DNA of 64,000 nucleotides, taken from the NCBI GenBank assembly GCA_038213805.1, contig JBBQSO010000001.1:64001-128000 (forward strand), read 5' to 3'. Positions 1-64,000 of this stretch are shown here, piece by piece. Origin of the DNA: Planctomycetota bacterium. GTDB taxonomy: Bacteria > Planctomycetota > UBA11346. How positions within the stretch are numbered: the first letter of the stretch is position 1; each line of letters begins with the position of its first letter. The notes below the pieces were generated by a model. It saw nothing but the letters and a program-made list of their open reading frames with translations, had not been told where the DNA came from and searched no databases. Position numbers and translations under genes: made by a program.

Positions 1-3000
1 GGTGGCCTCGTCGCCGCCCTGCGTGCGCTGGGCGACCAGACCGCCGACCTGCAGGCCGTGGCCAGCGACGCGGTCGGTGCCGAGGCGCGACAGCGCCTCA
101 CCAGCCCACGCCTTAAAGGTGCGGCGCAGGCGCACCTGACCTGGTTCCCCGTCACCACCGTCGACCTGCGCCTGGCCTGGGACATCGTCCTGACCAGCAG
201 GCAGGACGGCAAAATGTACGAGGTGGTCGTCGGTGCGGGCGACGGTGCGGTGCACGAACGCCAGTGCCTGACGGTGGACGAGCAGCAGGCCGCGCGCACG
301 TACGGGCCGGCCTTCGCCGTTGCGGCAGCGTTCAACGCGGCTGGCGGCACGCACGGCAGCCCGGCCGGCGCCGGTACCGCGCCGGCCGACCTCCCCGCGG
401 ACACCATCAGCCTGCTGGTCTTCGACCAGGGCAGCCCGACTCCCATGCGCCCGGGCTGGCCAACACCGGACACCGCCCAGCCGCCGCCGGTGGCGCGCGC
501 CCAGCTCACCCTGGCGAGCATCGATCCCACCGCGTCGCCGCACGGCTGGATGGACGCCACCAGCGGGGACACGCACGGCAACAACGCCGACGCCCACACC
601 GATCTCAACAACGACGACCAGCCGGACCTGCCCCGTCCGCACAGCAGCGGCACGCCGCCCACGTTCGCCTTTCCCTGCGACCTCACCCAGGAGCCCGCGG
701 CCTACCGTGACGCCGCGGTGGTGAATCTCTTCTACTGGTGCAATCTCTGCCACGACCGCTTCTACGGTCTCGGCTTCACCGAGGCCTTCGGGAACTTCCA
801 GGACGACAACTTCGGCAACGGCGGCGCCGGCGGCGATGCCGTGCAGGCGGATGCCCAGGATGGCGGCGGCGCCAACAACGCCAATTTCTCCACGCCACCG
901 GATGGTGCGCCCGGGCGCATGCAGATGTACACCTTCACCGGATCGTCGCCGAACCGCGATGGCGACTTGGATGCGTACATCATCATCCACGAGTACACCC
1001 ACGGCCTGAGCAACCGCCTGGTCGGCGGCGGGGTCGGCGGCATGTTCGCGCTGCAGTCCGGCGGCATGGGTGAGGGCTGGTCGGACTTCATGTCGCTGTG
1101 CCTGCTCACCGACCCCGGAGAGCTGGTGACCGGCACCTATCCGGTCGGTAGCTACGCATTTATCGGCCTGGTCGCGGACAACTACTATCGGGGCGTGCGC
1201 CGCTTCCCCTACGCCGTCGAGAACGGACCGGTCACCGGCGCCTCGCAGAACCCCCTCACTTTCATCGACCTGCGCAGCAATCCCGAGGTGCACGCGATGG
1301 GCGAGGTGTGGTGCGAGACCCTGTGGGAGGCGCGCGCCAACCTCATCCGCAAACTCGGCAGCGTCAGCGCCGGCAACGAGCTCATCATGCGCCTGGTCGT
1401 CGCCGGCATGAAGCTGACCCCGTCCCTGCCGACCTTCCTGCAGGCCCGCGATGCGCTGCTCCAGGCTGATGCGGTGATCACCGGCGGTGCGGACCAGCAG
1501 GAGCTGTGGCGGGCTTTCGCCAAGCGCGGCATGGGCTTCGGCGCTTCGACCGCGAACAGCAACAGCACCGCCGACGTCGTCGAGGCCTTCGACGTGCCTG
1601 GCGACCTGCGCTTGACCCCTGCCGACAGCATCGCCGGCAGCGGCCCCCCGGGCGGGCCGTTCAGCCACGCCACCACCACCTACACGGTGACCAATGCCAA
1701 TCCCACCCAGGCCATCGCCTGGACGGCGGCGGCCGACCAACCCTGGCTGACCATCGTGCCGGACGCAGGCACGCTCGCCGCCGGCGCCAGCGCGGCGGTG
1801 TCGGTCTCCTTCAACGACGCCGCCACCCAGCTCGCGCGCGGCACCTACGGCGCGACCATCGCCTTCACCAACACCACCGACGGCAGCGGCGGCGCGACGC
1901 GCACGGCGCAGCTGCAGGTGGCGCTCAACTATCGGGTCTCGACGGTGCCGATCACGTGGATCCCGCCCGACACCCATACCGTGCTGCCCTTGAGCGATGA
2001 CAGCGTCAGTGCCGCCCAGGCCCTGCCCTTCCCGGTCGAGTTCTACGGCATTGCCTATAACCAGCTGTTCGTCGGCTCGAACGGCCTGATCGGATTCGCT
2101 TCTTCGTTCGGAGTCAATTTCCTCTCCAATGGCGCGCTTCCGGATCCCAATGTCCCGAACGCAGCCATCTACGCCGCGTGGGACGACCTGAATCCGGGCG
2201 CCGGCGGCAGCGTGCGCATCGGGACCGTGGGCACGGCACCCGACCGCAAGGTGGTGGTGAGCTGGGTCGACGTGCCCCGCTTCGGCGATTTCAGCAGCCG
2301 CTACACCATGCAGATCGTGTTGAGCGAAGGCGGCACCGACATCCTCGTCAACTACCTCGATGTCAGTCCCGGCGCGCCGAGCGGCTCCGGCATCGGCGCC
2401 ACCGTCGGTGTTGAGAACGAGGTCGGCGACACCGCCCGCCAGTTCTCCGTCAACACCGCCTCGCTGAGCAACAACATGGCGCTGCGCTATTCCTTCACCA
2501 ATCACGCCCCGACCGTAGCCGTGCCCGCCGCGAGCAGCCTGGATCCGGTGCACGGCACCACGATCACCACCATGACGGCGCTGGGTGCGGACGACGGGGG
2601 AGAAGGCGGACTCGCCTACACCTGGACGGTCTCGGGCTCTGCGCCGGCCGGGGTGGCCTTCGAGGCCAACAATGGCACAAACGCGGCCAAAGCCTGCAGA
2701 GCGACCTTCTCAGCCGCGGGGACCTACCAGCTGCTGTGCACCATCGTCGATCCGGAAGGGCTCGCGGTCAGCACCGCGGTCGCCGTCCACATGACGGCCC
2801 CGACCCTCACCATCCACGCCACTGCCAGCCCCGCCATCGTCAGCGGTCGTGGTGGCGCGGCGATCCTGCAGGTGCTCGGCGCCATCGACGGCGGCAGCGA
2901 GCATGATCTGGTCTACACGTGGCGCGCAGTCGGCTCTCCACCGGGACTGGTGAGCTTCAGCGCCAACGCCAGCAACGCCGCCAAGGTCACTTTCGCCAAT

Positions 3001-4362
3001 TTCGCTGCGGTTGGCCCCTACGAACTCCAGGTCACCATCGCCGATGGCGCAGGCCTGACCGTTAGTGAGGGTCTCGTGGTCACGGTGCTGCCCGTCGCAC
3101 CGGTGGTCGCCACGGCGGCCAGCGCCAGCCTCGATCCGGTGCACGGCACCGCCACCACGGTACTGAGCGTGCTGGGCGCCGATGAAGGCGGCGAGGCCGG
3201 CCTCGCATATACCTGGACGAGCCTGGGCGAGCCGCCGGCCATCGTGACCTTCGACCCGGTCAATGGCAGCAACGCCGGCAAGAGCTGCGCCGCCACGTTC
3301 AGTGCTCCTGGCACCTACCGGTTCCGCTGCACCATCACCGATGGCGATGGGTTGTCCGTCACCAGCGACGTCACGGTGCGGATGCTCGCCCCGACCATCG
3401 CCGTGCATGCGCGCGCCAACCCCATCCTGATCGACGGCCGCACCGGCTCGGCCACCCTGTCCGTTCTCGGAGCGATCAAGGTCGGCGGTGAGGGTGAGCT
3501 GCTGTACGCGTGGCGCGTGCTGGGCACCCCACCTGGCCCGGTCACGCTCGGGGCCAGTGGCAGCAACGCGTCCAAGGTGGTGGGCGCGCTGTTCACCGCG
3601 CTCGGGCATTACGATCTCGAGGTGACGGTCACCGACGGCACCGGTCTGGCGATCACCGACACCGTCGGCGTCGACGTGGGAAACAGCGCGCCGAGGGTGG
3701 CCACCCCGGCCAGCGCGACGCCGGACCCGGTGACCGGCACCACCACCACACTGGCGATCCTGGGCAGCGACGATGCCGACGAATCGACGCTGACCTACAC
3801 CTGGACCGCCGCTCCCGGCAGCCCGGCCGCAGTGCAGTTCAGCCCGAACGCTGGCAACGACGCGAAGCACGCGACCGCCACCTTTACCAAGGCGGGGAAT
3901 TATACGCTGATGTGCACCGTCACCGATGGTGACGGCCTGTCCGTGACCAGCACCGTGGTGCTGGTCGTCATTCCGACTGCGACGACGATCGTGGTCGCGC
4001 CGGAGTCGATCGTGGTTCCGCCGGGCGGCTCGGTGGTGTTCGCCATCACCGCCCAGGACCAGTTCAGCCAGCCCATGACGGCACCGACCTGCACCTGGAC
4101 GGTGGATAGCACCGCCAGCGGCGACATCGATGCCGTCAGTGGGCGCTTCGCCGCCACCGTGGTTCAAGGTGGGCCCTACGCAGTCACCGCGACCAGCGGC
4201 GCCTTGACCGCGTCGGCGACGCTCAGCGTGGTCACTCCGACGACGACCTCGAGTGGCGGCTCCAGCGGCCGCTCCTGCGGGGTCGGCTCGGGTCTGGCGG
4301 CGCTCGTCAGCATGCTGATCGCGCTGGTCCTGATGGGATGGCGGCGGCGCACAGACGGGTGA
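1..4362 (+). CDS. M36 (fungalysin-family) metallopeptidase with BACON-like domain, five PKD/Ig-like repeats and C-terminal membrane anchor (5'-partial)
   Basis: Frame 1 is open from base 1. Motifs: HEYTHGLSNRL zinc site, GMGEGWSDF, EVHAMGEVW, NNANFSTPPDG..GRMQMY. PepSY-like segment precedes them. Ends in a Ser/Gly linker, CGVGSG, a hydrophobic helix and RRR. Confidence 0.92.
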   Translation, partial: GGLVAALRALGDQTADLQAVASDAVGAEARQRLTSPRLKGAAQAHLTWFPVTTVDLRLAWDIVLTSRQDGKMYEVVVGAGDGAVHERQCLTVDEQQAARTYGPAFAVAAAFNAAGGTHGSPAGAGTAPADLPADTISLLVFDQGSPTPMRPGWPTPDTAQPPPVARAQLTLASIDPTASPHGWMDATSGDTHGNNADAHTDLNNDDQPDLPRPHSSGTPPTFAFPCDLTQEPAAYRDAAVVNLFYWCNLCHDRFYGLGFTEAFGNFQDDNFGNGGAGGDAVQADAQDGGGANNANFSTPPDGAPGRMQMYTFTGSSPNRDGDLDAYIIIHEYTHGLSNRLVGGGVGGMFALQSGGMGEGWSDFMSLCLLTDPGELVTGTYPVGSYAFIGLVADNYYRGVRRFPYAVENGPVTGASQNPLTFIDLRSNPEVHAMGEVWCETLWEARANLIRKLGSVSAGNELIMRLVVAGMKLTPSLPTFLQARDALLQADAVITGGADQQELWRAFAKRGMGFGASTANSNSTADVVEAFDVPGDLRLTPADSIAGSGPPGGPFSHATTTYTVTNANPTQAIAWTAAADQPWLTIVPDAGTLAAGASAAVSVSFNDAATQLARGTYGATIAFTNTTDGSGGATRTAQLQVALNYRVSTVPITWIPPDTHTVLPLSDDSVSAAQALPFPVEFYGIAYNQLFVGSNGLIGFASSFGVNFLSNGALPDPNVPNAAIYAAWDDLNPGAGGSVRIGTVGTAPDRKVVVSWVDVPRFGDFSSRYTMQIVLSEGGTDILVNYLDVSPGAPSGSGIGATVGVENEVGDTARQFSVNTASLSNNMALRYSFTNHAPTVAVPAASSLDPVHGTTITTMTALGADDGGEGGLAYTWTVSGSAPAGVAFEANNGTNAAKACRATFSAAGTYQLLCTIVDPEGLAVSTAVAVHMTAPTLTIHATASPAIVSGRGGAAILQVLGAIDGGSEHDLVYTWRAVGSPPGLVSFSANASNAAKVTFANFAAVGPYELQVTIADGAGLTVSEGLVVTVLPVAPVVATAASASLDPVHGTATTVLSVLGADEGGEAGLAYTWTSLGEPPAIVTFDPVNGSNAGKSCAATFSAPGTYRFRCTITDGDGLSVTSDVTVRMLAPTIAVHARANPILIDGRTGSATLSVLGAIKVGGEGELLYAWRVLGTPPGPVTLGASGSNASKVVGALFTALGHYDLEVTVTDGTGLAITDTVGVDVGNSAPRVATPASATPDPVTGTTTTLAILGSDDADESTLTYTWTAAPGSPAAVQFSPNAGNDAKHATATFTKAGNYTLMCTVTDGDGLSVTSTVVLVVIPTATTIVVAPESIVVPPGGSVVFAITAQDQFSQPMTAPTCTWTVDSTASGDIDAVSGRFAATVVQGGPYAVTATSGALTASATLSVVTPTTTSSGGSSGRSCGVGSGLAALVSMLIALVLMGWRRRTDG
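2503..3970 (+). repeat. Five tandem ~97-aa PKD/Ig-like repeats inside the M36 gene, arranged A-B-A'-B'-C
   Basis: Recurrent AP(T/V)VA..A....P..G....L..LGAD.GGE..L.YTW...NG.NA.K...A.F...G.Y pattern. Units 1 and 3 share SLDPVHGT; units 2 and 4 share APT..(I/V)HA.A.P....GR. Confidence 0.85.
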
Positions 4363-4584
4363 GGTTGAGCGCTCAGCATGGCGGGTGCGCTGGTCGGTAG
4401 CCGCCACGGGTGAGCGCCGGTCTGCTCATGGATGAAGTCGACCATCCCGAAATCACGCCCCGGCCTCTGCCCGGCCCGGGGACCGCCGGCACCGCCGCCC
4501 CTGTGCCAGAAGCAGAAGCGGTTGAACATCTGGACGAATACCATGCTGCACGTCAGGACTCCCACTGCCTCGTAGCACTTGGAC

Positions 4585-5188
4585 CTACTGCAGCTCCATC
4601 TGCACGACATCCTGCCGCCGGCTCTTCGGGGTGACGGTGACCGCCACCACCCGGCCACCGCGCACCGTGCCGGCCACGACCGTGTCGTGCGCGGCGTGCA
4701 GGCGGACATCGACGTCCCAGGTTTTCGGTCATGCGGGGAAGAGCAGGATGCGGTCGCCACGCGCCTGCATCAGCATTGACTGCAGGATGAGCTGCCCGGC
4801 GCCACCATTGTCGAGATCAGGTTCCCAGTCGTGGGCCGGCCGCCAGAACCAGCGGAAGCGTGCGCTGCCGTAGGCGGTGAAGTTGGCGATCGCCTCGGTC
4901 TGCGCGCGTCGGGCCCAACCCAGACAGGTCGCCTGGATGCCCTGCTGGCAAACAGGTGCTATCGACGAAACGCTTGGCGTCGTAGGTCGCGCGTGCCAGT
5001 TCCAGTTCGGGCAGGCCGACGCCGAACAGACGGAACGGGCGCACGGCGTACAATTTGGAATTCTCGCTATGGTTCGGTTTACCGAAGGTCGCGGCTGGCC
5101 ACCGGATGGCGGTACCGCCCGCGGCCGCCTGCCCGCTCGTCAGCGGCACCTTGCCCAGGGCCCGTTGGTGAAGTGGCGGCCGATCCAC
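4585..5188 (-). pseudogene. C-terminal remnant of a DUF5703/GH95-like glycoside hydrolase
   Basis: Reads EN..LYAVRPFRLFGVGLPELELARATY, then frameshifts near 4950 into GIQATCLG..RFRWFWRPAHDWEPDLDNGGAG..LQSMLMQ..DRILLFPA*PKTWDVDVRLHA. In-frame TGA at 4729-4731 where Trp is expected. No N-terminal part. Confidence 0.8.
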
Positions 5189-5325
5189 GGATTGGTCAGC
5201 TCCGGTCCGGGATTCCGAGCATGAAAAGGATCAGGGCAGCGCGGTGGGGCATGGGCTTCGCTTCGCCTCGGGGAGGGCGGGATGGCGGGATGCAGGAGAC
5301 CCCCTCAGGGGTCGGTACGCACGCG

Positions 5326-6054
5326 TCAGTGCGATACGGTCTGCAGCCAGGGTTTCAGGGCGGTGAAGAATCGCTCGGCCAGGCGGTCGTCGCCCGTCAC
5401 ATTGGGATGCACCCAGTCGATCGTGCAGGTGTCCGGTTGCTTGGGATCGGAGATCCAGCCGTCGCCGGTGGGGACCGCGATGACTGGCGCGGTGGCGGTG
5501 TTCAAGGTGGTGGCGAGTGCCGCATAGGCCCCTGCCAGTTCGGGAAAGGGCTTCCAAGGCTGGAAGGGCTGGCCGATCACCACCCGCACGTGCGCATTGC
5601 GGGCGCGCAGCAGTCCGACGAGGTCGCTGATGGCGGTCACGGTCTCAGCGATCGGCTTGCCCTCGCTGTTGCCGTTGGTTCCGAGCAGGATGATGGCGAT
5701 GTCAGCGGTCCACGTCGGCCCGTTCTTGCGCACCTCGTCTCTCACCCCCATGGCCGTCCACCCCCATCGGCCTTCATGCCGATTGGGGAATTCCACGCCC
5801 TGATAGGGCGCATACGGCGGCGCGCCTTCGAATCCATCGGTCATGGCGCCAACCATCTCGACCGCCTGACCGGCAGCGACGAAGCGTTTCCACAAGGGAT
5901 AGCGCCAGGAGTAGGTGCGCTGGCGGTCCGCGGTGCCGTTGTTCCCCTGGGTGATCGAATCGCCGATGCATACCAGACGTACCGGTTCGGCGGCCGGCAC
6001 GCCGGCGGCAAAGAACACGATCATGATGGCGGATAGGAGGGCTGGGATTTTCAT
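5326..6054 (-). CDS. Secreted SGNH/GDSL hydrolase (esterase)
   Basis: Signal peptide; GDSIT block I, HEGRWG, LLGTN block III, DWVHPN block V. Confidence 0.9.
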   Translation of the reverse strand: MKIPALLSAIMIVFFAAGVPAAEPVRLVCIGDSITQGNNGTADRQRTYSWRYPLWKRFVAAGQAVEMVGAMTDGFEGAPPYAPYQGVEFPNRHEGRWGWTAMGVRDEVRKNGPTWTADIAIILLGTNGNSEGKPIAETVTAISDLVGLLRARNAHVRVVIGQPFQPWKPFPELAGAYAALATTLNTATAPVIAVPTGDGWISDPKQPDTCTIDWVHPNVTGDDRLAERFFTALKPWLQTVSH

Positions 6055-6155
6055 GGGTGCTTTCCTGAGGGCTCTTCGCTGGGTGCCGGTCGGCGGCGGC
6101 GCGACTCAATAATCGCTCGCGCCCAGGCTGCACAACAGGCGGCAGGCGGCAAGGA

Positions 6156-6860
6156 TCAGGCGTGCGCGCATCGGCAGGGGTTACCCAGGATCTTGGCGGC
6201 GCTGCGTTCCCAGGGATCGTTGGGCCTCAGCACGCAGAAATTGTGGCCACGGGCGAGCGCTTCGATGGCCCACGCAGGCGTGTCCGGATGGCCGAGCAGT
6301 GGCCGCAGGCGCCATTCGCTGCCATTGAGCATGATTGTGCGGCCCTCGATCCAGCATTCGCGGAAGTCGAAGCGCTGGGCATAGCGCAGGCGTTGGGTGG
6401 GACCGGGCTTGACCGCGGCGGTGGGATCCACATCGCCTTCCGGCCAGGTGACCGTGCCGCAGCGCGCACCGTCGAGATAGACGGTGTCGTCGGTGCTGAC
6501 CCGGGTCAGGTCGAGCAGGACCGCGCGCCCCGTCCATCCGACAGGCACGGTGATCTCCCGTTCGTACCACGCGCTGCGCACGGCATTGCGCTCGCACGTC
6601 GCCCAATGCCCGTCTGCGCCGCGCCCGAGCAGACTACGCTCGTCGCGCCACGAGCCCGGCACCGCGATCCAGCCCCAGCCGTGCGCAGGCGCTTCCTTGA
6701 CCGTGGGCGCGAAACGCCAGGCGCCCTCGAGCGCCATCTCGCCGCGCAGCAGTGACGTCGCCGTGGTCTCGCTCCAGCGCGGCGCGCCGGTGGGGAACGC
6801 ATCCTGCGCGAAGAGGGCGACGGCAAAGGTGATGAGGACCAGGCACATGAGAACGCGCAT
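6156..6860 (-). pseudogene. Truncated, internally deleted GH2-like glycoside hydrolase (sugar-binding N-domain only)
   Basis: Signal peptide, LEGAWRFAP, VPGSW, AWYEREITVP.GW.GR.V.L. Then jumps directly to RFDFRECWIEGR.IMLNG (start of the catalytic barrel) and stops about 50 aa later. Confidence 0.72.
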
Positions 6861-6889
6861 GCAGGCTCCGAGTGGACGACCGACGGGCC

Positions 6890-6916
6890 ATTGCGCGATG
6901 ATTCCGGCGAGGTGAC
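6890..6916 (-). promoter_or_regulatory. Candidate ECF promoter GTCACCT-N13-GCGCAAT for the GH2-like gene
   Basis: The same two boxes occur upstream of the divergent sigma gene at 7143-7168. Confidence 0.5.
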
Positions 6917-7142
6917 CGGCATGAGCGAAGCCCTCGTCCACCGACTCACACGCGAACATGTCCATCAGATCGCCGACCGGCGCATGCCACGGCGCTGCTC
7001 CTGGCGCATGGCCTTTGCAAGCAGGCCGCGGTGCACCCGCAGGCCTGCCTCGCGCCTGCGGGAAACTCCTGCGCAGTGAGCGCGGCCCAGCGGCAGTGCG
7101 ACGCGTGCGTGTGAGACGGGCGACCCGCTTCGCCAGTTCGCC

Positions 7143-7168
7143 GTCACCTTGTCGGCTTTCGGCGCAAT
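7143..7168 (+). promoter_or_regulatory. Candidate autoregulatory ECF promoter GTCACCT-N12-GCGCAAT
   Basis: Ends 17 nt before the ATG at 7186; matches the divergent copy at 6890-6916. Confidence 0.5.
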
Positions 7169-7185
7169 CAGATGCACCAGCCCGC

Positions 7186-7713
7186 ATGCCGCCTACCGAC
7201 ACTTCTCGCATGGCCTTCGAGATCTTGGTGCGGCAGCACCACCGCCGGCTGCTCGGCTACGCCCTGGCGCTGTGCCGCTCCTCGGCCGAGGCCGAAGACC
7301 TGGTCCAGGAGGCGTTCCTGGTGGCCTACCGCGAACTCTCCCGCTTCGACCCCAGCCGCGACTTCGGCGCGTGGGTGCGCGGCATCGTGCGCATGAAATG
7401 GCTGGAAAGCCATCGCCGCCGTGAACGCCCGGTAGACGACGTCACCCTGGCGGCGCTCGACGAGGGGCATCGCCGGCTTGAGGTCAGCGAGGCGGAAGCT
7501 GGCATCGACGCTCTGGCGACCCTGCGCGGCTGCGTCGCCCGCCTCGATGACGCGCTGCGCCAAACCGTCGAGCTGTTCTACCTGCAGGAGCTGCCCTGCC
7601 AGGCGGTGGCGGAACGCACCGGGGTCTCGGTCGAAGCGGTGCGCAAGCGCCTGCAGCGCGCGCGTGAGGCGCTCGGCGACTGCCTCGGCAGGAACGCGGA
7701 GCGGCCATCATGA
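7186..7713 (+). CDS. ECF sigma-70 factor
   Basis: Region 2 AEAEDLVQEAFL..FGAWVRGI; region 4 VELFY..VAERTGVSVEAVRKRLQRAR. Start set at ATG 7186 rather than 6958. Confidence 0.93.
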   Translation: MPPTDTSRMAFEILVRQHHRRLLGYALALCRSSAEAEDLVQEAFLVAYRELSRFDPSRDFGAWVRGIVRMKWLESHRRRERPVDDVTLAALDEGHRRLEVSEAEAGIDALATLRGCVARLDDALRQTVELFYLQELPCQAVAERTGVSVEAVRKRLQRAREALGDCLGRNAERPS

Positions 7714-8840
7714 CGGACGACGATGCCGGCGTGGTCGGCGGGGCCGACGCGCGGATCGATGGCCTGCTGCGCGAACTGGGCCGCGGCGGCGCACCCGGCG
7801 CCGACGAGACCTTCGTCGGCCGCGTGCTGCGCGCCACGGCTCCACGGCGGCGCAGCACGCGGCGGCGCGCCTGGATGCCGCTGGCGGTCGCGGCGGGATT
7901 GCTGCTCTGCCTGGCAGGCGCCTGGGGCTGGCACGCGCGCCCCATCTGCCACCTGGTCGACGCCGAGGGCGCGCTGGTGCGCGCGGCGGGCTGGCGGCCC
8001 TTCGGGGGCCTCGGGCCGGGCGACGCGATCGAGGTCGCGGCCGGCGGACGGGGCGCCCTGGAATGGGCGGACGGGTCGCGGGTCGTCCTCGGTTCGGCCA
8101 GCCGGGTCGAGCTGCCGGGGCGCAGCGACCCGTTCACGCTGCGCCTGGGCAACGGCCGTGTCGACGCCACCATCTCTCCGCAGCCCACGGGTCGGCCATT
8201 CACGCTGGTCACCGCCGAGGCGACGCTGACGGTCGAAGGCACCGCCTTCACCGTCACCACGGGCGCCGCCGGCACCGCTGTCGCGCTGCGGCACGGGGCC
8301 CTGCGCGTGACCTCGCCGGCAGGCGAGGTGCGTCTGCAGCCCGGCGAGGCGACCGCCGTCATCGCCGGGCGACCACCGAGCCTGAGCACCGCGAGCGATG
8401 CCCCGGTGCGCTTCCGCGAAGCCCATGTGGACGCAGGCTGGACCTGGCGCGCGGACGCGGTCACCGCCCAGGCGCGCTGGTACGAGGTCGATGGGACATG
8501 GACGCGCGTCATGGCCTTCACCGCTGCAAAGGCCCCCGGCACCGCCCTGCTGCCGGTACCGGTCCTGCCCACGCGCTGGCGGGCGATCCTGCAGGTGCGC
8601 GTACGACCCCATGGCGGCGCAGGTCAGGTCGCGCTCGCGGTCGGTGACGCCCGGCTGCCGCTCGCGTTCGAGCCCGGCGCCTGGCGGCGCATCCATGTCG
8701 TCGGCGACAGCGCAGCCGTCGCCCTGGCCGGATCGTCGACGCAGCTGGCGCTCACGCGCCCGGTCGAGGTTCTCGGCGTGGCGATCACCGATGCGGATGT
8801 CGACATCGGCGAGGTCGTCGTGCTGGAGGAGGGGCCGTGA
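7710..8840 (+). CDS. FecR-domain anti-sigma factor
   Basis: ATGA overlap with the sigma gene; single TM helix; FecR motifs WADGSRV, LGNGRV, TAEATLTVEGTAF. Confidence 0.88.
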   Translation: MTDDDAGVVGGADARIDGLLRELGRGGAPGADETFVGRVLRATAPRRRSTRRRAWMPLAVAAGLLLCLAGAWGWHARPICHLVDAEGALVRAAGWRPFGGLGPGDAIEVAAGGRGALEWADGSRVVLGSASRVELPGRSDPFTLRLGNGRVDATISPQPTGRPFTLVTAEATLTVEGTAFTVTTGAAGTAVALRHGALRVTSPAGEVRLQPGEATAVIAGRPPSLSTASDAPVRFREAHVDAGWTWRADAVTAQARWYEVDGTWTRVMAFTAAKAPGTALLPVPVLPTRWRAILQVRVRPHGGAGQVALAVGDARLPLAFEPGAWRRIHVVGDSAAVALAGSSTQLALTRPVEVLGVAITDADVDIGEVVVLEEGP

Positions 8841-9814
8841 TCCGCGTCGTCCGCCTGGTCGCGCTGGCGCTCGGCACATGCGCGCTCGCACCCGCCCTGG
8901 AGATCGGCTCTTGGGACTTCGAACGCGCCGAGGATGCGCACGCCTGGCGTGGACTGGGCGGCCCCAATGTCGCGATCGTCGCCGAGGACGGCGGCAACGT
9001 CCTGGCCATCGCAAACCGCGACAACCGCCACACCGTGATGGTGAGCTGCCAGATCGCACTCGATCCCGCGTGGCGGCGCCTGACGGTGGCGACGCGCATG
9101 CGCGCATCCGGACTGGTGCTGGGCTCGGAAAGCTGGCAGGATGCGCGGCTGGCGGTCGAGTTCCATGGTGCGGATGGGCGCCTGATCGGCTATGGCGCGC
9201 CGGCGCACCTACGCGGCGATGCGCCGTGGACACCGCTGCGCAGCGAGATGGAGATCCCCGCCGACGCGACGACCGTGGAGCTGGTGGCAGCGAACTTCGC
9301 CCGCGCCGGCGCATGCGCCTTCGACGACATCCGCGTGAACGCCGACGCGCAGCGCGAACTCGCTGCCTCCGCCACCTACCGCGCCGATTTCGCCACGCTC
9401 GACCGCGACGGCCTGCCGCTCGGCTGGTGCCTCAGCAGCGCGCACCTGCGCGTCGTTGCCGGCGCGCTGGCGCTCGATGCCGCTGCAGGCGCGGTGGAGG
9501 CGCGCGCGCTGATCGCCGTGGACCCCGCTTGGCGGCGCATGCGCATCGCCTGCCGCCTGAGCGCGCACGGGCTGGTGGTCGGCGCGGACCCATCCAGCAC
9601 CGCCCGCCTGGACATCGACCCCCTCGATGCCGAGGGCCACCCATCCCCGCAACCGCACCCGGTGCCGTCCCTGGCGCGCGATGCCGAGTGGCACCAGCAG
9701 GCTGTGGATGTCGACCTGCCCGCAGGTACGCGTTGGCTGCTGCTGCGGCCGAACAACAGCGGACTCGCCGGAGTCTTCCTCCTCGACGATATCACCTGTT
9801 CACCACGCGAGTGA
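8837..9814 (+). CDS. Secreted protein with two tandem carbohydrate-binding-like (CBM4/9-like) jelly-roll domains
   Basis: Signal peptide; internal duplication DPAWRRL/M....A.GLV.G......ARL; domain ends FDDIRV and LDDITC; GTGA overlap with the FecR gene. Confidence 0.65.
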   Translation: MIRVVRLVALALGTCALAPALEIGSWDFERAEDAHAWRGLGGPNVAIVAEDGGNVLAIANRDNRHTVMVSCQIALDPAWRRLTVATRMRASGLVLGSESWQDARLAVEFHGADGRLIGYGAPAHLRGDAPWTPLRSEMEIPADATTVELVAANFARAGACAFDDIRVNADAQRELAASATYRADFATLDRDGLPLGWCLSSAHLRVVAGALALDAAAGAVEARALIAVDPAWRRMRIACRLSAHGLVVGADPSSTARLDIDPLDAEGHPSPQPHPVPSLARDAEWHQQAVDVDLPAGTRWLLLRPNNSGLAGVFLLDDITCSPRE

Positions 9815-9932
9815 TGGTCAGGTGACGGCTCGTCGGCGGATCCGCGAGCCAGCGATCTGGCGATTGGTACGCTGACCGGCACCCGGCCGGCCGTACCCAG
9901 ACCAGCTGCGCCCTGGCTCAGACTGGCACCCA

Positions 9933-10256
9933 CTATTTCTTGCCAGTCTTCCCGTTTCGCCTGATCACCAGCGCGCTGGCGTCGCCGTTCTTGACCGTGT
10001 ACGTGAGCTTGTCACCGACCTTGAGGTCGCTGAGGGACGATGGCTGCTTGTCGATGCTGATGAAGGTGCCTGCGGGCACCTTGGCCGTCACCGCGCCGCC
10101 CGTGGCGTCCGTGATGGTGATGGTCAGCTTTGCAGTGTCGATGGCGGTGATCTCGCCCGTGGCCGCCTTGGCCTTGGGCTCGGCCGCCCATGACTGACCG
10201 AACAGTGCGATGCAGGCGAGCAGGAGGAGCGGGAAGACCTGACGGATGGCGGGCAT
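9933..10256 (-). CDS. Small secreted OB-fold-like protein (DUF5666/CusF-like)
   Basis: Signal peptide; GEITAID...ITI and LSDLKVGDK pattern. Confidence 0.7.
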   Translation of the reverse strand: MPAIRQVFPLLLLACIALFGQSWAAEPKAKAATGEITAIDTAKLTITITDATGGAVTAKVPAGTFISIDKQPSSLSDLKVGDKLTYTVKNGDASALVIRRNGKTGKK

Positions 10257-10502
10257 CGGTGATTCCGGGAACGGGTGCGTGGGAGTGAGGGAAGCTGCCC
10301 ATCTGTGATCGCGGCAGACTCCTACTCATGCCCGACGCGCAAGGCTCTGCGGCCAGCGTGTCACACCACGATCTGCAACGCGTCCCCATTCCAACCCGCA
10401 CCACCATGGGTTGGGACCGCCACCGTCCAGACCGGAAACACACTTAAGCACCTGGAGGACCCGCATATCCCACGGTCATCTCGTCCCGTTTCCGCTGTCG
10501 CG

Positions 10503-11762
10503 TCAAGCCCGCCACGCCAGCGCCAGATCCATGACATTGGTATTGGTCGGCCCGGTCACCACCAGATCGCCAGCAGCCTGCAAGGCGGGATAGGCGTCGT
10601 GTCGCCGCAAAGCCCGTTCGGGATCGACCCCGCGCGCGGCAATGCGCGCCCAGCTGCTGGAATCGACCAAACCGCCCGCGGCATCGGTCGGGCCGTCATT
10701 CCCGTCAGTGCCGGCGGCAAGCAGCGTCACGGGCGCGCCGGTGCGGGCGAGCCAGCGCGCGGCGGCCAGCGCGAACTCCTGGTTGCGGCCGCCGCGACCC
10801 GGGTCGTCGCCCAGGGTCACCGTGGTCTCGCCGCCGGCGGCGATGAGCGTGCCGGGTGGCGCCGCGGCCGCCTGCGCACAAAAGCGCTCCGCTGCCTGCC
10901 AGGCCTCACCGGCGAGCGGCGCCGCGACGACGTCGGCGCCGATCGCGTCCAGAGCCAGACGATTGGAAGCGATGACGGCGTTGTGCACGCGCGTGAAGAG
11001 CGCGTCATCAGCCTTTGGGGTCCAGGACAGGTCCGCGGCCAGCGCGGTCAGCACGGCAGCCGGAATCCGCGTGGGGTCGAGGTGGCGGAGCAGCACCGCA
11101 CGCGCCTCGGCATCGGTCGATGGATCGGGGGCGGTCGGGCCGCTGCCGATCACCGCCAGGTCGTCACCCGGCACGTCGGACAGTGCCAGCGTCAGCACCC
11201 GCGCCGGCGCGCAGGCCAGGGCCAAGCGTCCGCCCTTGAGGCGCGAGAGGTGCTTGCGCACGGTGTTCAGCGCCTGGATGTCGGCGCCGCTGGCGAGCAG
11301 CTGACGCGTCACCTCCTGCTTATCAGCGAGCGTCAGCGGCGCGCGCGGCGCGGGCAGCAGCGCCGAGGCACCGCCCGACAGGCAGCAGATCACCAGATCC
11401 TCGGGTCCCAGACCGCGCACTGCCGCTTCGATGGCCGTCGCGCCAGCGACGCCGTCGGCGTCCGGCACGGGATGCCCGGCCTCGCGCAGCACGATGCGGG
11501 TCAGCGGCGCGCCGTGCCCGTGCTTGACCACGATCACTCCGCGCGTGATGCGCGCGCCAACCAACGCCTCGACCGCCTGCGCCATCGGCGCCGACGCCTT
11601 GCCCGCGCCGATCACCACCACCTGCCCACGGACCTCGTGCCGCCACGCGCCGCAGCGCAACTCGCGACCATCCCAGGCAAGGTGCGCGCGCACCGCCGCC
11701 GCCGGTTCGACCGCAGCCAGCGCGGCGCGGAAACGCTGCACAAGGTGGTCGCGTGGGTCCAT
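10503..11762 (-). CDS. Glycerate kinase type 2 (MOFRL/TtuD family)
   Basis: GAGKAS, GHPVPD, LSGGASAL, RKHLS.LKGG, GGETTV, GGRNQE, GTDGNDG, TGPTNTNVMD. Confidence 0.95.
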   Translation of the reverse strand: MDPRDHLVQRFRAALAAVEPAAAVRAHLAWDGRELRCGAWRHEVRGQVVVIGAGKASAPMAQAVEALVGARITRGVIVVKHGHGAPLTRIVLREAGHPVPDADGVAGATAIEAAVRGLGPEDLVICCLSGGASALLPAPRAPLTLADKQEVTRQLLASGADIQALNTVRKHLSRLKGGRLALACAPARVLTLALSDVPGDDLAVIGSGPTAPDPSTDAEARAVLLRHLDPTRIPAAVLTALAADLSWTPKADDALFTRVHNAVIASNRLALDAIGADVVAAPLAGEAWQAAERFCAQAAAAPPGTLIAAGGETTVTLGDDPGRGGRNQEFALAAARWLARTGAPVTLLAAGTDGNDGPTDAAGGLVDSSSWARIAARGVDPERALRRHDAYPALQAAGDLVVTGPTNTNVMDLALAWRA

Positions 11763-11834
11763 TCCAGAGCTCCAGGGCGGGGATCCTGCCGCTCGCCGGC
11801 CTTCAAGCCAGCGATCAGCATCCTACCGCTGATG

Positions 11835-11944
11835 GAACCGCCAAGACGCCAAGGCCGAAGAGCGGGCGACGCCGCGACACGTGCGGAGTTGGCGCCGCCC
11901 GCATCCCGTGCCCCGACCTTGGCGTCTGGGCGTCTGGGCGGTTC
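11835..11944. repeat. Intergenic REP/MITE-like long palindrome
   Basis: Left arm GAACCGCCAAGACGCCAAGG pairs with right arm CCTTGGCGTCT(GGGCGTCT)GGGCGGTTC. Inner stem CGGGCGACGCC/GGCGCCGCCCG. Confidence 0.65.
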
Positions 11945-11993
11945 TCTTCCGCTGTCCGAAGTCCACCGCCTCCTCAGACATAGCCCGCTGGGA

Positions 11994-12989
11994 TCACACC
12001 ACCGCTGGCTGCCGCTTCGCGCTCTCAACCATCGCATGGATCGGACGCAGCAGGTCGATCTCCCATTCCGGGCGGCGCGGGCAGCTGGCGTGGACGTGCG
12101 CGTCGGCCATGCGGCCGGCCAGCATCAGGTAGATCGCGGCGCTGTGCTTGTAGGCGGGCACGGGGTCGCGGAAGCCGACCATGCCCAGCCACTGCAGCGC
12201 GTCGTTGAGCTGGTAGAAGCGCGCGTCGCCGTCCCGCCACCAGCGATCGCGCAGGGCGAAGGCCTCGGGGTCGTAGGTCGACAGGCCGAGCAGGTAGTCC
12301 GACCCGTACTGCACCAGGTCGATGGCGAGGTCGTTGCCAGTCAGCACCAGCCAGTCCGGACGCGCGCGGTCGCGCAGCGCCAGGCGTTGCAGTTCGAGCC
12401 GGCGGTCGAGCGACGAATGCTTGGCGCCCTTCAGCTGTGGGATGTCGAGCAGGCGCGCGTAGGTGTCAAGGTCGTAGATCGCCCCGAAGGGCGCGAACAT
12501 CCGCCCGAGCTCGAAGGCGAAGGCACGTGGCGCCGGCGCGGTGATCGCCTGGTACGCGGCAGCGAGCTCCGCGCCACCGAGCGCGGTCAGCCACGGGCTT
12601 TGGAAGACGATCGGCGTGGCGCCGTGGTCGAGGATGTCGCGCACCGCCGCCTGATAGTTGGCGAGCGCGTCGCCCGGACCGCCGAAGGCCGCCGCGCCGG
12701 CGATCAGCGGCGCCGTCGCGCCGAGCTGGCGGCGCGCGAAGGCCAGCACCTCGCGGCGCTGCGCCGGTGTCAGCTGCGGCCCGAAGCCGGTGTCCATGTT
12801 GAGCGCCGGCTCAAGCCCGCTGGCGGCGGTCAGCGCCACATGGCGACCGAAGTCGTCCCAGTTGATGCGGCCATCGGCGTCGAAAGGCAGCAGCACCGCG
12901 GTCGAGCCATAGATGGTGCGGCGTGGGCAGATGCGCGCGGTGAATTCGTCTGTGGTCTGCGGCAGGGCGGCTGGGGCGGAGCGGTCCAT
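11994..12989 (-). CDS. Dihydrodipicolinate synthase-family (class I aldolase/dehydratase) protein
   Basis: AVLLPFDADGRINW, LNMDTG, Schiff-base Lys in LKGAKHSS, LTGND. Start ATG 12989. Confidence 0.85.
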   Translation of the reverse strand: MDRSAPAALPQTTDEFTARICPRRTIYGSTAVLLPFDADGRINWDDFGRHVALTAASGLEPALNMDTGFGPQLTPAQRREVLAFARRQLGATAPLIAGAAAFGGPGDALANYQAAVRDILDHGATPIVFQSPWLTALGGAELAAAYQAITAPAPRAFAFELGRMFAPFGAIYDLDTYARLLDIPQLKGAKHSSLDRRLELQRLALRDRARPDWLVLTGNDLAIDLVQYGSDYLLGLSTYDPEAFALRDRWWRDGDARFYQLNDALQWLGMVGFRDPVPAYKHSAAIYLMLAGRMADAHVHASCPRRPEWEIDLLRPIHAMVESAKRQPAVV

Positions 12990-13009
12990 GGGTGCCTCGG
13001 GCAGGATGG

Positions 13010-13843
13010 TCAGACGTGGTCGCGGTAGGCGGCGATGATGCGCTCCAGCCAGGCCTGCTGATCGCCAGCCCAGTGGCGCGCAGAGAAGATCTCGACCTCG
13101 ATATCCCCGGAAAAGCCGGCGGCCTCGATGCGTGCGCGGATTGCGGGGATGTCGATGCAACCTTCGCCCATCAGGCCGCGGTCGTTCAGAACATCGTCCT
13201 GCTGCACCTTCCAGTCGCAGACGTGGAAGGCATGGAGCAGGCCGAGCCGACCGGCGCGCTCCAGCTCGTCGTCAAGGGCATCGTCCCACCACACGTGGTA
13301 GACGTCGACCGCGATACCGACGTCGGTGCGCCCGGTGGGGTTCAGCTGCTCGCAGAGGCGCCGCGCCTGCGCCAGGGTGGTGACGGCCGAGCGGTCCGCG
13401 GCGTACTGCGGATGCAGCGGCTCGATGGCCAGGCGCACGCCGGCGGCGCGCGCATGCGGCAGCACCGCGGCGATGCCGTCGGCGATGTGGCGGCGCGCCT
13501 CGGCGAGCGGCAGACCGGGAACCGCGCCGCACACCAGCACCACATGCGGCGCGCCGATCGCGGCGGCCTGGTCGATGGCGGCGCGGTTGTCGTCGATAGC
13601 GTGCTGCCGCCCGGCGGCGTCCACCGCGGGGAAGAACCCGCCGCGGCAGAGGCTGGTCACGCGCAGGCCCGACGCCTTCAGCGCGGCCATGCCGGGCGCG
13701 TCGAGATGCTGACGCCACACGCTGATCGCCGGCACGCCGGCGCGCTCATAGGCGGCGACCGCCTGGGCCAGCGACCACGGTTTCGTGGTCATGGTGTGCA
13801 CGCACAGCCGGCGCGGATCCGGCGCGGGCAGCGGGCGCGTCAC
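13010..13843 (-). CDS. Sugar phosphate isomerase/epimerase (xylose isomerase-like TIM barrel)
   Basis: [38 protein letters not shown] start overlaps the upstream stop. Confidence 0.9.
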
Positions 13844-15003
13844 AGCGGCTCCAGGTCGACCCAGCGGCGCTCGCGCCACGAGCGCAGGCCGGCTTCAGCG
13901 AGCTGCACGCCCCTGGCGCCTTCGCGCAGCGTCCAGCGGAAGGGCTCGCCGAGCGCGACGTGGCGCAGGAACAGCTCCCACTGGATCTTGAAGGCGTTGT
14001 CGTAGGTGGTGGCGTCGGGCACCTCGGTCCAACGGTCGAAATGGTTGAGTGGGCTGTCGATGTCCGGGTTCCACACCGGGCGCGGCGTGGCGGCGGCGTG
14101 CTGCGCCCAGCACTTGCGCAGCCCGGCCACCGCCGTGCCATGGGTGCCGTCGACCTGTACGGTGAGCAGGTCGTCGCGCCGCACGCGCACGTCCCACGAA
14201 CTGTTGAACTGGCAGATCACGCCGTTGTCGAGCTGGAAGGTCGCGTACGCGCTGTCGTCAGCGGTGCACGCATAGGGCTTGCCGTCCTCGCCGATGCGCT
14301 CGGGCAGGTGGGTGGCGCCCAGGCAGCTGACCCCGGTGACATTGCCGAACAGGTTGTCGATCATGTAACGCCAGTGGCAGAGCATGTCGATGATGATGCC
14401 GCCGCCGTCCTCCTTGCGGTAGTTCCAGCTCGGCCGCTGCGCCGGCTGGTCGCCGACGTGGCCGGTGAATACCCAGTAGCCGAACTCGCCGCGCACCGAG
14501 AGGATGCGCCCGAAGAAGCCCTGCTCCTTGAGCATCTGCAGCTTGCGCATGCCGGGCAGCCACAGCTTGTCCTGGACCACACCGTTCTTCACCCCGGCGC
14601 GCTCGCAGACCGTGGCCAGGCGCAGCGCCTCGGCGGTGGTGACCGCGGTCGGCTTCTCGCAGTAGATGGCCTTGCCCGCCGCTGCAGCGCGCTCGACGAA
14701 ACCGGCGCGCTGCAGGGTGCCACTCGAATCGAAGAAGACCGCGTAGCGCGGATCGGCCAGGACCCTGTCCAGGTCGGTGCTGTAGGTCAGCGTGTGGCCC
14801 GCGCCCGCGTAGCGCTCGCACAGTGCCTGCAGGCGCGGTGCGCTGCGCCCGGTGAGGATCGGATCCGGCATCAGGGTGAGGTCGTCGCTGACGCGGATGC
14901 CCCCCTGCTGCATGATCGCCAGGATCGAGCGCACCAGGTGCTGGTTGGTACCCATGCGCCCGGTGACGCCGTTGAGGATGATGCCGATGGGACGGATGGT
15001 CAT
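13840..15003 (-). CDS. Gfo/Idh/MocA-family oxidoreductase
   Basis: [36 protein letters not shown]. Confidence 0.93.
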
Positions 15004-15036
15004 GCGCGGTCCGCGGGGGTGGCTGGGCACAGATTA

Positions 15037-15048
15037 ATCATATATGAT
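15037..15048. promoter_or_regulatory. AT-rich palindrome ATCATATATGAT, candidate repressor operator in the promoter of the catabolic operon
   Basis: Perfect 12-bp palindrome in a ~30-bp AT island, lying between a minus-strand TTGAAA and TAATCT. Confidence 0.5.
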
Positions 15049-15283
15049 ATATTTCAAGGGAGAGCCGTACGGGGTGCGACGGAGCGTTTCCGGGCTTGCG
15101 CCAGCAGCTCGCCGGGTCCCGACGCAAATCCGCATCTCATGTGCGCAAATCAGCAGCAACAGAGCGCAAACAGCAAAACGACGTCCCCGCCAACCCGTAC
15201 CATCTCGCGCCATGCCCTCCCCCGCTCCGTCGAAGCCGCGCCCCCTTGCTGGACCACCCGCAACGCCATGTGGTAGCCTGGGC

Positions 15284-18200
15284 ATGATGCGTGTCCCTCT
15301 CCTCCGCTGGCGCGTCGTCGCCAGCCGCCTCGCGCTGCTCCTGCCGCTGCTCGCCCTGGCCCTGCCGGCGCGCGCCGCGGACAGCGCCGCCGACCTGGAA
15401 TTCTTCGAAGCCAAGGTGCGCCCGATCCTTGCCGGCAGCTGCTACAAGTGCCACTCCCAGAAGTCCGAGAAGCTCAAGGGCGGCCTCTACGTCGACACCC
15501 GCGCGGGCCTGATCACCGGGGGCGATACCGCCCCGGCCATCGTCCCCGGCAACCCCGCGAAGAGTCTGCTGATCGAGGCGGTCGCCTACACCAACCCCGA
15601 CCTGCAGATGCCGCCGAAGACCCGGCTGTCGGCGCAGCAGATCGCCGATCTCACCGCCTGGGTCCAGCGCGGCGCGCCGTGGCCGGTCGAGGCCGCCCCG
15701 ACGACCACCGATGCCAGCCTCAAGAAGCCCTTCGACCTCGCGGGCCGCAGAAAGGGGTGGTGGGCGTGGCAGCCGATCGCGGCCCCCACCCCGCCAGCCG
15801 TGGGCGACGCGGCGTGGTGCCACGGCGACATCGACCGCTTCATCCTCGCCAAGCTGCAGGAGGAGCACCTGCAGCCCGCGCCGGCCGCCGACCGCCGCAC
15901 CCTGATCCGCCGCCTGTCCTTCGATCTCATCGGCCTGCCGCCCACGCCGACCGAGGTCGAGGCCTTCGTCGCCGATGCCAGCCCACATGCGGTCGAGGGC
16001 GTGGTCGACCGCCTGCTCGCCTCGCCGCGCTTCGGCGAACGCTGGGGCCGGCACTGGCTCGATCTGGTGCGCTACGCCGAGTCGCGCGGGCACGAGTTCG
16101 ACTACGCCATCCCGAACGCCTGGCAGTACCGCGACTACGTGATCCGCGCCTTCAACGCCGATCTGCCCTACGACCGCTTCGTGACCGAGCAGATCGCCGG
16201 CGACCTGCTGCCGCAACCGCGCACCAACCCCGGCGCGGGCTTCAACGAGTCGGTGCTCGGCACCGGCTTCTGGCTGCTCGGCGAGGGCGTGCACTCGCCG
16301 GTCGACATCCGCCAGGACCAGGCCGACCGCGTCGACAACATGATCGATGTGCTGGGCAAGACCTTCATGGGCCTGACCATTGCCTGCGCGCGCTGCCACG
16401 ATCACAAATTCGACGCCATCGCCGCCAAGGACTACTACGCACTCGCCGGTATGATCGAGAGCAGCACCTACCGCCAGGTGCGCTTCGAGACCGACCTGCC
16501 GCACCGCGCCATCGCCGCTCAGCTGCAGCGCCTGCGCGGTGAGCATGGCCCGGCGATCGCCAAGGCCTTCGCCGACGGCTGCAGGCCGGTGCTCGACCGG
16601 CTCGACACCTATCTGCTCACCGCGCGCGATGCGCTGCGCAGCGCCACCCCGGCCGCCCCAGGCGCCGACGAGGTCTTCGCTGATTTCGAGTCCGGCACCT
16701 ACACGGGTTGGACGGCCACCGGCACCGCCTTCGGCGCCGGCCCGCGCACACTCGAAACCATCTCGCCGATCCAGGGCCGCATCAACGGCGTCGGCCGCTA
16801 TTTCGTCAACACCTACTGCCACGAGACAAACGGCGACGACGCCACCGGCACGCTGACCTCGCGGACCTTCACCATCAGCAAGCCCTGGCTGAACCTGCTG
16901 GTCGGCGGCGGCGATTATGCCGGCCAGACCTGCGTCGACCTGATAATCGACGGCGCGCGCGTGCTCACCGCCACCGGCCGGCGCAACAACCAGATGTTCC
17001 CGGTCGCCTGGGATCTGCGCCCCTTCCTGGGCCGCACGGCTGCCATCCGCATCGTCGATGAGCGCACCGGTGCGTGGGGCAACATCGGCGTCGACCACCT
17101 CGTGTTCAGCGCCGCGCCCGCCGATGCCGTCGCCGTTGCTGCGCACGTCTCGCCGACGGATGATCCGGCGCAGAGCGCGCGCATCGCCGCACTCGCCCGC
17201 GAGCGTGGACTGGACGCGCCCACGCTGCTCGCCTGGGTCTCGCACCTGGCCGCGGTCGCCGACCAGCCTGGCGAACCGTTCAGCGCCTGGGCCCGCTGTG
17301 CCCTCGATCCCGCCCTGAAACCCGACGAACTCTTCGCTGCTCCGCCGCCGCCGGCCGCCGCGGCACCGGCGCTGATCGACTATGCCGATCTGGGCGCGGA
17401 GGACTGGCTGCCGGACGGCGTCGCCTTCGGCAGCGGCCCGCTGCGCGCTGGCGAGGTCCGCCTGGGCGGCGATCCGCTGCAGCCGCTGGCCACCGTGGCG
17501 GCATACTCCATGGCCGCGGCGGATCCGGTCTGGCAGGGTCTGAAGCGAGCCCCGGACGCCGCCAACGACCCCGTCGGCCTCGATTACGACCGCGCGGGGC
17601 GCACCCTGACGACGCGCTCGTTCGTTATCGACGCCGACCGCGTGCACGTGCTGCTGCGCGGCATCGCGCACGTCTATGCCCCGGTCGGCCAGCACGCCCT
17701 GGTCTATGGCCCGTTGCACGGGGCGCTGGTTCAGCGCGTGGACACCCACGGGGCGTTCGCTTGGACCACCCTGGACCTGGCCGCCTACCGTGGCCTGCGC
17801 ACGCACCTCGAGTTCACCGCTGAGAGCGGCGACTTCGCGGTCGTGCGCGTGGTGGTGGCCGACCACGCGCCCGCGCCGCCGGCCGCCGGGGGCCGGGCAC
17901 TGGCGGCCGCGCTGGCCGGCGCGCACGGCGATCCCGCGGCGCTCACCGCGGCCTACCGCCAGGTCTTCGCCGCGCTCGCCACGCGCCTGGGAACGGGCAG
18001 CCTCGCCGGCAGCCCCGATGCCGAAGATCTCGCGCCGCTCGCCGACTGGCTGGTGCGGCACGCGCCGCTGTTCGGCCAGGGCCGCACACCGCTCGCCGCC
18101 GCGCAACCCTTCCAGGCCGCACAGCAGAAGCTGCTGGCGGGCGTGCGTATGGAATCGCACCTCGCGCTGGCGCTGATGGATGGCAATGGCACGGACGGCT

Positions 18201-19168
18201 ACGTGATGAAGCGCGGCTCATGGCACAACCGCGGCGAGACCGCACCGCGCCAGCTGCTTGAGGCCATCGCTGGCGCCGACCAGCCGCGCATCGCCAAGGG
18301 CAGCGGCCGCCTGGAGCTGGCCAGCCGCATGACCGATCCGCGCGACCCCTTCACCGCCCGGGTGATGGTCAACCGCATCTGGCACCACCTGTTCGGCCGC
18401 GGCATTGTGCCGTCGGTCGACAATTTCGGCGTGCTCGGCGGCAAGCCCAGCAATCCGGCACTGCTCGACCACCTCGCCACCAGCTTCGTGAAGAACGGCT
18501 GGTCGGTGAAGCAGGCGATCCGCGCCATGGTGCTGTCCGCAACCTACCAACAGAGCAGCGCCGCCGAGCCCGAGGCCGACCGCCGCGATCCCGACGATCA
18601 GTGGCTGCACCGCATGCCGATCCGCCGCCTCGAAGCCGAAGCGGTGCGCGACAGCATCCTCGCCGTCTCCGGGCGGCTCGATAACGCGGCGTTGGGGGGA
18701 CCGAGCGTTCCGGTCTTCCTCACCGACTTCATGGAGGGTCGCGGACGGCCCGAGGGCGGCCCGCTGGACGGCAACGGCCGACGCAGCGTCTACCTCGCGA
18801 TCCGCCGCAATTTCCTCTCGCCGATGCTGATGGCCTTCGACGCGCCGACGCCGTTCAGCAGCATGGGACGGCGCTCGGTCTCAAACGTGCCGGCGCAGGC
18901 GCTGACACTGATGAACGACCCGCTGGTCATCGCAGAGGCACGGCGCTGGGCCGAACGCGTGCTCGCCGAACCGGGGAAGAGTCCTGAAGAGCGCATCGCG
19001 CGCATGTGGGCCACCGCCTTCGGCCGCCCCCCGCTGACAGACGAGACCAAAGCGGTGCTCGCCTTCCTGTCCGATCACGCCGCCGCGCTCGGCGGCGACG
19101 AGGCCGCGCTATGGGCCGATCTCGCCCACGCGCTGGTCAACTGCAAAGAATTCATCTTCATCAACTGA
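15284..19168 (+). CDS. Planctomycete cytochrome c / DUF1549 / DUF1553 (PSD1) protein
   Basis: Signal peptide, FFEAKVRPIL..CYKCH, LIRRLSFDLIGLPPT, FGERWGRHWLDLVRYAES, CARCHDHKFD, RVMVNRIW, RRLEAEAVRD, QALTLMN, EFIFIN. Confidence 0.95.
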   Translation: MMRVPLLRWRVVASRLALLLPLLALALPARAADSAADLEFFEAKVRPILAGSCYKCHSQKSEKLKGGLYVDTRAGLITGGDTAPAIVPGNPAKSLLIEAVAYTNPDLQMPPKTRLSAQQIADLTAWVQRGAPWPVEAAPTTTDASLKKPFDLAGRRKGWWAWQPIAAPTPPAVGDAAWCHGDIDRFILAKLQEEHLQPAPAADRRTLIRRLSFDLIGLPPTPTEVEAFVADASPHAVEGVVDRLLASPRFGERWGRHWLDLVRYAESRGHEFDYAIPNAWQYRDYVIRAFNADLPYDRFVTEQIAGDLLPQPRTNPGAGFNESVLGTGFWLLGEGVHSPVDIRQDQADRVDNMIDVLGKTFMGLTIACARCHDHKFDAIAAKDYYALAGMIESSTYRQVRFETDLPHRAIAAQLQRLRGEHGPAIAKAFADGCRPVLDRLDTYLLTARDALRSATPAAPGADEVFADFESGTYTGWTATGTAFGAGPRTLETISPIQGRINGVGRYFVNTYCHETNGDDATGTLTSRTFTISKPWLNLLVGGGDYAGQTCVDLIIDGARVLTATGRRNNQMFPVAWDLRPFLGRTAAIRIVDERTGAWGNIGVDHLVFSAAPADAVAVAAHVSPTDDPAQSARIAALARERGLDAPTLLAWVSHLAAVADQPGEPFSAWARCALDPALKPDELFAAPPPPAAAAPALIDYADLGAEDWLPDGVAFGSGPLRAGEVRLGGDPLQPLATVAAYSMAAADPVWQGLKRAPDAANDPVGLDYDRAGRTLTTRSFVIDADRVHVLLRGIAHVYAPVGQHALVYGPLHGALVQRVDTHGAFAWTTLDLAAYRGLRTHLEFTAESGDFAVVRVVVADHAPAPPAAGGRALAAALAGAHGDPAALTAAYRQVFAALATRLGTGSLAGSPDAEDLAPLADWLVRHAPLFGQGRTPLAAAQPFQAAQQKLLAGVRMESHLALALMDGNGTDGYVMKRGSWHNRGETAPRQLLEAIAGADQPRIAKGSGRLELASRMTDPRDPFTARVMVNRIWHHLFGRGIVPSVDNFGVLGGKPSNPALLDHLATSFVKNGWSVKQAIRAMVLSATYQQSSAAEPEADRRDPDDQWLHRMPIRRLEAEAVRDSILAVSGRLDNAALGGPSVPVFLTDFMEGRGRPEGGPLDGNGRRSVYLAIRRNFLSPMLMAFDAPTPFSSMGRRSVSNVPAQALTLMNDPLVIAEARRWAERVLAEPGKSPEERIARMWATAFGRPPLTDETKAVLAFLSDHAAALGGDEAALWADLAHALVNCKEFIFIN

Positions 19169-19184
19169 ACGCGACGGGACCACC

Positions 19185-20621
19185 ATGCGCGACATCGCCT
19201 CCCATCTGCCCGGTATCCCGCTGTCACGGCGCGCCCTGCTCGGCCGCGGCGCGCTCGGCATCGGCGCGCTCGCCGCGAGCGCGCTGTTCGGCCCGCACCT
19301 GGACGCCGGCGAGCCGGTCGCGCACGCTGGGAACAACCCGCCGAAGGCGACGCACTTCCCGGCCAAGGCCACCAGCGTGATCTTCCTGTTCATGGACGGC
19401 GGCGTTTCGCAGGTCGACAGCTTCGACCCCAAACCGCTGCTGACCCAGGAAAATGGCAAACCATTCAAGATGAAGATGGAGCCGACCCAGTTCAACAACA
19501 ACGGCAACACCCTGGGCAGCCCGTGGGAGTTCAAAAACTACGGCCAGAGCGGCCTGCCGATCAGCGCGCTGTTCCCGCACATCGGCGGCTGCGCCGACGA
19601 TCTGACCATCATCCGCTCGCTGGTTTCAGAGTTTCCCGAGCATACCTCCGCCAACTACTTCGTGCACACCGGATCGGGCCTGCAGGGCCGCCCGTCGATG
19701 GGCGCGTGGGCGTCCTACGGACTGGGCAGCCGCTGCGCTGACCTGCCGGGTTTCATCGTGCTCAACGGCGGCCTGATCCCGCCGGGCGGGCTGGACTGCT
19801 TCGGCAATGGCTTCCTGCCCGCGACCTTCCAAAGCTCGATCTTCCGCGCCACCGCCCAACCGGTGGCCAACGTCCGGCCGAGCGAGCGCACACCGCAGCT
19901 GCAGCGCGACAAGCTGGCGTTGACGCGCGGCCTGGACCAGGGCCTGCTCGCCCGCGTCGGTGCCCAGGACGCGCTGGAATCGGCGATCGCCAACGCCGAA
20001 ATGGCGTTCGCCATGCAGACCTCGGTGCCGCAGCTCATGGACCTGTCCGGCGAGAGCGCCGCGACGCGGGCGCTGTACGGACTTGATTCGCAGTTCGAAC
20101 ACACGCGCAGCTACGCCGCGCAGTGCCTGGTCGCGCGCCGCCTGGTCGAGCGTGGCGTGCGCTTCATCGAGCTGACCTGCCCGCCCTGCTCCGGCGACCG
20201 CTGGGACCAGCACAGCGCACTCAAGAAGGGCCACGAGGAGAACGCGCGCGCCGTCGACCAGCCGATCGCCGGCCTGCTCACCGACCTCAAGGCGCGCGGG
20301 CTGCTCGACAGCACCCTGGTGGTGTTCAGCGGCGAGTTCGGCCGCACGCCCTTCGCGCAGGGTTCCGACGGGCGCGACCACAACCCCTTCGCATTCTCGG
20401 CATGGCTGGCCGGCGGTGGCGTCAAGGGCGGCCACATCCACGGCGCCACCGACGAGTACGGCTACAAGGTGGTCCAGGACAAGGTCGACGTCCATGACCT
20501 GCACGCCACCATGCTGCACCTCATGGGCATGGACCACAAACGCGTCACCTACCGCTACGGCGGCCGCGACATGCGCCTGACCGACGTGCACGGCGAAGTG
20601 GTGAAGGGCATCCTGGCCTGA
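19185..20621 (+). CDS. DUF1501 domain protein (Tat-exported)
   Basis: SRRALL Tat motif, VIFLFMDGGVSQVDSFDPKP, ARRLVERGVRF, GEFGRTP, GRDHNP, RLTDVHG. Confidence 0.95.
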   Translation: MRDIASHLPGIPLSRRALLGRGALGIGALAASALFGPHLDAGEPVAHAGNNPPKATHFPAKATSVIFLFMDGGVSQVDSFDPKPLLTQENGKPFKMKMEPTQFNNNGNTLGSPWEFKNYGQSGLPISALFPHIGGCADDLTIIRSLVSEFPEHTSANYFVHTGSGLQGRPSMGAWASYGLGSRCADLPGFIVLNGGLIPPGGLDCFGNGFLPATFQSSIFRATAQPVANVRPSERTPQLQRDKLALTRGLDQGLLARVGAQDALESAIANAEMAFAMQTSVPQLMDLSGESAATRALYGLDSQFEHTRSYAAQCLVARRLVERGVRFIELTCPPCSGDRWDQHSALKKGHEENARAVDQPIAGLLTDLKARGLLDSTLVVFSGEFGRTPFAQGSDGRDHNPFAFSAWLAGGGVKGGHIHGATDEYGYKVVQDKVDVHDLHATMLHLMGMDHKRVTYRYGGRDMRLTDVHGEVVKGILA

Positions 20622-20647
20622 GCAAGCGGCCGCCGTGGTGCGGCGCT

Positions 20648-23638
20648 TCAGAAGTCGTCGGCGCCGGGCTTGATGACCGGCGGCGGCGGCTGGTAATTGA
20701 GGAAGGCGTTGGGACCGAACGCCGCGTTGGCCGCGGCGACTTTGGCAGCGAGCACGGTGCGCTGCTCCGCGGTCAAGGCGGTGCGATCGAGCAGTCTGCG
20801 CGCCGCGATGCGCGCCCAGGCTCCCGGAGCGGCGACGCAGACGTCCAGCGCGGCGATGGTCGCCCCGCTCAGTGGTCGGATCTGGGCATGCCGCTGCAGC
20901 GCCATGGCGGCGTACTGCGCCACCATGCGGTCAGGACAGGAAAGCAGCCTGACCAGCAAAGCCTCGCTACCGTCGCTGCGCGAACCGCCGAGCGCGCCGG
21001 TGAGCGGCGCAAGGTCGCTGGTCCAGTTCGGGGCCGGCATGTGCTCGCACTCGGCGATGATCGCCGCTGCGGCGGCGAGACCCGCGGGCTGCAAGCGCTC
21101 GACCAACGCCGCAGCGGCGTTGATGCGCCCCGCCGCGCCATGGACGGGCTGGGATATCGGACCGGCATCGGCCTGCGGGGCGGCCTGCAGCTCGGCGAGG
21201 AGAGCGGCATCCGCGTCCGGGCCGCGCAGCCGGCAGAGCGCCAGCAGTGCGGCGTTGCCGACCGTGTAGGGCTCCAGCTCGAGCGCGGAGCGGTCGCCGC
21301 GCAGTGCGACGATGGCCGCGACCAGTGCCGCTGGCGCGTCACCATCCAGCGCGGTGCCCGCAGTGGCCAGCGCCGCGTCGCGCACGACGGCATCGGCGGT
21401 GGCCAGTGCAGCCTGTACGGCGGCGAGCGCGCGCGGTCCGCCGTGGGGCGGCAGGGCGCGCAGCACCCACGCGCGGGCGCGTGATTGGGTCTCGTTGGTC
21501 GCGCGGGCGATGATAAGCTCGTCGAACGCGGCGATCATCGCTTCGGAGTGTTTGCGCTCGCGCACCGCCTTGGCCAGGATCAGCGCCTGGTGCGCCGCTT
21601 CCGTGCGCACCTCGGGCCGGGGGTCGACGAGGGTTGCCAGGAACGCCGCCATGACCGCGTCACCCGGCCCATCCTTGCGCGTGAGCGCAACTGCGAGCGC
21701 CCCGCCCAGGCCGCGCACCGCGCCACGCCGAGCCTTTGCCTGCGTGTCGGCCAAGCCGGCGCGCAGCCACGGCAGCAGCGCTGCGGGATCCGCATCGGGC
21801 TGGGCTCCGGGAAGCGCGGCTGAGGCCTGCGCGCGCATCTCCGCGGATGGGCTGCCCGCGGCCAGAGTCAGCAACTGCTCCGTCACCGCCGGCATCCCGC
21901 CCAGCTCGCGGCGCCAAGCGAGCAGGGCGGGCACCCGCGCCTCGTCGCCCTGGTTGGCGACGAGCAGCGCTGCAATCAGCGGGCTCCACCCGATGGTATT
22001 GTCGCGAGCGATCTGCGGGGCTGCCGCCACCAGCAGCGCCGCGGTGGGAAGCACGCCGGCACCGATCACCAGGTCGTGACCACGCAGCACCGCGCCGCCG
22101 CCATCCGTCTCGACCCAGGCGAGGGTGGTCGGCACCTGCGGCGCCAGCGCCGCCCGTTCGAGAACGTCGAGCAACGCACCAGCAGTGACGGCATCCAGCC
22201 CGTCCAGGAACGGCAGCGGCAGCTCGCCACCGCTGATGGCGTGCAGACTGAGCGCAGCGCGCGCGAGCGGCACCAGCGCACCGAGGCGGTGGAGGATCGC
22301 CTGGTTGGCCTGCAGCGCGAGCCCGAGCGCGCCGGCGGGCAGGCCATGCTGCGTGCGCAGGCGTCCGGCCAGCCCGGGATTGCCGAGGCGCGTGAGCAGG
22401 TGTTCTTCAGTGGAGATCAGCCAGGCGCGTGCGCTGCGGCGGATCCAGATCGGCGCGCCGATCCACTTCGGCGTGACCTTGACCGGGGCCTGGCGCGCCG
22501 CGTCGATGCTGCCGCCGTCGTCTGGCCACGCGGCGCGCAGCCGCGCATCCAACCCCGGGCCGGCAGGGATGGCGAGGACCATGTCCGGCAACGGCAGTGC
22601 GGGCACGATGGCGACCCAGGCCGGGCCATCCACCTCCGCCAGGATGGCGGTGTCCGGACCCCATGCGGTGACTGCCAGCGGATCGGCGCTGGCCGCGCGG
22701 ACGGCCAGCGCCGCCAACGCGGGACCGTCGAGACCGACGGCGGACAGCGTGAGCGCGTCCGCGGGGACCTCGGCTTCCAGCACTGCGGTATCCAGCGCGC
22801 GCAGGGGCAGGTGGGCCCCGGGCAGGCGTATGGTCTCGCTGCTGCGGCCGCTGGCCAGACTCACCGTCGCCGCGACCTCGGTCGCACCGCTCGCCCGCAG
22901 CATCGCCTCCGCTCCGGGGATGCCCAAGGAGGCGACCAGCGCCGCCAGGTCGGCGGTAAGCTGCAGGTCGGCATCTCCAGCACCGCCCTGCGCAGGCTCG
23001 GCCCCAAGGCCGCCACCCAGCAACGTCGCGCCCTGCGCGACGATCCGCACCCCATCCACAGGGTCTTCCCCCCAAAAGGTGCGCGAGCGTGCGATGACGA
23101 CCCCATCTCCATCGGGCTGCGCGGGGACCCGCGCCATCACCGGCACCATCTGGTACGTATCGACCTGACCCAGGCGGAGCCGGGAGATGGCGGCGACATC
23201 TGTGGCGATGATGCCCTCGGCGCGCCGTCGGTCGCGCTCGGCCGCAGCCGGCACACCGAGCAGCATCGGCGCCGCGGGCGCGTCCAGATCGATGCGGAAG
23301 GCGACTTCGGTCTGCAGGCTCGCGGTGATCGCGGTGAGGTGCGGAAGCAGGCCCCGGAGATCAATCCCGGTGAGGTCCGCACCCTGGTCGATGAACCCAC
23401 CGAGGCGTGCCCGCGCGGCGTCGTCGAGGGCGCGCGTCGCGAGCGCGCCGTACCAGCTCGTCGCGAGCCGCGCGCGCAGGCGCGGGACATCGGGGATGCT
23501 CAGTGTAAACAGCGGGCCATTCGGATACGGGTGCACCGCGGGCACGGGTTCGGTTGGAAGCTCGACCGCGGCCACAGCGCAGCAAGCAACGAGGGCGATG
23601 CACATCATCAACGCCAGTGGCACGCGGCGCGCGACCAT
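20648..23638 (-). CDS. Large exported hypothetical protein with C-terminal HEAT-like repeats
   Basis: Long ORF with genome-typical composition; hydrophobic N-terminus; repeats such as LADTQAKARRGAVRGL, LVDPRPEVRTEAA, DAVVRDAAL. Start uncertain (23638 or 23728). Confidence 0.65.
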   Translation of the reverse strand: MVARRVPLALMMCIALVACCAVAAVELPTEPVPAVHPYPNGPLFTLSIPDVPRLRARLATSWYGALATRALDDAARARLGGFIDQGADLTGIDLRGLLPHLTAITASLQTEVAFRIDLDAPAAPMLLGVPAAAERDRRRAEGIIATDVAAISRLRLGQVDTYQMVPVMARVPAQPDGDGVVIARSRTFWGEDPVDGVRIVAQGATLLGGGLGAEPAQGGAGDADLQLTADLAALVASLGIPGAEAMLRASGATEVAATVSLASGRSSETIRLPGAHLPLRALDTAVLEAEVPADALTLSAVGLDGPALAALAVRAASADPLAVTAWGPDTAILAEVDGPAWVAIVPALPLPDMVLAIPAGPGLDARLRAAWPDDGGSIDAARQAPVKVTPKWIGAPIWIRRSARAWLISTEEHLLTRLGNPGLAGRLRTQHGLPAGALGLALQANQAILHRLGALVPLARAALSLHAISGGELPLPFLDGLDAVTAGALLDVLERAALAPQVPTTLAWVETDGGGAVLRGHDLVIGAGVLPTAALLVAAAPQIARDNTIGWSPLIAALLVANQGDEARVPALLAWRRELGGMPAVTEQLLTLAAGSPSAEMRAQASAALPGAQPDADPAALLPWLRAGLADTQAKARRGAVRGLGGALAVALTRKDGPGDAVMAAFLATLVDPRPEVRTEAAHQALILAKAVRERKHSEAMIAAFDELIIARATNETQSRARAWVLRALPPHGGPRALAAVQAALATADAVVRDAALATAGTALDGDAPAALVAAIVALRGDRSALELEPYTVGNAALLALCRLRGPDADAALLAELQAAPQADAGPISQPVHGAAGRINAAAALVERLQPAGLAAAAAIIAECEHMPAPNWTSDLAPLTGALGGSRSDGSEALLVRLLSCPDRMVAQYAAMALQRHAQIRPLSGATIAALDVCVAAPGAWARIAARRLLDRTALTAEQRTVLAAKVAAANAAFGPNAFLNYQPPPPVIKPGADDF

Positions 23639-23839
23639 CGCACAGCATCGCCAGCCGTGGCACCCAGACTGGTCGACGAACGCGGCCGCCGAGGCGGCGG
23701 AAACACAGAGCATGGGGGGATGATGCATGGCAGCGGCCGATCAGCATTCTCCCCCTCGTGCCAGGGGCAAGCGGATTGCCCGACCGTTGTGCGCCCCAAC
23801 GCGACTGCGGGCGAGCTTTTCAACTCCGGGCCTAACGCC

Positions 23840-26248
23840 TCACTTCTCCACCCACGGCGACAACCGCATCCCCGGAATCGGCCGTTCCATGCCGCCATCG
23901 GGAAGCTTCCAACCGACCGAGCAGTGGCTGTCGCCCGCGCCCTGCTGGTGGCGGATCTCGAGATAATAGCGGTTCCCCGCCTGCAACGTGAGGGGCGCGG
24001 AGCGCTGCTTCCCGCCGTCCCAGTTCCCGTACTTGCTGCGCGACGACCAGCACAACACCCTGCACTTCTCCGGCGTCTCATCGCTGCTCAGCGCGAGTTC
24101 GCCTTCGTTATCCGCGGTGATCCAGAACACGTACGTGCCGGTCTGTGGTGGCACCAGATAGCCACGCAGGCGTGAATAATAGGCTTTCCCGTCGTTGCGC
24201 GGCTCGTCCAAGATGGTGAGCGGGCCGCTCTGGTCAGGCGCATTCTTCAGCTTGGGGTTGGTGGCCGCCGTCTTCAGATAGTCAGTGGAGACGTCCAGCC
24301 ACTTTTCGCGCAGGATCGTACCCGCACCTGCGGGCGTGGCGACGATGCTGACCGCGACCCGCGGCGATGCTGTGTGACCGCCATCAACAGCGGTGGCGAC
24401 CGCGCTGAACGCGGCGACGTGCGCGTGCAGCCGATGGGGAGCAAGAGTGAGGCGCCAGGGCGGCCGGCTGACGCTGCCAAGCACCTGGTCCCCGTCCATG
24501 AACGCCACCGTGCTGATCTCGGCAGAGGATGCCACGACCTCGGCAAGCAGATCCAATGGCCGGCTGTCATCCTGGATGGCATCCGCTTGCGGCAGGGTCA
24601 GCAACGCCACCGGCGGAATCGGCGCCGCCGGCGCGCCGATGGTGGCCAAGGTCAACCCCGAAACCACCGCGTGGCCCGGTCCGCTGATGGTCAGCACCAG
24701 GGGCGCGCCGGTCAGGGTGGTGCGATAGGGTCCCAACCTGCGCCACGCCGTGCCCGGCAGCGGCGGCGCATTCTCGGTACGTTCGCCGACGACCAGCGAG
24801 ACCGCGCCAGCAGCGCCGTCACCGGCCACCCACAGCGTGATCTCGTAGGTCCCGGCGGGCAGGGCCTGGCTCAGCCGCACCGGCCCGCCACCGGCGATGA
24901 TGCCGCGCTCGAGCATGCTCTTGCCGTCAAAATCGAGGCCGGCGCCGCTCAGTGGCGGAATGGTGGCGGCGACCGCCTCTGCCCCCAGGACCAGCCCGCC
25001 GGCGAGCGCCTGGCGCTGGCCGATCCAAGGATTGCGCTCGATGACCACGCCCTCGCCACCAAGGTTGATGCCCCGTACGAAGACCGCCTGCCCATCGCTG
25101 CGCGGCATCCAGCGCGCCGCGGTCGGCACCGGCGCTGCCAACACCTTCGGTGGAGATAGAGCGGGATCCTGGTCGAGCGTACCCGGGACTTCAGCGCTGG
25201 GCGCCTGGACCACCACCGGCGCGGCCACGGCGCGCGGATGGTCACCACGTCCCCAGGTCAGCAGCAACGCGATGCTGCCGACCAGGATCAGGCCACCGGC
25301 GACCAAACCCGCCGCCAGCCCAGAGCTGCCTGTGGCGGGCGCGGACGTGCGCGGGCGGGAGAGCCCGTCCGAAGGTCGTACGCGCCGCGCGCCATGCTCT
25401 GGTGTGGCGATGCGCCGCAACTGCTCGGACGGGGAACGTGACGCCTCCACCCGGCGCAGCTCCGGCACCGGTGCAGGCTCGGCGCCCGCGCCAGGATCGA
25501 GAGTCGCCCAGGCGGAGTGGGCGACCACGCGCGCGGCGTCTTCGCCCAGTGGTCCAAGCAGCGCGCGCAGCACCAGATCAAGGCACGCCTGTCGCATGAA
25601 GGTGGCAGCGCGCCCGCGGTCGGCCAGGACCTGGCCGGCGAAGCGCCCACGCAGGTCGCCATCCAGGACGCCGGCGAGGTACTCCTCGATGATCGCGCTG
25701 AAGGGTCCATGCGCACTGGCGCCGACGCTGGCATCAGGCTGCCAGTCGAGGCTGCTACGCGCCATGACCAGGGAATCGGCGACGTCCTCGAGTGGGACGT
25801 TCTGGGCGGCGGCGAGCGCGGCGATCGGCAGCTGCTCGGCGTAGTGGCGATGCAGCAGGCGCTGCGCCATCAACGGCATGCGCCCCAGACGATCACGCAC
25901 CTGGTGCCCCGCAGCGAGGGTCGGCACAGCGACTGCTTGCAGCTCGGCCGCAGCCACGCGTGCCTGCGTCTGGGGCAATGCATCCGTGGTCGGCAGCGCC
26001 AAGCGCTGGGCCAGCTCGTTTCGCGCCAGGTCGAGCACCCATGGCAGTGGCGCTTCCGGACATGCAGCGAGTCGGCGCCGCACGACGCACCACACCGCCA
26101 GCGCAGCGTCATCGACCATCACCGCATCAAGCGCGTAGGTGGCCAGCCACAGGCGCAGCTCGCCATGCAGCGCCTGGACCAGTTCGGTGAAGGCCGCGGC
26201 CTGTCCGCTCCGTACACGTGACGTGAGTGCGGCCAGCTCAGCGCTCAC
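23840..26248 (-). CDS. Membrane-anchored fusion: degenerate ECF sigma, anti-sigma-like domain, TM helix, malectin-like, Ig-like and PA14 domains
   Basis: AAFTELVQ (sigma2-like); RLLHRHYAEQLPIAALA..V..SL..AR (sigma4-like); IIEEYLAGVLD; TM LVAGGLILVGSIALLL; FVRGINLGG; PA14 RLRGYLVPPQTGTYVFWITADNEGEL..QGAGDSH. Confidence 0.75.
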   Translation of the reverse strand: MSAELAALTSRVRSGQAAAFTELVQALHGELRLWLATYALDAVMVDDAALAVWCVVRRRLAACPEAPLPWVLDLARNELAQRLALPTTDALPQTQARVAAAELQAVAVPTLAAGHQVRDRLGRMPLMAQRLLHRHYAEQLPIAALAAAQNVPLEDVADSLVMARSSLDWQPDASVGASAHGPFSAIIEEYLAGVLDGDLRGRFAGQVLADRGRAATFMRQACLDLVLRALLGPLGEDAARVVAHSAWATLDPGAGAEPAPVPELRRVEASRSPSEQLRRIATPEHGARRVRPSDGLSRPRTSAPATGSSGLAAGLVAGGLILVGSIALLLTWGRGDHPRAVAAPVVVQAPSAEVPGTLDQDPALSPPKVLAAPVPTAARWMPRSDGQAVFVRGINLGGEGVVIERNPWIGQRQALAGGLVLGAEAVAATIPPLSGAGLDFDGKSMLERGIIAGGGPVRLSQALPAGTYEITLWVAGDGAAGAVSLVVGERTENAPPLPGTAWRRLGPYRTTLTGAPLVLTISGPGHAVVSGLTLATIGAPAAPIPPVALLTLPQADAIQDDSRPLDLLAEVVASSAEISTVAFMDGDQVLGSVSRPPWRLTLAPHRLHAHVAAFSAVATAVDGGHTASPRVAVSIVATPAGAGTILREKWLDVSTDYLKTAATNPKLKNAPDQSGPLTILDEPRNDGKAYYSRLRGYLVPPQTGTYVFWITADNEGELALSSDETPEKCRVLCWSSRSKYGNWDGGKQRSAPLTLQAGNRYYLEIRHQQGAGDSHCSVGWKLPDGGMERPIPGMRLSPWVEK

Positions 26249-27521
26249 GGGAGGTCCCTCTGTCCGGCCGCCCCGCGCGACGGCGGGCAGCGGCAGTCCG
26301 GCCACTCGGACGACGTTGCCGGCTCAGCCGGTCACTTCCACGGCAATGCCCGGCGAGGCGGCTCCGGCCGATCGCGCTCCGCCACCCGTGCGGCCGTCGG
26401 GATGGGCCGCGACGGGGCGGTCCAGAGCGGAATCGACTACGGGCTGGCACCATGGAACTGGGGGAGTTTACCTGCAGTACTGGGCCCCTGCCAGACCGCT
26501 TTCCCAGGACTCCGCACAGGCCAGTGCGACGCTGTCGGTAGCATCGCCTGCGATCCCAAGCTCGACCTGCTCCTCGACCGCGTCGTCGATGTCCAGCGTG
26601 AAAGGGGTGTGGGCCGCGTGGACCCAGCTCGCGCGCCTCAAGCAGGGGTTCTGCCCGCGACCGTGCACGACCCTCGCCTGCACCATCGACCTGGGTCCAG
26701 GCGGCACCTTCAGCACCACGATGCGTTCGCCCGACGTCACGAACGCGCATGCCCGCCGCCAAAAGAGCAGCCGGATCCTGGTCACTGCCAGGACAGCGTT
26801 TCCCAAGGCGGAAAATGCGCTCGCAACGCCTGCCCCTCTCACCTCATCGCCTGGAGGTTGCGTACCGTCCCCAACAACCATGTGAGCGCATGAAGGACGA
26901 GCGTCGCGCACGAGTACGAATTATGAGAAGCCTGGAATTCCTGCCCGCGCAGGGCGATGGACGGTCATTCCGCTGACCGTTCCATGCCCGCGCGCGATGA
27001 CCAGGACCTCCGCACCTTCCAGCCAGCGTCGTCGCTCAAGGCGCGTGGCCTCCATCTCGGCTGCCTGCCAACCTTATACACGGGATTGGGGCAGCATGGC
27101 GGCCGCGACCACCGTCTGTACGTCTGTCTCGCGCCACACGAGGGTCTCGTCGTGTTGTGCGCGACGACCTCGCCCGGACCTCGCTGAGTGGATCGAGGTG
27201 CAAGCGGTGAGACGAATGGAACAAGAGCATCCGTCCGCACTCTCACGCACCAGAGGTCGTGAAGACACCAGTCATGTTTGCACAAATGTTAAAAGCATAG
27301 ATGACTCATGAATTCGATTTATCAGCACGCGAATACTGGCCACATCGTCAACCTCGGCAACTCGCACTGATTCCTGGAATTTCACTGCATTTGGACGAGA
27401 GAAATAATTTAGGTTGCTGGGTTCAGCGTCCCATGTCCTAAGCTTCCCGATGACCTGCGTCATGCGCCCTTAAGCCGCTCCAGCGCCGCCTTCTGCCGCG
27501 TCCAGTCCACCAAGGATTCCG

Positions 27522-27725
27522 ATGAATATGACTTTTGCCCTCGTCCTGACGATCGTCGGCATCGTGTTGCTGCTGATCGGACTTGATGCAGCGGATGCCA
27601 TCCAGAACGCCTTCTCGCGCCTGTTCTCCGGCCACCTCACCGATCACACGGTGTGGCTGACGGTGGGCGGCATCATCTGCGTGATCATCGGTCTAGGCGG
27701 CTGCTACCGCAGCCGCCGGATCTGA
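27522..27725 (+). CDS. DUF3185-family small membrane protein
   Basis: Two TM helices flanking FSRLFSG..TD.TVW..GG. Confidence 0.85.
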   Translation: MNMTFALVLTIVGIVLLLIGLDAADAIQNAFSRLFSGHLTDHTVWLTVGGIICVIIGLGGCYRSRRI

Positions 27726-27775
27726 TTTCCCGCCTTCGGTCCCCATCCATCAACACCTGACCAGGAGTCGATACC

Positions 27776-27916
27776 ATGGCCAAAGTCGAACATACGTCCA
27801 AGACCGTCGCCGCGAAGGCGTCGAAGATCCTCAAGGATCCGAAATCCACCAAAGCGATGAAGTCGATCGCCGCCTCGGCGCTGACCCAGGCGCCGGATCG
27901 CAATAAGCGTAAGTAG
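27776..27916 (+). CDS. 46-aa basic small protein (not in the ORF track)
   Basis: AGGAG at 27763; ATG 27776 to TAG 27914-27916; MAKVEHTSKTVAAKASKILKDPKSTKAMKSIAASALTQAPDRNKRK; mostly G/C third positions. Confidence 0.8.
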   Translation: MAKVEHTSKTVAAKASKILKDPKSTKAMKSIAASALTQAPDRNKRK

Positions 27917-27930
27917 TCCCGCTGTCGATC

Positions 27931-27985
27931 GTGGCCGGATGCGTCCGGCCACGAATCCCTGGGCTCGCCCCCCCTCTGGGCGAGC
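27931..27985. terminator. Two adjacent GC-rich hairpins between small genes
   Basis: GTGGCCGGA-TGCG-TCCGGCCAC and GCTCGCCC-N7-GGGCGAGC; no U-tract. Confidence 0.35.
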
Positions 27986-28015
27986 AGTCCACACCCACTT
28001 CTCCGGATGCACCTC

Positions 28016-28189
28016 ATGCTCAGATGGGCCCTCATCTTCCTCGTCATCGCCCTCATCGCCGCCGTCTTCGGATACGGTGGCGTGTCGCGGGACTTGGCGG
28101 AAATCGCCAAAATCCTCTTCTTCATCTTCATCGTGATCTTCGCGATCACCGGATTGATGCATCTGATGGGCTCCGGCCGGCGCCGCTGA
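28016..28189 (+). CDS. ytjA: DUF1328 / UPF0391 small membrane protein
   Basis: MLRWALIFLVIALIAAVFGYGG......IAKILFFIF is the characteristic family sequence. Confidence 0.9.
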   Translation: MLRWALIFLVIALIAAVFGYGGVSRDLAEIAKILFFIFIVIFAITGLMHLMGSGRRR

Positions 28190-28357
28190 GTGCTGGTCAT
28201 CGCGGTCTGAAGGGACGTCCCCGGACGGCTGCAATCGAGAAACGAATCAATCGGATCTTGGCTTAGAAGGCCTGCGCGGAACCGGCGCAGGGCCCTCCGT
28301 AGCCTCCTCACGTCCGTATTCCATCGCCCGCCATAATCTCACCCTCGGAAGAACCCC

Positions 28358-30466
28358 ATGCCTACCGGATCCACACATACCGCAGTTGCTCTGCGATCCA
28401 GCCTTTCACTCCTCGTCATGCTGATCGCGCTGGCCGCGCCTGCTGGTGCCGCAACCTCGACCTGGACCGCCGCCGGTGCGACCAGTAATTTCGATGATGC
28501 CGCCAACTGGGATGCGGTCCCGACGCCGAACTGCATCATGGTCTTCCCGGCCGGAGCCGCGTTCGCCTCCAAGGGCGCACCCGTCAACAACCTGATTGGC
28601 CAGACCATCGATCAGCTGAACGTGTCCGAAGCCTATGTCATCACCGGCAACGCGATCGTGTGCAAGAACATCAACGATAACAGCGCTGGAACCGTGACGA
28701 TCGCGCTGCCGATCAGCACCGCGGGCTCGGCGGTGCTGACGGTCACCGTGACCATCGCCGGCGCTACCCTGAACCTGTCCGGTAAACTCACCGGCGCTGG
28801 CCCGGTGTCCTACAGCGGCCCCGGCAATAAGCGCCTGAACGGCACCATCAACAATACACTCTCGGGCCTGTCGATCGTCGCGCAGGGCTTCCTGGTGCTG
28901 GACAGCACGGCAACCGAGGCGATCTCCGGACCGCTGCAGGTCGACAGCGGCGCGACCGCGCGGCTGGTCCGCGCGCCGGCGATCAAGAATTCCGTTACGG
29001 TAACCGTCAACGGCACCTTGGATATGTCGGCAACCACCGGCAGCGACGGCACGGACACCGAACTCATCGGTGGCCTGGCCGGCACCGCCACTGCGGCCAA
29101 TATCAGCCTGGGCGCAAACACCCTGGGCTGCACCGCGCAGGTCGCGCCGACCAACTATGCTGGCGGCTTCTCCGGCACCGGTGGCTTCCGCCAGTCCACC
29201 AGCGGCACCGAGGTGCTCAGCGGCACTGCATTCCCTTATACCGGCACGACGCGGCTGGCTGGCGGCGAGATCCACATCTGGGGTTCGCTGATCGGTTCGC
29301 CGGTCGTCGCCACCAGCGGCACCCTGGTGCTCGCCAACGACGCCACCGTGGGTGCCGTCACCCTCAGCGGTGCCACCAGTGTGCTGTCATTCAACGAGAC
29401 CATCTCGGCCATGACCATGCACGCCACCACGCCAAGTCTCACCATCGGCAGCGGCAGCACCTTCCTGGTCGTCACCAAGTCGCCGACGGATTTCGCAAAT
29501 GTGTCGACCGCGGCAGTGAACCTGAACGGCGCGGTTCTGAGCGTAGACACTGCACTCTTCTCGCCAGCCCCGACGTCAGTCATGACCATCATCACCAATA
29601 CGGGATCCGGATCGGTCGTGGGCACCTTCGCTGGTCTCGCAGAAGGCGCGACCGTGGTCTCGTCAACCAACAGCGGCACGACCTTCACCATCAGTTATGT
29701 CGGCGGCACTGGTAGTCACAACGTCACCCTCACCGGGGTGGCGATTTCCAGCGACACCACGGCGCCGGCAATATCGGCGATCGCGACGAGCGGTATCACC
29801 GGCAATTCCGCCACCGTCACCTGGACGACCAATGAGGCGTCGACCAGCCAGGTCGAATTCGGTCTGACCACGGACTACGGTAGCGTGACCACGGTCAATG
29901 CTGCGCTGGTGCTCTCCCACAGCGTGGGCCTCACCGGGCTGGTCGGATCGACCACGTACCACTTCCGTGTGCGCAGCCGCGATGCTGCTGGCAATCTCGC
30001 CACCAGTGCGGATGGCACGTTCGCCACAGCCGCTGATACCACGGCGCCGGTGGCCTCGGCCATCACTGCCGGCAGCATCACCGGCACCACGGCCGTGATC
30101 ACCTGGACTACCGATGAAGCCAGCGACAGCCAGGTCGAGTTTGGCCTGACCACCGCCTATGGAACCGTGACCACGCTCGACACCAGCATGGTCACCGCCC
30201 ACAGCGTCACCGTCAGCGGACTGGCGCTTTCGACCCTGTACCACTTCCGGGTGCTCAGCAGTGATGCCTCCGGCAACGTGGTCACCAGCGCGGATGGAAC
30301 CTTCACCACCACGGACGGCACGGTGCCGGTCGCGTCGTCGGACAGCCACCACCACTGCGGTGGCGGCAGCGTGTTCGGCTTCCTGATGGTGACCCTGATG
30401 CTGTCGCTGCGGCTGCATCGCCGGGGCCGCATCCCGGTCGAAGCGCGCGGCCAGCTGGACGCGTAA
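28358..30466 (+). CDS. Surface protein: autotransporter-associated beta-strand (beta-helix) region, two FN3-like repeats, Cys-Gly C-terminal anchor
   Basis: Signal peptide, NFDDAANW, YTGTTRLAGG, GTFAGLAEGA..FTISYVGGTG, two DTTAP..ITWTT.E.S.SQVEFGLTT.YG..YHFRV repeats; ends CGGGSVFG, TM helix, HRRGR. Confidence 0.85.
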   Translation: MPTGSTHTAVALRSSLSLLVMLIALAAPAGAATSTWTAAGATSNFDDAANWDAVPTPNCIMVFPAGAAFASKGAPVNNLIGQTIDQLNVSEAYVITGNAIVCKNINDNSAGTVTIALPISTAGSAVLTVTVTIAGATLNLSGKLTGAGPVSYSGPGNKRLNGTINNTLSGLSIVAQGFLVLDSTATEAISGPLQVDSGATARLVRAPAIKNSVTVTVNGTLDMSATTGSDGTDTELIGGLAGTATAANISLGANTLGCTAQVAPTNYAGGFSGTGGFRQSTSGTEVLSGTAFPYTGTTRLAGGEIHIWGSLIGSPVVATSGTLVLANDATVGAVTLSGATSVLSFNETISAMTMHATTPSLTIGSGSTFLVVTKSPTDFANVSTAAVNLNGAVLSVDTALFSPAPTSVMTIITNTGSGSVVGTFAGLAEGATVVSSTNSGTTFTISYVGGTGSHNVTLTGVAISSDTTAPAISAIATSGITGNSATVTWTTNEASTSQVEFGLTTDYGSVTTVNAALVLSHSVGLTGLVGSTTYHFRVRSRDAAGNLATSADGTFATAADTTAPVASAITAGSITGTTAVITWTTDEASDSQVEFGLTTAYGTVTTLDTSMVTAHSVTVSGLALSTLYHFRVLSSDASGNVVTSADGTFTTTDGTVPVASSDSHHHCGGGSVFGFLMVTLMLSLRLHRRGRIPVEARGQLDA
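29752..30312 (+). repeat. Tandem duplication of a ~94-aa FN3-like domain
   Basis: Near-identical protein and DNA segments, e.g. CAGGTCGA(A/G)TT(C/T)GG(T/C)CTGACCAC in both units. Confidence 0.85.
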
Positions 30467-30503
30467 AATAGTGGCTCACTCCGGGATCATCCCGAACTGA
30501 AGC

Positions 30504-30550
30504 AAAGTCACAGCCCTCGTCACCTCTGGTGACGAGGGCTGTGACTTTTA
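30504..30550 (+). terminator. Intrinsic terminator with a perfect 21-bp stem
   Basis: AAAGTCACAGCCCTCGTCACC-TCT-GGTGACGAGGGCTGTGACTTT, followed by TA; starts 38 nt after the stop at 30466. Confidence 0.75.
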
Positions 30551-30754
30551 TAGCACAGCCGGTATCGCCTACGTCACGCGGCGGATCGCGGCGCGATCGA
30601 TCACCAGCGCCAGAAGGCGATGGGTTTGCCACGGGCGGTAGCACCGCAATCGATAAGCTGGTCGCGCACGCCCGGACGATGTGAGCGGGCGCGTGGTTGC
30701 CCAGACAGTTCCTCAGCGCGCAGCGCCGCGCCCTTCGACACCAAAACGTCGGCG

Positions 30755-30900
30755 CTAGCCAAATGGACGCAGGTCGGTGACGACATGGAAGGTGCACGTG
30801 ATGTGGCTCTGATCGTCAAAGCCGGTCTCTTGTGCGATGCTGCCGATTTTGGCGACGCCCTGCTCGAGCAGGGTGTCGCGCCATGCGCAAGCGTACGCGC
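30755..30900 (-). pseudogene. AraC-family HTH C-terminal remnant
   Basis: LLEQGVAKIGSIAQETGFDDQSHITCTFHVVTDLRP resembles the AraC second HTH (IA..GF.DQSHF...F...G..P); no N-terminal part. Confidence 0.65.
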
Positions 30901-30905
30901 AGTAG

Positions 30906-31557
30906 GGCGATCGCGAGATCCACACGCGCATCACGCAATACGAGATGGCCTTCCGCATGCAGGCCGCAGTTGTGGAGCTGGTCGACCTCGCGCTGACGGG
31001 CGATGCGACCTTTGCGCTCTCCGACGAGGATGCGCGCAGACCCGGAACCTTGGCGCGCAATTCTCTGCTACCGCCGCCACGCAGAACGCAGCGTGCGCTG
31101 GATCCAGCCCTACCACCGCGGCTGGAACCACCACGGCGGCCTCGCCCAGCGGCTGCAGGTGGGCGCGCGTGATACCGACCAGGCCGCCGCCGGGCTGATC
31201 GCCAACCTGCGCCAGCGCCGCAGGCTTGACGATACCCTGCTGCTCTGGTCCGGCGCGTTCGGCCGCACCTGCTACGCCCAGGGCGGGGCCAACCGCGAGA
31301 AGTATGGCCGCGATCACCACGGTCGCGCCTTTTCCGCATGGCTCGCCGGAGGCGGCACCAAGCCCGGCATCAGCTGGGGCGCGAGCGACGACTTCGGCTT
31401 CAACATCGCCAGCGACCCGGTCCACGTCCACGATCTGCAGGCGGCCATCCTGCACTGCCTGGGCATCGACCACGAACGTCTCAGGTACCGCAGCCAGGGG
31501 CGGCAGTTTCGCTTGACGGATGTGGAGGGCAAGGTGGTGACGGGGATGCTGGCGTGA
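30906..31557 (+). pseudogene. C-terminal remnant of a second DUF1501 gene
   Basis: GDREIHTRITQYEMAFRMQ, frameshift near 31070, then AERSVRWIQPYHRGWNHH..FGRT..GRDHHG..VHVHDLQAAILHCLGIDHERL..RLTDVEG. N-terminal half is missing. Confidence 0.88.
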
Positions 31558-31585
31558 CGTCGATTTGAGTCGGGGGCGTGCGGCG

Positions 31586-31996
31586 CTAAGCGCCGCCGGT
31601 CTGATTCTCCCCCCGCCGCCCCTGCGCGAACTCGACCGAGTGGCCGTCGGGATCGAAGGCGGTCATCGAGCGCTCCCACGGCTCGTCGTGCGGCGGTCGA
31701 TGGAAGACGACGCCCTTGCCTTGCAGGTCGACGTAGAGCGCATCGAGCTGATCAGTGCTGAATTCGACGTGGATGGCTTGGCGCTGCGCGGCATCCGCAG
31801 GCTTGGCGCCGTCCTTAACGGCCTCGGCGAGGGCGAGCAGGCCGATGCTGCCTGCTCCAGAACGCATCAGCGCAAACGCGGGCGCGGCATTGACTGCGAC
31901 CGCGAGGCCGAGGACACCGTGGTAGAAGGCGAGGGAACGCTCCACGCTCGCAACGGTGAGGGTCAGGCCCTCGAAACGGAAGGGGATGGTGGTCAT
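31586..31996 (-). CDS. VOC/glyoxalase family protein
   Basis: LTVASVERSLAFYHGVLG, HVEF, PPHDEPW, DPDGHSVEF. Confidence 0.9.
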   Translation of the reverse strand: MTTIPFRFEGLTLTVASVERSLAFYHGVLGLAVAVNAAPAFALMRSGAGSIGLLALAEAVKDGAKPADAAQRQAIHVEFSTDQLDALYVDLQGKGVVFHRPPHDEPWERSMTAFDPDGHSVEFAQGRRGENQTGGA

Positions 31997-32149
31997 GGGG
32001 ACTGTGGGTCCGGCGTGGTGGGTTGGGTGCGCGAGCGTAGACCGATTTGGGCCTGCGTGCAGCCACCATCGTGGGCGTCTCTTCTTCATCCGCCTCGGCT
32101 TCAACTTTCATGGGGACGCCCGTCTGCGCACACGTCACAGGAACATTGG

Positions 32150-32161
32150 TAGAACGTTCTA
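32150..32161. promoter_or_regulatory. Candidate LacI-family operator TAGAACGTTCTA
   Basis: Perfect palindrome with central CG, 50 nt upstream of the GH30-LacI pair. Confidence 0.6.
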
Positions 32162-32210
32162 TCATGCCCGAGAACTCGTGTTATCCCCTGCCAACCCCAG
32201 GACCGCTTCC

Positions 32211-33659
32211 ATGCCCCGCCGGCTCGCCGCCCTCCCCCTGCTGCTGCTCTCCACCCTGCTCGGCGCCGCGCAACCCGACACCCCTCTGGCGATCACCGTC
32301 CCCGCCGGCGCGCGGCAGGTTTTCCAGGGCCTGGGCGTCAGCACCTTCAACAACGGCGCCTACACCGTGCTGGCGCCGGAGCGGCGTGCGCTGCTCGCGC
32401 GGCTGATCTACCGCGACCTGCGCCTGACCACGCTGCGCATCTGGTGGGCGGTCGAAACCTTCGCACCTGAACGCGGCCAGGCGCTGCTCGCCGAGAGCTT
32501 CGCCGACCGCTATGTGAAGAGCGGCCTGATCGCCGAGGCGCGCGCCCACGGCATGAAGACCATCCTGCTTGGACCGGAAAAACCGGCGCGTTGGATGCTG
32601 ACCAAGCCCGAGGATGGCAACTCGCTGATCAAGGACGAGGAGGTCGGCACCTACGTCGCCCAGATCGCCATCCTCATCCAGCGCCTGCGTGACGAGCACC
32701 ACACCGTCATCGACGCCACCGGCATCGGCAATGAGCCGCCGTGGTTCACGCCGGCGCAGATGGCGACGGCAGTGCGCCTGCTGCGCGGCGAGCTCGACCA
32801 GCGCGGGCTGCAGGCGGTGAAGATCGTGGCGCACGAAGGCAGCAACAACGACGCCACCGGGCTCGGCTACCTCGACGCGCTAATCGCCGACCCGCTCGCA
32901 CTCGCAGGGCTCACCGGCTTTGCCACCCACTCCTACAACATGGCGGCGCGCGCCGAAGAGGCCGAGCGCGTCCAGCGCACCGGCAAGGAGTTCTGGATCA
33001 CCGAGTCCGGCGGCGGCATCGGCCTGCCCGAGACCGAGCAGCCGGTGGACGCCCCGCAAGCCGCCAGCGCCGCGTCGCGCTTCCTGAACGACATGAACCA
33101 CCGCGCCACCCATTGGATCTGGTTTCTCGGCGCCATGGACCTGACCAACGGCTGGCCAGAGGAGCACGACAACGTCCAGCGCCTGATCGAGTTCCGCGAC
33201 AAGCCCGGCGCCGACTGGTACCTGCCGCTGCTGAAGTACTACTATCTCAAGCGCCTCGCCCAGACCTTCGACGTCGGCTGCTCGTTCCGCGCCGCGCACA
33301 GCTCGCTTGAGGGCGACATGACCTGGACCTATGGGCGCAAGCCGCAGGTCACGGCCGCCGCCGCGCTCAACCTCGACGGCACCTGGGGTATCGGTGCGGT
33401 GAACTACACCAGCAACCTCTTTACCCGTGCCGGACAGGACGAGTTCAATCGCACCAACACCGGGCAGGCGGCCACGGACTTCCGCGTCACCATCACCATC
33501 GCCGAGCTGGCGGCGGTGGGCGACCAGACCTTCACCCTGCAGCGCACCAGCGCGACGCACCGCGATGTCGACGAGGGCGAGATGGTGATGCACGATGGCG
33601 TGCTCGCCTTCGACCTCGCGCCCCTTGAACTGGTGACCCTGCGCCAGGTCCGGCGCTGA
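32211..33659 (+). CDS. Secreted clan GH-A glycoside hydrolase (GH30-like)
   Basis: Signal peptide, QVFQGLG, LRI, acid/base GNEP, HSY, nucleophile WITES, C-terminal beta-sandwich. Confidence 0.8.
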   Translation: MPRRLAALPLLLLSTLLGAAQPDTPLAITVPAGARQVFQGLGVSTFNNGAYTVLAPERRALLARLIYRDLRLTTLRIWWAVETFAPERGQALLAESFADRYVKSGLIAEARAHGMKTILLGPEKPARWMLTKPEDGNSLIKDEEVGTYVAQIAILIQRLRDEHHTVIDATGIGNEPPWFTPAQMATAVRLLRGELDQRGLQAVKIVAHEGSNNDATGLGYLDALIADPLALAGLTGFATHSYNMAARAEEAERVQRTGKEFWITESGGGIGLPETEQPVDAPQAASAASRFLNDMNHRATHWIWFLGAMDLTNGWPEEHDNVQRLIEFRDKPGADWYLPLLKYYYLKRLAQTFDVGCSFRAAHSSLEGDMTWTYGRKPQVTAAAALNLDGTWGIGAVNYTSNLFTRAGQDEFNRTNTGQAATDFRVTITIAELAAVGDQTFTLQRTSATHRDVDEGEMVMHDGVLAFDLAPLELVTLRQVRR

Positions 33660-33675
33660 ACGCAGGCGCTGCGCC

Positions 33676-34698
33676 ATGCCCGCGACCCTCAAGGACATCG
33701 CGCGGCTCTCCGGCTGTTCGTTCCAGGCGGTCAGCGCCATCCTGCGCGACCAGCCGGGCACGCGCTTCAGTCCGGCGACGCGCGCGCGCGTGCTGCTGGT
33801 CGCGGAGCAGCTCGGCTACCGGCCCAACGCCTCGGCGCGGGCGATGCGCTCGGGCCGCACCGGCTGCATCGCGGTGCTGCGCGGCACCCATCCCAACCAC
33901 AGCTCGCTGAGTCCGCACCTTTTGGGCGGCATCATGCGCGAGCTCGACGGGCAGGACCTGCACGCCGCCATCCTGTCCCTGGATGATGCGCAGCTGACCA
34001 GTCCCGAGCACCTGCCCAAACTTCTGCGCGAGGTGGTCGCCGACGGTGTGCTGATCAAATACGACCATCGCATCCCACCGCGCCTCGGCGCGCTCCTCGC
34101 GCAAGCCGGGATCCCCGCGGTGTGGGTCAACAGCAGACAGCCCGCGGACTGCGTTCATCCGGACGACCTTGAAGCGGGTCGACTGGCCACGGAGCGCCTG
34201 ATCCGGCTTGGCCACCGTCGCATCGCCTACGCGGACTTCTCGTACGACCTCGCCGACGCGACGGAACACTACTCGGCCCACGATCGCCATGCCGGTTACC
34301 GCACCGCGATGCGCGCGGCCCGCCTCGCGCCGCGCCTGCTCGGCGGCCGCCGCGGCCACCCTGCGCCCGCCGCGCGGCTCGATTTCTGCCTCGACACCCT
34401 GCGCGGTCCCGAACGCCCGACCGCAGTGATCGGCAACAGCGCATGGAGCACCTGCCCGTTCTGGCACGCCGCCCTGCGCCTGGGCCTGCGCGTGCCCGCC
34501 GACCTGTCGCTGCTCACCTTCGAGAACTGGCGGCACGACGCACTCGGCCAGGAGCTGACCCAATACCTCGTGCCCGAGGCGGAGATGGGTCAGGCGGCGG
34601 TGAGCAGGCTGCTGGCGCTGCTCGCGGCGCCGGGAGTCGCGCAGGCACCTCTGGTACTGCCGTTCACGTGGGTCCCAGGGAATCCGTGGCGGGGGTGA
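33676..34698 (+). CDS. LacI-family transcriptional regulator
   Basis: TLKDIARLSGCS..AVS, LGYRPNASARAM, LGHRRIA, GLRVPADLSL. Confidence 0.95.
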   Translation: MPATLKDIARLSGCSFQAVSAILRDQPGTRFSPATRARVLLVAEQLGYRPNASARAMRSGRTGCIAVLRGTHPNHSSLSPHLLGGIMRELDGQDLHAAILSLDDAQLTSPEHLPKLLREVVADGVLIKYDHRIPPRLGALLAQAGIPAVWVNSRQPADCVHPDDLEAGRLATERLIRLGHRRIAYADFSYDLADATEHYSAHDRHAGYRTAMRAARLAPRLLGGRRGHPAPAARLDFCLDTLRGPERPTAVIGNSAWSTCPFWHAALRLGLRVPADLSLLTFENWRHDALGQELTQYLVPEAEMGQAAVSRLLALLAAPGVAQAPLVLPFTWVPGNPWRG

Positions 34699-34856
34699 AT
34701 GGGTAGCGGCTTGGCTGCGTTGGGGTGCGCCGCATCCACCCGGCATCGTCGTCAGTCAGGCTCGAACTCATCGACGGATTGCCCAGCTCCCCCTCCCGGG
34801 TAAACCCTCGCACCGCCCCCACCAAGCGCCGCGATCCCTTCGGCACAAGGATACCC

Positions 34857-35417
34857 ATGTCCCTCATCTCGTGCCCCGAATGCTCCGGCAAGGTCTCGAC
34901 GCAAGCCGCGACCTGCCCGCACTGCGGCGCGCCCGTCGTAGCCACCGCCCACCAGCCCGCCCCGGTGCCCGCGATCGCCGCGCTGAGTCCGAACGCCGAC
35001 CCGAACGCGGTGATCTGGCAAGGCAGTCCGCACTTCACCGGCACCATGGTGTGGGCGTGGATCTGCATCCTGACCGTCGCCCTGATCCCGGTCGGCCTGG
35101 TCCTCATGCTGATCGCCCACTTCCGCACACGCGCGACGCGCTACACCCTGACCAACCTCCGCCTGTCGCTGCGCCGTGGCCTGATGTCCACCTCCATCGA
35201 CGACATCAGCCTGTTCCGCATCAAGGACATCGAGCTGCGCCAGTCGTTCTGGCAACGTCTTGGCGGCATCGGCACCATCCTGGTGACCAGTTCCGACACG
35301 GTCGCACCACTCGCCGAGCTGCACGCCATCAAGGATCCCGAGGCGGTGCGGCGCCTGCTGCGTGCGCAGGTCGATGCCGCACGGCAAAGTGAAGGGGTGC
35401 GGACGATCCTCAACTGA
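34857..35417 (+). CDS. Zinc-ribbon plus bacterial PH-domain membrane protein
   Basis: CPEC..CPHCG; TM hairpin; RYTLTNLRL, IKDIELRQSFWQRLGGIGTI. Confidence 0.85.
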   Translation: MSLISCPECSGKVSTQAATCPHCGAPVVATAHQPAPVPAIAALSPNADPNAVIWQGSPHFTGTMVWAWICILTVALIPVGLVLMLIAHFRTRATRYTLTNLRLSLRRGLMSTSIDDISLFRIKDIELRQSFWQRLGGIGTILVTSSDTVAPLAELHAIKDPEAVRRLLRAQVDAARQSEGVRTILN

Positions 35418-35458
35418 GTCCACCAAAGTCCGCGCCGAGCGCGCGAGACCGGCTCGAC

Positions 35459-36235
35459 TCAGTCACGTCGCCACGCGATCATCGCCGAAGAAATGCCGAG
35501 ATCTTCAACGCCATATCGTGAGTATCTCGGCATCAGCTTCGCGGTATCAATCGCACGCGGAAAATGGACGACCTCCACGTCCCGCAAGGAAAACCCGTTG
35601 CGCGCAGCCATGGCGAGCAGGTCCGGATGCCGCAGCCGGTTCTGATGCATCGCCCGGGTGTTCAGAATCCGCCATAGGCCCTCACTGACGTAGTAGAAGT
35701 TGTCTTCCCTGACATTCTCGATGTACGACCAGTGATCGGTATAATCGATGTTCGCCGTACAAATGCCCCCTGACGGCATGCGTTCGCGCATGACCGTGAA
35801 AATCTCCTCCAATGCCTGAGTGGGTATATGTTCGAACGACGCCGTCGAGACGACCCCATCAAATCGCGCAACGGCGTTGATGCTGTCAGCGATCACGTAG
35901 TCGACGCCGATCTTCCGCAAGTCGTCCGTGTGAGCGATGCGCAGGTCCGATCCGAGATGTTGCAAGGTGAAGTTGATGAGCTCGAGATGGGCGATCCGCT
36001 CGACGTCATGGGCGATCACCCGCTTCCCGAAGCGCACGGCCGCGCACAACGAGGTGTGCAGGTCGCGCCCGCAGCCGATCTCAAGCACCGTACCGGCACC
36101 CTGATGCCGCTCCAGTTGCCACGTAGCCGCGCGCATCCGCGCCTCGATATTCGCAGTGAAATAGGCAAGCGAGCGCAGCTTCCTGCGCCGCGGGATGCGC
36201 TGGAGCAGAGACCTGCAGATGAGCCGGGCCAACAT
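35459..36235 (-). CDS. Class I SAM-dependent methyltransferase
   Basis: VLEIGCG, FDGVVSTASFEHI, IDYTDHW, NRLR; GC lower than neighbours. Confidence 0.82.
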   Translation of the reverse strand: MLARLICRSLLQRIPRRRKLRSLAYFTANIEARMRAATWQLERHQGAGTVLEIGCGRDLHTSLCAAVRFGKRVIAHDVERIAHLELINFTLQHLGSDLRIAHTDDLRKIGVDYVIADSINAVARFDGVVSTASFEHIPTQALEEIFTVMRERMPSGGICTANIDYTDHWSYIENVREDNFYYVSEGLWRILNTRAMHQNRLRHPDLLAMAARNGFSLRDVEVVHFPRAIDTAKLMPRYSRYGVEDLGISSAMIAWRRD

Positions 36236-36411
36236 GCGCGGAGGATCCGAGCAAGGGCCCGAAAGGCAATCGGGAGCACCACTGACGGCACACCGCGCCA
36301 GCAACCGCGGCGCGGCATGGAGCACATGCGAACGAGATGAACGAGCGGCCGCGCAAGCGGTTAGGATCAATCAGGCGGCCGGTCCCCCTACGTACCTCTC
36401 CCCTCAACCAC

Positions 36412-37947
36412 TCAATGAACCGCCTCCCCCACCAACTCCGCCACCTGGGTTGGCCCAAACGCGACATTGTGCTTACCGGACACCGTCAGGCGGTCTCCCG
36501 CGAAGCGCAGGGTCAGCGTTGAATAGTACGGCGTCTGACAGGCGACCAGCTTGATGGTGAATACGTCATCTGCCGTCCACGCGCCGCTTGCCGCCACCAG
36601 CGGGTGCTCCGGCACGCTGAGGAAGCGTTCGATGCCGTTGGCGAAGCCGGGGCCGGCAGCACCCCAGGTGCCGCTGGCGAAGGGCGTGCGCAGCTCGCCG
36701 GCGGCGGTGCGCACCAGCAGTGCGGGCGGCGTGGCGGCGGTGTCGAGCGCCATCGCGGTGATGCCGCGGTCGTTCGCGGCGAAGGCATACCACTTCCCGC
36801 CGACGGTCGCGGCGAGGGGCGACGTGGGCTTGCCGACGGGCACGGGCATGACCAGACCGGCGAGCTTCGCGGTTAGCAGGTGCTGTGCACTCTCGTCAGC
36901 CGGCAATGGGGTGGCCTGCATGGCCGGCAGCAACTTGTCCCACACCAGGTTCAGCACCGCCTGCATGTCGTGGACGCCGCTGGTGATCGCGATCACCGCG
37001 TCGCTGTCGGGCAGCACCACGCAATACTGGCCGAAGGCCCCGTCGCCGCGGTAGCCGTGATGGCGGCAGCGCCAGAACTGGTAGCAGTAACCCTGCTCCC
37101 AATCGCTGCGCGGATCGCTGCCATTGGCGATTTGCAGGGTGGTGGCCTCGTCAATCCAAGCAGCAGGCAGCAACTGCTTGCCCTGCCACTGGCCCCTCTG
37201 CAGGTAGAGTTGACCGAAGCGCGCGATCTCTTCGGTGCGCGCCATCAGCCCGTAGCCGCCGGCGGAGATGCCCTGCGGGCTGGCCACCCAGGTCGGGTCG
37301 ACGAAGCCGAGCGGCTGGAACAGGCGCGGCTTGAGGTACTCGAGCACGCTCTGCCCGGTCGCCTTCTGCACCATGGCGGAGAGCATGTACGTCCCCGGGG
37401 TGTCGTACAGGAAGCGCGTGCCGGGCTTGAAGGCGACCGGCTGGGCCAGGAAGCGGTGCGTCCAGGTTTCGGGTGGCGCGCCAGGCGTGTCGACCCAGAT
37501 CCTGCCTTCACTCTCGTGACCGGTGCCCATGCGCAGCAGGTCGCGCACGCGCATGCGCTTGAGGTTGGCCGACGGCTCGCCAGGTGCGTCCTCGGGGAAT
37601 GCCTTCAGCACCTCGTCGTCGAGGCTCAGCTTGCCCTCGGCGATCGCCATGCCGACGGCGGTCGAGGTGAAGCTCTTGCTGAGCGAGTAGAACATGTGCG
37701 GGGTCTGCGCGTCGTACGGCTTCCACCACGCCTCTGCGACCACCTGGCCGTGGCGCAGCAGCATGACGCTGTGCATGCCGTCGATGTCCTGGTCGGCCGC
37801 GGTGAGGAAGGCAAGGATGGCCGCGGACGCGATGCCCTGCTGTTCAGGGGTGCTGCGCGGCAGCGCGGCGGAGGATTCCGCGCCGCGCGTCAGTGCGGCG
37901 AGGCCGGCCAGGACCAGGACGGACACGGAGAGGCGGATGGTTCGCAT
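36412..37947 (-). CDS. Serine hydrolase, beta-lactamase class C-like (exported)
   Basis: Signal peptide, YSLSKSF (SxxK), FLYD, ARFGQLYL, YRGDGAFGQ. Start ATG 37947; the longer ORF extension overlaps the transporter gene. Confidence 0.9.
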   Translation of the reverse strand: MRTIRLSVSVLVLAGLAALTRGAESSAALPRSTPEQQGIASAAILAFLTAADQDIDGMHSVMLLRHGQVVAEAWWKPYDAQTPHMFYSLSKSFTSTAVGMAIAEGKLSLDDEVLKAFPEDAPGEPSANLKRMRVRDLLRMGTGHESEGRIWVDTPGAPPETWTHRFLAQPVAFKPGTRFLYDTPGTYMLSAMVQKATGQSVLEYLKPRLFQPLGFVDPTWVASPQGISAGGYGLMARTEEIARFGQLYLQRGQWQGKQLLPAAWIDEATTLQIANGSDPRSDWEQGYCYQFWRCRHHGYRGDGAFGQYCVVLPDSDAVIAITSGVHDMQAVLNLVWDKLLPAMQATPLPADESAQHLLTAKLAGLVMPVPVGKPTSPLAATVGGKWYAFAANDRGITAMALDTAATPPALLVRTAAGELRTPFASGTWGAAGPGFANGIERFLSVPEHPLVAASGAWTADDVFTIKLVACQTPYYSTLTLRFAGDRLTVSGKHNVAFGPTQVAELVGEAVH

Positions 37948-37988
37948 GGTGGTTCCCCCAGTGTGTGTGCAGAATTTTTCCGCGGAGC

Positions 37989-39731
37989 TCAGTGCGTCGG
38001 CGCCGGCGTCGCCGCGGCCGCGGGCGGCGCACTCGTCGGTGCCGTTGCCGCGGGTACCGTCGGGGCGGTCGTCGTGGCGGGCGGCGGTGCCAGCGCCGCG
38101 CCGACGTCGGCGAAGCTCATGTAGATCGACAGCACCACCAGCACCAGCAGCGCCGCCGCTGGTTTCGTACCGCGCCATGAGGTCATCTCGACATCGCCCG
38201 AGTACGCCTGGACCCAGGGCTCTGCCCGAGGGGCGATCTGCATGATGACGACCATCACGACGCACATCAGCACGAACACCGCGCCCAGGAAGTGGAAGCC
38301 ATTCACGACGTCGGTCAGCGGCACCAGCACGGTCGCGCCGTCCACCACGTGCGGCACCAGCGGCACGAAGTAGCCGGTGGCGATGACCAGGAAGCCGCCG
38401 ATCAGCCCGGTCTTGGCCGCGGCCGCCGGCAGGCGGCGCAGCAGCAGGCCCATCAGCACCACCGAGAAGATCGGGATGAAGTACATGCCGTTCATCTTCT
38501 GCAGGTAGCCGAAGATGCTGGTCTGCCCGGCGAGCATGGGCGCGACCGTCATCGCGACCAGCGCCACCACCAGGGCGAAGACCTTGCCGGCCTTCACAAC
38601 GCGATCCTCGGATGCGTTCTTGTCCCACAGGCCCTTGTAGATGCCCATGCTGAACAGCGTGGCGGTGCTGTTGAGCGCCGAGCCGAACGAGCTCAGCACC
38701 GCGCCCATCATCGCGGCCAGGAAGAACCCGGTGAGCGGGGCCGGCAGCACCTCGCGCACCAGCTTGCCGTAGGCGTGATCGGGCTTCAGGCCGCTGTCGG
38801 CATAGAGGTGGAAGGCGATGATGCCGGGCACCACCAGGTAGAGCGGGCCGAGCAGCTTCAGTGCGCCGGTCAGCAGCACGCCCTTCTGGCCCTCGGCGAG
38901 GTTGCGCGCGGCGAAGGTGCGCTGGATGATCGACTGGTTGGTGCACCAGTAGAAGGTGGTGAGCAGGATGACGCCGGTGAACAGCGTCGGGAATGGCACC
39001 GACTGGGTGGCCGTGCCGAGCGAGTTGAATTTTTCGGGGTGGGCGTGGGTCACGGTGTGCAGACCGGCGAGGATGCCTTCGCCCTTGCCGACCGCCGCCA
39101 GGGCGAAGCCGACGATCATCAGGCCGCCCGAGAGCAGCAGCACGCCATTGTAGGTGTCAGCCACCGCGATGCCGCGCATGCCGCCGAAGACGGCGTAGAT
39201 GGTGCCGACCAGGCCGACCACCCACACCGTCAGCCACAGCGCCGAGCCCGCGTCCTGGATGCCGGTCAGCCCCTGCACGTCGACGATCTCGTTCAGGCCG
39301 GTGGCGCCGGTATAGAGCACGATCGGCAGCAGGATGGCGGTGTAGGCGATCAGGAAGATGAGGTTGCAGATGACCTGCGTGCCGCGGTCGAAGCGCAGCT
39401 CGAGGAATTGCGGCACGGTCGAGATACCGCTGCGCAGGAAGCGCGGCAGGAAGAACAGCGCCATCGCCACCAGCGACAGCACCGAGACCACCTCCCAGGC
39501 CATGACGCTCAGGCCGTCACTGTAGGCGGCGCCGTTGAGTCCGACCAACTGCTCGGTCGAGAGGTTGGTGAGCAGCAGCGAGCCGGCGATGAACACCGCG
39601 CCCAGCGAGCGCCCCGCCAGGAAGTGGCTGGTGGTGGTCGACACCACCGTGCGCCGCACCGTCAGCCAGGTGCCGAGGGCGACCAGGCCGGTGAAGAAGG
39701 CGAACGAGGCGAAGGTGATGAGGGTGTGCAT
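37989..39731 (-). CDS. Solute:sodium symporter (SSS, YidK-like sugar transporter)
   Basis: FLAGRSL, LTNLSTEQLVGLNG, FLELRFD, FYWCTNQSIIQR, many TM helices. Confidence 0.93.
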   Translation of the reverse strand: MHTLITFASFAFFTGLVALGTWLTVRRTVVSTTTSHFLAGRSLGAVFIAGSLLLTNLSTEQLVGLNGAAYSDGLSVMAWEVVSVLSLVAMALFFLPRFLRSGISTVPQFLELRFDRGTQVICNLIFLIAYTAILLPIVLYTGATGLNEIVDVQGLTGIQDAGSALWLTVWVVGLVGTIYAVFGGMRGIAVADTYNGVLLLSGGLMIVGFALAAVGKGEGILAGLHTVTHAHPEKFNSLGTATQSVPFPTLFTGVILLTTFYWCTNQSIIQRTFAARNLAEGQKGVLLTGALKLLGPLYLVVPGIIAFHLYADSGLKPDHAYGKLVREVLPAPLTGFFLAAMMGAVLSSFGSALNSTATLFSMGIYKGLWDKNASEDRVVKAGKVFALVVALVAMTVAPMLAGQTSIFGYLQKMNGMYFIPIFSVVLMGLLLRRLPAAAAKTGLIGGFLVIATGYFVPLVPHVVDGATVLVPLTDVVNGFHFLGAVFVLMCVVMVVIMQIAPRAEPWVQAYSGDVEMTSWRGTKPAAALLVLVVLSIYMSFADVGAALAPPPATTTAPTVPAATAPTSAPPAAAATPAPTH

Positions 39732-39844
39732 GGTGCAGAAGTCTCCGGGCCGGATGACCGGCGGGCGGGGAGTGTCCCATGGTTCCCCGCCCCGCCAAGG
39801 GGGTGCGGGTGCGGCCTGCGGAAGGTGCTCCACCCAGACCGCGA

Positions 39845-39858
39845 CGATTGCGCAATCG
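39845..39858. promoter_or_regulatory. 14-bp palindrome CGATTGCGCAATCG, candidate operator
   Basis: Perfect palindrome in the divergent region between the SSS transporter and the ECF sigma gene. Confidence 0.35.
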
Positions 39859-39977
39859 CATGCAGGGCCGCCATTTGCAGGCAGATGCAAGCCCCAGCAT
39901 GCGGCCTTGGGCGCAGCGTGGCACGGGGGACGCCTGCAGGCAGGGTTGCACAAGCGCGAGTACGGCCAGGCATCCTG

Positions 39978-40002
39978 GTAACGATCGCGGGGGTACGGTA
40001 GA
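39978..40002 (+). promoter_or_regulatory. Candidate ECF promoter GTAAC-N15-GTAGA (autoregulatory)
   Basis: 9 nt separate it from ATG 40012; recurs at 44034 and 47387. Confidence 0.65.
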
Positions 40003-40011
40003 CTGTCCTGC

Positions 40012-40548
40012 ATGGGTACGGATCTCTCGGCCGCCGATCACGAGCGCTTCACCCGGCATTGGACCCTGGCCAGTCCGATGGTGGCGGACTACATCAGCGC
40101 CCTGGTGCCGAATTTCCATGAGGCCGAGGACCTGCTGCAGAACGTCGCCATCGTCGTCCTGCGCAAATTCGACCAGTACGACCAGGCGCTGCCCTTCGCC
40201 TTCTGGGCGATGGGCATCGCCCGCTATGAGGTATTGAGCAAGCGGCGCGAATTCTCGCGGCGGCGGGTGCTCTTCACTCCAGATCTCGCCGATCAGGCGG
40301 CCGAGCTCCAGCAGGAGATGAGCGCCGAGCACGAAGCCCGTCAGCGCGCCCTGCGGGACTGCCTGCGCGCGGTCGGTGAGCGCGCGACCACGGTGCTGCG
40401 CATGCGCTATGAAGAGGCACTCGAGCCGCGCGACATCGCCGAGCGCCTCGGCATGTCGTCAGGCGCCATCCGCGTGATGCTCAGTCGGGTGCGCTGCGTC
40501 CTCCAGGAGTGCATCCAGGCGAAGATCGCCGTGGCGGACCACCGCTGA
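40012..40548 (+). CDS. ECF sigma-70 factor (Planctomycete/Verrucomicrobia type)
   Basis: EAEDLLQNV, FAFWAMGIARYEV, LRMRY..IAERLGMSSGAIRVMLSRVR..LQECI. Confidence 0.93.
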   Translation: MGTDLSAADHERFTRHWTLASPMVADYISALVPNFHEAEDLLQNVAIVVLRKFDQYDQALPFAFWAMGIARYEVLSKRREFSRRRVLFTPDLADQAAELQQEMSAEHEARQRALRDCLRAVGERATTVLRMRYEEALEPRDIAERLGMSSGAIRVMLSRVRCVLQECIQAKIAVADHR

Positions 40549-42398
40549 TGACCGTGCCGCTCCCCCTCATCGATGCCTTCCTGGATGACCACCTGGACGA
40601 TGACCAGACCGTCGCGCTGCAGACCTGGTTGGCAGCCGATCGCGAGCACCTGCGGGCCTTCCTGCGCATCACGTCCGTGCACCGGGCGCTGCGCCGCGAG
40701 TTCACCAGCGCCCAGGCGCACGTACGCTTCTCAGCGCAGGCACCGAGCGCCACCACCCGTCGGTTGCGCATCGCGGCGCGGCGAGGCGGATCGCGGCGCC
40801 CGGTCGGGATGAACCCGTGGTGGCTGCGGGGCGCGGGCATCGCCGCCGGCCTGCTGCTGGCGATCGGCCTGGTCATGGGCGGTCACCGCGCCGGGGATGA
40901 CGCGGTCCAGATCGCCGCCGGTTCCGCCGTTATCGAGCGGCCGACGGGCCCGGTGCCGGCGCATGCGGGCGATGTGGTGCAGCGTGCCGATGCGATCGTT
41001 GCTGCGCAGGGCCCCGTCACCCTGCGCTTCGCCGATGGCACCACGGTGCGACTCGATGCGGATGCCCGGATCGTGCTGACGTCCGCAGGAAGCGCGGACC
41101 AAGGCAAGCGCCTGGAACTGGGCATGGGTCGGCTTTCCGCGAGCGTCGCCAAGCAGCCCAGCGGTCGTCCGCTGACCATCACCACCGCGACCGCGACCGC
41201 GGTGGTGGTCGGCACCGCATTCAGCCTGAGCAGCTCCGCGACTGCGACCCGCCTGGACGTCGAACACGGTCGCGTGCGGCTTGAGCGCCAAGTCGATGCC
41301 GCAACGGTCGAGGTCGGCGCCGGCGAATACGCGGTGGCGGACCCGGGCAGCGCATTGGTAGTGCGCAAGCAGGGCACCCTGCCGGGCGATGCCCCCCTGC
41401 ATGTCGGTGGCGCCCGGCACAACCAGCTCATTGGGCCGGATGGGAAGCGCTTCGTGTTGAAGGGCGCACAGGTCGGCCTCACCCTCTTCTATGCCCAGCT
41501 CGGCTCGCCGTGGGAATACCGGCTGCTCGCGGACCGGGCCGTGTTCGAGCGCGCCTTCAGCGGGCGCCTCGCACAGCTCGCGGCGATGAAGGCCAACGGC
41601 ATCAACACCGTGCGCATCTTCGTCGGCGGGGCGGTGGCCCACGACCCCAACAACGGGTATGCGACTCCAGAGCAGGGCTACGGCGGGTTCGCCGGCTATG
41701 TCCAGCGCCTGGTCACCTATGCCGACGATGCCCGCAACCAGGGGTTCCACGTCATCTTCTGCTACAATGGCGATGATGGGTGGTCGCAGGATACGAACTG
41801 GCCTGCGTATCGCAGACTGTTCAGCGCACTGGTGCCGGCGCTCGCGACCAACGGCAACGTGCTGTTCGAACTCGTCCATGAACCGGACATCGAAGATCGC
41901 GAATGGAGCCGGTGCAGCGTCCGCGCCATCGACCTTTTCCGTTCACTCGGATATCGGGGCCCACTCGTGGTCGACCTCGATCATCGCTGCAACTGGTGGT
42001 ATGAGCCCATCGTCGACGAAGTTTCCCGGCATGATCAGCAACTGGTCTTCAGCCTGCACTTCGCGAAATGGGTGGGCTGGGCGCACACCGAGGAAATGCT
42101 GCGCAACGGCGCCCATCGACCGGTGATCCTCGGACAGGTGACACCCAATGTGGGCAATGACCTTGGCGAGCCGGACGCCATCGCGGCCGTGGTCGCCATG
42201 CGTGCGCTGGTCACCCAGGAAATCGCGATCGGCGCCGTGGCGGCGGAATGGAATGCACGCGATGGCCAGCCTCCGACGCCCGGCACGGGCATGACAGACG
42301 ACGATGGCGCCCTCGTGCCGAACTCATGGGGCGTTGGATATCGTGATGGATTCAGTGGTCGCCTGCCTGATTGGCTCCCTGTCGCAACGCCTCCGTGA
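40548..42398 (+). CDS. Anti-sigma factor: FecR domain fused to a GH5-like TIM barrel
   Basis: TGATG overlap with the sigma gene; LIDAFLDD N-domain; TM helix; FecR FADGTTV..AVVVGTAF; GH5-like FVLKG, GINTVRI, VLFELVHEP, FSLHF, PVILGQ. Confidence 0.85.
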   Translation: MTVPLPLIDAFLDDHLDDDQTVALQTWLAADREHLRAFLRITSVHRALRREFTSAQAHVRFSAQAPSATTRRLRIAARRGGSRRPVGMNPWWLRGAGIAAGLLLAIGLVMGGHRAGDDAVQIAAGSAVIERPTGPVPAHAGDVVQRADAIVAAQGPVTLRFADGTTVRLDADARIVLTSAGSADQGKRLELGMGRLSASVAKQPSGRPLTITTATATAVVVGTAFSLSSSATATRLDVEHGRVRLERQVDAATVEVGAGEYAVADPGSALVVRKQGTLPGDAPLHVGGARHNQLIGPDGKRFVLKGAQVGLTLFYAQLGSPWEYRLLADRAVFERAFSGRLAQLAAMKANGINTVRIFVGGAVAHDPNNGYATPEQGYGGFAGYVQRLVTYADDARNQGFHVIFCYNGDDGWSQDTNWPAYRRLFSALVPALATNGNVLFELVHEPDIEDREWSRCSVRAIDLFRSLGYRGPLVVDLDHRCNWWYEPIVDEVSRHDQQLVFSLHFAKWVGWAHTEEMLRNGAHRPVILGQVTPNVGNDLGEPDAIAAVVAMRALVTQEIAIGAVAAEWNARDGQPPTPGTGMTDDDGALVPNSWGVGYRDGFSGRLPDWLPVATPP

Positions 42399-42409
42399 AG
42401 GATTCCCAC

Positions 42410-43909
42410 ATGCACCTGCGCACGACCACCACTGTCCTGGTTCTAGCGGCGCTGTCCTGCAGCGCGCTCCATGGGGCCGTCCATGAGGTCGGTCCGACGA
42501 CTCCGCTGGTGTTGTCGCTGGCCGACGTCGCCGGGGGCACCGATGTACGCAACAATGCCAAACACAATCCGGGCGGCGGCTACCTTAGTGTCTACGACGG
42601 CATCAAGGAATTCGGCTACCCGTCCACCCACGGCAACCAGCTTGGCAACACCGCGCTGGTCAATGACCATGTCTACTGGGATAGCAGCCCGGGCGGCCTC
42701 GACTTCACCCACACGCCACCTCCCGACGCGGGCTGCGGCAGTGCCTTGTGGTGGCCCATCCCCGGGGAATGGACAGCCTACCAGTTCGCGGTGACCAGCC
42801 CGGGAACCTATTCCGTGCTCTGCCGCTTCTCGTCATCGTGGGGACCGGCCAAGCCGGCCACGGCGGTGCTCACCATCGATGGCGTCGCCAGCGCGCCCGT
42901 GCCGCTGACTCCGGACGATCCGAAGCTGTGGTCCGATACGCACTACCAGGTGGGCGGGTGGTGGGGACACACCATGGTCAGCGGCACCTTTCCGGTCGCC
43001 TGGTCGCTGGGCACCGGCGCCCACGTGCTGCAGGTGCGCATCGACAGCTTCCCGGACAAGCCCACGGACCACGGCAATCTCTGGATCCATTATTTCAAGA
43101 TCACGTCGAGCAAGACCGCCGGCAGGGCGCCGGCCGTGGTGCTCAAACCTGTCGTGCCCCGCCAGCTGGCCGCGGCGAACGCGGCATTCAAGACGGCAGA
43201 GGAGTGCGAGCAGAAGGGGCGCCTGGGCCAAGCCATCGCCGCCTACGAGAAGGCGGCAGGCGGAGCGGTAGCAGGCAGCGATCTGAACGAGCGCGCCACG
43301 ACCAGGGCCAAGGCGCTGCGTGAGGCCGGCGAGCAGAAGCTCGCCGCTGCACGCGCCCTCGCACCCGAGGCGGCAGCGCCCGTCCTGGCGCGGATCGCGA
43401 GCGACTATGCCGGTAGCGACGTGGGCGACTCCGCACGTCCCTCGTCACCGGCGCAGACCCAGGCACCGCCCCAGAAGGCCCCCGCGGACACCGGCACGAC
43501 CGGGTGGACTGCACCCGACAAGCAGCAGGCGCTCTCCGCGCTCCGCACCATGATCCTGGACACCGCGGGGCGGATGCCGATCACAGCGACCATCGCGCTG
43601 TTCGGGAAGCCGCAGGCGGTGGTCGTCACCAAATGCGACAAGCAGGGTCTGGATCTCAGACTCACCGGCTCCAGCTCGGAAATCACCCTGCAATGGCAAC
43701 AGCTCGGCAACGAGGACCTGGGGCGGCTGGGGCAGGCCTGCATCCTCGGTCGCTCGGACCAGGCCCTTGCCGTTGGGGAGTGGTGCATCGCCTGCGGGCT
43801 CGAAACCCTGGCGAAAGCCACGCTGAATCGCGCGGCCGAACTCGATTCGCGGTTGGCGCCGGCAGTGGCCGAACGGCTACAGGCGCTCCACGCCAAGTCC
43901 GCGCCCTGA
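42410..43909 (+). CDS. Secreted protein: CBM6/35-like N-domain, TPR-like helices and uncharacterised C-terminal domain
   Basis: Signal peptide; GEWTAYQFAVTSPGTYSV, GAHVLQV, NLWIHYFKI; N-domain is paralogous to that of the next gene. Confidence 0.72.
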   Translation: MHLRTTTTVLVLAALSCSALHGAVHEVGPTTPLVLSLADVAGGTDVRNNAKHNPGGGYLSVYDGIKEFGYPSTHGNQLGNTALVNDHVYWDSSPGGLDFTHTPPPDAGCGSALWWPIPGEWTAYQFAVTSPGTYSVLCRFSSSWGPAKPATAVLTIDGVASAPVPLTPDDPKLWSDTHYQVGGWWGHTMVSGTFPVAWSLGTGAHVLQVRIDSFPDKPTDHGNLWIHYFKITSSKTAGRAPAVVLKPVVPRQLAAANAAFKTAEECEQKGRLGQAIAAYEKAAGGAVAGSDLNERATTRAKALREAGEQKLAAARALAPEAAAPVLARIASDYAGSDVGDSARPSSPAQTQAPPQKAPADTGTTGWTAPDKQQALSALRTMILDTAGRMPITATIALFGKPQAVVVTKCDKQGLDLRLTGSSSEITLQWQQLGNEDLGRLGQACILGRSDQALAVGEWCIACGLETLAKATLNRAAELDSRLAPAVAERLQALHAKSAP

Positions 43910-44033
43910 TGGCCTGACGGCGGGTCGCCATCCGCGCAGATCCCAACCACCTGGAGGAAGCGATCTGCCGCGTCCTGCAGGGATCGCCGTTTTGCGACCC
44001 GGTGGGACGGCGACAGAGTGCGGTGGAAACTCC

Positions 44034-44058
44034 GTAACGCGCAGCGTCGGCCGGTAGA
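44034..44058 (+). promoter_or_regulatory. Candidate ECF promoter GTAAC-N15-GTAGA
   Basis: GTAACG-N12-CGGTAGA, identical in boxes and spacing to 39978-40002. Confidence 0.65.
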
Positions 44059-44135
44059 TCTCGGGAGAATGAACGTCGTGGGCGTACGCACCGTCCGCCG
44101 CCGCGCTCTCTCATCGTGACCATCGGAGGAATCCC

Positions 44136-46259
44136 ATGAGCATCGCCCATCCCATCGCAGCTGGTCCGCTTCGGACGATGGCGTCGCGCGTTCGCCGCCG
44201 CTCCGCCTTGATCGCCATGCTCATCGCGCTGTTGATGGCCGGGGCGCAACCTGCCCAGACCGCGACCTTCGACGTGAGCCCAACCAGCCCGGCGATCATC
44301 CCGTTCTCCAGCGTCATCGGCGGATCGGATGCGGCGAACAACGCGAAGAACAACGCGAATGGCGGCTATTTCAGCGAATTTGACAATGTCAGTCAGTTCA
44401 ACTACCCGGCCGGTCATGGCAACCAGCTCCAGAACACGGCGATGATCAATGACAGCACCAACTATTTCGACAACGTGACCTGGCAAGGCGGACAGCCGGC
44501 CGGCTTGTCACTGTCGGGCGTTCCCGCCCCGGACGCGGGCTGCGGCGATGCGGCCTGGTGGCCGGCTCCCGGCGATTGGGTCTCGTACCAATTGAATGTC
44601 ACCACCGCCGGCACGTACACCGTCCTCACCCGTTTCTCGACGGCGTGGGGTCCGACCGGCACCGTGACCTACCATATGACAATCGATGGGGTCAGCAGCG
44701 GGCCAGTCACCATGCACCCGGACGACAACGCGTATTGGACGCCTGGAGCAGGCGGATTCCAGCGTCCGATCGATGGCTGGTGGGGACACAATTATGTCCC
44801 GGGCACCATGCCAACCGGCTGGAGTCTGGCCGTAGGACCGCACGTGCTCAAGGTCTTCATCGACAACTGGCCCGGCACAGCGCCTGGGCCCAGCTCCTCG
44901 GGCCCGGGCGACATCTGGCTGCATTACTTCAAGGTCCTGGCTGGCGGCACGCCGGTGTCCGGGCCGGTGCCCGCACCGACCTTCTCATTCTCGCCACTTC
45001 TGACCGCCACCGCCAATGGCTTGATGGCGACTGGTCCCGTGACGGTCACGATTGAGGACACCGATGCCACCGCGGTCATCCATTACACCACCGATGGCAG
45101 CACGCCGATGGCATCCTCGCCCACGTATACTGCGCCCTTCATCATCAGTGCCCTGGGCGCCGCGACCATCAAGGCACTGGCGATCGACGGTACCGACAGC
45201 GCGGTGGCGACCACGACGTTCACCATCGCTGCGCCCCCGACGGTGGCGACCGCGGCCAACGCCGCGCCGAACCCGGTGACGGGCACCACCACGGTGCTGA
45301 GCGCGCTGGGCGCAACCACCGGCGCGGGCGGCGAGCCGACGCTGACCTACACCTGGTCGACGACCGGGTCGACACCGGCGGCGGTGCGCTTCAGCGCGAA
45401 CGGCAGCAACGCCGCGAAATCGGTCACCGCCACCTTCGCCGGCGCCGGCACCTACAATTTCCAGGTCGCGATCGCCAACCCCTTCGGCTTATCGGTGACG
45501 AGCAGCGTCAGCGTGGTGGTGGACCGGACCGTGACGGGCGTGGCGGTGGTGCCGGGCACGGCGTGGATCTCGGCCGGCTCGAGCTTCACCTTCACCGCCT
45601 CGGCAGTCGACCAGTTCGGGGCCGTCATCTCCGGGACTCCGACCGTCACCTGGTCGGCGACGGGCGGCAGCATCACGGCGGGCGGAGCCTACACCGCCGG
45701 AAATGCCGCGGGCACCTTCTCGGTCACGGCGGCTTCGTCGACGGGCAGCGGGTCGGCGACGGTGGTGGTGACTGCCGGCTTTGCGGTCAGCATGACCTTC
45801 CAGCCCGCGCAGACGCCGCCCTTCGGCAACTACCTCGTCGACAACGGTGCGGTCTTCGGCGATCGCGGCAACGGCCTGAGTTACGGCTGGGACCAGGACC
45901 TCAGCACCTGGGCGCGCGAACGCCAAGGCAAGGGTGGCACGGCACCCGATGCCGGCCACGACCGCCTGATCTACGTGCAGCGCGCGGGCAATGCGGTCTT
46001 CCGCATCACCGTCCCGAACGGCACCTACAACGTCCACATCATCAGTGGTGACGCCGCCTACTCCGCCAGCGTCTTCAAGGTGTCCGCCCAGGGCGTGCTG
46101 GTGGTGGATGGGACGCCGACGCCGGGCAACCGCTGGATCGAAGGCACCCAGACCGTGACCGTCACCAACGGCACGATCGCGGTGACCAGCGCCAGTGGGG
46201 CGCAGAACAACAAGATCTGCCAGCTCGACATCGCCGTCGTCCCCGCAGCCGTCAACTAG
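44136..46259 (+). CDS. Secreted multidomain protein: CBM-like N-domain, chitobiase/FN3-associated domain, PKD-like, Ig-like and C-terminal galactose-binding-like domains
   Basis: GGAGG RBS; signal peptide; IHYTTDGSTP; PKD-like repeat shared with the M36 gene; FQPA...YLVDNG.VFGDRGNGLSYGW..VPNGTYNV. Confidence 0.8.
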   Translation: MSIAHPIAAGPLRTMASRVRRRSALIAMLIALLMAGAQPAQTATFDVSPTSPAIIPFSSVIGGSDAANNAKNNANGGYFSEFDNVSQFNYPAGHGNQLQNTAMINDSTNYFDNVTWQGGQPAGLSLSGVPAPDAGCGDAAWWPAPGDWVSYQLNVTTAGTYTVLTRFSTAWGPTGTVTYHMTIDGVSSGPVTMHPDDNAYWTPGAGGFQRPIDGWWGHNYVPGTMPTGWSLAVGPHVLKVFIDNWPGTAPGPSSSGPGDIWLHYFKVLAGGTPVSGPVPAPTFSFSPLLTATANGLMATGPVTVTIEDTDATAVIHYTTDGSTPMASSPTYTAPFIISALGAATIKALAIDGTDSAVATTTFTIAAPPTVATAANAAPNPVTGTTTVLSALGATTGAGGEPTLTYTWSTTGSTPAAVRFSANGSNAAKSVTATFAGAGTYNFQVAIANPFGLSVTSSVSVVVDRTVTGVAVVPGTAWISAGSSFTFTASAVDQFGAVISGTPTVTWSATGGSITAGGAYTAGNAAGTFSVTAASSTGSGSATVVVTAGFAVSMTFQPAQTPPFGNYLVDNGAVFGDRGNGLSYGWDQDLSTWARERQGKGGTAPDAGHDRLIYVQRAGNAVFRITVPNGTYNVHIISGDAAYSASVFKVSAQGVLVVDGTPTPGNRWIEGTQTVTVTNGTIAVTSASGAQNNKICQLDIAVVPAAVN

Positions 46260-46274
46260 AACCCGCGAGGCACC

Positions 46275-46598
46275 ATGCGCCTGATCCCCTTCCTCATGAT
46301 CTCCTTCGCCCTGGTAGGCTGCGGTAGCGGAGGGAATTTCGCCTTCGCTCCTGGCACCGTCATCAGCCGCACCAGGGTGACCCACTTCTGGCCCAATGGG
46401 CAGATGAAGGACACCGGCTTCATCGCCACCGACAGCCAGGGCAACACCCACCAGGTCGACCAGTGGCAGTTGTGGTTCGAGAACGGCCAGCCGCAGTGGC
46501 AAGGCACCTATACCAGCACCGGCGCGGTGGATGGCAGCCAGCCCTGGTTCGAGTGGAACAGCAACGGTTCGGTGCGTGACACCTGGATCGACCGCTGA
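46275..46598 (+). CDS. Small lipoprotein with MORN/YwqK-like beta-hairpin repeats
   Basis: Lipobox LVGC; FWPNGQMK, WFENGQPQWQGTY, WNSNGS. Confidence 0.78.
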   Translation: MRLIPFLMISFALVGCGSGGNFAFAPGTVISRTRVTHFWPNGQMKDTGFIATDSQGNTHQVDQWQLWFENGQPQWQGTYTSTGAVDGSQPWFEWNSNGSVRDTWIDR

Positions 46599-46667
46599 TC
46601 GCGTCCGGGCCTCTGCTCGTCGACACCACACATGTTCCCGTCCGATTGCGGGCGGGGAAAGAGTTCC

Positions 46668-47342
46668 ATGCGCCTGCGCATCCTGGCATCAGCCCACCTC
46701 ATCCTCGGTAGCGCTCTCGCCTGCCACGCCGCCGATGATTTCTACCGCCGCGCCAGCGTGCCGGACCTCTCCCACGAGTCATCATCGTGCGTCGACGATC
46801 TGCGAATCGGGTATTGGTTCATGCCGCTGGCCACCAACATCGACACCAGGCTGAACGGGGCGACGAGCTACCAGAAGCACGGTCACCTGCAATCAGGCAG
46901 CCGGACCTCGCTGCAGTGGGCGCTGCCGTTCACCGACCTGCGGAATGACGGGGATGGGCTGCTCGCCCTCGAACTCTCCAACATCCGATATCATCAGGAT
47001 CAGAGCACCACCGATCCGCTGATCGATCTGAACGCCTATGCGTTGACCCTGCATGTTGATCTGGCCTGGCCGATCGCCGGCGGTGGCCACATGGAGCTCG
47101 GGCCATTCCTGGGCTATGGCGTGTCTTCGGTAAGCGCACAGCACTGGAATGGCTTGTTCTGCGAGTTCGGCGGGCGCCTGGGCGCCTACTGGACCTTCGC
47201 CCGGCACCTGCAGGTCGGCCTCGATCTGCGCTACCTGGGCACGTATGCGCGCCAGGATTTCGCGGTCGGCGCCGCCAGTGAAGAGGTCGTGATCAAAACC
47301 AAGGGCGGATCCGCCGGCGTGCAGTTCGGCTACCGGTTCTGA
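46668..47342 (+). CDS. Outer-membrane beta-barrel protein (about 8 strands)
   Basis: Signal peptide, alternating amphipathic strands (ELGPFLGYG, GGRLGAYW, VGLDLRY), C-terminal GVQFGYRF signature. Confidence 0.8.
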   Translation: MRLRILASAHLILGSALACHAADDFYRRASVPDLSHESSSCVDDLRIGYWFMPLATNIDTRLNGATSYQKHGHLQSGSRTSLQWALPFTDLRNDGDGLLALELSNIRYHQDQSTTDPLIDLNAYALTLHVDLAWPIAGGGHMELGPFLGYGVSSVSAQHWNGLFCEFGGRLGAYWTFARHLQVGLDLRYLGTYARQDFAVGAASEEVVIKTKGGSAGVQFGYRF

Positions 47343-47386
47343 GCGCGGCGCAGCCGGGCGCTGCTCCACCCTCCGAAAGTTTTCCG

Positions 47387-47411
47387 GTAACACCTCGCCA
47401 AACCAGGAAGA
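47387..47411 (+). promoter_or_regulatory. Candidate ECF promoter GTAAC-N15-GAAGA
   Basis: Same spacing and same 9-nt gap to an ATG (47421) as the copy upstream of the sigma gene. Confidence 0.55.
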
Positions 47412-47420
47412 CCCACAGGC

Positions 47421-49631
47421 ATGGAGCCAGCACTCGGTTCGGCACATGTCAGGAACAACGCGCAGACAGGCGATAGAGCATGCGTGCCGATGCCGGTGCG
47501 CTGTGGAGCAATGCCGTGTGCGGGCAAAACGCCCGGAACCCCTGGGATCACCCGCTGCGGCTTCACGCTTTTTGAAGTCGCCATCTCGCTCGGCCTCGCC
47601 GCCTTCGGGGTGGTCAGCGTCATGATGCTCTTCCCGCAGGGCATCAAGGCCCAGCAGATGGCCCGCTCCCGCTTCTTCGCCGCCACCAAGGCGCTGGAGA
47701 TGGTCGACAGTTACAACTCCTTCAACAACGCCACCGCGAACATCGACAACGAGGCGCCCGATCCCTGGGACGTCCCGACCGGTCGCTGCAGCTCTGCCAA
47801 CGACCTCGAGCGCCGCCTCGCCTCGCCGCGTTTCGGCATCGCGCCCCTGCCAACGGAGATCGCCAAGCGCCTCGATTCCGATGGCGACGAGATCCGGCAG
47901 ATCCTCGGCGACGGCGGTTTGCTGTATTATTCCCAACCGCAGGCGGCCGCCGGCTTCATGGAAACCGGGACGCCCGCGGCGCCACCGGTCGAGGCCCAGC
48001 GCCTGGTCTTCGCCGTGGTCGGCTATGCCCAGGACAACGCCATCCACGTGTTCCCCTGGAAGGCATGGCCGTACTACACGCCCTATCCGTCGCCGCCGAT
48101 GCACGGCTACCACCAGTACGAGGCCGATCCGGCGGTCCTGCAGTCGGTGCCGGCGGATGCCCTGCATTACTCCGCGGGCAGCTTCACGGTGGATCCTTTC
48201 CAGAATTCCCGGGACTGGGACACCGATCGTATGCTTATCGAGGACGCCAACGACCCGGACATGCGCAAGGTCTTCACCTGCACCAACCAGGCGGCCTCCG
48301 CAGGCGCCCCCGCCGGTTCCGTCGAGTTCGGCTACAAGCAGCACTTCAGGGAGCGGAGCCTGGACTCGGCGCTGCGCTACTGCGCCGCCGCCCTGTGGTA
48401 TTGCGAGCGCAAGTTTCCCGGCGCGGCGGCCTCATACTTCCTCACCAGCGCACCCTTGACGACCTTCCCGACCTCGGTCCCGCAGGACCGCAAGGGGGAC
48501 CTGGTGAACTGCCTGCGTTTCCTTTCGCACGCCACCACCTGCCTGACCGCCTTCGCCAGCAAGGGCACGCTGGATGCGGGCGTGATGGTTCCGCAACTGA
48601 CCGTGGATTCCCTGACCTCGCCGGCGGCCCTGGTGACGACGAGCGTCATCATCAACCAGCACGAGAGCTGCCTCGACCTGGCCATGCTGTTCGCCGCGAG
48701 CTACCCCTACGACTGGGCCGCTCCGCGACCGGAAAACCGCATGATCATGATGGATCATCCACTGCTGGAATACGATCTCTTCCCCACCAGCTCCGCGCCC
48801 ATGCTGAGCGGCAGGATCTGGCCCGGAAATCCGCTGATCCCGGCGAACCAGTGGCGTCCCATCGCCGCCCAGCCGATCGTGCACATCGGGCGCAGCTACC
48901 AGTTCCCCAGCGAAGACATCCCCAGCGCCAATCCGGTGTGGTCCTGGTGGGGCTCCACCACGCCTCCGACGCCACCCTATGCGGCCGGCCAGCCCAGCAC
49001 GTTCTGGGGTGACCCCAGCCATTTCACCCTGACCAACACCTTCGAGCCCAGCGAGCGCTGCCGGCAGCTGGTCTTCTGGGCGGTCGATTGGATGCAATAC
49101 GAGGACTGCGAGACCGCCCCGAGCGCACCCATCGACGCGAGCCGCTACACCCGCTCAGCGCCGAAGGCGAGGGCCGCAGCGGGCGGCCCGGTGGACACGG
49201 TCGATAAGCTGTTCGATGCGCCGGCGTTCATGGAGTGGGCCCAGCAGAGCACCAACCGCAATCCGGAGAAGACCATGATCTTCTCGGTCCCGACCGCCGG
49301 GAAGCCGGATGGGTACACCGGCGCGGATGTGGGACTGCCCAAGACCTTCTCCGATGGCTTCGCCTGGACCCTGCGCTTCGGAAACGACGGCGTCCCGACG
49401 CCGCCGACGTGGAATCCCTGGGCCTTCGGGCACAAGCGCGACCAGGGCATGACGCCCCTTGCGCCGAGCGACCCGGATCCGCGCAAGCTCTTCCTGGGGC
49501 GCTTCGGCGCCGATCGCAACTTCAATGGGCGGCTTGATCGTGGCACGCTCCCCGTCTCCGTCCGCCTCCGCGCCCAGACCGTGGCGCGCTTCAACTACTA
49601 CGATCTGCGCGTCCCCGCCATGATCCGCTGA
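47421..49631 (+). CDS. Large prepilin-type protein (PilV/GspI-like N-terminus)
   Basis: RCG|FTLFEVAISLGLAAFGVVSVMMLFPQG class III signal with Glu5; ~660-aa head domain. Start may be 47421 or a downstream ATG such as 47511. Confidence 0.82.
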   Translation: MEPALGSAHVRNNAQTGDRACVPMPVRCGAMPCAGKTPGTPGITRCGFTLFEVAISLGLAAFGVVSVMMLFPQGIKAQQMARSRFFAATKALEMVDSYNSFNNATANIDNEAPDPWDVPTGRCSSANDLERRLASPRFGIAPLPTEIAKRLDSDGDEIRQILGDGGLLYYSQPQAAAGFMETGTPAAPPVEAQRLVFAVVGYAQDNAIHVFPWKAWPYYTPYPSPPMHGYHQYEADPAVLQSVPADALHYSAGSFTVDPFQNSRDWDTDRMLIEDANDPDMRKVFTCTNQAASAGAPAGSVEFGYKQHFRERSLDSALRYCAAALWYCERKFPGAAASYFLTSAPLTTFPTSVPQDRKGDLVNCLRFLSHATTCLTAFASKGTLDAGVMVPQLTVDSLTSPAALVTTSVIINQHESCLDLAMLFAASYPYDWAAPRPENRMIMMDHPLLEYDLFPTSSAPMLSGRIWPGNPLIPANQWRPIAAQPIVHIGRSYQFPSEDIPSANPVWSWWGSTTPPTPPYAAGQPSTFWGDPSHFTLTNTFEPSERCRQLVFWAVDWMQYEDCETAPSAPIDASRYTRSAPKARAAAGGPVDTVDKLFDAPAFMEWAQQSTNRNPEKTMIFSVPTAGKPDGYTGADVGLPKTFSDGFAWTLRFGNDGVPTPPTWNPWAFGHKRDQGMTPLAPSDPDPRKLFLGRFGADRNFNGRLDRGTLPVSVRLRAQTVARFNYYDLRVPAMIR

Positions 49632-49639
49632 GCCGACCC

Positions 49640-50902
49640 ATGCGCATCCTGCGAACCAGTGGCTTCACCCTCATCGAGATGCTGATCGCGATCGCGCTGG
49701 GCGTGGTCATCATCACCACCTGCGCCGCCGGCTTCCGCGTGGCCAGCCAATCGATCAGCGTCGCCAACCGCCTGGCGCTCGAAAACACTTTGATGCGCTC
49801 CGGGTACTTCGCCGCCGTCGAGGAGGCAGACTACTGGGAGTCGTTCGATGATCCGAACGCCACGCCCGCGCCTGCGACGTCGCTGCGGGGCAGCGCCTCG
49901 CTGACCTACCATGGCGTCGCCACCGCGCGCGGCATGGCCTTCACGCCCCTCACCCAGATGGGCTTCACCTGCGCAGCGCCCACGAACAGCGAGGCCGACC
50001 GCGGTTGGGACAGCGCCTACCAGTGGCCAGCCAGCGATCCGCGCGGCTGGTACCATGGCCAGATCCCGGAATTCATGCACAATATCGACGGAAAATTCGG
50101 CTTCTACGAGGTGTTCACCCACCTCAGCAGTGCGCCGAACCTCTCCAGCACCGCCTTGGTCCAGAGCGCCAACCTGGTGGCATATGGGGTGGCGAGCCCA
50201 CTGCACACCTGGCTGCCCAACCAGCTTGAGGGGATGAAGAACGCGCTCGGATATTACGGCCTCTACGACTACTTCCCGGCCAACACCTTCTTCGGCTACT
50301 ACGGCCACGGCGATTGGGGGGACCAGTCCCTGTCCCATGAATGGTCGAACCCGGACAGCCCCAATACCGCCTCGCCAAACGGCTCGCTGTTCAAACTGAG
50401 CGGCTTCTCGCAGGGGTACGACTACTCGACGGTCAACGGCCGGAACAACAACACCAACAGCGTCTCCTTCCCCATCGTCCCGGCCTCGGGCTTCACCGAG
50501 TTCAGGACCGACACGCTGGCGGTCCAGGACCTGGTCAGCCGCAACCACAGCTCGTGGGTGACCAACACCTACCAGGCCGCAGGCACCAGTGCCGGCGTCA
50601 GCGGCTTCCTCGGCAATGCGCTCGTGCGCACGCCGCTCATGACGTCCCGGCCCGCCTACTGGCCCGAGCTGCGCGTCCAGGTCGCGCGCTACGCGAATCA
50701 GTCCCGCTTCGCCACCCTGTGCCGGATCAGCTGGCGCAGTCCGCTGACCGGTGCCACGGCCGAGGCCGCCTTCACCGTGCTGAGCACGACCTTGCGCGGG
50801 GCCCGGCAGCAACGCCGCCAGGGCGGCGGTTGGGCGACCTGGACGAATTCCATCAGCGATCCCATCCTGCGGACCACCGATGCCACGCTCGACAGCCCCT
50901 GA
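49640..50902 (+). CDS. Prepilin-type protein (PilW/GspJ-like N-terminus)
   Basis: TSG|FTLIEMLIAIALGVVII. Confidence 0.88.
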   Translation: MRILRTSGFTLIEMLIAIALGVVIITTCAAGFRVASQSISVANRLALENTLMRSGYFAAVEEADYWESFDDPNATPAPATSLRGSASLTYHGVATARGMAFTPLTQMGFTCAAPTNSEADRGWDSAYQWPASDPRGWYHGQIPEFMHNIDGKFGFYEVFTHLSSAPNLSSTALVQSANLVAYGVASPLHTWLPNQLEGMKNALGYYGLYDYFPANTFFGYYGHGDWGDQSLSHEWSNPDSPNTASPNGSLFKLSGFSQGYDYSTVNGRNNNTNSVSFPIVPASGFTEFRTDTLAVQDLVSRNHSSWVTNTYQAAGTSAGVSGFLGNALVRTPLMTSRPAYWPELRVQVARYANQSRFATLCRISWRSPLTGATAEAAFTVLSTTLRGARQQRRQGGGWATWTNSISDPILRTTDATLDSP

Positions 50903-50909
50903 GGTGCCC

Positions 50910-51893
50910 ATGCCGAGCGCCTCCCGATCTGCTCGCGGCCCGCGCTGCGGAACGGTGCTCATCCTGGTCGCGGGGATCTGCGCGCTGCTGGCATCGCTGT
51001 CGCTCGCGTTCATGATCACCATGCGTTCCGCCGCGGAGGAGAGCCGGGCGCTGGTCGCTGATGCGCAGGCGCGGATCATGCTCTATGCCGCCTGCAACTA
51101 CATCCAGGAGGCGTCACGACTGGGATATGACAACGGCCTTGACCATGGCGAGGCGCACGGCTGGATCGATGTCCGTGACGGCAGTGAAGGCCCGAAGATC
51201 AACCTTGGCGATCCGCCGCGGTTTCCCCGCAATGTGCCGCAGCGCTTCCCCATGTACGTCTGGCAGCAGACCCGCTACGCGATCAGGCCGACCACCGCCT
51301 ACAATCCCATCAGCACGGACGAAGCCGATGACAGCCGTTTCGGACGTCCGTACCTCGCCAATCCGGATCCGCAGCCGGTCGCCACGGAATTCGCCAGTGC
51401 GGACACCTCGGGACGGGTCAAGGACCACCTCCATGGCGATGCGCTGATCGCGCCCGACCGGCAGCCGGTCGGCACGCCGCGGTGGAACAGCGTCAACCTC
51501 TCGTGGTTCCGCATCGTGCGCATCGACAAGGCCCGTTTCCTGGTGACCTGCGGCGCCGGTTCGACCCAGGGCTTCCGATCCTACGCGGAGGCAGGCATCC
51601 AACTTGGAGCGGATTCCGCGAACCAGTTGTTCGGAGACGCGGAGATGTTCGCGCAGTTCCAGGACCAGGAGGTCCGCGCCTGGTACCTGGTCGAATGGAG
51701 CCCGGCGGTGATCGGCGGCATGAACAACACCACCGATGGCGGCATTATCGGCGCCGAGCATTTCATCATGCTGCCGGAGAACGCCAGCCACCAGTACTAC
51801 CCCGGTGGAGTGGCGAGCCAGTCCAATTCACGCAACATGGTCGGAACCATCCGCTGGATCCAGCGGCTGACGACGGAGCCCGCGGCCTGGTGA
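50910..51893 (+). CDS. PilX/GspK-like pseudopilin
   Basis: RCG|TVLILVAGICALLASLSLAF (no Glu5), followed by QARIMLYAA helix; GAGG RBS. Confidence 0.75.
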   Translation: MPSASRSARGPRCGTVLILVAGICALLASLSLAFMITMRSAAEESRALVADAQARIMLYAACNYIQEASRLGYDNGLDHGEAHGWIDVRDGSEGPKINLGDPPRFPRNVPQRFPMYVWQQTRYAIRPTTAYNPISTDEADDSRFGRPYLANPDPQPVATEFASADTSGRVKDHLHGDALIAPDRQPVGTPRWNSVNLSWFRIVRIDKARFLVTCGAGSTQGFRSYAEAGIQLGADSANQLFGDAEMFAQFQDQEVRAWYLVEWSPAVIGGMNNTTDGGIIGAEHFIMLPENASHQYYPGGVASQSNSRNMVGTIRWIQRLTTEPAAW

Positions 51894-51928
51894 TCGCCGC
51901 CAGGCACCAGTGCATCCGCACCACGATG

Positions 51929-54223
51929 TCACCGCGGTGGCAGGCCGATGGTGATGGCGCTGAAATCGACGGGATTGAAATGGGTCAGCAGTCCGACCTT
52001 GCCCTCCACTGGTTCGCCGAGGTCGGCAGCAGTGATGATGGCCGCCCCATTGATCGCGACGGTCACCTTTCGGCCGATCCGGGTCACCGTGACGGTGCTG
52101 GTCTTCCACTTGCCGGTGCCGACGCAGGCAGCCTGCGCCACCTGCGTCCGCATGCCCTTGGCGACGCGCGCCAACGCGACGCTGCCCAGGCCATCGATCG
52201 TCAGGGCATCGTAGTCCTGCGCATCGGTGAATCCGAAAACCAGACCGGCGACGTTGTCGAAGCGCGGCATCATGGACACCGTGAATGCGAGGTCCTTCAA
52301 AGTCAGGGCGTCGTAGACGCAGAGGTCGAGGCCCTCTGCCGACGTATGGTTGTATTTTCCTTCTGCGCACGACCAGGTGCCACCGAGGGGCGTCCAGTCC
52401 TTGGCGACGCCAGCGCTGAAGTCCGCCACATAGGACTTGGCTGCGGTGGTTCGGCTGATGGCGATACCCATCAGCACCGGTGCGCCGCGCAGGGCCTTGG
52501 CGACGATGTCGAGCTGCTGGTTGCGCACCTCGACGGCGATCGGGCCGCACTTCGCCCACCCACCAAGCGGCAGGTCACCGAGCCCGGAGATCACCACCCC
52601 GCCGCACGTGAGATCGAACACGCGCGCATGGGCGCGCTGGTTCTCGGCGGTCCAGAAGGTGACCTCGTAACCCCCATCAGGGAGCTTGAAGCTCAGCGCC
52701 AAGAGGTCGCTGCGCGCTGTGGAGATGCCGGAAGAGAGCATCGCCCGGGTGTCCGCGTCGGGCGGAGGCGGGATCAGGGCCAGCGACACCGAGACCCTGC
52801 GTGCATTCGTGAGGGTCATGCCATCCGCTTCGGCCAGCTTCTGGGATTGCCAGCGCCCACCCTCGATGATCACCGCCTCGCCGCCGAGATCGATGCCCTT
52901 GAGGAAGGCCGGGGCAGTGGCGGCGACGGGCGGTGCAGCCGGCGCAGGCAACTGCTCGCCCAGTGTGACCGGCACAGTGACGTCCGGGGGCGTGAGTGTG
53001 GCTGCGATCACGGGCGCAGCGGGCGCAGCCCCATCGGCCGGAGGTACAGGTGGCGTCGCGACCGCTTCCGGAACGGCGAGGGCCGCGCTTCGCGATGCGT
53101 GCAGAGCGGTTTCCGACGCCTCGCGGGGCGCGGGAAGCGCCGGCGGCTGCGCCACGATGGGCGCCGCAGGCGACGGTTGCGCGGGCAAAGGTCGATCTGC
53201 ACGCGGCGCGCCCGGAGCCGCATGCGCACTCGTGGGCTGGGTCGAGTCGTGACGGCCTGGATTGCCCGGCGGTTTGAGCATCACCGCCACGATCACCGCG
53301 ATCACGGCACCAACCGCCACGGTTGCACCCAGCACCGGCGATGGCAGGCGGCGGCGGAGACGTTGGGATGGAATCCTCGCGCTGCGGCGGCTGTCCACGG
53401 CAGCGGAGCGATGACTGTCCGCGGACGTGGCGCGGAGTGCCGGCGCTGCGGCGGCTGCCAGGATCTCGTCAGCGAAGGCCGTCATCGTCGCCATCGACGG
53501 TTCCCCGAGGGCCTCGCCGAGCAGCAGGTCGATCCGCACCTGGCGCTCGAATCTGGCCGCAAAGGGCAGGTCGTCGCGTACGCGCTGGGCGAGCAGGCTC
53601 CGCGAATCCGGGTCGATCACGCCCGCGAGGAAGTCCTCGATGAGGGCGGTCATCACACTCTCCTGACGCTGCACGCTCGCCCCTGGCGACGGCGGTTGGG
53701 GCTGGTCGATGGCGGCGCGGGCCACCACCAGGCCCGCATCGACCTGCGCCCGGTCCCAACCGCGCTGCGTCGCCAGCGCCGCATTGCCCAGGCCGCCCTG
53801 GTACCTGCCGAGGATCAGGTCGCGTTGTTCCGGATCGAGTCGGGCGATCCCCACCTGGATCCGGCCGGCGCCGCCCGGCGCATCCACACCGCTCTGCAAC
53901 GCTTCCCGGCCGGTCTGCGCCAGCAGGTAACCGAGCGGGTCCTGGATGGCGATCGCGGTGGCCGCGCCCGCGTCGAGATGCCGCGCCAGGGCGGTCGCGG
54001 CCAGGACCTGCAATCCGGCACGTTGGCCGATCGCAGTTTCCGCCTGGGGTCGACTGATCCACTGCGCCCACAGGTCCCGTTCGAGCGCGTCGATCTGCGC
54101 CCGCGTCGCGGCGAAACCGGCCAGGAATGTCCGCAAGGATTGGCGATGATCCGCCAGCACCTGGACGACGTGGTCACGGTCGAGCGCGAGGGCGGCAGAA
54201 GGCTGACGGCGAACCGGCGACAT
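51929..54223 (-). CDS. Membrane-anchored fusion: degenerate ECF sigma, anti-sigma-like domain, TM helix, Pro/Ala stalk, malectin-like and DUF1080-like domains
   Basis: HRQSLRTFL (sigma2-like); LDPEQRDLILGRY (sigma4-like); LIEDFLAGVID; TM VAVGAVIAVIVAVML; FLKGIDLGG..YEVTFWTAEN...RVFDL; AGLVFG..GKVGL. Start uncertain. Confidence 0.75.
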   Translation of the reverse strand: MSPVRRQPSAALALDRDHVVQVLADHRQSLRTFLAGFAATRAQIDALERDLWAQWISRPQAETAIGQRAGLQVLAATALARHLDAGAATAIAIQDPLGYLLAQTGREALQSGVDAPGGAGRIQVGIARLDPEQRDLILGRYQGGLGNAALATQRGWDRAQVDAGLVVARAAIDQPQPPSPGASVQRQESVMTALIEDFLAGVIDPDSRSLLAQRVRDDLPFAARFERQVRIDLLLGEALGEPSMATMTAFADEILAAAAAPALRATSADSHRSAAVDSRRSARIPSQRLRRRLPSPVLGATVAVGAVIAVIVAVMLKPPGNPGRHDSTQPTSAHAAPGAPRADRPLPAQPSPAAPIVAQPPALPAPREASETALHASRSAALAVPEAVATPPVPPADGAAPAAPVIAATLTPPDVTVPVTLGEQLPAPAAPPVAATAPAFLKGIDLGGEAVIIEGGRWQSQKLAEADGMTLTNARRVSVSLALIPPPPDADTRAMLSSGISTARSDLLALSFKLPDGGYEVTFWTAENQRAHARVFDLTCGGVVISGLGDLPLGGWAKCGPIAVEVRNQQLDIVAKALRGAPVLMGIAISRTTAAKSYVADFSAGVAKDWTPLGGTWSCAEGKYNHTSAEGLDLCVYDALTLKDLAFTVSMMPRFDNVAGLVFGFTDAQDYDALTIDGLGSVALARVAKGMRTQVAQAACVGTGKWKTSTVTVTRIGRKVTVAINGAAIITAADLGEPVEGKVGLLTHFNPVDFSAITIGLPPR

Positions 54224-54453
54224 AGGACACCCTGGGGACAGCACCTGCACGACTCCGGCCCGGCGCGCAGCAATCCGGCGGCCGGACAGCTTGCGTTCAC
54301 GACCGGAGACTGGGTCAGCATACGCCTGGAACCACTGTGCCACAAGCCGGGCCCGCTACCTGCAGAACTCCCGGACGATGGCCACAAGGATGTACAAATG
54401 GTTGCCACCGCAATTCTTGCGGACTTTGTCCCAGAGCCTCGAAAGTTCCGCGA

Positions 54454-56100
54454 TCACGGAAAGAGCGCCGCGACCCGCGCTGCCTCCTCACCCCCTGCGA
54501 AGAGATGCGCCCGAGCGCGCTCGCGATCCCCGGCCTCGAGGAGGTGGAAGGCGATGACGCAGTGATCGGCGGGCGTCGCCGCATCCAGCCTGGCGGCCAG
54601 GGAGCGGCGCTCGTCGCGGCTGATACGGACCCAGGACCAGGTGACATCGCCCAGCTGGCTGTGCAGGGCCAGCGAGCCATCGGCATCGGCGCGGGTGATG
54701 GCGGCATCGCTGGCGAAGACTCCGCTCCGATACAGGGCCGGCCGACCGGCGGCGGTCCGCTCCCGGATGATCGCAAAAAGCCGCGCGTCCCAGGTGTCCA
54801 GGTCCGCGGCCGCGACGACGCGGCGTTCCGGGTGGTCGGCGCCGGCCGGTGGACTGTCGATGGCGACCACCGCAGCCGCTGCCGTGACCGCGGCATGCCC
54901 GTGCCAGCCCGCGTACTTCATCGGCGCCGGCACCACGTAGAGCTGGGCGTGCGCCAGGACGTCGAGGATCTCCCGGTCGGATCCGCCGAGTTCGGTCCCG
55001 CTCGCCGCCGACCAGACATCGAGCTCGCGCACGCCCGTATCGTGCAGGTACCAGCCGTAGCGCTGGATGGCTTCGAGGATGCGCAGCGCGGGCAGGGACA
55101 GGTGGACCGCGCTCAGATCGAACGCGGGGTCGAGCTGGATGACGCCGCCATACGGCACCGCTCCCGTGCCGCCATCGGACGCGCCGACCCACTCATCCCA
55201 GTTGATGGCGGGGAAGGCGATGGCCTTCCAATAGCGTTTCGCCGGCCCGTACAGCGCATGCCGGATCGGCTTGGCCGCCGTCGCCTCGCCGGGACGCAGC
55301 AGGCCGACGAGATCCGACAGCTCCGCCGCGTTGGTGCCCTCACCGATGCCCAGCGAACCCAGGGGATGGGGCCCATGCACGCGCCAGCCGGTAAGGACGT
55401 CGCCGGCGACGCCGACATGCCAGGTGCAGGTGCTGGTGAGGGTGGCCGCATCGATCAGGACCAAGTGGCGGTCACCGGGGTTGGCCGGGAAGAACATCGC
55501 CACATCGGGGCGCGCATGCAGCTGGATGCGACGATCCCCGGGCCGTGGGTCATCGCGATCCCAGGTCTGGACGACGGTGCGCAGGGGATCCTTGGCGCCA
55601 GAGATCGCGACGCCGATCCCCCAGCCATCGCCGCCGGCGCCGACGGTGGCGACGTGGAAGGTGGACACGTAGCCGCGAGGCAGGGCCACACGCGGGCTGT
55701 CGGCGGGAATCGCATGGTAGAGGGGACAGTCAATGGAGAAGGGCAGCGGAAAATCACCTGCCAGGGGCAGCGGTGTGCGTGGTGACCAGTGCTTGGGCAG
55801 GAAGCGGCGCTGCGCGTAGCGATCGATGGAGATGTCGATGCCCAGCGACCGGTACATCGCCACCACCTGCTTGCGGCAGGCGACGATCGCGGGTTCGGCG
55901 CGATTCGCCGGGGTGATGGTGCGCGCGTAGATCTCCTCGACGGTGGTGGCGACCGACGATGGCTGGATGGGATAGGGATCGAGCTCGGCGCTGAAAGGCG
56001 TCGCGGCAGACCGTTCCGCCGCGCAGGCCGTCACCAGGCCCGCGATCATCAGTGCACTGGCGAGGTGCAGCCGCGCGCAACCGCGCCGCCCGGACTTCAT
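54454..56100 (-). CDS. Exported hypothetical protein
   Basis: ATGA overlap with the upstream gene; signal/lipoprotein-like N-terminus; GDRHLVLID, GLLRPGE, IRHAL, YGWYLHDTG motifs. Confidence 0.72.
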   Translation of the reverse strand: MKSGRRGCARLHLASALMIAGLVTACAAERSAATPFSAELDPYPIQPSSVATTVEEIYARTITPANRAEPAIVACRKQVVAMYRSLGIDISIDRYAQRRFLPKHWSPRTPLPLAGDFPLPFSIDCPLYHAIPADSPRVALPRGYVSTFHVATVGAGGDGWGIGVAISGAKDPLRTVVQTWDRDDPRPGDRRIQLHARPDVAMFFPANPGDRHLVLIDAATLTSTCTWHVGVAGDVLTGWRVHGPHPLGSLGIGEGTNAAELSDLVGLLRPGEATAAKPIRHALYGPAKRYWKAIAFPAINWDEWVGASDGGTGAVPYGGVIQLDPAFDLSAVHLSLPALRILEAIQRYGWYLHDTGVRELDVWSAASGTELGGSDREILDVLAHAQLYVVPAPMKYAGWHGHAAVTAAAAVVAIDSPPAGADHPERRVVAAADLDTWDARLFAIIRERTAAGRPALYRSGVFASDAAITRADADGSLALHSQLGDVTWSWVRISRDERRSLAARLDAATPADHCVIAFHLLEAGDRERARAHLFAGGEEAARVAALFP

Positions 56101-58151
56101 CGCGGCCACCGGGCGACGAAGTAGCCGCGACCGTTGCTGCCGAACACCAGGCGGGTGGCGTCATGGGGATCGAGGGCGAGGACGGTGCCACGCAGCATGG
56201 GCAGGCCGTCACATTGCTGCGACCAGGTCGCGCCTGCATCGCTGGTGGTCCAGACGCCGGTGGCGCGGGTCTGGTCATGATAGGGATCATCACTGGTGGC
56301 GAAGGCGATGCGCTTGGGATCAGCCGGATCGATCACCACCTCGGCGATCCGTTCCCGCCCGCAGACCGATCGCCATTGACCAGCGCTGCAGGTCCAGAGG
56401 GCGCCATTCGCCACCACCACCACCTGGAGGGGTTCATGATTCGCCACCGCGAGCGCGGTGATGCCGGAGGGGCTGCCCGGAATCGGGGTGAAATGCTCGC
56501 CGTCGGCCGCCATCTGCAGACCGCGCTTGCCGCCCGCGAGGATCGCCTGACCCCCATGCGGGGAAAGTGCCAGCGCGACCACTTCGCCTTCGAGCACCAT
56601 GCCCCACTGAGCGCCCCCGTCACGGCTGAGGTAGACCTTGCCCGCACGGCTGGCCGCCCACACCACCTGGGGTGCCTCCGGCCGTGCGCACACCGTCAGC
56701 ATCACCTCACGCGGCAGGTCGTGGTTGGGACACGCTTCCCAATGCCGACCGCCGTCGCTGGTCCTGGCGATCACCCCGAGGTCACCGGGCTCGAGCGCGA
56801 GGAACATGCGCATGCCGTGGGCGCCGGCGAAGGCGATGTCATGGACGCGACCCCAGCCGGGGAAGTGATCACCACCTCCCCACGTCCAATGCGCGAAGCT
56901 GTCCCGCGACTGCCAGAGGTTGCCATTGTCCATCGCCACCAGGGCGGCATGACCGGATTCCTCCGGATCGAAGCGGAAGCGCACGCAGCACAGACCGGAG
57001 TACCCGCGACCAGCCCACGTGCCGTCGTCTGCCTGGACACTGGAGGCATCCTCCCAGCGCTTCCCGCCGTCAGTGCTGCGCACGATGGTCTCGGTATTGC
57101 CGGCGAACATGGTCTGGGGATCACGGGGATCGATCTCGACCACCGCCATCTGCGCACCGGCGCGGTAGGCGCGCCGGAACTTCGGATTGTCGAGCGTCAC
57201 CTTCCAGGTCGCCCCGCCATCGCTGCTCAGGAAGAGCGTGCCCCCCTGCCAGGACTGGACGCTCGCCAGCACCGTGCCCGGTGCCGCCGCGCACATCGAC
57301 ACCGCGGCGCAGTCATGCCCGGGAAGTTCCGCACGGGACCAGTGCGCGCCGCCATCCGCGGAGGAGAAGAGCCCACCCTTGCCATGGTATTCGCCATGAG
57401 GCGCCCCGACAGCAGCCCACAGCCGGCCATGTCCGGACGGGTCCGCAGCCAGTCCGCATACCGCGAGATCATCCAGTCCGGCGTTGCGGGCGCGCCAGTT
57501 CCGCCCGCCATCGGAGCTCTCCCAGACGCCCTGGTCGTGGAGCGCGACGAAGAGCCGCGTGCCCTGCGCAGCGGGTGAGCCGACCAGGACGGCGCCCATC
57601 ACGTCCGCAGCACCGGCGATGCGGCTGATCTCCACCCAGTGCTCGCCGTCATCACGGCTCTCCCAGACCGCCCAGGCAGACTTGCCGTCGGGAGAGTTCC
57701 AGCGGCGGCGGCTGCCGCCCACAGCCACCAGACGTCTCGGCTGCTGCGGGTCGAACAGGATCTTCTGGACCGGGGCGCTGTACGAGCCCCAGGAGCACGG
57801 TGGGAAGCCCGCGCGCCGGCTTTGCCAATGGTGGCCGCCATCGTGGCTGACGCACGGACCGCTCATGGTGCCGGCCCACACCGTGAGCGGCTCTGTCGGA
57901 TGGAAGGTGAAATCGGCGATCTCATAGCTGGGCAGGTCGAAGGTGGCGCGCCAGGCCTCGCCACGATCGACGCTGAGACCGATACCAAGCATGTCGCCGC
58001 CGACCAGGACGCGGTGGGAATCGTGTGGACTGACAGCGATCGCGGTGATCGCGCCGCCGCTGCCGGGTTCGCCGAGCGGCTCCCAGTGGAGAACCGCCTC
58101 CGCGGCCGCACCGCCTGCTTTGAGGATCGTCAGCAGAATCAGGGGACGCAT
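56097..58151 (-). CDS. BNR/Asp-box repeat double beta-propeller (GH74/VPS10-like)
   Basis: About ten S.DGG..W Asp boxes; signal peptide; VGGDMLG near the N-terminus; C-terminal GSNGRG. Confidence 0.85.
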   Translation of the reverse strand: MRPLILLTILKAGGAAAEAVLHWEPLGEPGSGGAITAIAVSPHDSHRVLVGGDMLGIGLSVDRGEAWRATFDLPSYEIADFTFHPTEPLTVWAGTMSGPCVSHDGGHHWQSRRAGFPPCSWGSYSAPVQKILFDPQQPRRLVAVGGSRRRWNSPDGKSAWAVWESRDDGEHWVEISRIAGAADVMGAVLVGSPAAQGTRLFVALHDQGVWESSDGGRNWRARNAGLDDLAVCGLAADPSGHGRLWAAVGAPHGEYHGKGGLFSSADGGAHWSRAELPGHDCAAVSMCAAAPGTVLASVQSWQGGTLFLSSDGGATWKVTLDNPKFRRAYRAGAQMAVVEIDPRDPQTMFAGNTETIVRSTDGGKRWEDASSVQADDGTWAGRGYSGLCCVRFRFDPEESGHAALVAMDNGNLWQSRDSFAHWTWGGGDHFPGWGRVHDIAFAGAHGMRMFLALEPGDLGVIARTSDGGRHWEACPNHDLPREVMLTVCARPEAPQVVWAASRAGKVYLSRDGGAQWGMVLEGEVVALALSPHGGQAILAGGKRGLQMAADGEHFTPIPGSPSGITALAVANHEPLQVVVVANGALWTCSAGQWRSVCGRERIAEVVIDPADPKRIAFATSDDPYHDQTRATGVWTTSDAGATWSQQCDGLPMLRGTVLALDPHDATRLVFGSNGRGYFVARWPR

Positions 58152-58418
58152 CAGGCATGCCACGCCACCCCTGCCTCCAGCGGTGTGGGCCGCACTCGTC
58201 TTCTTCGGGGGCATGATGGCTCTCCTCTGCGCAGCCGCCCCCTAGATCCGACGGCGCACCGGGATCGTTACGGCATTTGTAGCGCGCACCCGCGATCGTA
58301 ACCGGGCGCCGGGCGCGCAGCCGGGAATCGCACGCGGCCGGTGCGCAGGTGCCGTGCTTCTCGCCCCCTCGTGACGGCGCGTGGCGCCGCGGCGGCACCA
58401 CCCGCACGCGCGCGGCCG

Positions 58419-59594
58419 TCACCCGCCGGTGAACAGCCGCGGCAGGAACTCGACCAGATAGCGCCGCCACACCGGCCAGCTGTGGCCACCGTCGGTGATC
58501 TGGAACTCGTGCTGGATGCCGTGCGCCTTAAGGTCGGCCTCGAAGGTCTCATTGCGGGTGCGCAGGAAGTCGTCCTTGCCGATGGCGATCCACAGCAGCT
58601 TGAGGTCGCGGTTGGTGCCGGCGGCGTCATCGAGGGCCGCCTTGACCATGCCGGCCTCGGGCGGCGCGGCGCTGAAGGCGCCGACCCAGGCGAAGCGTTC
58701 GCGCTCGGCCAGGCCGACGCCGAGCGCCTGCCCGCCACCCATGCTCAGGCCGGTGATGGCGCGTGCGGCAGCGTCATTCTTGAGGCGGTAGTGCGCTTCG
58801 ACCAGCGGCAGCGCGTCGTCGAGCAGCTCGCGGCGGAACGCCTCCAGCCCGGATTTGTACTTCCCGGATTCGGGCACGGACTGCGACGCGGGCGGCTGGT
58901 GACCGAAGAGCATCACCACCACCATCGGCTTGGCCTTGCCGGCGGCGATCAGGTTGTCGAGAATCCAGTGCGCGTGGCCATGGGTGATCCAGGTCTGCTG
59001 GTTGTCGCCGGATCCGTGCTGCAGGACCAGCAGCGGGTAACTCTCCGCGGTCGCGCTCTCGTAGCCAGGCGGCGTGTAGACGGTCAGGGAACGCTGCACT
59101 CCGAAAGCCTTGGAGAGGTAGTCGTGCTGGTGCACGGTGCCGTGCGGAACGTCCTGGAAGTCCCACGGCTGCGCCGGGGTCGCGGGCAGGTCGAGGATGC
59201 TGGTGCGCGGTTCGCGCATCGGCTTGATCGCGCTGTTGGCGGGATCGATCATCCCCACCCCGTCGACGGCCATGCTGTATTCCCACACGCCGGGATCGAT
59301 GGGCGCGGGACTGGTGCCGATCCACACGCCCTGGTCGTCGCGCGCCAGGACGATCGGCTCCTTGGCCCACTGCCCGTTGACCTTGACCTCTTTGGCGTTC
59401 GCGGCCTTGATGCGGAAGGTGACGTGGCGGTCGGCGGCGACCTCCGGCGAGACCACGGGGCGTGGCTTGGCGGCGGGAGCGGCCGGGGTCGCCGGTGCCG
59501 GCGTCCCCAATGGGACCACCGCATCGCGCTGCCCGCAAGCGGGCAGCGCCGCCAGGGCGATCAGGAGCGGGATGAGGCAGCGGGCACGGATCAT
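58419..59594 (-). CDS. CE1-type esterase with N-terminal CBM48-like domain (putative lipoprotein)
   Basis: LPAC lipobox-like motif, VYTPPGY, LQHGSGD, GLSMGG nucleophile elbow, GGHSW. Confidence 0.9.
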   Translation of the reverse strand: MIRARCLIPLLIALAALPACGQRDAVVPLGTPAPATPAAPAAKPRPVVSPEVAADRHVTFRIKAANAKEVKVNGQWAKEPIVLARDDQGVWIGTSPAPIDPGVWEYSMAVDGVGMIDPANSAIKPMREPRTSILDLPATPAQPWDFQDVPHGTVHQHDYLSKAFGVQRSLTVYTPPGYESATAESYPLLVLQHGSGDNQQTWITHGHAHWILDNLIAAGKAKPMVVVMLFGHQPPASQSVPESGKYKSGLEAFRRELLDDALPLVEAHYRLKNDAAARAITGLSMGGGQALGVGLAERERFAWVGAFSAAPPEAGMVKAALDDAAGTNRDLKLLWIAIGKDDFLRTRNETFEADLKAHGIQHEFQITDGGHSWPVWRRYLVEFLPRLFTGG

Positions 59595-59789
59595 GCGCGA
59601 CTCCTGAAGGCACAGAGGTGGGACGCCCGCCACAGCAGGCACGGCCTTGGGAGATACCGGCGGCGACGCCCCGCGTTCATGCCGACATCATGCACCGCGT
59701 GGTTCAGCCAGGGGCCGCACGCGCGTCCGACGGACGCTTCTCACCCGGCTGCGCGCACGACGATGCGCGCGCACCCAGGATGGTCCACC

Positions 59790-61028
59790 ATGGAAGCCGC
59801 TACCGCACCGCCCCTGCAGCTTCCCGTCCCGGCGCCGGAACGCGGACGCCTGCTCTCGCTGGATGCGCTGCGTGGCTTCGACATGTTCTGGATCCTTGGC
59901 GGTGACGGGCTGGTGCAGGCTATCCACCGGCTGTGCGGCGACCCGGTCACCGGCATGCTGGCCACGCAGTTCGACCACTGCGGCTGGGCCGGCTTCCATG
60001 CCGAGGACCTGATCTTCCCGCTGTTCGTCTTCATCGCCGGCATCTCGCTGGTGTTCTCGCTGGGCAAGACCATCGCCCGCGAGGGCCGCGCGGTGGCGGT
60101 GCGGCGCATCATCCGCCGCGGCCTGCTGCTGGTGCTGTTCGGCATCTTCTCCTACGGCGGCCTCGCCGACGGCTGGGACCACGTGCGCCTGCTCGGCGTG
60201 CTGCAGCGCATCGGCTTGGCCTACATGCTCGCCGGCCTGCTGTTCTGCTTCCTCAAGCCACGCGGGCTGGTGATCGCCTGCGCGGCCATCCTGGTCGGGT
60301 ACTGGGCGGTGATGACCTTCGTGCCGATCCGCGACGTGCACCTCAACCACGATGCGTTCGCCGTGCTCGCACAGACCACCGGCATCACTGACGAGCGCGA
60401 ACTCTTCGTGCGCACCACCGCCACTGTCAGCGGGCGCTTCGAACCCGGCTACAACGTCTCCGACCACCTCGACTACCAGTACCTGCCCGGCCGCAAATGG
60501 GACGGCTACTACGATCCGGAGGGTCTGCTCAGCACGCTGCCCGCTGTCGCCACCTGCCTGCTCGGCGTGTTCGCCGGGCTGCTGCTGAGACTGCCCGGCC
60601 TCAACGACCGCCGTCGCCTCGCCTGGATGGTCTGCGGCGGGCTCGGCCTGCTCGCGCTCGGCTGGGCCTGGGACCTGCAATTTCCGGTGATCAAGAAAAT
60701 CTGGACCTCGTCCTTCGTGCTGGTCGCCGGCGGCTGGAGCGTGCTGCTGCTCGCCGCCTTCCACTGGCTGATCGATGTGAAGGGGTGGAATGGCTGGATA
60801 CCGCCCTTCGTGTGGATCGGCATGAACGCCATCACCGCCTACATGGCGGCGAACATCCTCGATTTCCACGGCCTCGCCGCACGCCTGGTTGGTGGCCCGA
60901 TCGCCCATGCCTTGGACGCGCACGTTGCCGCGGGCCTGGGTGGCGTGGTCGGCATGCTCGGCGAGATCGGGCTCGTCCTGTTGTTCGTCTGGTACCTGCA
61001 CCGCCGGCAGATCTTCCTGCGGCTGTAA
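59790..61028 (+). CDS. HGSNAT/NagX-like (DUF5009) membrane acyltransferase
   Basis: RLLSLDALRGFDM, DLIFPLF, GVLQRI, DPEGLLST, PVIKKIWTSS, GMNAI. Confidence 0.92.
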   Translation: MEAATAPPLQLPVPAPERGRLLSLDALRGFDMFWILGGDGLVQAIHRLCGDPVTGMLATQFDHCGWAGFHAEDLIFPLFVFIAGISLVFSLGKTIAREGRAVAVRRIIRRGLLLVLFGIFSYGGLADGWDHVRLLGVLQRIGLAYMLAGLLFCFLKPRGLVIACAAILVGYWAVMTFVPIRDVHLNHDAFAVLAQTTGITDERELFVRTTATVSGRFEPGYNVSDHLDYQYLPGRKWDGYYDPEGLLSTLPAVATCLLGVFAGLLLRLPGLNDRRRLAWMVCGGLGLLALGWAWDLQFPVIKKIWTSSFVLVAGGWSVLLLAAFHWLIDVKGWNGWIPPFVWIGMNAITAYMAANILDFHGLAARLVGGPIAHALDAHVAAGLGGVVGMLGEIGLVLLFVWYLHRRQIFLRL

Positions 61029-61040
61029 CTCACCGCTGCT

Positions 61041-63182
61041 TTAGCCCACCAGCATCGCCCGCCGCAGCGTCAGCGCCTTCTCCACGGCCTGCGCACAGGT
61101 GCTCAGCGCGAAGGGCTTGTCGAGCAGGGCCAGCGCGCCGTCGTCGAGGCAGGCGCGCACCGCAGTGTCGGCTGCGCAACCGGACATCAGCAGGCAGGGC
61201 AGGCCGGGCGCCAGCACGCGCAGCGCCGAGAAGCAGGCCGGGCCGGACATCCCGGGCATCACCATGTCGAGCAGCGCGAGGTCGAAGGCATCAGGCTGCG
61301 CGCGCAACCGGTCGAGCGCTGCAGCGCCCTCGGCGAAGGCGGTGACGGTGTAGCCAAGGAAGCCGAGCATCTCGCCGACCGTGCTGCGCACGTCGGGGTC
61401 GTCGTCGACCAGCAGGATGCGGCCCGCGCCGTGTGGCGCCGCCGCGGACTTGGGATCGGCGACCGGGACCTCGGCGCCCTCGCCGAGCGGCAGGTAGATG
61501 CGGAAGCGCGTGCCCTCGCCGGGCGCGCTCTCGCAGGCGATGTGGCCGAGGTGCTTGCGCACGCAGGCGTAGACGTTGGTCAAGCCCAGGCCGGTGCCCT
61601 TGCCCGGGTCCTTGGTGGTGAAGAACGGTTCCATGGAGCGGCGCAGGACGTCGGGGGTCATGCCGCTGCCGGTGTCGCCGACGGTCAGTTCCAGCCAGGA
61701 GCGCGTCCCATCGAGCGCCAGCGGCCGCACCGCTGCCGCCTCGACCGCGGCCAGGCGGCGGGTGGTGAAGGTCAGGCTGCCACCGCGCGGCATGGCATCG
61801 CGCGCATTGACCGCAAGGTTGATGAGCGCGTGCTGCAGTTCATCGCGGTCGCCGAACACCACCAGCGGCGCCTTTTCGAGCCTGGGCAGGATCATCACCG
61901 CCTGCCCGAGAGTCGGCACCAACATGCCGCACAAGCCATCGATCAGGCCGTTGATCTCGACCCAGGCCGGCTGGCGCGGCGCCTTGCGCGTGAACGACAT
62001 CAGTTTGTGCACCAGCGCCTCGGCGCGCGCGCAGGCGGCGAGGATGCCGTTGAGATGGCGATCGCCAGAGCCCATGCGCTCAGAGAGGATCTCGGCATTG
62101 CCGCTGAGCACGGTCAGGATGTTGTTGAAGTCGTGGGCGATGCCGCCGGTCAGGCGCCCCAGCGATTCAAGCTTGTGCGCCTGGGCGAGCTCGTCGCGCG
62201 CCGCGTCCAGGGCAGCCTCGGCGTCGTGGCGCTGCTTGGCAAGCAGCACCATCTGCGCGTAATCCGCGAATGACGCGGCCAAGCGCTGCTCCTCGTCACT
62301 CCAACGCCGCGTGCCGCCGAGGTGGGCATGGCAGAACAGCCCGACGACCTGGCCGTCGAGGTAGATCGGCGCGTCGAGCAGCGCGCCGATGCCGGCCGGG
62401 CGCAGGTAGAAGTCCGCGAGCTCCTGCGAGCGCTCGTCGGCCACCGCGTCCTCGATGGACAGGATGCGGTGGTGGTGCAGGGCCATGCAGTAGGCGGGCA
62501 CCAGCGCGGCGGGCACTTCCAGGCCGGACTGGTGGGAGTCGCCGGCGCAGTCGTACATATCGACGCAGACCAGGCGCTTGGGCGCATCGCGGATGACCCA
62601 CACACTGACCCGGCCGACACCGAGCGCCACGCCCGCCGCCTCGGTCAGGGGCCGCAGCGCGGCGCCGACGTCAGCGCCGCTGCTCAGCTTGGTGCGGGCG
62701 AGGTCGAGCAGCACGTCGTAATCCGGACGCAGCGGCACCGGCACGCTCACCTGCGGGAACTGCCGCGCCACCTGCCACAGCGCGTGGTCGAGAACGAACG
62801 CATTGAGCCGGCTCAGCGGCAGCGTCGAATTGCACACCAGCGCCGCCGGCCCGGCGGCCTCAAGCGCGGTCAGGCAGACGCTGCGCCGCTCGATGCGCCG
62901 GCGCTGCTCCGGCGGCAGGCCGGCCACCACGCCAAGCGCCCACTCGTCCAGCAAATAGATATCGCAGGTGCGCTGGCGCAGGACCAGCTGCACATCCTCA
63001 CCCGCGCGCAGGACCTCAAGCTCATAGGAATCGCGGTGCCGGCACTCGGCCAGCCAGCGCTGCGCGGCGCGCGTCGCGGCCTCCCCCGCCGCCACCAGGA
63101 CGCGCTGACTGCCCGGTTGAGCGGTCGGCTTGACGGTGGCGATGCGGCCGCTCGGGGTGCGGGTCTCAGTGCTGGCGGGCAT
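61041..63182 (-). CDS. Hybrid sensor histidine kinase (pseudo-receiver, GAF, HisKA, HATPase, REC)
   Basis: GAF with ALLDAPI; GGIAHDFNNIL; NLAVNARDAM; DTGSGM; FFTTK; GTGLGL; REC ILLVDDD..LLDMVMP. Confidence 0.93.
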   Translation of the reverse strand: MPASTETRTPSGRIATVKPTAQPGSQRVLVAAGEAATRAAQRWLAECRHRDSYELEVLRAGEDVQLVLRQRTCDIYLLDEWALGVVAGLPPEQRRRIERRSVCLTALEAAGPAALVCNSTLPLSRLNAFVLDHALWQVARQFPQVSVPVPLRPDYDVLLDLARTKLSSGADVGAALRPLTEAAGVALGVGRVSVWVIRDAPKRLVCVDMYDCAGDSHQSGLEVPAALVPAYCMALHHHRILSIEDAVADERSQELADFYLRPAGIGALLDAPIYLDGQVVGLFCHAHLGGTRRWSDEEQRLAASFADYAQMVLLAKQRHDAEAALDAARDELAQAHKLESLGRLTGGIAHDFNNILTVLSGNAEILSERMGSGDRHLNGILAACARAEALVHKLMSFTRKAPRQPAWVEINGLIDGLCGMLVPTLGQAVMILPRLEKAPLVVFGDRDELQHALINLAVNARDAMPRGGSLTFTTRRLAAVEAAAVRPLALDGTRSWLELTVGDTGSGMTPDVLRRSMEPFFTTKDPGKGTGLGLTNVYACVRKHLGHIACESAPGEGTRFRIYLPLGEGAEVPVADPKSAAAPHGAGRILLVDDDPDVRSTVGEMLGFLGYTVTAFAEGAAALDRLRAQPDAFDLALLDMVMPGMSGPACFSALRVLAPGLPCLLMSGCAADTAVRACLDDGALALLDKPFALSTCAQAVEKALTLRRAMLVG

Positions 63183-63380
63183 GACAGAGGCTCCATCGAC
63201 CCGGCGTTGCAGGCACCTGCGGTCGCGGGGCAGTATCGTCAGCCGACGACCCGTTTCCAATGCCCGGTTACCAGGACGGATGGCACGCCTGCATCGTCTG
63301 GCACGGTCTGCGGACCATGCCAGACGATGCAGGCCCCGCCCTCAGCGCCCGCTGGCACTGGCGACATGCCGCGCCGCGCA

Positions 63381-64000
63381 TCACATCCGGGCGGCGTTCT
63401 CGTCGATCTCCTTCCACACGGCGGCGCGCAGGAACAGCGACTTCAAGACCTCACTGCGGATCAGGGTGCGATCCGCGTGTTCCTTGATCTGCATGGCCAT
63501 GAGCAGGTTGCTGTCGTCGCTGTGGCCCTGGTCGACCTCGCCGTGGTGCTCGAAAAAGCCCATGTCGAGCTGGGCGAAGGTGCGGCGCAGGCCCTGGGCG
63601 AGGTAGGGGAAGTTGTTGGGTATGGTCAGCTCGCCGCCGATGCCCAGCCACGACAGGCCACTGGTGAAGGAGCGTTGCACCGCCTGGCGCAGGCCGTCGT
63701 TGAGCAGCTCCATCGAGGTCAGCATCGGCGTGCGCTCGATCTCCTCGTTCGAGATGCCCATCGAGCCCATCATGCGCAGGTAGAGCATGTAGTGGGTGTG
63801 CGAGAGCTGGCCACCGCCGAGCTCTTCGTTGAGGTTGTCGAACAGCACCACGCGGTCGCGGATGTCCGGCGCCATGCCGATCAGGTGCGACAGGCACGAC
63901 GTGAAGATGCGCACGTGCTTGGAGAACTGGATGAACGCGAAGCGTACGCCCTTCTCGCTGAAGACGCCCTTCGACAGGCGGATGAGGAAGGGATGGTCGA
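63381..64000 (-). CDS. Heme-oxygenase-like diiron (TenA/PqqC/CADD-like) redox enzyme (5'-partial)
   Basis: Frame open to the window edge: DHPFLIRLSKG..; NLNEELGGG...THY; GELTIP; FFEHHGEVDQGH. Confidence 0.8.
   Translation of the reverse strand, partial: DHPFLIRLSKGVFSEKGVRFAFIQFSKHVRIFTSCLSHLIGMAPDIRDRVVLFDNLNEELGGGQLSHTHYMLYLRMMGSMGISNEEIERTPMLTSMELLNDGLRQAVQRSFTSGLSWLGIGGELTIPNNFPYLAQGLRRTFAQLDMGFFEHHGEVDQGHSDDSNLLMAMQIKEHADRTLIRSEVLKSLFLRAAVWKEIDENAARM

Follow-up and report, generated by a model that had tools for sequence, protein, structure and literature searches.

The window, i.e. the whole 64,000-nt stretch of DNA analyzed here, originates from a metagenome-assembled genome (MAG) of a Planctomycetota bacterium. 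ORF analysis of its reverse strand revealed an intact coding sequence of 802 codons plus stop (23840..26248) within an open frame spanning 23840..26305. The real start was assigned to the GTG codon at 26248, also the end coordinate in the preliminary description, because the ortholog L016 has an ATG at this position and the database record comprises 802 aa. Residues are numbered throughout from the upstream GTG at 26305 (821-aa frame). The following features were distinguished:

26249..26490, reverse strand: upstream leader/promoter block of approximately 240 nt, conserved with L016 (pairwise DNA alignment)
23840..26248, reverse strand: whole coding sequence, GTG start at 26248 (ORF, L016 alignment, contigs of runs X1, X2 and X3)
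25991..26248, reverse strand: sigma2-like domain, residues 20-105 (AF2 pLDDT >95, VIA, column statistics)
25925..25990, reverse strand: conserved helical sigma2-sigma4 linker, residues 106-127 (family alignment; AF2 helix 109-124)
25742..25924, reverse strand: sigma4-like domain, residues 128-188 (profile, AF2, column statistics)
25706..25741, reverse strand: connector between sigma4 and the anti-sigma domain, residues 189-200, identical in L016 (lower confidence, with a pLDDT dip to ~68)
25496..25705, reverse strand: four-helix anti-sigma domain (ASD) of the FecR/DUF4880 type, residues 201-270 (profile matches; AF2 helices 201-210, 216-228, 230-250 and 255-269)
25331..25495, reverse strand: cytoplasmic juxtamembrane segment rich in Arg, Pro and Ser, residues 271-325 (sequence)
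25256..25330, reverse strand: single transmembrane (TM) helix, approximately residues 326-350 (uncharged hydrophobic stretch GSSGLAAGLVAGGLILVGSIALLLTWG; placed at 328 by a crude scan)
25112..25255, reverse strand: periplasmic linker rich in Pro and Ala, residues 351-398 (sequence)
24623..25111, reverse strand: malectin-like/CBM beta-sandwich, residues 399-561, conserved family-wide (AF2, VIA)
24329..24622, reverse strand: Ig-like/Fn3-like domain, residues 562-659 (Pfam Big_7, VIA)
23843..24328, reverse strand: PA14 domain, residues 660-821 (Pfam PF07691, VIA, Foldseek)

Upstream of the gene, conservation with L016 ends abruptly at about 26490, and a scan for sigma-70-like promoters found none on the gene's strand.

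A single-protein scan for related loci identified one ortholog, L016, which shares 90% identity with the fusion gene; 802 of 802 codons align with zero indels. Stand-alone pairs of sigma and anti-sigma genes of this type overlap by 4 nt, so that a one-base error would fuse them, and the window comes from a MAG of 180 contigs. A frameshift error merging two separate genes during sequencing or assembly is nevertheless refuted for practical purposes. The identical fused frame is present in L016, which comes from another assembly; the window's genome contains three fused copies; and sigma and ASD occur in one chain in 52 of the 83 non-self matches that an exhaustive search of public data yielded. 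Moreover, the connector between sigma4 and the ASD bears a conserved motif of its own, and contigs of three runs from two studies (X1, X2 and X3) cross the junction without indels or stops, run X3 of the second study representing a related strain with 0 gaps at this point.

For the single ortholog pair formed with L016, overall dN/dS was 0.20, with values of 0.23 for sigma2, 0.12 for sigma4, 0.39 for the ASD, 0.22 for the juxtamembrane segment, 0.08 for the malectin-like domain and 0.16 for PA14. These data give strong support to a protein that is intact, spans the membrane once and evolves under purifying selection. The one-chain arrangement of sigma, anti-sigma and sensor proposed in the preliminary description is found family-wide, and in no contig are its sigma and anti-sigma parts separated by a stop or a frameshift.

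The sigma-like nature of the N-terminus was not apparent from single sequences: Pfam yielded no sigma family at E ≤ 1 in the fusion protein, phmmer against PDB sequences returned nothing relevant, and a word-indexed database search with residues 1-260 retrieved only the protein itself, its relatives coming from the exhaustive search. The profile search succeeded. A profile of 38 fused N-termini matched the solved ECF sigma factors AlgU (E = 1.1e-17) and RpoE (4.1e-15) over positions 2-179, i.e. across both domains, and hhalign comparison with 23 stand-alone relatives gave a probability of 99.8% (E = 8.8e-30). The AF2 model of the N-terminal module, predicted as a single chain, reached pLDDT 91.7 and pTM 0.88. 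Its sigma2 part superimposed (VIA) on that of SigC, CnrH and RpoE with Z 11-12 and rmsd 1.8-2.2 Å over 86-88 residues. In Foldseek, ECF sigma chains were top-ranked with E ~0.02, and zero matches were obtained at E ≤ 0.001. Judging from these models, there is strong support for a sigma2 plus sigma4 fold of the cytoplasmic 250 residues, the two-domain architecture of ECF (group 4) sigma factors, which agrees with the fold proposed earlier for this N-terminus. The curated models of that group (Pfam Sigma70_r2 and r4/r4_2; NCBIfam TIGR02937) do not recognize the protein.

Its ancestry could be traced through TIGR02989 (Sig-70_gvs1), the model of an ECF subfamily of Rhodopirellula and Verrucomicrobium. 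The fused module aligned with it end to end (2-154 of 158) at E = 0.0057, scoring 16.6 bits against a curated cut-off of 124.55, while stand-alone relatives scored 103-140 bits. The fused module descends from the TIGR02989 subfamily; by score it is not a member.

In sigma-70 and sigmaE proteins the Gln of region 2.2 belongs to the core-binding helix and region 4.2 contains the recognition helix. The former residue is kept in 3 of the 38 fused members; 21 of 23 stand-alone relatives have it, as do 44 of the 47 other ECF-like frames of the genome, and in the window's protein it is replaced by Leu69. Arg1 of region 4.2 is found in 0 of 38 fused sequences versus 21 of 23 stand-alone ones, and the GIARN motif has been lost from the fused family, the window's copy retaining Ala-Arg-Asn of region 2.4. 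In the window's protein the recognition helix, PLEDVADSLVMARSSL, carries a net charge of -2, compared with +1 or more in 45 of the 47 other frames; the stretch after region 2.4 has charge 0, compared with +1 or more in all 47. Within the 38 fused N-termini, Pfam matched Sigma70_r2 once and r4_2 17 times (best E 8.7e-6), and TIGR02937 gave no match, its E values for stand-alone relatives being 1e-19 to 1e-21. The region 2.2 Gln and basic 4.2 recognition helix typical of group 4 are therefore both missing here.

The column statistics and charge counts confirm that the AEDLxQE motif is missing and that the recognition helix has lost basic charge, as noted in the preliminary description, and extend the degeneracy from this protein to the entire family. 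They strongly support the view that the fused sigma part has lost, family-wide, the residues with which other ECFs contact RNA polymerase (RNAP) and promoters. It probably no longer initiates transcription. Loss of Gln or Arg1 alone is no proof of inactivity, because the 4.2 Arg1 is also missing from 13 of the 47 other frames, and the 2.2 Gln from two.

These columns bear directly on a rival reading, which we regard as rather unlikely, namely that the protein is a working if unusual ECF tethered by its ASD and the membrane, as in IutY and ECF52. By an equally doubtful route, glycan binding would trigger site-1 and site-2 (RseP) cleavage, and removal of the ASD or a cut in the connector would release a sigma with a small regulon. 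Experimental precedent is provided by IutY and ECF52, M50 site-2 proteases are encoded at three loci of the genome, and cleavage could take place in the connector, where model confidence is lowest. Purifying selection acts on the sigma2/sigma4 fold, which is intact; the window's protein retains Trp89, Ala94, Arg95 and Asn96, and Arg183 of the sigma4-like domain is invariant. This invariance, together with the retained Ala-Arg-Asn, also speaks against a pseudo-sigma. The same applies to variability of the promoter-contact columns, which would be expected as well if paralogous sigmas had diverged in promoter specificity. On the other hand, the rarity of the region 2.2 Gln in the fused family, the negatively charged recognition helix and the loss of the basic stretch after region 2.4 argue against a working sigma. 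So does the complete, covalently attached ASD, since degradation from the C-terminus would run into the sigma part, a situation that does not arise in IutY, which has no ASD; this copy also lacks a periplasmic FecR domain. An upstream motif common to five close relatives, GGTTGACCGTGGCCGAA-N16-TAnnCT, contains TTGACC and is not an obvious autoregulated ECF promoter, which is a weak further argument against such a sigma. No single motif shared by the upstream regions of 13 fusion genes was found.

The segment behind sigma4 is related to the N-termini of stand-alone anti-sigma factors encoded beside sigma genes in the same genome, which an ASD-only profile matched with E values of 3e-11 (C58), 3e-8 (C87) and 6e-5 (C54). 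The particular relative named in the preliminary description, the anti-sigma at 40548 aligned by eye, gained no significant support: BLASTP of the fusion protein against this anti-sigma (40509-42398) gave a non-significant E of 0.6, and it is absent from the ASD profile matches. The sigma encoded at 40012-40548 was likewise non-significant (E = 0.15).

When the sigma-like module and the ASD were submitted as two chains, complex prediction gave an ipSAE of 0.91 in all three runs, against 0.01 for the best of three controls; the partner had pLDDT 86 and the runs agreed in at least 95% of contacts. Of 157 solved complexes, 116 attain the ipSAE mark applied, as do 2 of 215 mismatched pairs. Sigma and anti-sigma are a textbook pair, and a pass may stem from resemblance to complexes of known structure and not from binding by this copy. 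The ASD is predicted to contact both sigma2 (residues 39-44, 51-64 and 68-77) and sigma4 (151-156 and 172-189), and the linker contributes residues 108-110, 113-114 and 117. The sigma-like module would thus be clamped round its own four-helix ASD, as in class I complexes. The preliminary description did not consider such clamping in cis. A helical N-terminal ASD, one TM helix and contact with sigma2 plus sigma4, the last predicted only, are features that the protein shares with anti-sigma factors of the class I/FecR type; the periplasmic FecR domain (PF04773) of this type was not detected by Pfam in the window's protein.

Asp108, Arg183, Gln239 and Leu246 are invariant in all 38 aligned fused members. 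Together with A55, W72, R76 and Y155, which are likewise family-invariant or gained, they all fall in the predicted sigma-ASD interface. Compared with the contact list of the complex prediction, the alignment strongly supports the view that the sigma part has kept or gained its putative ASD-interface residues across the family.

The outer part of the protein consists of three domains. PA14 belongs to Pfam PF07691 (E = 4.1e-13, 49.8 bits against a gathering cut-off of 24) and superimposes on bacterial PA14 sugar-binding domains with Z 14-15, including that of MpIBP (rmsd 2.8-2.9 Å over 144-146 residues). The best Foldseek matches of the ectodomain were the PA14-dyad sensors of RsgI, 6qdi and 6qe7 (E = 2.1e-9; VIA Z ~16). 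The Ig-like domain matches Big_7 at E = 0.023 in this protein and down to 1e-12 in relatives, and resembles 9kvu (Z 16.4, rmsd 1.2) and 3pdd (Z 15.5). For the beta-sandwich (residues 399-561) Pfam Malectin gave no match at E ≤ 1. Its fold is similar to the malectin-like domains of ANXUR2 and FERONIA (Z 12.3-12.4, rmsd 3.3, 153 aa), with other CBM-like sandwiches equal or better, such as the C-terminal domain of 6d8g (Z 14.5, rmsd 2.8, 140 aa) and 2o14 (Z 12.6). The TM helix and the malectin-like, Ig and PA14 domains recognized earlier are all present, the fold of the first of these domains being malectin-like or otherwise CBM-like, without a Pfam match. There is strong support for the outer part being a glycan-binding module of the type found on anti-sigma sensors.

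The family was found in all 10 searched genomes of the host Planctomycetota genus, with 2-8 matches each, and in 1 of 14 sister genera. A TM-like segment follows the ASD in 46 of the 52 fused relatives. In 42 relatives, the ectodomains contained PA14 (20), Big_7 (28), NPCBM (7), CBM_6 (5) and Laminin_G_3 (4), and 6 had a FecR domain. The accessible parts of the papers searched contain no description of this family, and the accessible part of the PMC7826278 supplement mentions neither ‘PA14’ nor ‘TIGR02989’.

The fusion probably originated from a TIGR02989-type ECF sigma gene and a FecR-type anti-sigma gene behind it, overlapping by 4 nt, which became one reading frame. Among the 16 closest stand-alone sigma genes, 10 overlap their anti-sigma gene by ATGA or GTGA, and in all 16 a same-strand ORF of at least 100 aa begins at the sigma stop, with a TM-like segment in 13 (crude scan). 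An unfused pair, L004, is present in the same genome, its sigma (Pfam r2 and r4_2 above cut-off) being followed by an anti-sigma with a DUF4880-TM-FecR-PA14 organization. The earliest-branching fused member in a quick tree, P0035 (= L014) of another genus, retains GIAR as well as the Arg of region 4.2, as would be expected if decay followed fusion.

The diversity of the outer domains suggests another reading, absent from the preliminary description and to be taken seriously, although we judge it unlikely: the sigma/ASD part would be a fossil complex, a folded cytoplasmic cap that anchors a periplasmic glycan-binding protein with no signalling output. Conserved residues lie mainly in the core and interface, as if the fold alone were selected, and the family (42 relatives) diversifies mainly in its carbohydrate-binding modules. 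In addition, no orphan sigma partner for the fusion was found among the 16 closest stand-alone sigmas, and P0106 has a plain TM anchor in front of the first ectodomain that it shares with the fusion, so that this ectodomain can exist without the cytoplasmic module; both observations also count against a pseudo-sigma. However, in the L016 pair, the single one available, constraint on the cytoplasmic module equals that on the ectodomain (sigma4 versus PA14), and this module is retained in 4 of 4 homologs covering at least 97% of the ectodomain and in all 38 aligned members. With 2-8 copies per genome, some would be expected to have shed a 300-residue domain that had no function.

Of the two options offered in the preliminary description, a membrane-tethered sigma released by proteolysis and a PhyR-like sigma mimic, the sequence evidence leans to the mimic or pseudo-sigma, because RNAP- and DNA-contact residues have been lost and ASD-contact residues kept. 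The best reading, to which we assign a probability of roughly 40%, holds that the protein is a glycan sensor with a self-locked pseudo-sigma and that it signals by partner switching. We infer each of its functional steps as follows. The pseudo-sigma would plug its own ASD; a glycan would bind outside, and the locked module would then be opened or freed, probably by regulated membrane proteolysis. The opened module could compete with stand-alone sigma/anti-sigma pairs of the same type, in that either the sigma mimic would soak up their ASDs, as in PhyR/NepR, or the freed ASD would capture their sigmas.

Among the signal transducers of bacteria, pairs of ECF sigma and anti-sigma factors form the third large class; Planctomycetota genomes encode dozens of them, with about 47 ECF-like frames in the genome studied here. 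Fusions of the two are known but rare, and to our knowledge those characterized all retain a working sigma. The proteins described here form an orderable natural series, from the unfused pair through an early fused member with sigma motifs (P0035) to an expanded clade whose promoter and polymerase contacts appear to have decayed and whose predicted sigma/anti-sigma interface has been kept. If the sigma part is a decoy, sigma mimicry would have had a second, independent origin after PhyR, in this case coupled to polysaccharide sensing; if it has remained a sigma, the family measures how far the ECF signature can drift. Either way, the small size and confident prediction of the locked 250-residue module recommend it for structural and binding work.

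Several known systems resemble the fusion in part. The accessible parts of two reports (PMC5826349, PMC8999054) describe ECF52 SCO4117 of Streptomyces coelicolor as a sigma followed by a zinc finger, a TM segment, a Pro-rich stretch and a carbohydrate-binding domain, and propose activation by proteolysis. According to the same portions of the literature, ECF52, and also ECF48 and ECF53, thus share with the fusion a sigma, an anti-sigma-like part, a TM segment, a Pro-rich linker and carbohydrate-binding in one chain. However, the ECF52 anti-sigma is a zinc-finger domain (ZAS), whereas that of the fusion is a FecR/DUF4880 four-helix ASD with one Cys and no HxxxCxxC or other His/Cys motif. ECF52 is reported there as exclusive to Actinobacteria, unlike this planctomycetal protein, and SCO4117, with its regulon and promoter motif, is a working sigma, in contrast to the degenerate signature found here.

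Experiments have demonstrated that Prc and RseP release IutY of Pseudomonas putida (ECF243), as the available portions of PMC5411451 and PMC9249621 state. Like the fusion, IutY combines a FecI/FecR-type sigma and anti-sigma in one membrane protein. As described in those portions, its periplasmic FecR domain listens to a TonB-dependent transducer, whereas the fusion has a full ASD, lectin-like ectodomains and no FecR domain. In IutY the sigma is attached directly to the TM segment, while in the fusion the ASD separates sigma4 from the TM helix; a scan of 38 ORFs of the window revealed no TonB-dependent receptor.

PhyR, of the alphaproteobacterial general stress response, is an anti-anti-sigma factor that titrates NepR. 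It resembles the fusion in its degenerate sigma2/sigma4-like domain, which binds an anti-sigma instead of RNAP, and the N-terminal model is weakly similar in structure to PhyR-SL/NepR (2lfw; Z 6.6). PhyR, however, is soluble, gated by a receiver domain and bound to NepR in trans, whereas the fusion is membrane-anchored, has its ASD in the same chain, carries an ectodomain and gave no Pfam Response_reg match. The literature searched, as far as its texts were accessible, contains no sigma mimics other than PhyR. We tentatively suggest, as a doubtful but far-reaching possibility, that this is the first membrane-anchored sigma mimic: a lineage-specific set of glycan sensors, with 2-8 copies per genome, whose cis-locked pseudo-sigma/ASD would re-partition stand-alone FecR-type pairs in a PhyR-like manner, independently invented and driven extracellularly.

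The SigI/RsgI systems of cellulolytic clostridia share the outer design, since the PA14 or CBM domain of the anti-sigma senses polysaccharide, according to the accessible part of PMC6852018. They differ in comprising two proteins, a working sigma-I and an anti-sigma whose N-terminal anti-sigma-I domain is unrelated. For both halves of the fusion, L004 is the nearest stand-alone relative, as judged against the family profile (sigma, E = 7.5e-35; ASD, 1e-10), and it has PA14 too; it differs in being encoded by two genes with a 4-nt overlap and in its sigma, in which the Gln, GIAR and RxRK motifs are all present and which scores above the Pfam cut-offs. In comparison with these systems, sigma/anti-sigma fusion itself is already known; what is new is its degenerate, predicted cis-locked form.

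The fusion gene lies in a single open frame with gene-like GC content by codon position (window 23840..26305, minus strand). Residues are numbered here from the upstream GTG at 26305 (an 821-aa frame); the protein itself most likely starts at residue 20, encoded by the GTG at 26248. The ortholog at locus L016 (a Planctomycetota MAG; 87-90% identity) has an ATG at the identical position, and a conserved purine-rich stretch precedes the aligned start in the pairwise DNA alignment of the two genes. The database record of the protein is likewise of 802 aa. The genes discussed here are as follows.

Features of the window
20648-23728, minus strand: 1026-aa HEAT-repeat protein with a hydrophobic N-terminus, 112 nt downstream of the fusion gene
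23840-26248, minus strand: fusion gene
26490-27379: about 890 bp of lower GC with small ORFs, including tiny membrane-protein-like ones on the minus strand
31003-31557, plus strand: ORF whose match to DUF1501 is confined to the C-terminal part (profile positions 231-389 of 390)
51929-54343, minus strand: second fused copy, an 804-aa frame whose probable start is a Met 40 codons in

Both orthologs comprise 802 codons, with no indels or stops, and the gene is under purifying selection. For this one pair, in which some segments are small, overall dN/dS is 0.20 (sigma2, 0.23; linker plus sigma4, 0.12; anti-sigma domain, 0.39; first ectodomain, 0.08; PA14, 0.16). The sigma/anti-sigma junction is spanned without differences or gaps by Logan contigs of runs X1 and X2, which may be the source of the assembly and hence not independent support, and, with 81 substitutions and no gaps, by a contig of run X3 from a second study, representing a relative diverged by approximately 8%. 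No insertions or deletions at all are listed in the contigs of the three runs; a frameshift separating the two parts, which the preliminary description named as a refuting result, is therefore not borne out.

The HEAT-repeat gene has a syntenic counterpart in L016 of only 53% identity, compared with 90% for the fusion gene. Region 26490-27379 has no counterpart at L016, where a block equal to window 27379-29805 almost abuts the fusion gene's conserved 240-nt leader; the difference is an indel between close relatives. The ORF at 31003-31557 looks like a gene fragment or a misplaced start. In other species of the genus, five related fusion genes (L006, L008, L009, L010 and L011) share the motif GGTTGACCGTGGCCGAA-N16-TAnnCT about 60-100 nt upstream of the ATG, in otherwise unconserved DNA; it was not seen upstream of the window fusion gene.

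Scans with the single sequence returned only PA14 (E 4.1e-13), a weak Big_7 match and two weak end-to-end sigma matches (TIGR02989, E 0.0057; NF009166, E 0.0019). An exhaustive search with residues 1-260 retrieved 84 proteins at E<=1e-3. Among the 83 non-self matches, 52 (322-1828 aa) carry the anti-sigma domain (ASD; FecR/DUF4880 type in the window protein) in the same chain, followed in 46 of them by a TM-like segment within 160 residues; stand-alone sigmas or fragments (87-253 aa) make up the remaining 31. Alignment A1 contains 38 fused N-termini, i.e. the three copies of this genome and 35 of the 52 database matches. The 17 omitted are P0023, P0024, P0028, P0030 and P0031 (sigma2 insertion), P0041 to P0045, and P0055, P0056, P0058, P0063, P0069, P0073 and P0082. 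Alignment A2 contains 23 stand-alone relatives: 21 of the 31 short matches (ten fragments or extended forms were left out), the sigma of L004, an unfused sigma/anti-sigma pair of the same genome, and the window sigma at 40012-40548.

Over positions 2-179 of 275, the A1 profile matched both domains of the solved ECF sigmas AlgU (1.1e-17) and RpoE (4.1e-15), and hhalign matched A1 to A2 over 179 columns (probability 99.8%, E 8.8e-30). The AF2 model built from A1 has a pLDDT of 91.7 and a pTM of 0.88. Its sigma2 part superposes on sigma2 of SigC, CnrH and E. coli sigmaE over 86-88 residues (Z 11.4-12.3, rmsd 1.8-2.2 A); Foldseek also ranked these chains highest, but at an E of only about 0.02. 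The fusion architecture, its fold and the existence of a family are well supported.

Domains of the fusion protein (residues; the first five from the AF2 model, the last three from the ectodomain model)
20-102: sigma2, helices
109-124: helical linker
131-184: sigma4
189-200: sigma4-ASD connector, lower confidence
201-269: ASD, four helices
399-561: beta-sandwich (6d8g C-terminal domain, Z 14.5; YxiM, 12.6; ANXUR2/FERONIA malectin-like, 12.3-12.4)
562-659: Ig/Fn3-like domain (9kvu, Z 16.4, rmsd 1.2)
660-821: PA14 (Z 14-15)

The sigma signature is lost throughout the fused family. The region 2.2 Gln, which we take to contact the beta-prime clamp helices, is present in 21/23 stand-alone relatives and 44 of 47 other ECF-like frames of this genome, but in only 3/38 fused members (Leu69 in the window copy). 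Stand-alone relatives conserve the region 2.4 GIARN motif at 83-96%, but of its residues only the Ala persists in the fused set; the window copy retains Ala-Arg-Asn. As for the 4.2 'RxR' motif, whose arginines presumably recognize the -35 element, the first Arg occurs in 21/23 stand-alone relatives and no fused member (0/38; Met181 in the window copy), while the second occurs in all 38. Net charge of the 4.2 helix is at least +1 in 45/47 other frames and -2 in the two fused copies scored (the third being too diverged for the stand-alone model); the stretch after region 2.4 has a charge of at least +1 in 47/47 and of 0 in the fused copies scored. Pfam Sigma70_r2 matches one of the 38 fused N-termini and r4_2 matches 17. 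Three fused N-termini scanned against NCBIfam scored 16.6-27 bits with TIGR02989 (stand-alone relatives, 103-140) and gave no TIGR02937 match (stand-alone relatives, 1e-19 to 1e-21). The sigma at window 7186-7713 carries AEDLVQEAF and VRKRLQRAR, as previously described. The sigma part has probably ceased to work as a sigma.

The ASD part of the profile matches the N-termini of stand-alone anti-sigmas encoded directly behind sigma genes of the same genome, on contigs C58 (1e-10/3e-11; a DUF4880-TM-FecR-PA14 protein), C87 (7e-9/3e-8), C54 (6e-5) and C18 (0.004). The by-eye alignment with the anti-sigma at window position 40548, proposed in the preliminary description, is not significant (E 0.6). 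When residues 20-192 and 197-270 were folded as two chains, ipSAE was 0.91 in all three runs, against 0.01 for the best of three controls, with a partner pLDDT of 86 and contacts agreeing by at least 95% between runs. The ipSAE mark is reached by 116/157 solved complexes and 2/215 mismatched pairs, counts that apply only roughly here because our own alignment was supplied. Solved structures of sigma/anti-sigma complexes exist, so this result may stem from resemblance to them and not from binding by this particular copy.

In the predicted interface, ASD helix 3 (235-253) lies between sigma2 (51-64) and sigma4 (151-156, 180-187), and helix 4 (257-269) packs against the region 2.1/2.2 face of sigma2 (39-44, 69-73). 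The invariant or gained family residues A55, W72, R76, D108, Y155, R183, Q239 and L246 all fall within it (R183 contacting Q239/L246, and W72 contacting 262/265, for example). What selection maintains thus seems to be the lock rather than the surfaces for polymerase or DNA. A predicted cis lock of the sigma-like module by its own ASD is well supported. A juxtamembrane motif, (N/D)ESS(R/L)L, recurs across the family between ASD and TM helix (A1 columns 326-329; Ser 74%, Ser 53%, Arg 61%); weak or absent in the window copy, it could be a degron or phosphorylation site.

Both halves have their nearest stand-alone relative in the L004 pair. Of the 16 closest stand-alone sigma genes, 10 have a stop codon that overlaps the start of the anti-sigma gene (ATGA/GTGA); a single indel would therefore join two such genes. 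The ancestry can still be seen in fused relatives, 6/42 of which have a FecR domain. Beside about 47 other ECF-like frames, this genome has three fused copies: 23840..26248 (minus strand), 51929-54343 (minus strand) and one on contig C4 (54% identity). The second, 36-37% identical to the first in two blocks and missed by the stand-alone sigma model as too diverged, follows the same sigma-like/ASD/TM/malectin-like plan and ends in a 3-keto-disaccharide-hydrolase (LamG-like) domain, not Ig plus PA14. Six more long stop-to-stop frames (436-759 aa; C45, C103, C31, C40, C54 and C109) have an ECF sigma domain. In five of them it is N-terminal (residues 8-205), and in the C109 frame, of 577 aa, it spans residues 98-309; these frames may encode further sigma types that are extended at the C-terminus.

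With the family profile, matches at E<=1e-30, the majority covering sigma plus ASD, were found in 10/10 other genomes of the genus (2-8 each, a few of them stand-alone sigmas) and in 1/14 other genera of the family. None covering both was found in 16 other families of the phylum, where the sole match covers sigma only; many of these genomes are incomplete, so missing matches do not prove absence. In a quick midpoint-rooted tree, one branch (SH-aLRT 98) separates 38 fused from 23 stand-alone sigma modules. It shows clustering of fused modules in sequence, not proof of a single origin, because the groups were defined by our own search. P0035 (L014), the sole match from another genus, branches off first among the fused modules. 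It keeps GIAR and the first 4.2 Arg, matches Sigma70_r4_2 at 6.9e-5, and may represent a stage between working fused sigmas and the degenerate clade. Members are publicly annotated as 'sigma24 family protein', 'Ig-like domain-containing protein' or 'hypothetical protein'.

The ectodomain model (pLDDT 87.1) divides into three domains; Foldseek matched it best, overall, to the PA14 sensor domains of RsgI anti-sigmas from clostridia (6qdi, E 2.1e-9). The 42 fused relatives carry PA14 (20), Big_7 (28), NPCBM (7), CBM_6 (5) and Laminin_G_3 (4). In P0106 (709 aa, Planctomycetes MAG), the same first ectodomain (FVRGINLGGEG...) follows a 40-residue tail plus TM helix, without the sigma/ASD module; either P0106 is a natural variant lacking the cytoplasmic part, or its gene call is truncated. 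We tentatively propose (probability about 0.4) that the fusion protein senses a glycan and that its cytoplasmic module would compete with stand-alone sigma/anti-sigma pairs. The module could instead be a relic anchoring a periplasmic glycan-binding protein, as the plain TM anchor of P0106 suggests and as fits the finding of no orphan sigma among the 16 closest stand-alone sigmas; sigma4 is tightly constrained, however, and 4/4 close ectodomain homologs retain the module, which argues against this reading, the least likely of the three considered.

Proteins of this kind are not new: sigma/anti-sigma fusions have been described before, as have anti-sigma sensors that bear CBMs. In the literature searched, no planctomycete family of FecR-type fusions in which the cis ASD is complete and the sigma systematically degenerate was found; the supplement of PMC7826278 may say more. 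The main rival to glycan sensing with output by competition is a tethered sigma of the IutY/ECF52 type, freed by regulated proteolysis. The genome does encode M50 site-2 proteases, and IutY demonstrates that release of a fused sigma works in principle (PMC5411451, PMC9249621). Nevertheless, this reading is somewhat less likely than the proposed one: IutY has no ASD, whereas the fusion protein carries a complete one, covalently attached. ECF52 has an almost identical domain order (PMC5826349, PMC8999054), but like IutY it is a working sigma.

Follow-up and report, generated by a model that had tools for sequence, protein, structure and literature searches.

The three copies of a bipartite element, GTAAC-N15-G(T/A)AGA, in a 64-kb window of planctomycete DNA probably serve as promoters for the ECF sigma factor encoded beside the first of them, and together would form a small local regulon that includes a pilin gene trio. 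The window is the whole stretch analyzed, forward-strand positions 64,001 to 128,000 of contig JBBQSO010000001.1 from the Planctomycetota bacterium assembly GCA_038213805.1, and genome scans covered 5.5 Mb in 180 contigs. The first unit of the regulon would comprise the sigma factor itself, its anti-sigma factor, and a carbohydrate-binding protein; the second a further carbohydrate-binding protein, a lipoprotein, and a barrel; and the third one three-gene pilin set. The features, numbered within the window, are as follows.

39978..40003, + strand: promoter site 1, predicted autoregulatory; GTAACG (-35), GTA, GAC (-10 core); genome rank 2-8
40012..40548, + strand: ECF sigma factor, TIGR02989 subfamily, 178 aa, region 4.2 helix GAIRVMLSR; 139.8 bits against a cut-off of 124.55
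40548..42398, + strand: FecR-type anti-sigma factor, 616 aa; N-terminal anti-sigma domain, FecR domain (E 1.8e-14), GH5-like outer domain
42410..43909, + strand: secreted protein, 499 aa, N-terminal CBM6/35-like domain and TPR-like C-terminus
44034..44059, + strand: predicted promoter site 2; GTAACG ... GTAGAT, exact SigD-type GTAAC-N18-GAT; genome rank 1-7
44069..44119, + strand: 16-codon upstream ORF, its ATG on the predicted start of site 2
44136..46259, + strand: secreted protein, 707 aa; CBM6/35-like, CHB_HEX_C/Fn3-associated, PKD-like, and C-terminal beta domains
46275..46598, + strand: small lipoprotein, 107 aa, lipobox LVGC, weak MORN_2 match
46668..47342, + strand: outer-membrane beta-barrel protein, about 224 aa, C-terminal Phe; Autotransporter and OMP_b-brl matches both below cut-off
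47387..47412, + strand: predicted promoter site 3; GTAACA ... GAAGAC, 9 nt ahead of the pilin ATG; weakest of the three
47421..49631, + strand: large prepilin 1, PilV-like, 736 aa, G|FTLFE after a 47-residue leader; weak TIGR02523 and TIGR02598 matches
49640..50902, + strand: large prepilin 2, PilW-like, 420 aa, G|FTLIE; N_methyl and TIGR02532 above cut-off
50880..51893, + strand: prepilin 3, PilX/GspK-like, 337 aa; called by position and lack of Glu5

Position of the element in the window and genome

The first-pass annotation of this DNA described the element at 39978-40002, 44034-44058, and 47387-47411, and a window scan recovers these three as the sole matches, all on the + strand, intergenic, and on the coding strand. 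Three matches were reached in 0 of 100 shuffles, a circular test because the motif was derived from those very sites. The longer match reported for sites 1 and 2, GTAACG-N12-CGGTAGA, is indeed common to both. Upstream of site 1 lies a divergent symporter gene that starts at 39731, and sites 2 and 3 come after stop codons at 43909 and 47342, respectively. The 9-nt distance to an ATG claimed for two sites holds for sites 1 and 3, in the case of the sigma gene with no Shine-Dalgarno sequence. Site 2 is 77 nt upstream of the 707-aa gene's ATG, and 10 nt ahead of the ATG of a 16-codon ORF that the first reading overlooked; this ORF is equally long in the relative G010 and stops 16 nt short of the next ATG, and the orthologous position of site 2 is retained in G010 and in a second relative, G005.

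Across the genome, GTAAC-N15-GWAGA has five matches, and the two outside the window are both antisense within genes. The scan against background that had been put forward as a check showed no enrichment by counts alone: GTAAC-Nk-GNAGA has nine matches at k=15 against one to eight at 16 other spacings. Near the starts of 3699 crude gene calls there are six matches against zero to three. In ten relatives the exact pattern is about as common as a reversed control. Genome-wide enrichment is therefore weak as proof, and the case stands on position and conservation.

Conservation of the element with the sigma factor

The sigma factor at 40012 fits ECF (group 4), with Sigma70_r2 and r4_2 above cut-off and no region 3 match at E 0.001; the genome has 52 ECF-like matches, 8 of them above the TIGR02989 cut-off. 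Its homologues belong to PVC taxa; of 145 distinct homologue loci, 30 have the motif upstream with spacer 15, against 0-1 with each of ten other spacers. Among homologues at least 45% identical it precedes 26 of 33, and a blind search with the near relative left out returned the motif as the top pair (25/32 loci). The motif also recurs ahead of neighbouring genes in homologue loci, with 15 additional copies in 285 kb, while 16 other spacers gave 0-2. In G010, 30 of 30 box positions are kept, compared with 34 of 45 in the spacers and 395 of 506 in other intergenic DNA (Fisher p=0.001). A blind scan for local 5+5 repeat pairs around 43 of the genome's own ECFs gave no clear peak, with 7-9 loci at spacers 14-18 and 1-7 elsewhere, though a number of pairs looked convincing by eye.

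Across Planctomycetota, Verrucomicrobiota, and Kiritimatiellota, the motif follows the sigma phylogeny, here a quick tree, and the helix residues. Subclades have promoters that are each conserved: GTAAC-15-GNAGA, GTTAC-16-GGMAATAC, and GTAAT-15-GACAATAC. According to the available part of PMC7776599, Arg171 of RpoE determines base -31; at the equivalent residue 154, Arg is paired with C at -31 in 67 of 71 cases and other residues in 3 of 11, counts that, like those for Gln158 and -33, lack phylogenetic independence. G or A follows GTAAC in 25 of 25 clade sites. Sites of the sigma factor's own clade read G(T/A/C)AGA(C/T) in 11 of 11 cases, and those of the clade of a paralogue on contig C6 read GGAGA(G/A) in 14 of 14; site 3 is of the own-clade type, not the C6-clade type. 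As both clades are monophyletic, the -10 base differences may reflect drift and not specificity.

These comparisons indicate that the TIGR02989 sigma factor at 40012 very probably uses the motif as its promoter, and conservation among homologues supports the original suggestion of an autoregulatory promoter that recurs before the CBM unit. Site 1 is very likely a true promoter of this sigma factor, and site 2 is nearly as sure. GTAGA probably represents bases -15 to -11 rather than the -10 box itself, with the -10 core GA(C/T) 18 nt past GTAAC. The consensus reads GTAAC(G/A)-N17-GA(C/T). The near-leaderless starts proposed earlier fit the mapped geometry of SigD from C. glutamicum.

Anti-sigma factor and carbohydrate-binding genes

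The anti-sigma factor has one hydrophobic segment, placed by eye at about residues 92-112, and its GH5-like outer domain retains the acid/base HEP with Gln at the presumed nucleophile. The CBM6/35-like domains of the 499-aa and 707-aa proteins are 49% identical. An alignment-based fold of the CBM-like domain reached pLDDT 82.7, against 36 for a single-sequence fold, and the best matches in a fold search were to CBM6 (E 2e-7, TM 0.37-0.44 over a query with a long extra N-terminal part); a further search gave E 1.3e-6. The modelled beta-sandwich fold places the domain in the CBM6/CBM35 clan, with carbohydrate binding as a prediction only. The first-pass labels of CBM (CBM6/35-like), lipoprotein, barrel, and pilin hold.

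The pilin trio and a family-wide pilin signal

The first two genes of the trio have a class III signal and Glu5; the third, which gave no family match in profile searches, has no Glu5 and on that basis, and by its position, is presumably PilX/GspK-like. The ATG behind site 3 is retained, as is the open leader of 47 codons, at 63% identity. At the orthologous locus, G005 lacks the trio and G001 departs past the first CBM gene; of 48 family genomes, just 4 were found to have the module. The same promoter class precedes prepilin genes elsewhere in G005, in two near-identical trios with the ATG 10 nt downstream, and a DUF1559-type gene in locus L079; only 2 of 30 motif-bearing loci have a further site in the 400 nt ahead of a prepilin.

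The genome has 11 copies of the trio, and only the window copy has a GTAAC site before it. Most sister trios carry a different, family-wide signal that the window copy lacks. This motif, GTCCGG-N17/18-RTC (TGTCCGG-N16/17-CGTC), precedes 37 of 61 trios examined against 0-5, and is also found before other pilin operons, an orphan anti-sigma factor (28/28), and a single-copy ECF. In a held-out test, 9 of the 14 top own-genome matches precede prepilins against 1 of 38. Six sister copies score 18-23 bits for it, and the window trio about 3 at best; both motifs are missing outright from four of the 11 own trios, and a fifth (on C3) reaches only 12 bits. The candidate family sigma factor has a family site upstream in 8 of 27 orthologues, 0 of them from this genus, and upstream of the genome's own sigma genes no family-motif site is strong, the best reaching 11.4 bits. 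The pilin tree (FastTree, long branches) gives support of 85 to the grouping used. Wiring of every trio to an adjoining ECF was rejected, as a TIGR02989-like sigma gene lies no more than 10 kb upstream in only 3 of 11 cases.

Alternative explanations

Site 3 ranks 7th in the genome by its boxes alone but 113th-200th (9.3-10.5 bits) with full matrices, which were trained on self-sites of sigma homologues. No terminator-like site was found in 44058-47421, which extends past the barrel gene, so site 3 is not required for pilin transcription. The low rank, the lack of a terminator, and the missing trio in G005 would suit an account in which sites 1 and 2 are genuine, site 3 is weak or dead, and the trio is a recent neighbour read through from site 2 or from an unseen promoter. 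In addition, the sequence at site 3 overlaps TTTTCCGGTAAC, which differs from the family -35 box by one mismatch; at L281 the family box is itself GTCCGGTAAC, so the GTAAC at site 3 could be a leftover. However, non-pilin GTAAC sites also have TCC ahead, and the self-site of the G001 orthologue is GAAGA. In the background, exact sites number a few per 11 million positions, and G010 retains both boxes of site 3, the 15-nt spacing, and the ATG, with 6 of 15 spacer and 16 of 44 upstream bases changed; taken alone, this conservation, seen in one relative only, has p of about 0.01-0.08. A viral sequence scan for site 3 gave no match. We consider the weak-site account unlikely, site 3 a fairly likely promoter of the sigma factor, and expression of the trio under that sigma factor, via site 3 or read-through, quite likely. 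The earlier claim that the sigma factor directly drives the pilin cassette is thus likely but not secure, given the low matrix rank, the single relative, the G005 locus, and possible read-through.

The three sites could instead be a shared signal for several paralogous sigma factors (on C1, C6, and perhaps C72), with the pilin unit answering the pool. The C6 paralogue, 46% identical with helix VAVRVALCR, has four sites that share GTAAC-N15-G.AGA, and its use of the same -35 box makes cross-talk possible; the C72 sigma gene has TGTAAC-N15-GGACAA 200 nt upstream; the G005 pilin sites, GGAGAT, mix own- and C6-clade types; and SigD and SigH overlap in C. glutamicum in the available part of PMC6338062. 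Yet sites match the resident sigma type at two positions in each locus (11/11 and 14/14), the one exception, L120, lying outside both clades, and we regard the pool as improbable. Least probable, and by our estimate barely credible, is that the motif is an operator of another DNA-binding protein, such as the LacI regulator at 33676, or chance in GC-rich DNA. Genome-wide counts near background and the frequent two-copy recurrence of arbitrary 5+5 pairs (1-9 of 43 loci at any spacer) would agree with this, but the motif is non-palindromic with fixed spacing and orientation, follows sigma phylogeny and helix residues across three phyla, and agrees with a mapped ECF consensus.

Proposed mechanism and implications

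In the preferred reading of a local sigma regulon, the GH5-like outer domain of the anti-sigma factor would bind a glycan and free the sigma factor; a glycan is, on balance, the plausible signal. Helix GAIRVM would read GTAAC(G/A), and the GA(C/T) 18 nt on would be melted. Transcripts at all three sites would start at the ATG or within one base, and positive feedback could boost the response. The trio, usually under a family-wide sigma factor reading TGTCCGG-N16/17-CGTC, would here have moved to the local switch, and sensing of that glycan would then be a precondition for making a particular pilus-tip set. A wider scheme is tentative and rather doubtful: in this two-tier pilus-tip swap, a conserved ECF (C41:23296) and an unlinked anti-sigma factor (C23:37836) would drive default sets, and local glycan-sensing ECF/FecR pairs would capture single trios. 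If it is true, the cell makes a filament tip matched to the sensed polysaccharide, the window is one capture with the promoter swap legible in its DNA, and the unexplained large prepilin expansions of Planctomycetota gain a regulatory logic testable gene by gene.

Literature searches did not find this promoter class or the two-tier pilin wiring in print; Jogler 2012 and Wiegand 2020 may cover planctomycete ECF promoters. The available parts of PMC11685898 and PMC8103513 hold nothing on these promoters or wiring, and GTAGA, GGAGA, and GTCCG each appear 0 times in the accessible supplement text of PMC7826278. TIGR02989-type sigma factors are among the most expanded PVC regulators, and with a legible, subclade-specific promoter their regulons in uncultured lineages become callable from the DNA by itself, while orthogonality tests gain natural sigma/promoter pairs. 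As promoters of this sigma factor, their likely role, the sites would put one pilin-like set under a predicted sugar-sensing switch, and the contrast with the family-wide motif yields a specific claim about which sigma factor turns on which pilin set.

Comparison with known systems

FecI/FecR and Bacteroidetes ECF/anti-sigma pairs control polysaccharide loci, and the sensor domains of clostridial SigI/RsgI are GH or CBM. The locus resembles all three in that a sigma/anti-sigma pair heads secreted glycan-binding genes; it differs in having a small barrel and a pilin trio in place of a TonB-dependent receptor or SusC/D. PilV/PilW/PilX (GspI/J/K) form the pilus-tip priming complex, and the trio is like them, and like the Verru_Chthon cassette (weak TIGR02598), in having three adjoining prepilin-type genes arranged V-W-X, of which only the third lacks Glu5. 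In contrast, the genes here are much larger, with 11 paralogous sets per genome and no machine genes adjoining.

Among published groups the nearest is ECF46 (Casas-Pastor et al. 2021, PMC7826278), which, in the part of its description available, shares PVC taxa, a FecR-like one-helix anti-sigma factor at +1, and a carbohydrate-related outer domain and neighbours. The ECF46 outer domain is typically Laminin_G_3, whereas here it is GH5-like (Cellulase match) with no Laminin_G_3. That description also has promoter motifs not conserved and autoregulation possibly lacking, but the homologues analyzed here show a separate conserved promoter in each subclade.

The read-out resembles that of C. glutamicum SigD (ECF40), whose helix GAVRVA, in the accessible portions of PMC11588781 and PMC6338062, reads GTAAC(A/G)-N17-18-GAT, compared with GAIRVM and GTAAC(G/A)-N17-GA(C/T) here; the SigD transcript start about 10 nt past the -10 core is likewise predicted for this locus. 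Site 2 matches the SigD type exactly, and sites 1 and 3, with GAC, have one mismatch. SigD differs in its phylum, its RsdA-type anti-sigma factor, its targets, and the CTC before the -10 core where G(T/A/C)A stands here. ECF40 is defined by an RsdA-like anti-sigma factor and Actinobacteria, and this sigma factor has a FecR-type partner and PVC homologues; the resemblance is one of read-out only, not of group membership.

Local ECF regulators, as described in the available text of Todor et al. 2020 (PMC7776599), which mentions planctomycetes 0 times, are a close parallel in design: 47.8% of ECFs in that work have three promoters or fewer, and the likeness extends to an autoregulated sigma factor, three nearby promoters, patchy distribution, and the Arg171-type residue at base -31. 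Here a pilin trio is among the targets, at distances of up to 7 kb. With the same bipartite motif before the sigma gene and nearby operons, conserved together with the sigma factor, the locus has the form of an autoregulated local ECF regulon, and a three-promoter regulon of this kind is a known and ordinary design for ECFs.

Sites and genes of the locus

The first-pass annotation had placed three matches to GTAAC-N15-G(T/A)AGA in intergenic sequence on the coding strand, and a pattern search of the window finds them all, at 39978-40002 (site 1), 44034-44058 (site 2), and 47387-47411 (site 3); the observation is real. Profile searches identify the gene at 40012 as an ECF sigma factor of the TIGR02989 subfamily, whose closest homologues bear the label Planctomycetota, and a domain search identifies the coupled gene as a FecR-type anti-sigma factor with a GH5-like outer domain. 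Structure prediction and comparison reveal a CBM6/35-like fold common to the two secreted proteins of the locus, downstream of which lie genes for a lipoprotein, a small barrel, and then three prepilin-type proteins (the trio). The sigma-CBM module was found in 4 of the 48 genomes of the family, most of them incomplete, and in one genus only. At the presumed nucleophile position of the GH5-like domain the window protein has Gln and that of the relative G005 has Glu, and in another relative, G001, the domain lacks the acid/base Glu; because catalytic residues differ among the three, loss of activity is not uniform.

The barrel's only paralogue in the source genome (G000:C24:42459-43214, 38% identity) also lies behind an ECF/FecR pair. 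In an 804-aa protein encoded on the reverse strand (51929-54343), an anti-sigma-like segment and outer domains are fused to a sigma domain that resembles TIGR02989 in degenerate form (E 0.003); in G005 two separate genes, for a sigma and an anti-sigma, lie close by on the same strand. Three neighbouring genes are in keeping with a sugar context, and no GTAAC site faces any of them:

31956-33659, weak GH59-like gene
33676-34698, LacI regulator
37989-39731, reverse strand, divergent sodium/solute symporter, YidK-like (670 bits)

The sigma gene's own probable promoter

A search of the full 5.5-Mb assembly gives five matches to the pattern, of which the two outside the window are antisense and intragenic. 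None of 100 shuffles of the window equalled the three-match count, a weak test because the motif was derived from the same three sites. The genome-wide scan that had been proposed gave no enrichment: GTAAC-N15-GNAGA occurs 9 times at spacer 15 and 1-8 times at other spacers, which is near background, and in the genomes of ten relatives the motif is no commoner than a reversed control. With these counts and a circular shuffle test, evidence was needed from other genomes.

Two collection scans yielded 160 sigma loci, 150 of them distinct and 145 having 100 nt or more of upstream sequence. The spacer-15 motif is present in 30 of the 145, compared with 0-1 for each of ten other spacers, and its share declines with identity to the query sigma, from 26/33 (at least 45%) to 3/24, 1/63, and 0/25. 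Directly upstream of the sigma gene, GTAAC-N15-GNAGA was found in 14 of 17 loci from 41 genomes searched, and a blind motif search of 32 loci, with the near relative left out, ranks the same pair first (25/32). The suggested autoregulation is therefore supported by homologues in other genomes, and sequence comparison indicates that site 1 is the sigma's own putative promoter.

Sister clades have motifs of their own that are laid out alike; in one of them, 24 loci carry GTTAC-N16-GGMAATAC. This clade (L056-L110, Verrucomicrobiota and Planctomycetota; TGTTAC-N16-GGMAATAC; Gln at helix position 158) has few extra nearby sites, 4 against a background of 0-7, and includes genera with cultured members, making it a possible test bed. 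One homologue (G031:C60, locus L007) retains the promoter motif, and its gene reads TGA in frame where a Trp is conserved, which suggests a recoded genome.

Reach of the predicted regulon

The predicted regulon of the sigma is local. Across 285 kb, the 30 motif-bearing loci hold 15 extra copies, compared with 0-2 for each of 16 other spacers, and 13 of the 15 precede a gene start as judged by eye, mostly of genes for secreted proteins. All three sites are kept in the relative G010, with 30/30 box bases conserved compared with 34/45 in spacers and 395/506 in other intergenic sequence (Fisher p=0.001). G005 and G001 also retain a second site before a CBM gene. The proposed motif ahead of the CBM unit is supported. 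We regard the promoter call as having good support at the first two sites and as likely at site 3.

A paralogous sigma on contig C6 has four GGAGAG-type sites, two adjoining its gene and two before distant genes for secreted proteins. Those at the sigma form back-to-back GTAAC-N15-GGAGAG promoters (G000:C6:74971-75079); the distant targets number two or three (C22:39766, C134:9855, and possibly C36:45931, which also bears the family pilin motif described below). A quick tree places the window and C6 sigmas in different clades (SH 99 and 98), with sites reading G(T/A/C)AGA(C/T) in 11/11 cases (one intragenic) in the former and GGAGA(G/A) in 14/14 in the latter. These clade-specific sequences suggest that the sigmas may be insulated from each other; shared descent could also have produced them. 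Other ECF paralogues of the source genome have locally repeated motifs as well: GTAAG-15-CGAGT (three copies), GCTAAG-14-CGGAAT, GTAAT-16-GGGAC, TGAAAGG-14-CACATA, GTACAGA-14-CGGAC, and GTCAC-15-CCACA. Their approximate places are:

G000:C24:53356, 55594, and 57400
C54:14057
C18:11390
C15:45540
C47:9302
C145:3688

Predicted read-out and start sites

The recognition helix of the window sigma is GAIRVM, compared with GAVRVA in C. glutamicum SigD; that of the closest solved ECF is GMSPGAVRVAQHR. SigD recognises GTAAC(A/G)-N17-18-GAT according to excerpts of PMC6338062 and PMC11588781, and the window sites read GTAACG-N17-GAC (site 1), GTAACG-N17-GAT (site 2), and GTAACA-N17-GAC (site 3). Given this likeness of helix and sites, GTAGA would occupy about -15 to -11, with GA(C/T) as the -10 core. 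Among the 83 of 145 loci with a called site, whose counts are not independent of the tree, base -31 is C in 67/71 sites with Arg at residue 154 and 3/11 with other residues, and GTT is found in 24/27 with Gln158 and 2/55 with other residues. In three Lys158 members of the Gln158/GTT clade the site reads GTAAC. Window Arg154 presumably corresponds to RpoE Arg171, as aligned by eye. Arg171 of RpoE determines base -31 (PMC7776599, in excerpt), and the read-out predicted by analogy for the window sigma fits published ECF rules.

The 50-mer listed for the SigD promoter PrsdA ends 10 nt past GAT, and this end was taken as the start site by the convention given in excerpts of PMC6338062. Counted from the -10 core, the A of an ATG is the 9th base downstream at sites 1 and 3, whereas at site 2 it is the 10th. 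Because this spacing fits the SigD geometry, leaderless starts are predicted at all three sites, extending a near-leaderless reading initially offered for two. Leaders of homologues span 6 to 44 nt, so a leaderless start is not a clade rule. The site 2 ATG opens a 16-codon ORF (44069-44119), of equal length in G010 and not seen at the G005 site 2 position; it stops just short of the Shine-Dalgarno sequence that serves the 707-aa gene.

Site 3 and the pilin trio

Site 3 probably serves directly as the promoter of the trio. It has the exact boxes of the resident sigma's type, kept in G010 despite changes at 6 of 15 spacer bases, and the ATG 9 nt on begins an open 47-codon leader retained there at 63% identity. 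In G005 the same promoter class precedes two near-identical trios, counted as a single event, where an ATG follows in frame after 10 nt, and at locus L079 it precedes a DUF1559-type prepilin gene. Against the claim that the sigma directly drives the pilins, which thus stands in part, site 3 ranks 113-200 in the genome with full matrices (7 with boxes alone) and is conserved in one relative only. Read-through could also supply the trio: no terminator-like site was found between site 2 and the trio. An extra site precedes a prepilin gene in only 2 of the 30 motif-bearing loci, though a prepilin gene is present in 7 of them. The orthologous G005 locus lacks the trio and its next gene in line looks broken, so that trio loss and trio gain are both possible. 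Several other loci, from Verrucomicrobiota and metagenomes (L037, L040, L112, L117, L074), have a prepilin-type gene on the strand of the sigma and 1.9-3 kb downstream of it.

The window trio scores about 3 bits for the family motif, and its first pilin clusters with copies directly behind other ECF/FecR pairs (SH 85, FastTree). Other pilin trios (L285, L286, L287, L291, L296; G000:C72:1233-7530) directly follow an ECF sigma and a FecR anti-sigma whose tail is PA14-like, a domain named by eye; upstream of the sigma at L286 and at L287 lies the family motif together with a second one, GTCATAAA.

A family-wide pilin motif

The source genome carries 11 copies of the trio; among 41 genomes searched, 17 have homologues, all of them from one family. 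Upstream DNA was taken for 60 of the listed copies and a start was found in 50, giving 61 upstream regions once the genome's own 11 are added. In 37 of the 61 the trio is preceded by GTCCGG-N17/18-RTC (controls 0-5), a count that is not independent because the motif was first spotted in that set. A matrix trained on relatives gave 14 held-out hits of at least 18 bits in the source genome, 9 of which precede prepilin genes, three unrelated pilin operons among them; its wrong-spacing control gave 1/38. Nine further, unfetched trios, likewise held out, have the strict family pattern upstream, eight within 400 nt. Four own trios have neither motif and one has a weak family site only, and the ATPase genes of the pilus or secretion machinery lack a strong family-motif site. 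Short GTCCGGAA(G) repeats, abundant between genes on many contigs of the source genome (e.g., C15, C32, C46, C94), raise the family-motif background.

In another held-out test the family motif precedes 28/28 copies (controls 3-10) of an orphan gene whose membrane protein has an N-terminus resembling an anti-sigma and no Pfam or NCBIfam hit, and a single-copy ECF is its candidate cognate sigma:

G000:C23:37854-37881, family motif at the orphan gene (other loci L372, L403-L432)
G000:C41:23296-23829, candidate sigma, helix NVEKRLYR (other loci L371, L373-L402)

The motif lies upstream of 8/27 orthologues of this ECF (controls 0-4), none in the source genome's genus. The ECF and the orphan gene have a common distribution, both occurring in 28 of 48 genomes and neither in 15. 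Their predicted complex scores 0.74, compared with 0.00 for the best control; 116/157 solved pairs and 2/215 mismatched pairs attain this mark. The prediction is consistent, with contacts agreeing at least 87% between runs and partner pLDDT of at least 83. The model supports possible binding between the two; because solved sigma/anti-sigma complexes exist and there is no paralogous sigma control, it shows an anti-sigma-like domain rather than pairing. The motif before pilin operons and the orphan gene, in fuller form TGTCCGG-N16/17-CGTC, merits separate study.

Proposed mechanism and comparison with known systems

Most likely, a glycan would arrive at the GH5-like domain of the anti-sigma, which would then free the sigma. 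The sigma would amplify its own expression and direct production of carbohydrate-binding proteins, the lipoprotein, the barrel, and one pilus-tip set for a putative filament. A description of these promoters or of the motif shared by the family's pilin sets was found neither in the literature searched nor in passages of PMC8103513 and PMC11685898, and a look-up in supplement text of PMC7826278 did not find these promoter motifs. The local design itself is already known; according to excerpts of PMC7776599, the most frequent ECF arrangement has three promoters close to the sigma. The published group nearest in likeness to the sigma/anti-sigma pair, a likeness and not an assigned membership, is ECF46, which excerpts of PMC7826278 describe as having promoter motifs that are not conserved and possibly lacking autoregulation. 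In contrast to that description, promoter conservation is visible here, but only once the sigmas are split into subclades.

Follow-up and report, generated by a model that had tools for sequence, protein, structure and literature searches.

A nine-gene planctomycete locus with a candidate glycan-responsive ECF sigma regulon that includes a filament-tip-like trio of pilin-like proteins

One ECF sigma gene and a cassette of three pilin-like genes were found in a nine-gene unit of the 5.5-Mb genome of an uncultured planctomycete, where the same promoter-like motif stands ahead of the sigma gene, of the cassette and of the gene group between them. We read the unit as the glycan-responsive private regulon of one ECF sigma, which would activate one set out of many alternative filament tips; this reading has about an even chance of being right. 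Directly observed were the gene content, the presence of filament machinery, the many copies of the trio, the prepilin signals and the three promoter-like sites, which are unique and conserved. What this locus adds is the wiring of the trio to a sigma factor.

Results

Gene content of the locus

The window (the whole stretch of DNA that was analysed, 64,000 nt) contains the unit at 39978-51893. Its nine + strand genes, in three groups of three, encode an ECF sigma, a FecR-type anti-sigma, two secreted proteins, a lipoprotein, a small barrel and three pilin-like proteins (the trio, g7-g9). A preliminary description of this DNA had listed nine co-directional genes, and all were present on the + strand at the coordinates below, where P1-P3 are promoter-like sites.

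P1, 39978..40002, + strand: GTAAC-N14-GGTAGA; ends 9 nt before the sigma-gene ATG
g1, 40012-40548, + strand: ECF sigma, 178 aa; TIGR02989 Rhodopirellula/Verrucomicrobium family
g2, 40509-42398, + strand: FecR-type anti-sigma with a C-terminal GH5-like domain
g3, 42371-43909, + strand: secreted protein with signal peptide; N-terminal domain of ~260 aa in common with g4
P2, 44034..44058, + strand: GTAAC-N14-GGTAGA; 77 nt before the g4 ATG
g4, 44136-46259, + strand: secreted protein with signal peptide, 707 aa; shared N-terminal domain
g5, 46275-46598, + strand: small lipoprotein, 107 aa; lipobox LVGC read from the sequence
g6, 46632-47342, + strand: small outer-membrane beta-barrel candidate, 236 aa; signal peptide
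P3, 47387..47411, + strand: GTAAC-N14-GGAAGA; ends 9 nt before the first g7 ATG
g7, 47421-49631, + strand: giant pilin-like protein, 736 aa from the first ATG; prepilin signal RCG-FTLFEV
g8, 49640-50902, + strand: pilin-like protein, 420 aa; prepilin signal SG-FTLIEM
g9, 50880-51893, + strand: GspK-like third member, 337 aa; N-terminus R-C-G-TVLILVAG

The likely start of g2 is the ATG at 40548, overlapping the g1 stop, and that of g3 the ATG at 42410, 12 nt past the g2 stop. The g4 ATG is preceded by a GGAGG ribosome-binding site. In keeping with the preliminary description, no TonB-dependent receptor, SusD or above-threshold hydrolase was matched by Pfam among the nine proteins (neither Plug nor TonB_dep_Rec in any of them), and the SusC/SusD pair that marks a PUL of the Bacteroidota type had no Pfam match within the block. 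A repeat of the nine-gene order, to which the preliminary description had looked, was not found elsewhere in the source genome; a relative with ~90% identity (locus L012) was the only other place where all nine genes stood in this order.

Promoter-like sites

The motif GTAAC-N14-GG(T/A)AGA stands ahead of each three-gene group (g1, g4 and g7). P1, P2 and P3 are all intergenic and on the coding strand. Three matches were counted in the window against 0.02 expected, and these were the only three genome-wide (5.5 Mb, both strands), even with spacers of 13-15. The pattern was derived from P1-P3 themselves, after the sites had been seen, and independent support therefore comes from the relative L012: here the boxes of the three sites differ from those of the window at 0 of 33 positions and the spacers at 10 of 42. 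The motif reported earlier before three of the units is thus real, as judged by box conservation in L012 and by its uniqueness in the genome. A sigma-70-type promoter was not found in the block. An AAC within the -35 box is typical of ECF promoters.

One ECF-type promoter ahead of three units points to a sigma-controlled regulon, as had been supposed, and from these sequences we infer that P1-P3 are read by the g1 sigma. The position of P1, 9 nt before the ATG, would imply autoregulation and a leaderless transcript or a very short leader. The operons g1-g3, g4-g6 and g7-g9, each with the same sigma-specific promoter, are best explained as parts of the proposed regulon.

The neighbourhood could also be due to chance, the trio having landed by an ECF-controlled glycan locus, with P3 coincidental and expression independent of the sigma. 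The trio is indeed free-standing and occurs in very varied contexts, but the only three genomic occurrences of the motif are P1-P3. The -10 box of P3 (GGAAGA) is one base off that of P1 and P2; yet both P3 boxes are kept in L012 despite five changes in the spacer, and P3 has the geometry of P1, both lying 9 nt ahead of an ATG. On contig C24, which holds a second sigma-linked trio, that sigma's own motif precedes the sigma gene and also a gene for an esterase, but not the trio, which speaks for a chance neighbourhood. Taken with the P3 evidence, we regard this explanation as very improbable.

Sigma factor and anti-sigma

The g1 product matched TIGR02989 at 139.8 bits (cut-off 124.55) and has only sigma-2 and sigma-4 domains (Sigma70_r2, 30.9 bits; Sigma70_r4_2, 34.9 bits), as is characteristic of ECF (group 4) factors. 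A FecR domain (PF04773, 54.3 bits; cut-off 24), one hydrophobic helix at ~residues 105-125 (read from the translation) and a weakly matched N-terminal anti-sigma domain (DUF4880, 23.6 bits, just under the cut-off of 25) place g2 among the FecR-type anti-sigma factors.

For the C-terminal part of g2, Atlas features gave GH5 clusters in 30 of 30 matches (top score 0.96), and the Pfam GH5 match (PF00150) reached 22.0 bits, below the cut-off of 23.5. Catalytic residues were compared by alignment with three GH5 enzymes encoded in this genome. The g2 protein retains the acid/base Glu (HEP in the window, NEP in L012). At the position that best fits the strand-7 motif, which is G-E in the enzymes, g2 reads G-Q; the alignment is ambiguous at this nucleophile position because a nearby GEP could also align there. 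The nucleophile has probably been lost, with Gln in its place. The anti-sigma of the preliminary description was thereby supported as a FecR-type protein, its outer domain appearing glycosidase-like and probably inactive. No GH5-type g2 ortholog was found in three other species of the genus (genomes 86-89% complete), in which the g2 matches span only the FecR half. Other FecR genes adjoining trios end in PA14 or LamG domains.

The g1-g2 pair resembles FecI/FecR-like ECF pairs and also ECF240 (former ECF10), a group of Bacteroidetes linked to carbohydrate scavenging, as presented in the parts of the survey available to us (Casas-Pastor et al., 2021; PMC7826278): an ECF sigma and a FecR-domain anti-sigma lie next to genes whose products have carbohydrate-related domains. 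A further common trait would be an autoregulated promoter whose -35 box contains AAC. It differs from them in that the block holds neither a TonB-dependent transducer nor SusC/SusD, that the g2 anti-sigma bears its own sensor domain and that the g1 sigma belongs to TIGR02989. The word 'pilin' is absent from the main text of that survey (PMC7826278).

Secreted proteins, lipoprotein and barrel

The g3 and g4 products are 42-43% identical across 261-284 residues. Their shared ~260-aa domain is possibly CBM6/35-like: it scored 21.1 bits with GH115_C (cut-off 24.1), and Atlas gave CBM6/CBM35/GH115_C clusters at 0.81-0.84. Of the earlier claim of two secreted proteins sharing a CBM-like domain, the common domain stands; the label is a lead only. 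The C-terminal half of g3 is helical, and g3 had no Pfam match. Beyond the shared domain, g4 carries a CHB_HEX_C/Fn3_assoc domain, Ig-like repeats and a C-terminal beta domain. A weak MORN_2 match (Pfam) was obtained for g5. The g6 product matched an autotransporter beta-domain weakly (24.5 bits; cut-off 26) and ends in GYRF. A g6 paralog on contig C24 sits directly behind another FecR-PA14 gene.

Sequence features of the trio

Each trio family combines a conserved scaffold with a variable, insertion-rich middle. In g7 a variable middle separates a conserved N-terminal third from a conserved C-terminus, and in g8 a C-terminal block, TTLRGARQQR, is conserved. The g8 N-terminus matched N_methyl at 24.7 bits (cut-off 21.2). 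The preliminary description had given all three proteins class III signals. This was correct for g7 and g8, which have the marks of type IV pilins and pseudopilins (G/A at -1, a hydrophobic N-terminal helix and Glu at +5); g9 is not a canonical prepilin, since it lacks both Phe at +1 and Glu at +5. The N-termini that matches covered were mostly read by pattern, and those that the strict pattern missed (9 of g7 type, 8 of g8 type and 12 of g9 type) by eye; Glu at +5 was present in 70/70 g7-type, 63/63 g8-type and 0/65 g9-type sequences. There are no Pfam models for the three families, and the source names seen for them are mostly 'hypothetical protein'.

No carbohydrate-binding domain was detected in g7, g8 or g9. 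Glycan capture by the pilins, and with it the 'PUL analogue' of the preliminary description, therefore stays conjecture.

Predicted structure and contacts of the trio

The g9 model (pLDDT 77.1, pTM 0.66) was compared with 48,161 PDB representatives. The top match was 3ci0_K, the GspK chain of the GspK-I-J complex (Z 8.2, rmsd 2.6 over 102 residues), a modest score given that, by the aligner's guidance, a best Z of 7-8 is typical of models with no clear match. It was the sole chain with Z >=8; the next rows were single helices with Z <=5.9. A Foldseek search with g9 and a comparison of the g9 family profile with PDB sequences gave no match, nor did g9 match T2SSK (PF03934) in Pfam at E <=0.01. 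With hhalign, 24 N-terminal residues were aligned to E. coli GspK at 3% probability. The predicted likeness of g9 to GspK is thus structural only and modest. It is accompanied by two further GspK traits, the missing Glu5 and the position as last gene of the set; the N-terminus of E. coli GspK (RG-VALLIV) likewise has no Glu5.

Modelling of the trio, proposed in the preliminary description, was favourable for one pair. Cofolding of g8 (31-420) with g9 (46-337), membrane helices removed, gave a median of 0.71 (runs 0.04, 0.71 and 0.80), against 0.00 for the best of three controls. Of 157 solved complexes 116 attained this mark, as did 2 of 215 mismatched pairs. Contact agreement among the runs was >=10% and partner pLDDT >=61. 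The predicted interface joins g8 380-391 and g9 323-336, the most conserved blocks of both families. These models support binding of g8 to g9; since a GspI-J-K complex is already solved, the favourable score may stem from resemblance to it. For g7 no usable model was obtained (pLDDT 54.1).

The trio thus resembles the GspI-GspJ-GspK tip of type II secretion (PDB 3CI0) and its equivalent in type IVa pili, the PilV/W/X core minor pilins, in line with the pilus/T2SS tip of the preliminary description. Three genes lie side by side, of which the first and second encode a canonical prepilin signal with Glu5 and the last has no Glu5; g9 has the structural match to GspK, and members 2 and 3 are predicted to be in contact. 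Unlike the Gsp proteins, the trio has 736, 420 and 337 aa (125, 195 and 327 aa for GspI, GspJ and GspK of E. coli K-12), has no sequence similarity to them past the N-terminal helix, exists in 12 copies encoded apart from the machinery and has no GspH/FimU-type fourth gene conserved in the cassette.

The N-terminal helix might instead be a mere membrane anchor, the proteins forming a periplasmic or inner-membrane complex, such as an uptake or envelope structure peculiar to this lineage, that is never polymerised. This would fit globular parts with no detectable sequence relative among known pilins, sizes far above those of usual minor pilins, and cassettes that almost never adjoin assembly machinery. 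It accounts poorly for the full prepilin motif with Glu5 in all g7- and g8-type N-termini seen, for a third member that always lacks Glu5 as in I/J/K sets, for the predicted GspK-like fold of g9 and for the fixed order of the three genes. We hold it to be improbable.

Copies and neighbours of the trio

The source genome has 12 trio copies, 11 full and one cut, with identities of 29-44%; one other MAG has at least 15 trio loci. The trio was found in only one Planctomycetota family. Its order (large pilin, pilin, K-like) did not vary where the contig let it be read, and after 60 of 72 g7 starts a g9 end came next on that strand. The trio forms a cassette that stands alone. Most copies have no adjacent sigma or FecR gene; in other MAGs, one lay within 3 kb of 7 of the 28 trios for which both flanks could be read. 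Elsewhere, trios lie near genes for isocitrate dehydrogenase, nitrite reductase or a protein kinase. In the source genome, 3 of 24 FecR genes share the direction of one of the 12 trios and lie <=7.5 kb upstream of it (~0.2 expected by simple arithmetic). The link of sigma/FecR genes to trios is above chance. With twelve copies in one genome, the 'swappable' module of the preliminary description is reasonable.

Filament machinery

The T4P/T2SS core machinery that the tip reading calls for is present: the genome gave 9 T2SSE, 6 secretin, 1 prepilin peptidase and 4 GspF/PilC-type frame matches. Contig C5 has a T2SS-type operon with GspE, GspF, a T2SSG-domain pseudopilin, and H-like and I-like genes. 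On contig C26 lie PilB/PilT/PilC genes, with one trio ~11 kb away. A canonical GspK was not found genome-wide (best T2SSK match 18.5 bits, below the cut-off).

The trios could instead be alternative tips of a T2SS pseudopilus, as opposed to an external pilus, each fitting the single secretion machine to its own exported proteins; the sigma would here co-induce the cargo g3 and g4 together with the tip that drives it through the secretin. The top structural match of the g9 model is a T2SS protein, GspK, and the T2SS-type operon on C5 occurs in a genome where no canonical GspK was found; however, C5 ends inside the pseudopilin genes, so GspJ/K may lie there. Two secreted proteins here have the promoter motif of the trio, and other trios lie directly behind genes for large secreted-type proteins (beta-helix/PA14 at L001, GDSL/CHB_HEX_C at L010), but many have no neighbouring secreted protein. 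A tip of ~1,500 residues would also be very large for a periplasmic piston. On balance this explanation is unlikely, though it keeps some weight.

Discussion

The observations of the preliminary description held as a whole. Its interpretation held in part: the regulon, the likeness to a filament tip and the machinery found support, and the repeated nine-gene synteny and glycan capture by pilins did not.

In the regulon that we favour, the membrane anti-sigma g2 would hold g1 at rest. Binding of a beta-glycan or oligosaccharide by the periplasmic GH5-like domain of g2 would release g1; the glycan nature of the ligand is presumed. Free g1 would then raise its own operon, including g3, as well as g4 with its shared, possibly carbohydrate-binding domain, the g5 lipoprotein, the small barrel g6 and one of twelve alternative g7-g8-g9 trios. 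The trio may form a priming or tip complex, like GspI/J/K or PilV/W/X, on a type IV filament whose assembly genes lie at other loci (PilB/PilT/PilC on C26, the T2SS-like operon of C5, the six secretin matches). Its induction would therefore change what the filament tip contains. Both assembly at the tip and the machine used are presumed here, and the C5 operon, which comes with pseudopilins of its own (G, H-like and I-like), speaks against the tip reading.

Proteins with prepilin signals and unexplained role are also known in the PVC group from the multi-copy Verru_Chthon cassette. That cassette has four genes, as opposed to three in the trio. When the nine proteins were compared with its NCBIfam models (TIGR02596, TIGR02598, TIGR02599 and TIGR02600), only TIGR02598 was matched, by the N-terminus of g7, with a score of 16.3 bits (cut-off 51.4).

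Several interchangeable, differentially regulated sets of minor pilins and PilY1 prime one pilus machine in Myxococcus xanthus (PMC7541494, PMC9109919) and Synechocystis (PMC13759059), according to the portions of these papers available to us. Two or three sets are described there, against 12 here and at least 15 loci in another MAG. Those sets include PilY1, whereas g7-g9 had no PilY1-type Pfam match and belong to new protein families. No set under an ECF sigma that is paired with a glycosidase-like anti-sigma is described in those portions of PMC7541494, PMC9109919 and PMC13759059. If the trios are alternative filament tips, at least 12 per genome is far above the two or three sets of Myxococcus and cyanobacteria, and such a number would point to substrate-specific tips.

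A wider reading is improbable in our judgement: a library, kept by this uncultured Planctomycetota family, of at least 12 interchangeable giant tip trios on shared type IV filament machines, individual trios being placed under dedicated polysaccharide sensors, for a pilus-based capture of specific glycans independent of SusC/SusD. Co-induced secreted binding proteins and the small barrel would then complete a route into the periplasm.

The locus touches on the question of how planctomycetes manage the binding and uptake of whole polysaccharides when they lack systems of the SusC/SusD type. In the available part of their report, Boedeker et al. (2017; PMC5394234) saw dextran on pili-like fibres of cultured planctomycetes, left the composition of the fibres unexplained and only speculated on the uptake route. 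Even on a sober reading, the trio represents three unnamed protein families with no Pfam model. The locus is a defined, testable unit of one sigma, three promoters, one probable glycan sensor and one tip-like trio out of many. The library reading, if true, would give a molecular handle on the binding of dextran to the pili-like fibres described in that report (PMC5394234).

The nine-gene block

The host genome comprises 5.5 Mb in 180 contigs and is 90% complete. The G+C content of the window is ~68% and the relatives of its genes are found in MAGs of Planctomycetota bacterium. The following genes were annotated:

39978–51893, + strand: nine-gene block, g1 to g9
g1, + strand: ECF sigma factor (TIGR02989, 139.8 bits, cut-off 124.55)
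g2, + strand: FecR-type anti-sigma factor (PF04773, 54.3 bits) with one hydrophobic helix and a weakly GH5-like C-terminal domain
g3 and g4, + strand: signal-peptide proteins, 42–43% identical to each other across 261–284 residues
g4, + strand: additional CHB_HEX_C/Fn3_assoc domain (Pfam-type match)
g5, + strand: protein with a lipobox
g6, + strand: 236 aa, signal peptide, terminal Phe, weak autotransporter beta-domain match
g7 and g8, + strand: prepilin signals G-FTL(F/I)E
g9, + strand: N-terminus R-C-G-TVLILVAG

For the domain common to g3 and g4 there are only leads towards a sandwich of the CBM6/CBM35/GH115_C type. Single-sequence searches of the PDB with the N- and C-terminal domains of g4 and the C-terminal domain of g2 gave no match below E 0.1. 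Repeats resembling the Ig-like middle of g4 (35–52% identity over 95–217 aa) were seen in a protein of >1450 aa at 1–4362. Other glycan-related genes of the window, for a BNR/Sortilin-Vps10 repeat protein, a weakly GH59-like protein and a LacI regulator, are located at 56097–58214 (− strand) and 31956–34698.

Conservation of the gene order, a check proposed in the preliminary description, was examined in other MAGs. It held in L012, the locus of a ~90% identical relative, where all nine genes are present with gene-by-gene identities of 83–98%. Three further congeneric species were searched with g2 (genomes 86–89% complete); the matches covered the FecR half alone (38–39% identity), and no GH5-type ortholog was found with this query. 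The modules of the block appear to have been brought together recently, at the species level.

Promoter motif and operon structure

Intergenic DNA was read by eye, which revealed a motif that the automated repeat search had missed: GTAAC-N14-GG(T/A)AGA precedes g1, g4 and g7 (sites P1, P2 and P3). The window contains three copies against 0.02 expected, and no match beyond these three was found in the genome on either strand with spacers of 13 to 15. Since the pattern was defined from the same three sites, L012 is the better test. There, both boxes are identical at all three sites and the spacers carry 2, 3 and 5 changes. The earlier claim that one promoter-like motif stands before three units was thus upheld.

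P1 and P3 each end 9 nt before an ATG; downstream of P2 there is a leader of 77 nt, which includes a GGAGG site. A sigma-70-type promoter scan of the block returned 0 promoters. The terminator scan returned three terminator-like sites, fewer than in shuffled sequences and none between genes. Together with the three motif sites, the intergenic distances (g2–g3, 12 nt; g4–g5, 15 nt; g5–g6, 33 nt; g7–g8, 8 nt; g8 and g9 overlap) suggest three operons, each of three genes, under one private promoter type.

A sodium:solute symporter gene (NF007790, E 5e-201; 37989–40013, − strand) is divergent from the sigma gene, and P1 falls within the upstream DNA common to both. The symporter could serve the pathway of the block as its inner-membrane sugar importer.

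The C-terminal domain of g2

This domain matches GH5 weakly (22.0 bits, cut-off 23.5). All 30 matches in an Atlas feature search with g2 were GH5 clusters (top score 0.96). g2 was then aligned to three GH5 enzymes from the same genome. The acid/base Glu is kept (HEP here, NEP in L012). A hydrophobic strand and subsequent G-E in the enzymes correspond to PVILGQV in g2 and to PVMLGQV in its L012 counterpart; a nearby GEP makes this assignment uncertain. A sensing role would fit a glycosidase domain that binds but is inactive. A second FecR-domain gene of the window (7710–8840; contig C1:72022–72303) belongs to a small upstream unit unrelated to the pilin-like genes.

The pilin-like trio as a multi-copy cassette

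The nine proteins were used as tblastn queries against the host genome. The g7-g8-g9 trio recurs at 29–44% identity on contigs C1, C7, C72, C86, C33, C37, C58 (twice, one cut), C3, C26, C24 (cut) and C81. The preliminary description had named repetition of the nine-gene synteny as a check. The synteny is not repeated in this genome: the trio recurs without the rest of the block, with the sole exception of a g6 paralog on C24. This paralog (38% identity) is located directly after a FecR-PA14 anti-sigma gene (the two together at C24 40851–43214; locus L085 4851–7215), and so the small barrel seems to accompany FecR-type sensors and not the trio.

Relatives of g7 were found in 127 stretches of public genomes. 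All 59 loci kept were from Planctomycetota MAGs, 15 of them from a single MAG. These relatives have no Pfam domain and, where named, are mostly called ‘hypothetical protein’. The order g7, g8, g9 was constant wherever the contig permitted; the g9 end followed the g7 start on the same strand in 60 of 72 cases, and many of the remaining 12 reach contig ends. Trios in tandem or divergent/back-to-back arrangement were observed in other MAGs (L036, L040, L041, L053, L058, L067 and L068), which suggests that the family expands by local duplication. In all three protein families the scaffold is conserved, and the middle parts are variable and rich in insertions.

A g9 profile was run over 301 sampled genomes of the phylum (E <= 1e-10, at most seven candidates scored per genome). 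The family was detected in eight, the host included, all belonging to the window's own family (7/15 other family genomes, 0/285 outside). Against 1.84 billion representative sequences, the profile retrieved 351 proteins at E <= 0.001 and 314 at <= 1e-10. No bridge to GspK was found among the best 150 of the 351, all strong members of the g9 family. Neither the trio nor an ECF-controlled minor-pilin set in Planctomycetota was found in the titles and abstract openings of the papers listed by literature searches.

Convergent with the trio of the window is a gene for an 804-aa protein (51929–54343, − strand). Its N-terminal part is weakly sigma-like (TIGR02989, E 0.0028) and its end weakly resembles 3-keto-disaccharide hydrolase/DUF1080. 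At L055, a homolog comes after the trio on the same strand.

Likeness of the trio to GspI, GspJ and GspK

Among readable N-termini, G/A at −1 and Glu at +5 were present in 70/70 g7-type and 63/63 g8-type sequences, and Glu5 was present in 0/65 g9-type sequences. This is the pattern of GspI and GspJ versus GspK; E. coli K-12 GspK reads RG-VALLIV. With hhalign, E. coli K-12 GspI, GspJ and GspK were aligned to the trio over N-terminal segments only, and no sequence similarity was found past them. Searches of PDB sequences with the family profiles gave nothing for g7 and g9, and the N-terminal pilin helix only for g8.

In the g9 model (pLDDT 77.1), the N-terminal helix is long, and a sheet and a helical insert are also present. 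Foldseek returned no PDB match for it at E <= 0.001. In a wide structural search of 48 161 chains, its top match was the GspK chain from the GspK-I-J complex (102 residues aligned between model positions 53 and 332, rmsd 2.6), at a Z of 8.2, which is only middling; no other chain reached Z >= 8 and the next rows were single helices. No fold was found for g7 (pLDDT 54.1), whose best matches in the wide search were generic helical bundles (Z 5.7). Matches of g7 to SusD homologs (Z 4.4–5.0) were within noise and were given no weight.

g8 and g9 were co-folded without their membrane helices. The three runs scored 0.04, 0.71 and 0.80 (median 0.71) and three controls scored 0.00; of 157 solved complexes, 116 attain the mark used, as do 2 of 215 mismatches. 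Contact agreement between the runs was at least 10% and partner pLDDT at least 61. The predicted contact joins residues 380–391 of g8 to 323–336 of g9, the most conserved blocks of both families. As a related complex has already been solved, the pass may reflect likeness to that complex. Alternatively, the trio may consist of pilin-anchored envelope proteins that are never part of a filament. A likeness to Gsp proteins confined in sequence to the N-terminal segment speaks for this reading, the Glu5 pattern and the g9–GspK match speak against it, and it was judged unlikely.

Filament machinery

The core machinery of type IV pili or T2SS, whose presence had to be checked, is encoded in the genome. 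Nine T2SSE matches (four frames of 632–670 aa and five of 372–414 aa), six secretin matches, one prepilin peptidase and four GspF/PilC-type frames were detected. The T2SSK model found no canonical GspK above its cut-off. Contig C5 carries GspE, GspF, a T2SSG-domain pseudopilin and H-like and I-like genes before the contig ends. On C26, PilT-, PilB- and PilC-type genes are ~11 kb from a trio. The trios might be T2SS tips, each matched to its cargo; we regard this as a minority possibility, somewhat ahead of the envelope-protein one.

Sigma linkage and trio neighbourhoods

For three trios of the genome, a sigma/FecR pair lies upstream on the same strand: that of the window, that of C72 (FecR-PA14 directly upstream) and that of C24 (FecR-LamG and two esterase-type genes ahead). 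Simple arithmetic gives ~0.2 trio-linked FecR genes expected, against 3 of 24 found. In other MAGs, the 3 kb upstream flank held a co-directional sigma/FecR gene at 4/49 trios and a divergent one at 3/49, the downstream flank held one at 4/37, and where both flanks were available either side held one at 7/28. From the 3/24 and 7/28 counts, the link is real but concerns a minority of trios.

A second private ECF-type motif, GTAAGGAWTCGCG, with N14-type spacing to CGAGT, has two sites in the genome:

C24 53356 (locus L010) and C24 55594 (locus L010): GTAAGGAWTCGCG sites, one before the sigma gene and one before the first (GDSL) esterase gene

It is absent before the C24 trio, 6 kb downstream. 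By eye, no motif common to sigma gene and trio was found before the trios of L002/L021, L013–L015 and L010. The adjacency of trio and sigma gene in the window could also be due to chance, which is a very improbable explanation.

Of the 212 neighbour proteins encoded within 3.5 kb of the L013–L070 trios, 112 were scanned, and the statements on neighbours cover L001–L011 and L013–L039. Genes were called by a GC3-based rule, by which some were missed. Glycan-related neighbours (no enrichment is claimed) were GH2, GH78 rhamnosidase, GH27, GH29, SGNH esterases, NPCBM and LacI and AraC regulators. One TonB-dependent receptor and many housekeeping genes were also present. At L015 (14494–15503), in another MAG, a pair resembling a toxin and its immunity protein (Pfam, Ntox46 and Tsi6) comes just after a sigma-linked trio.

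Proposed function

FecR-type ECF pairs linked to carbohydrate scavenging have been catalogued; the term ‘pilin’ is absent from the main text of that paper (PMC7826278). Dextran has been reported on pili-like fibres of planctomycetes, without a molecular basis (PMC5394234). The boldest proposal of the preliminary description, a PUL analogue with glycan-capturing pilins, seems unlikely to us. Alternative, differently regulated minor-pilin sets are described as sharing one machine in Myxococcus (PMC7541494, PMC9109919) and in Synechocystis (PMC13759059). We favour, at about an even chance of being correct, an ECF regulon that responds to glycans and would switch on one I/J/K-like filament-tip set out of many alternatives, together with a lipoprotein, a small barrel and two secreted proteins of binding type.
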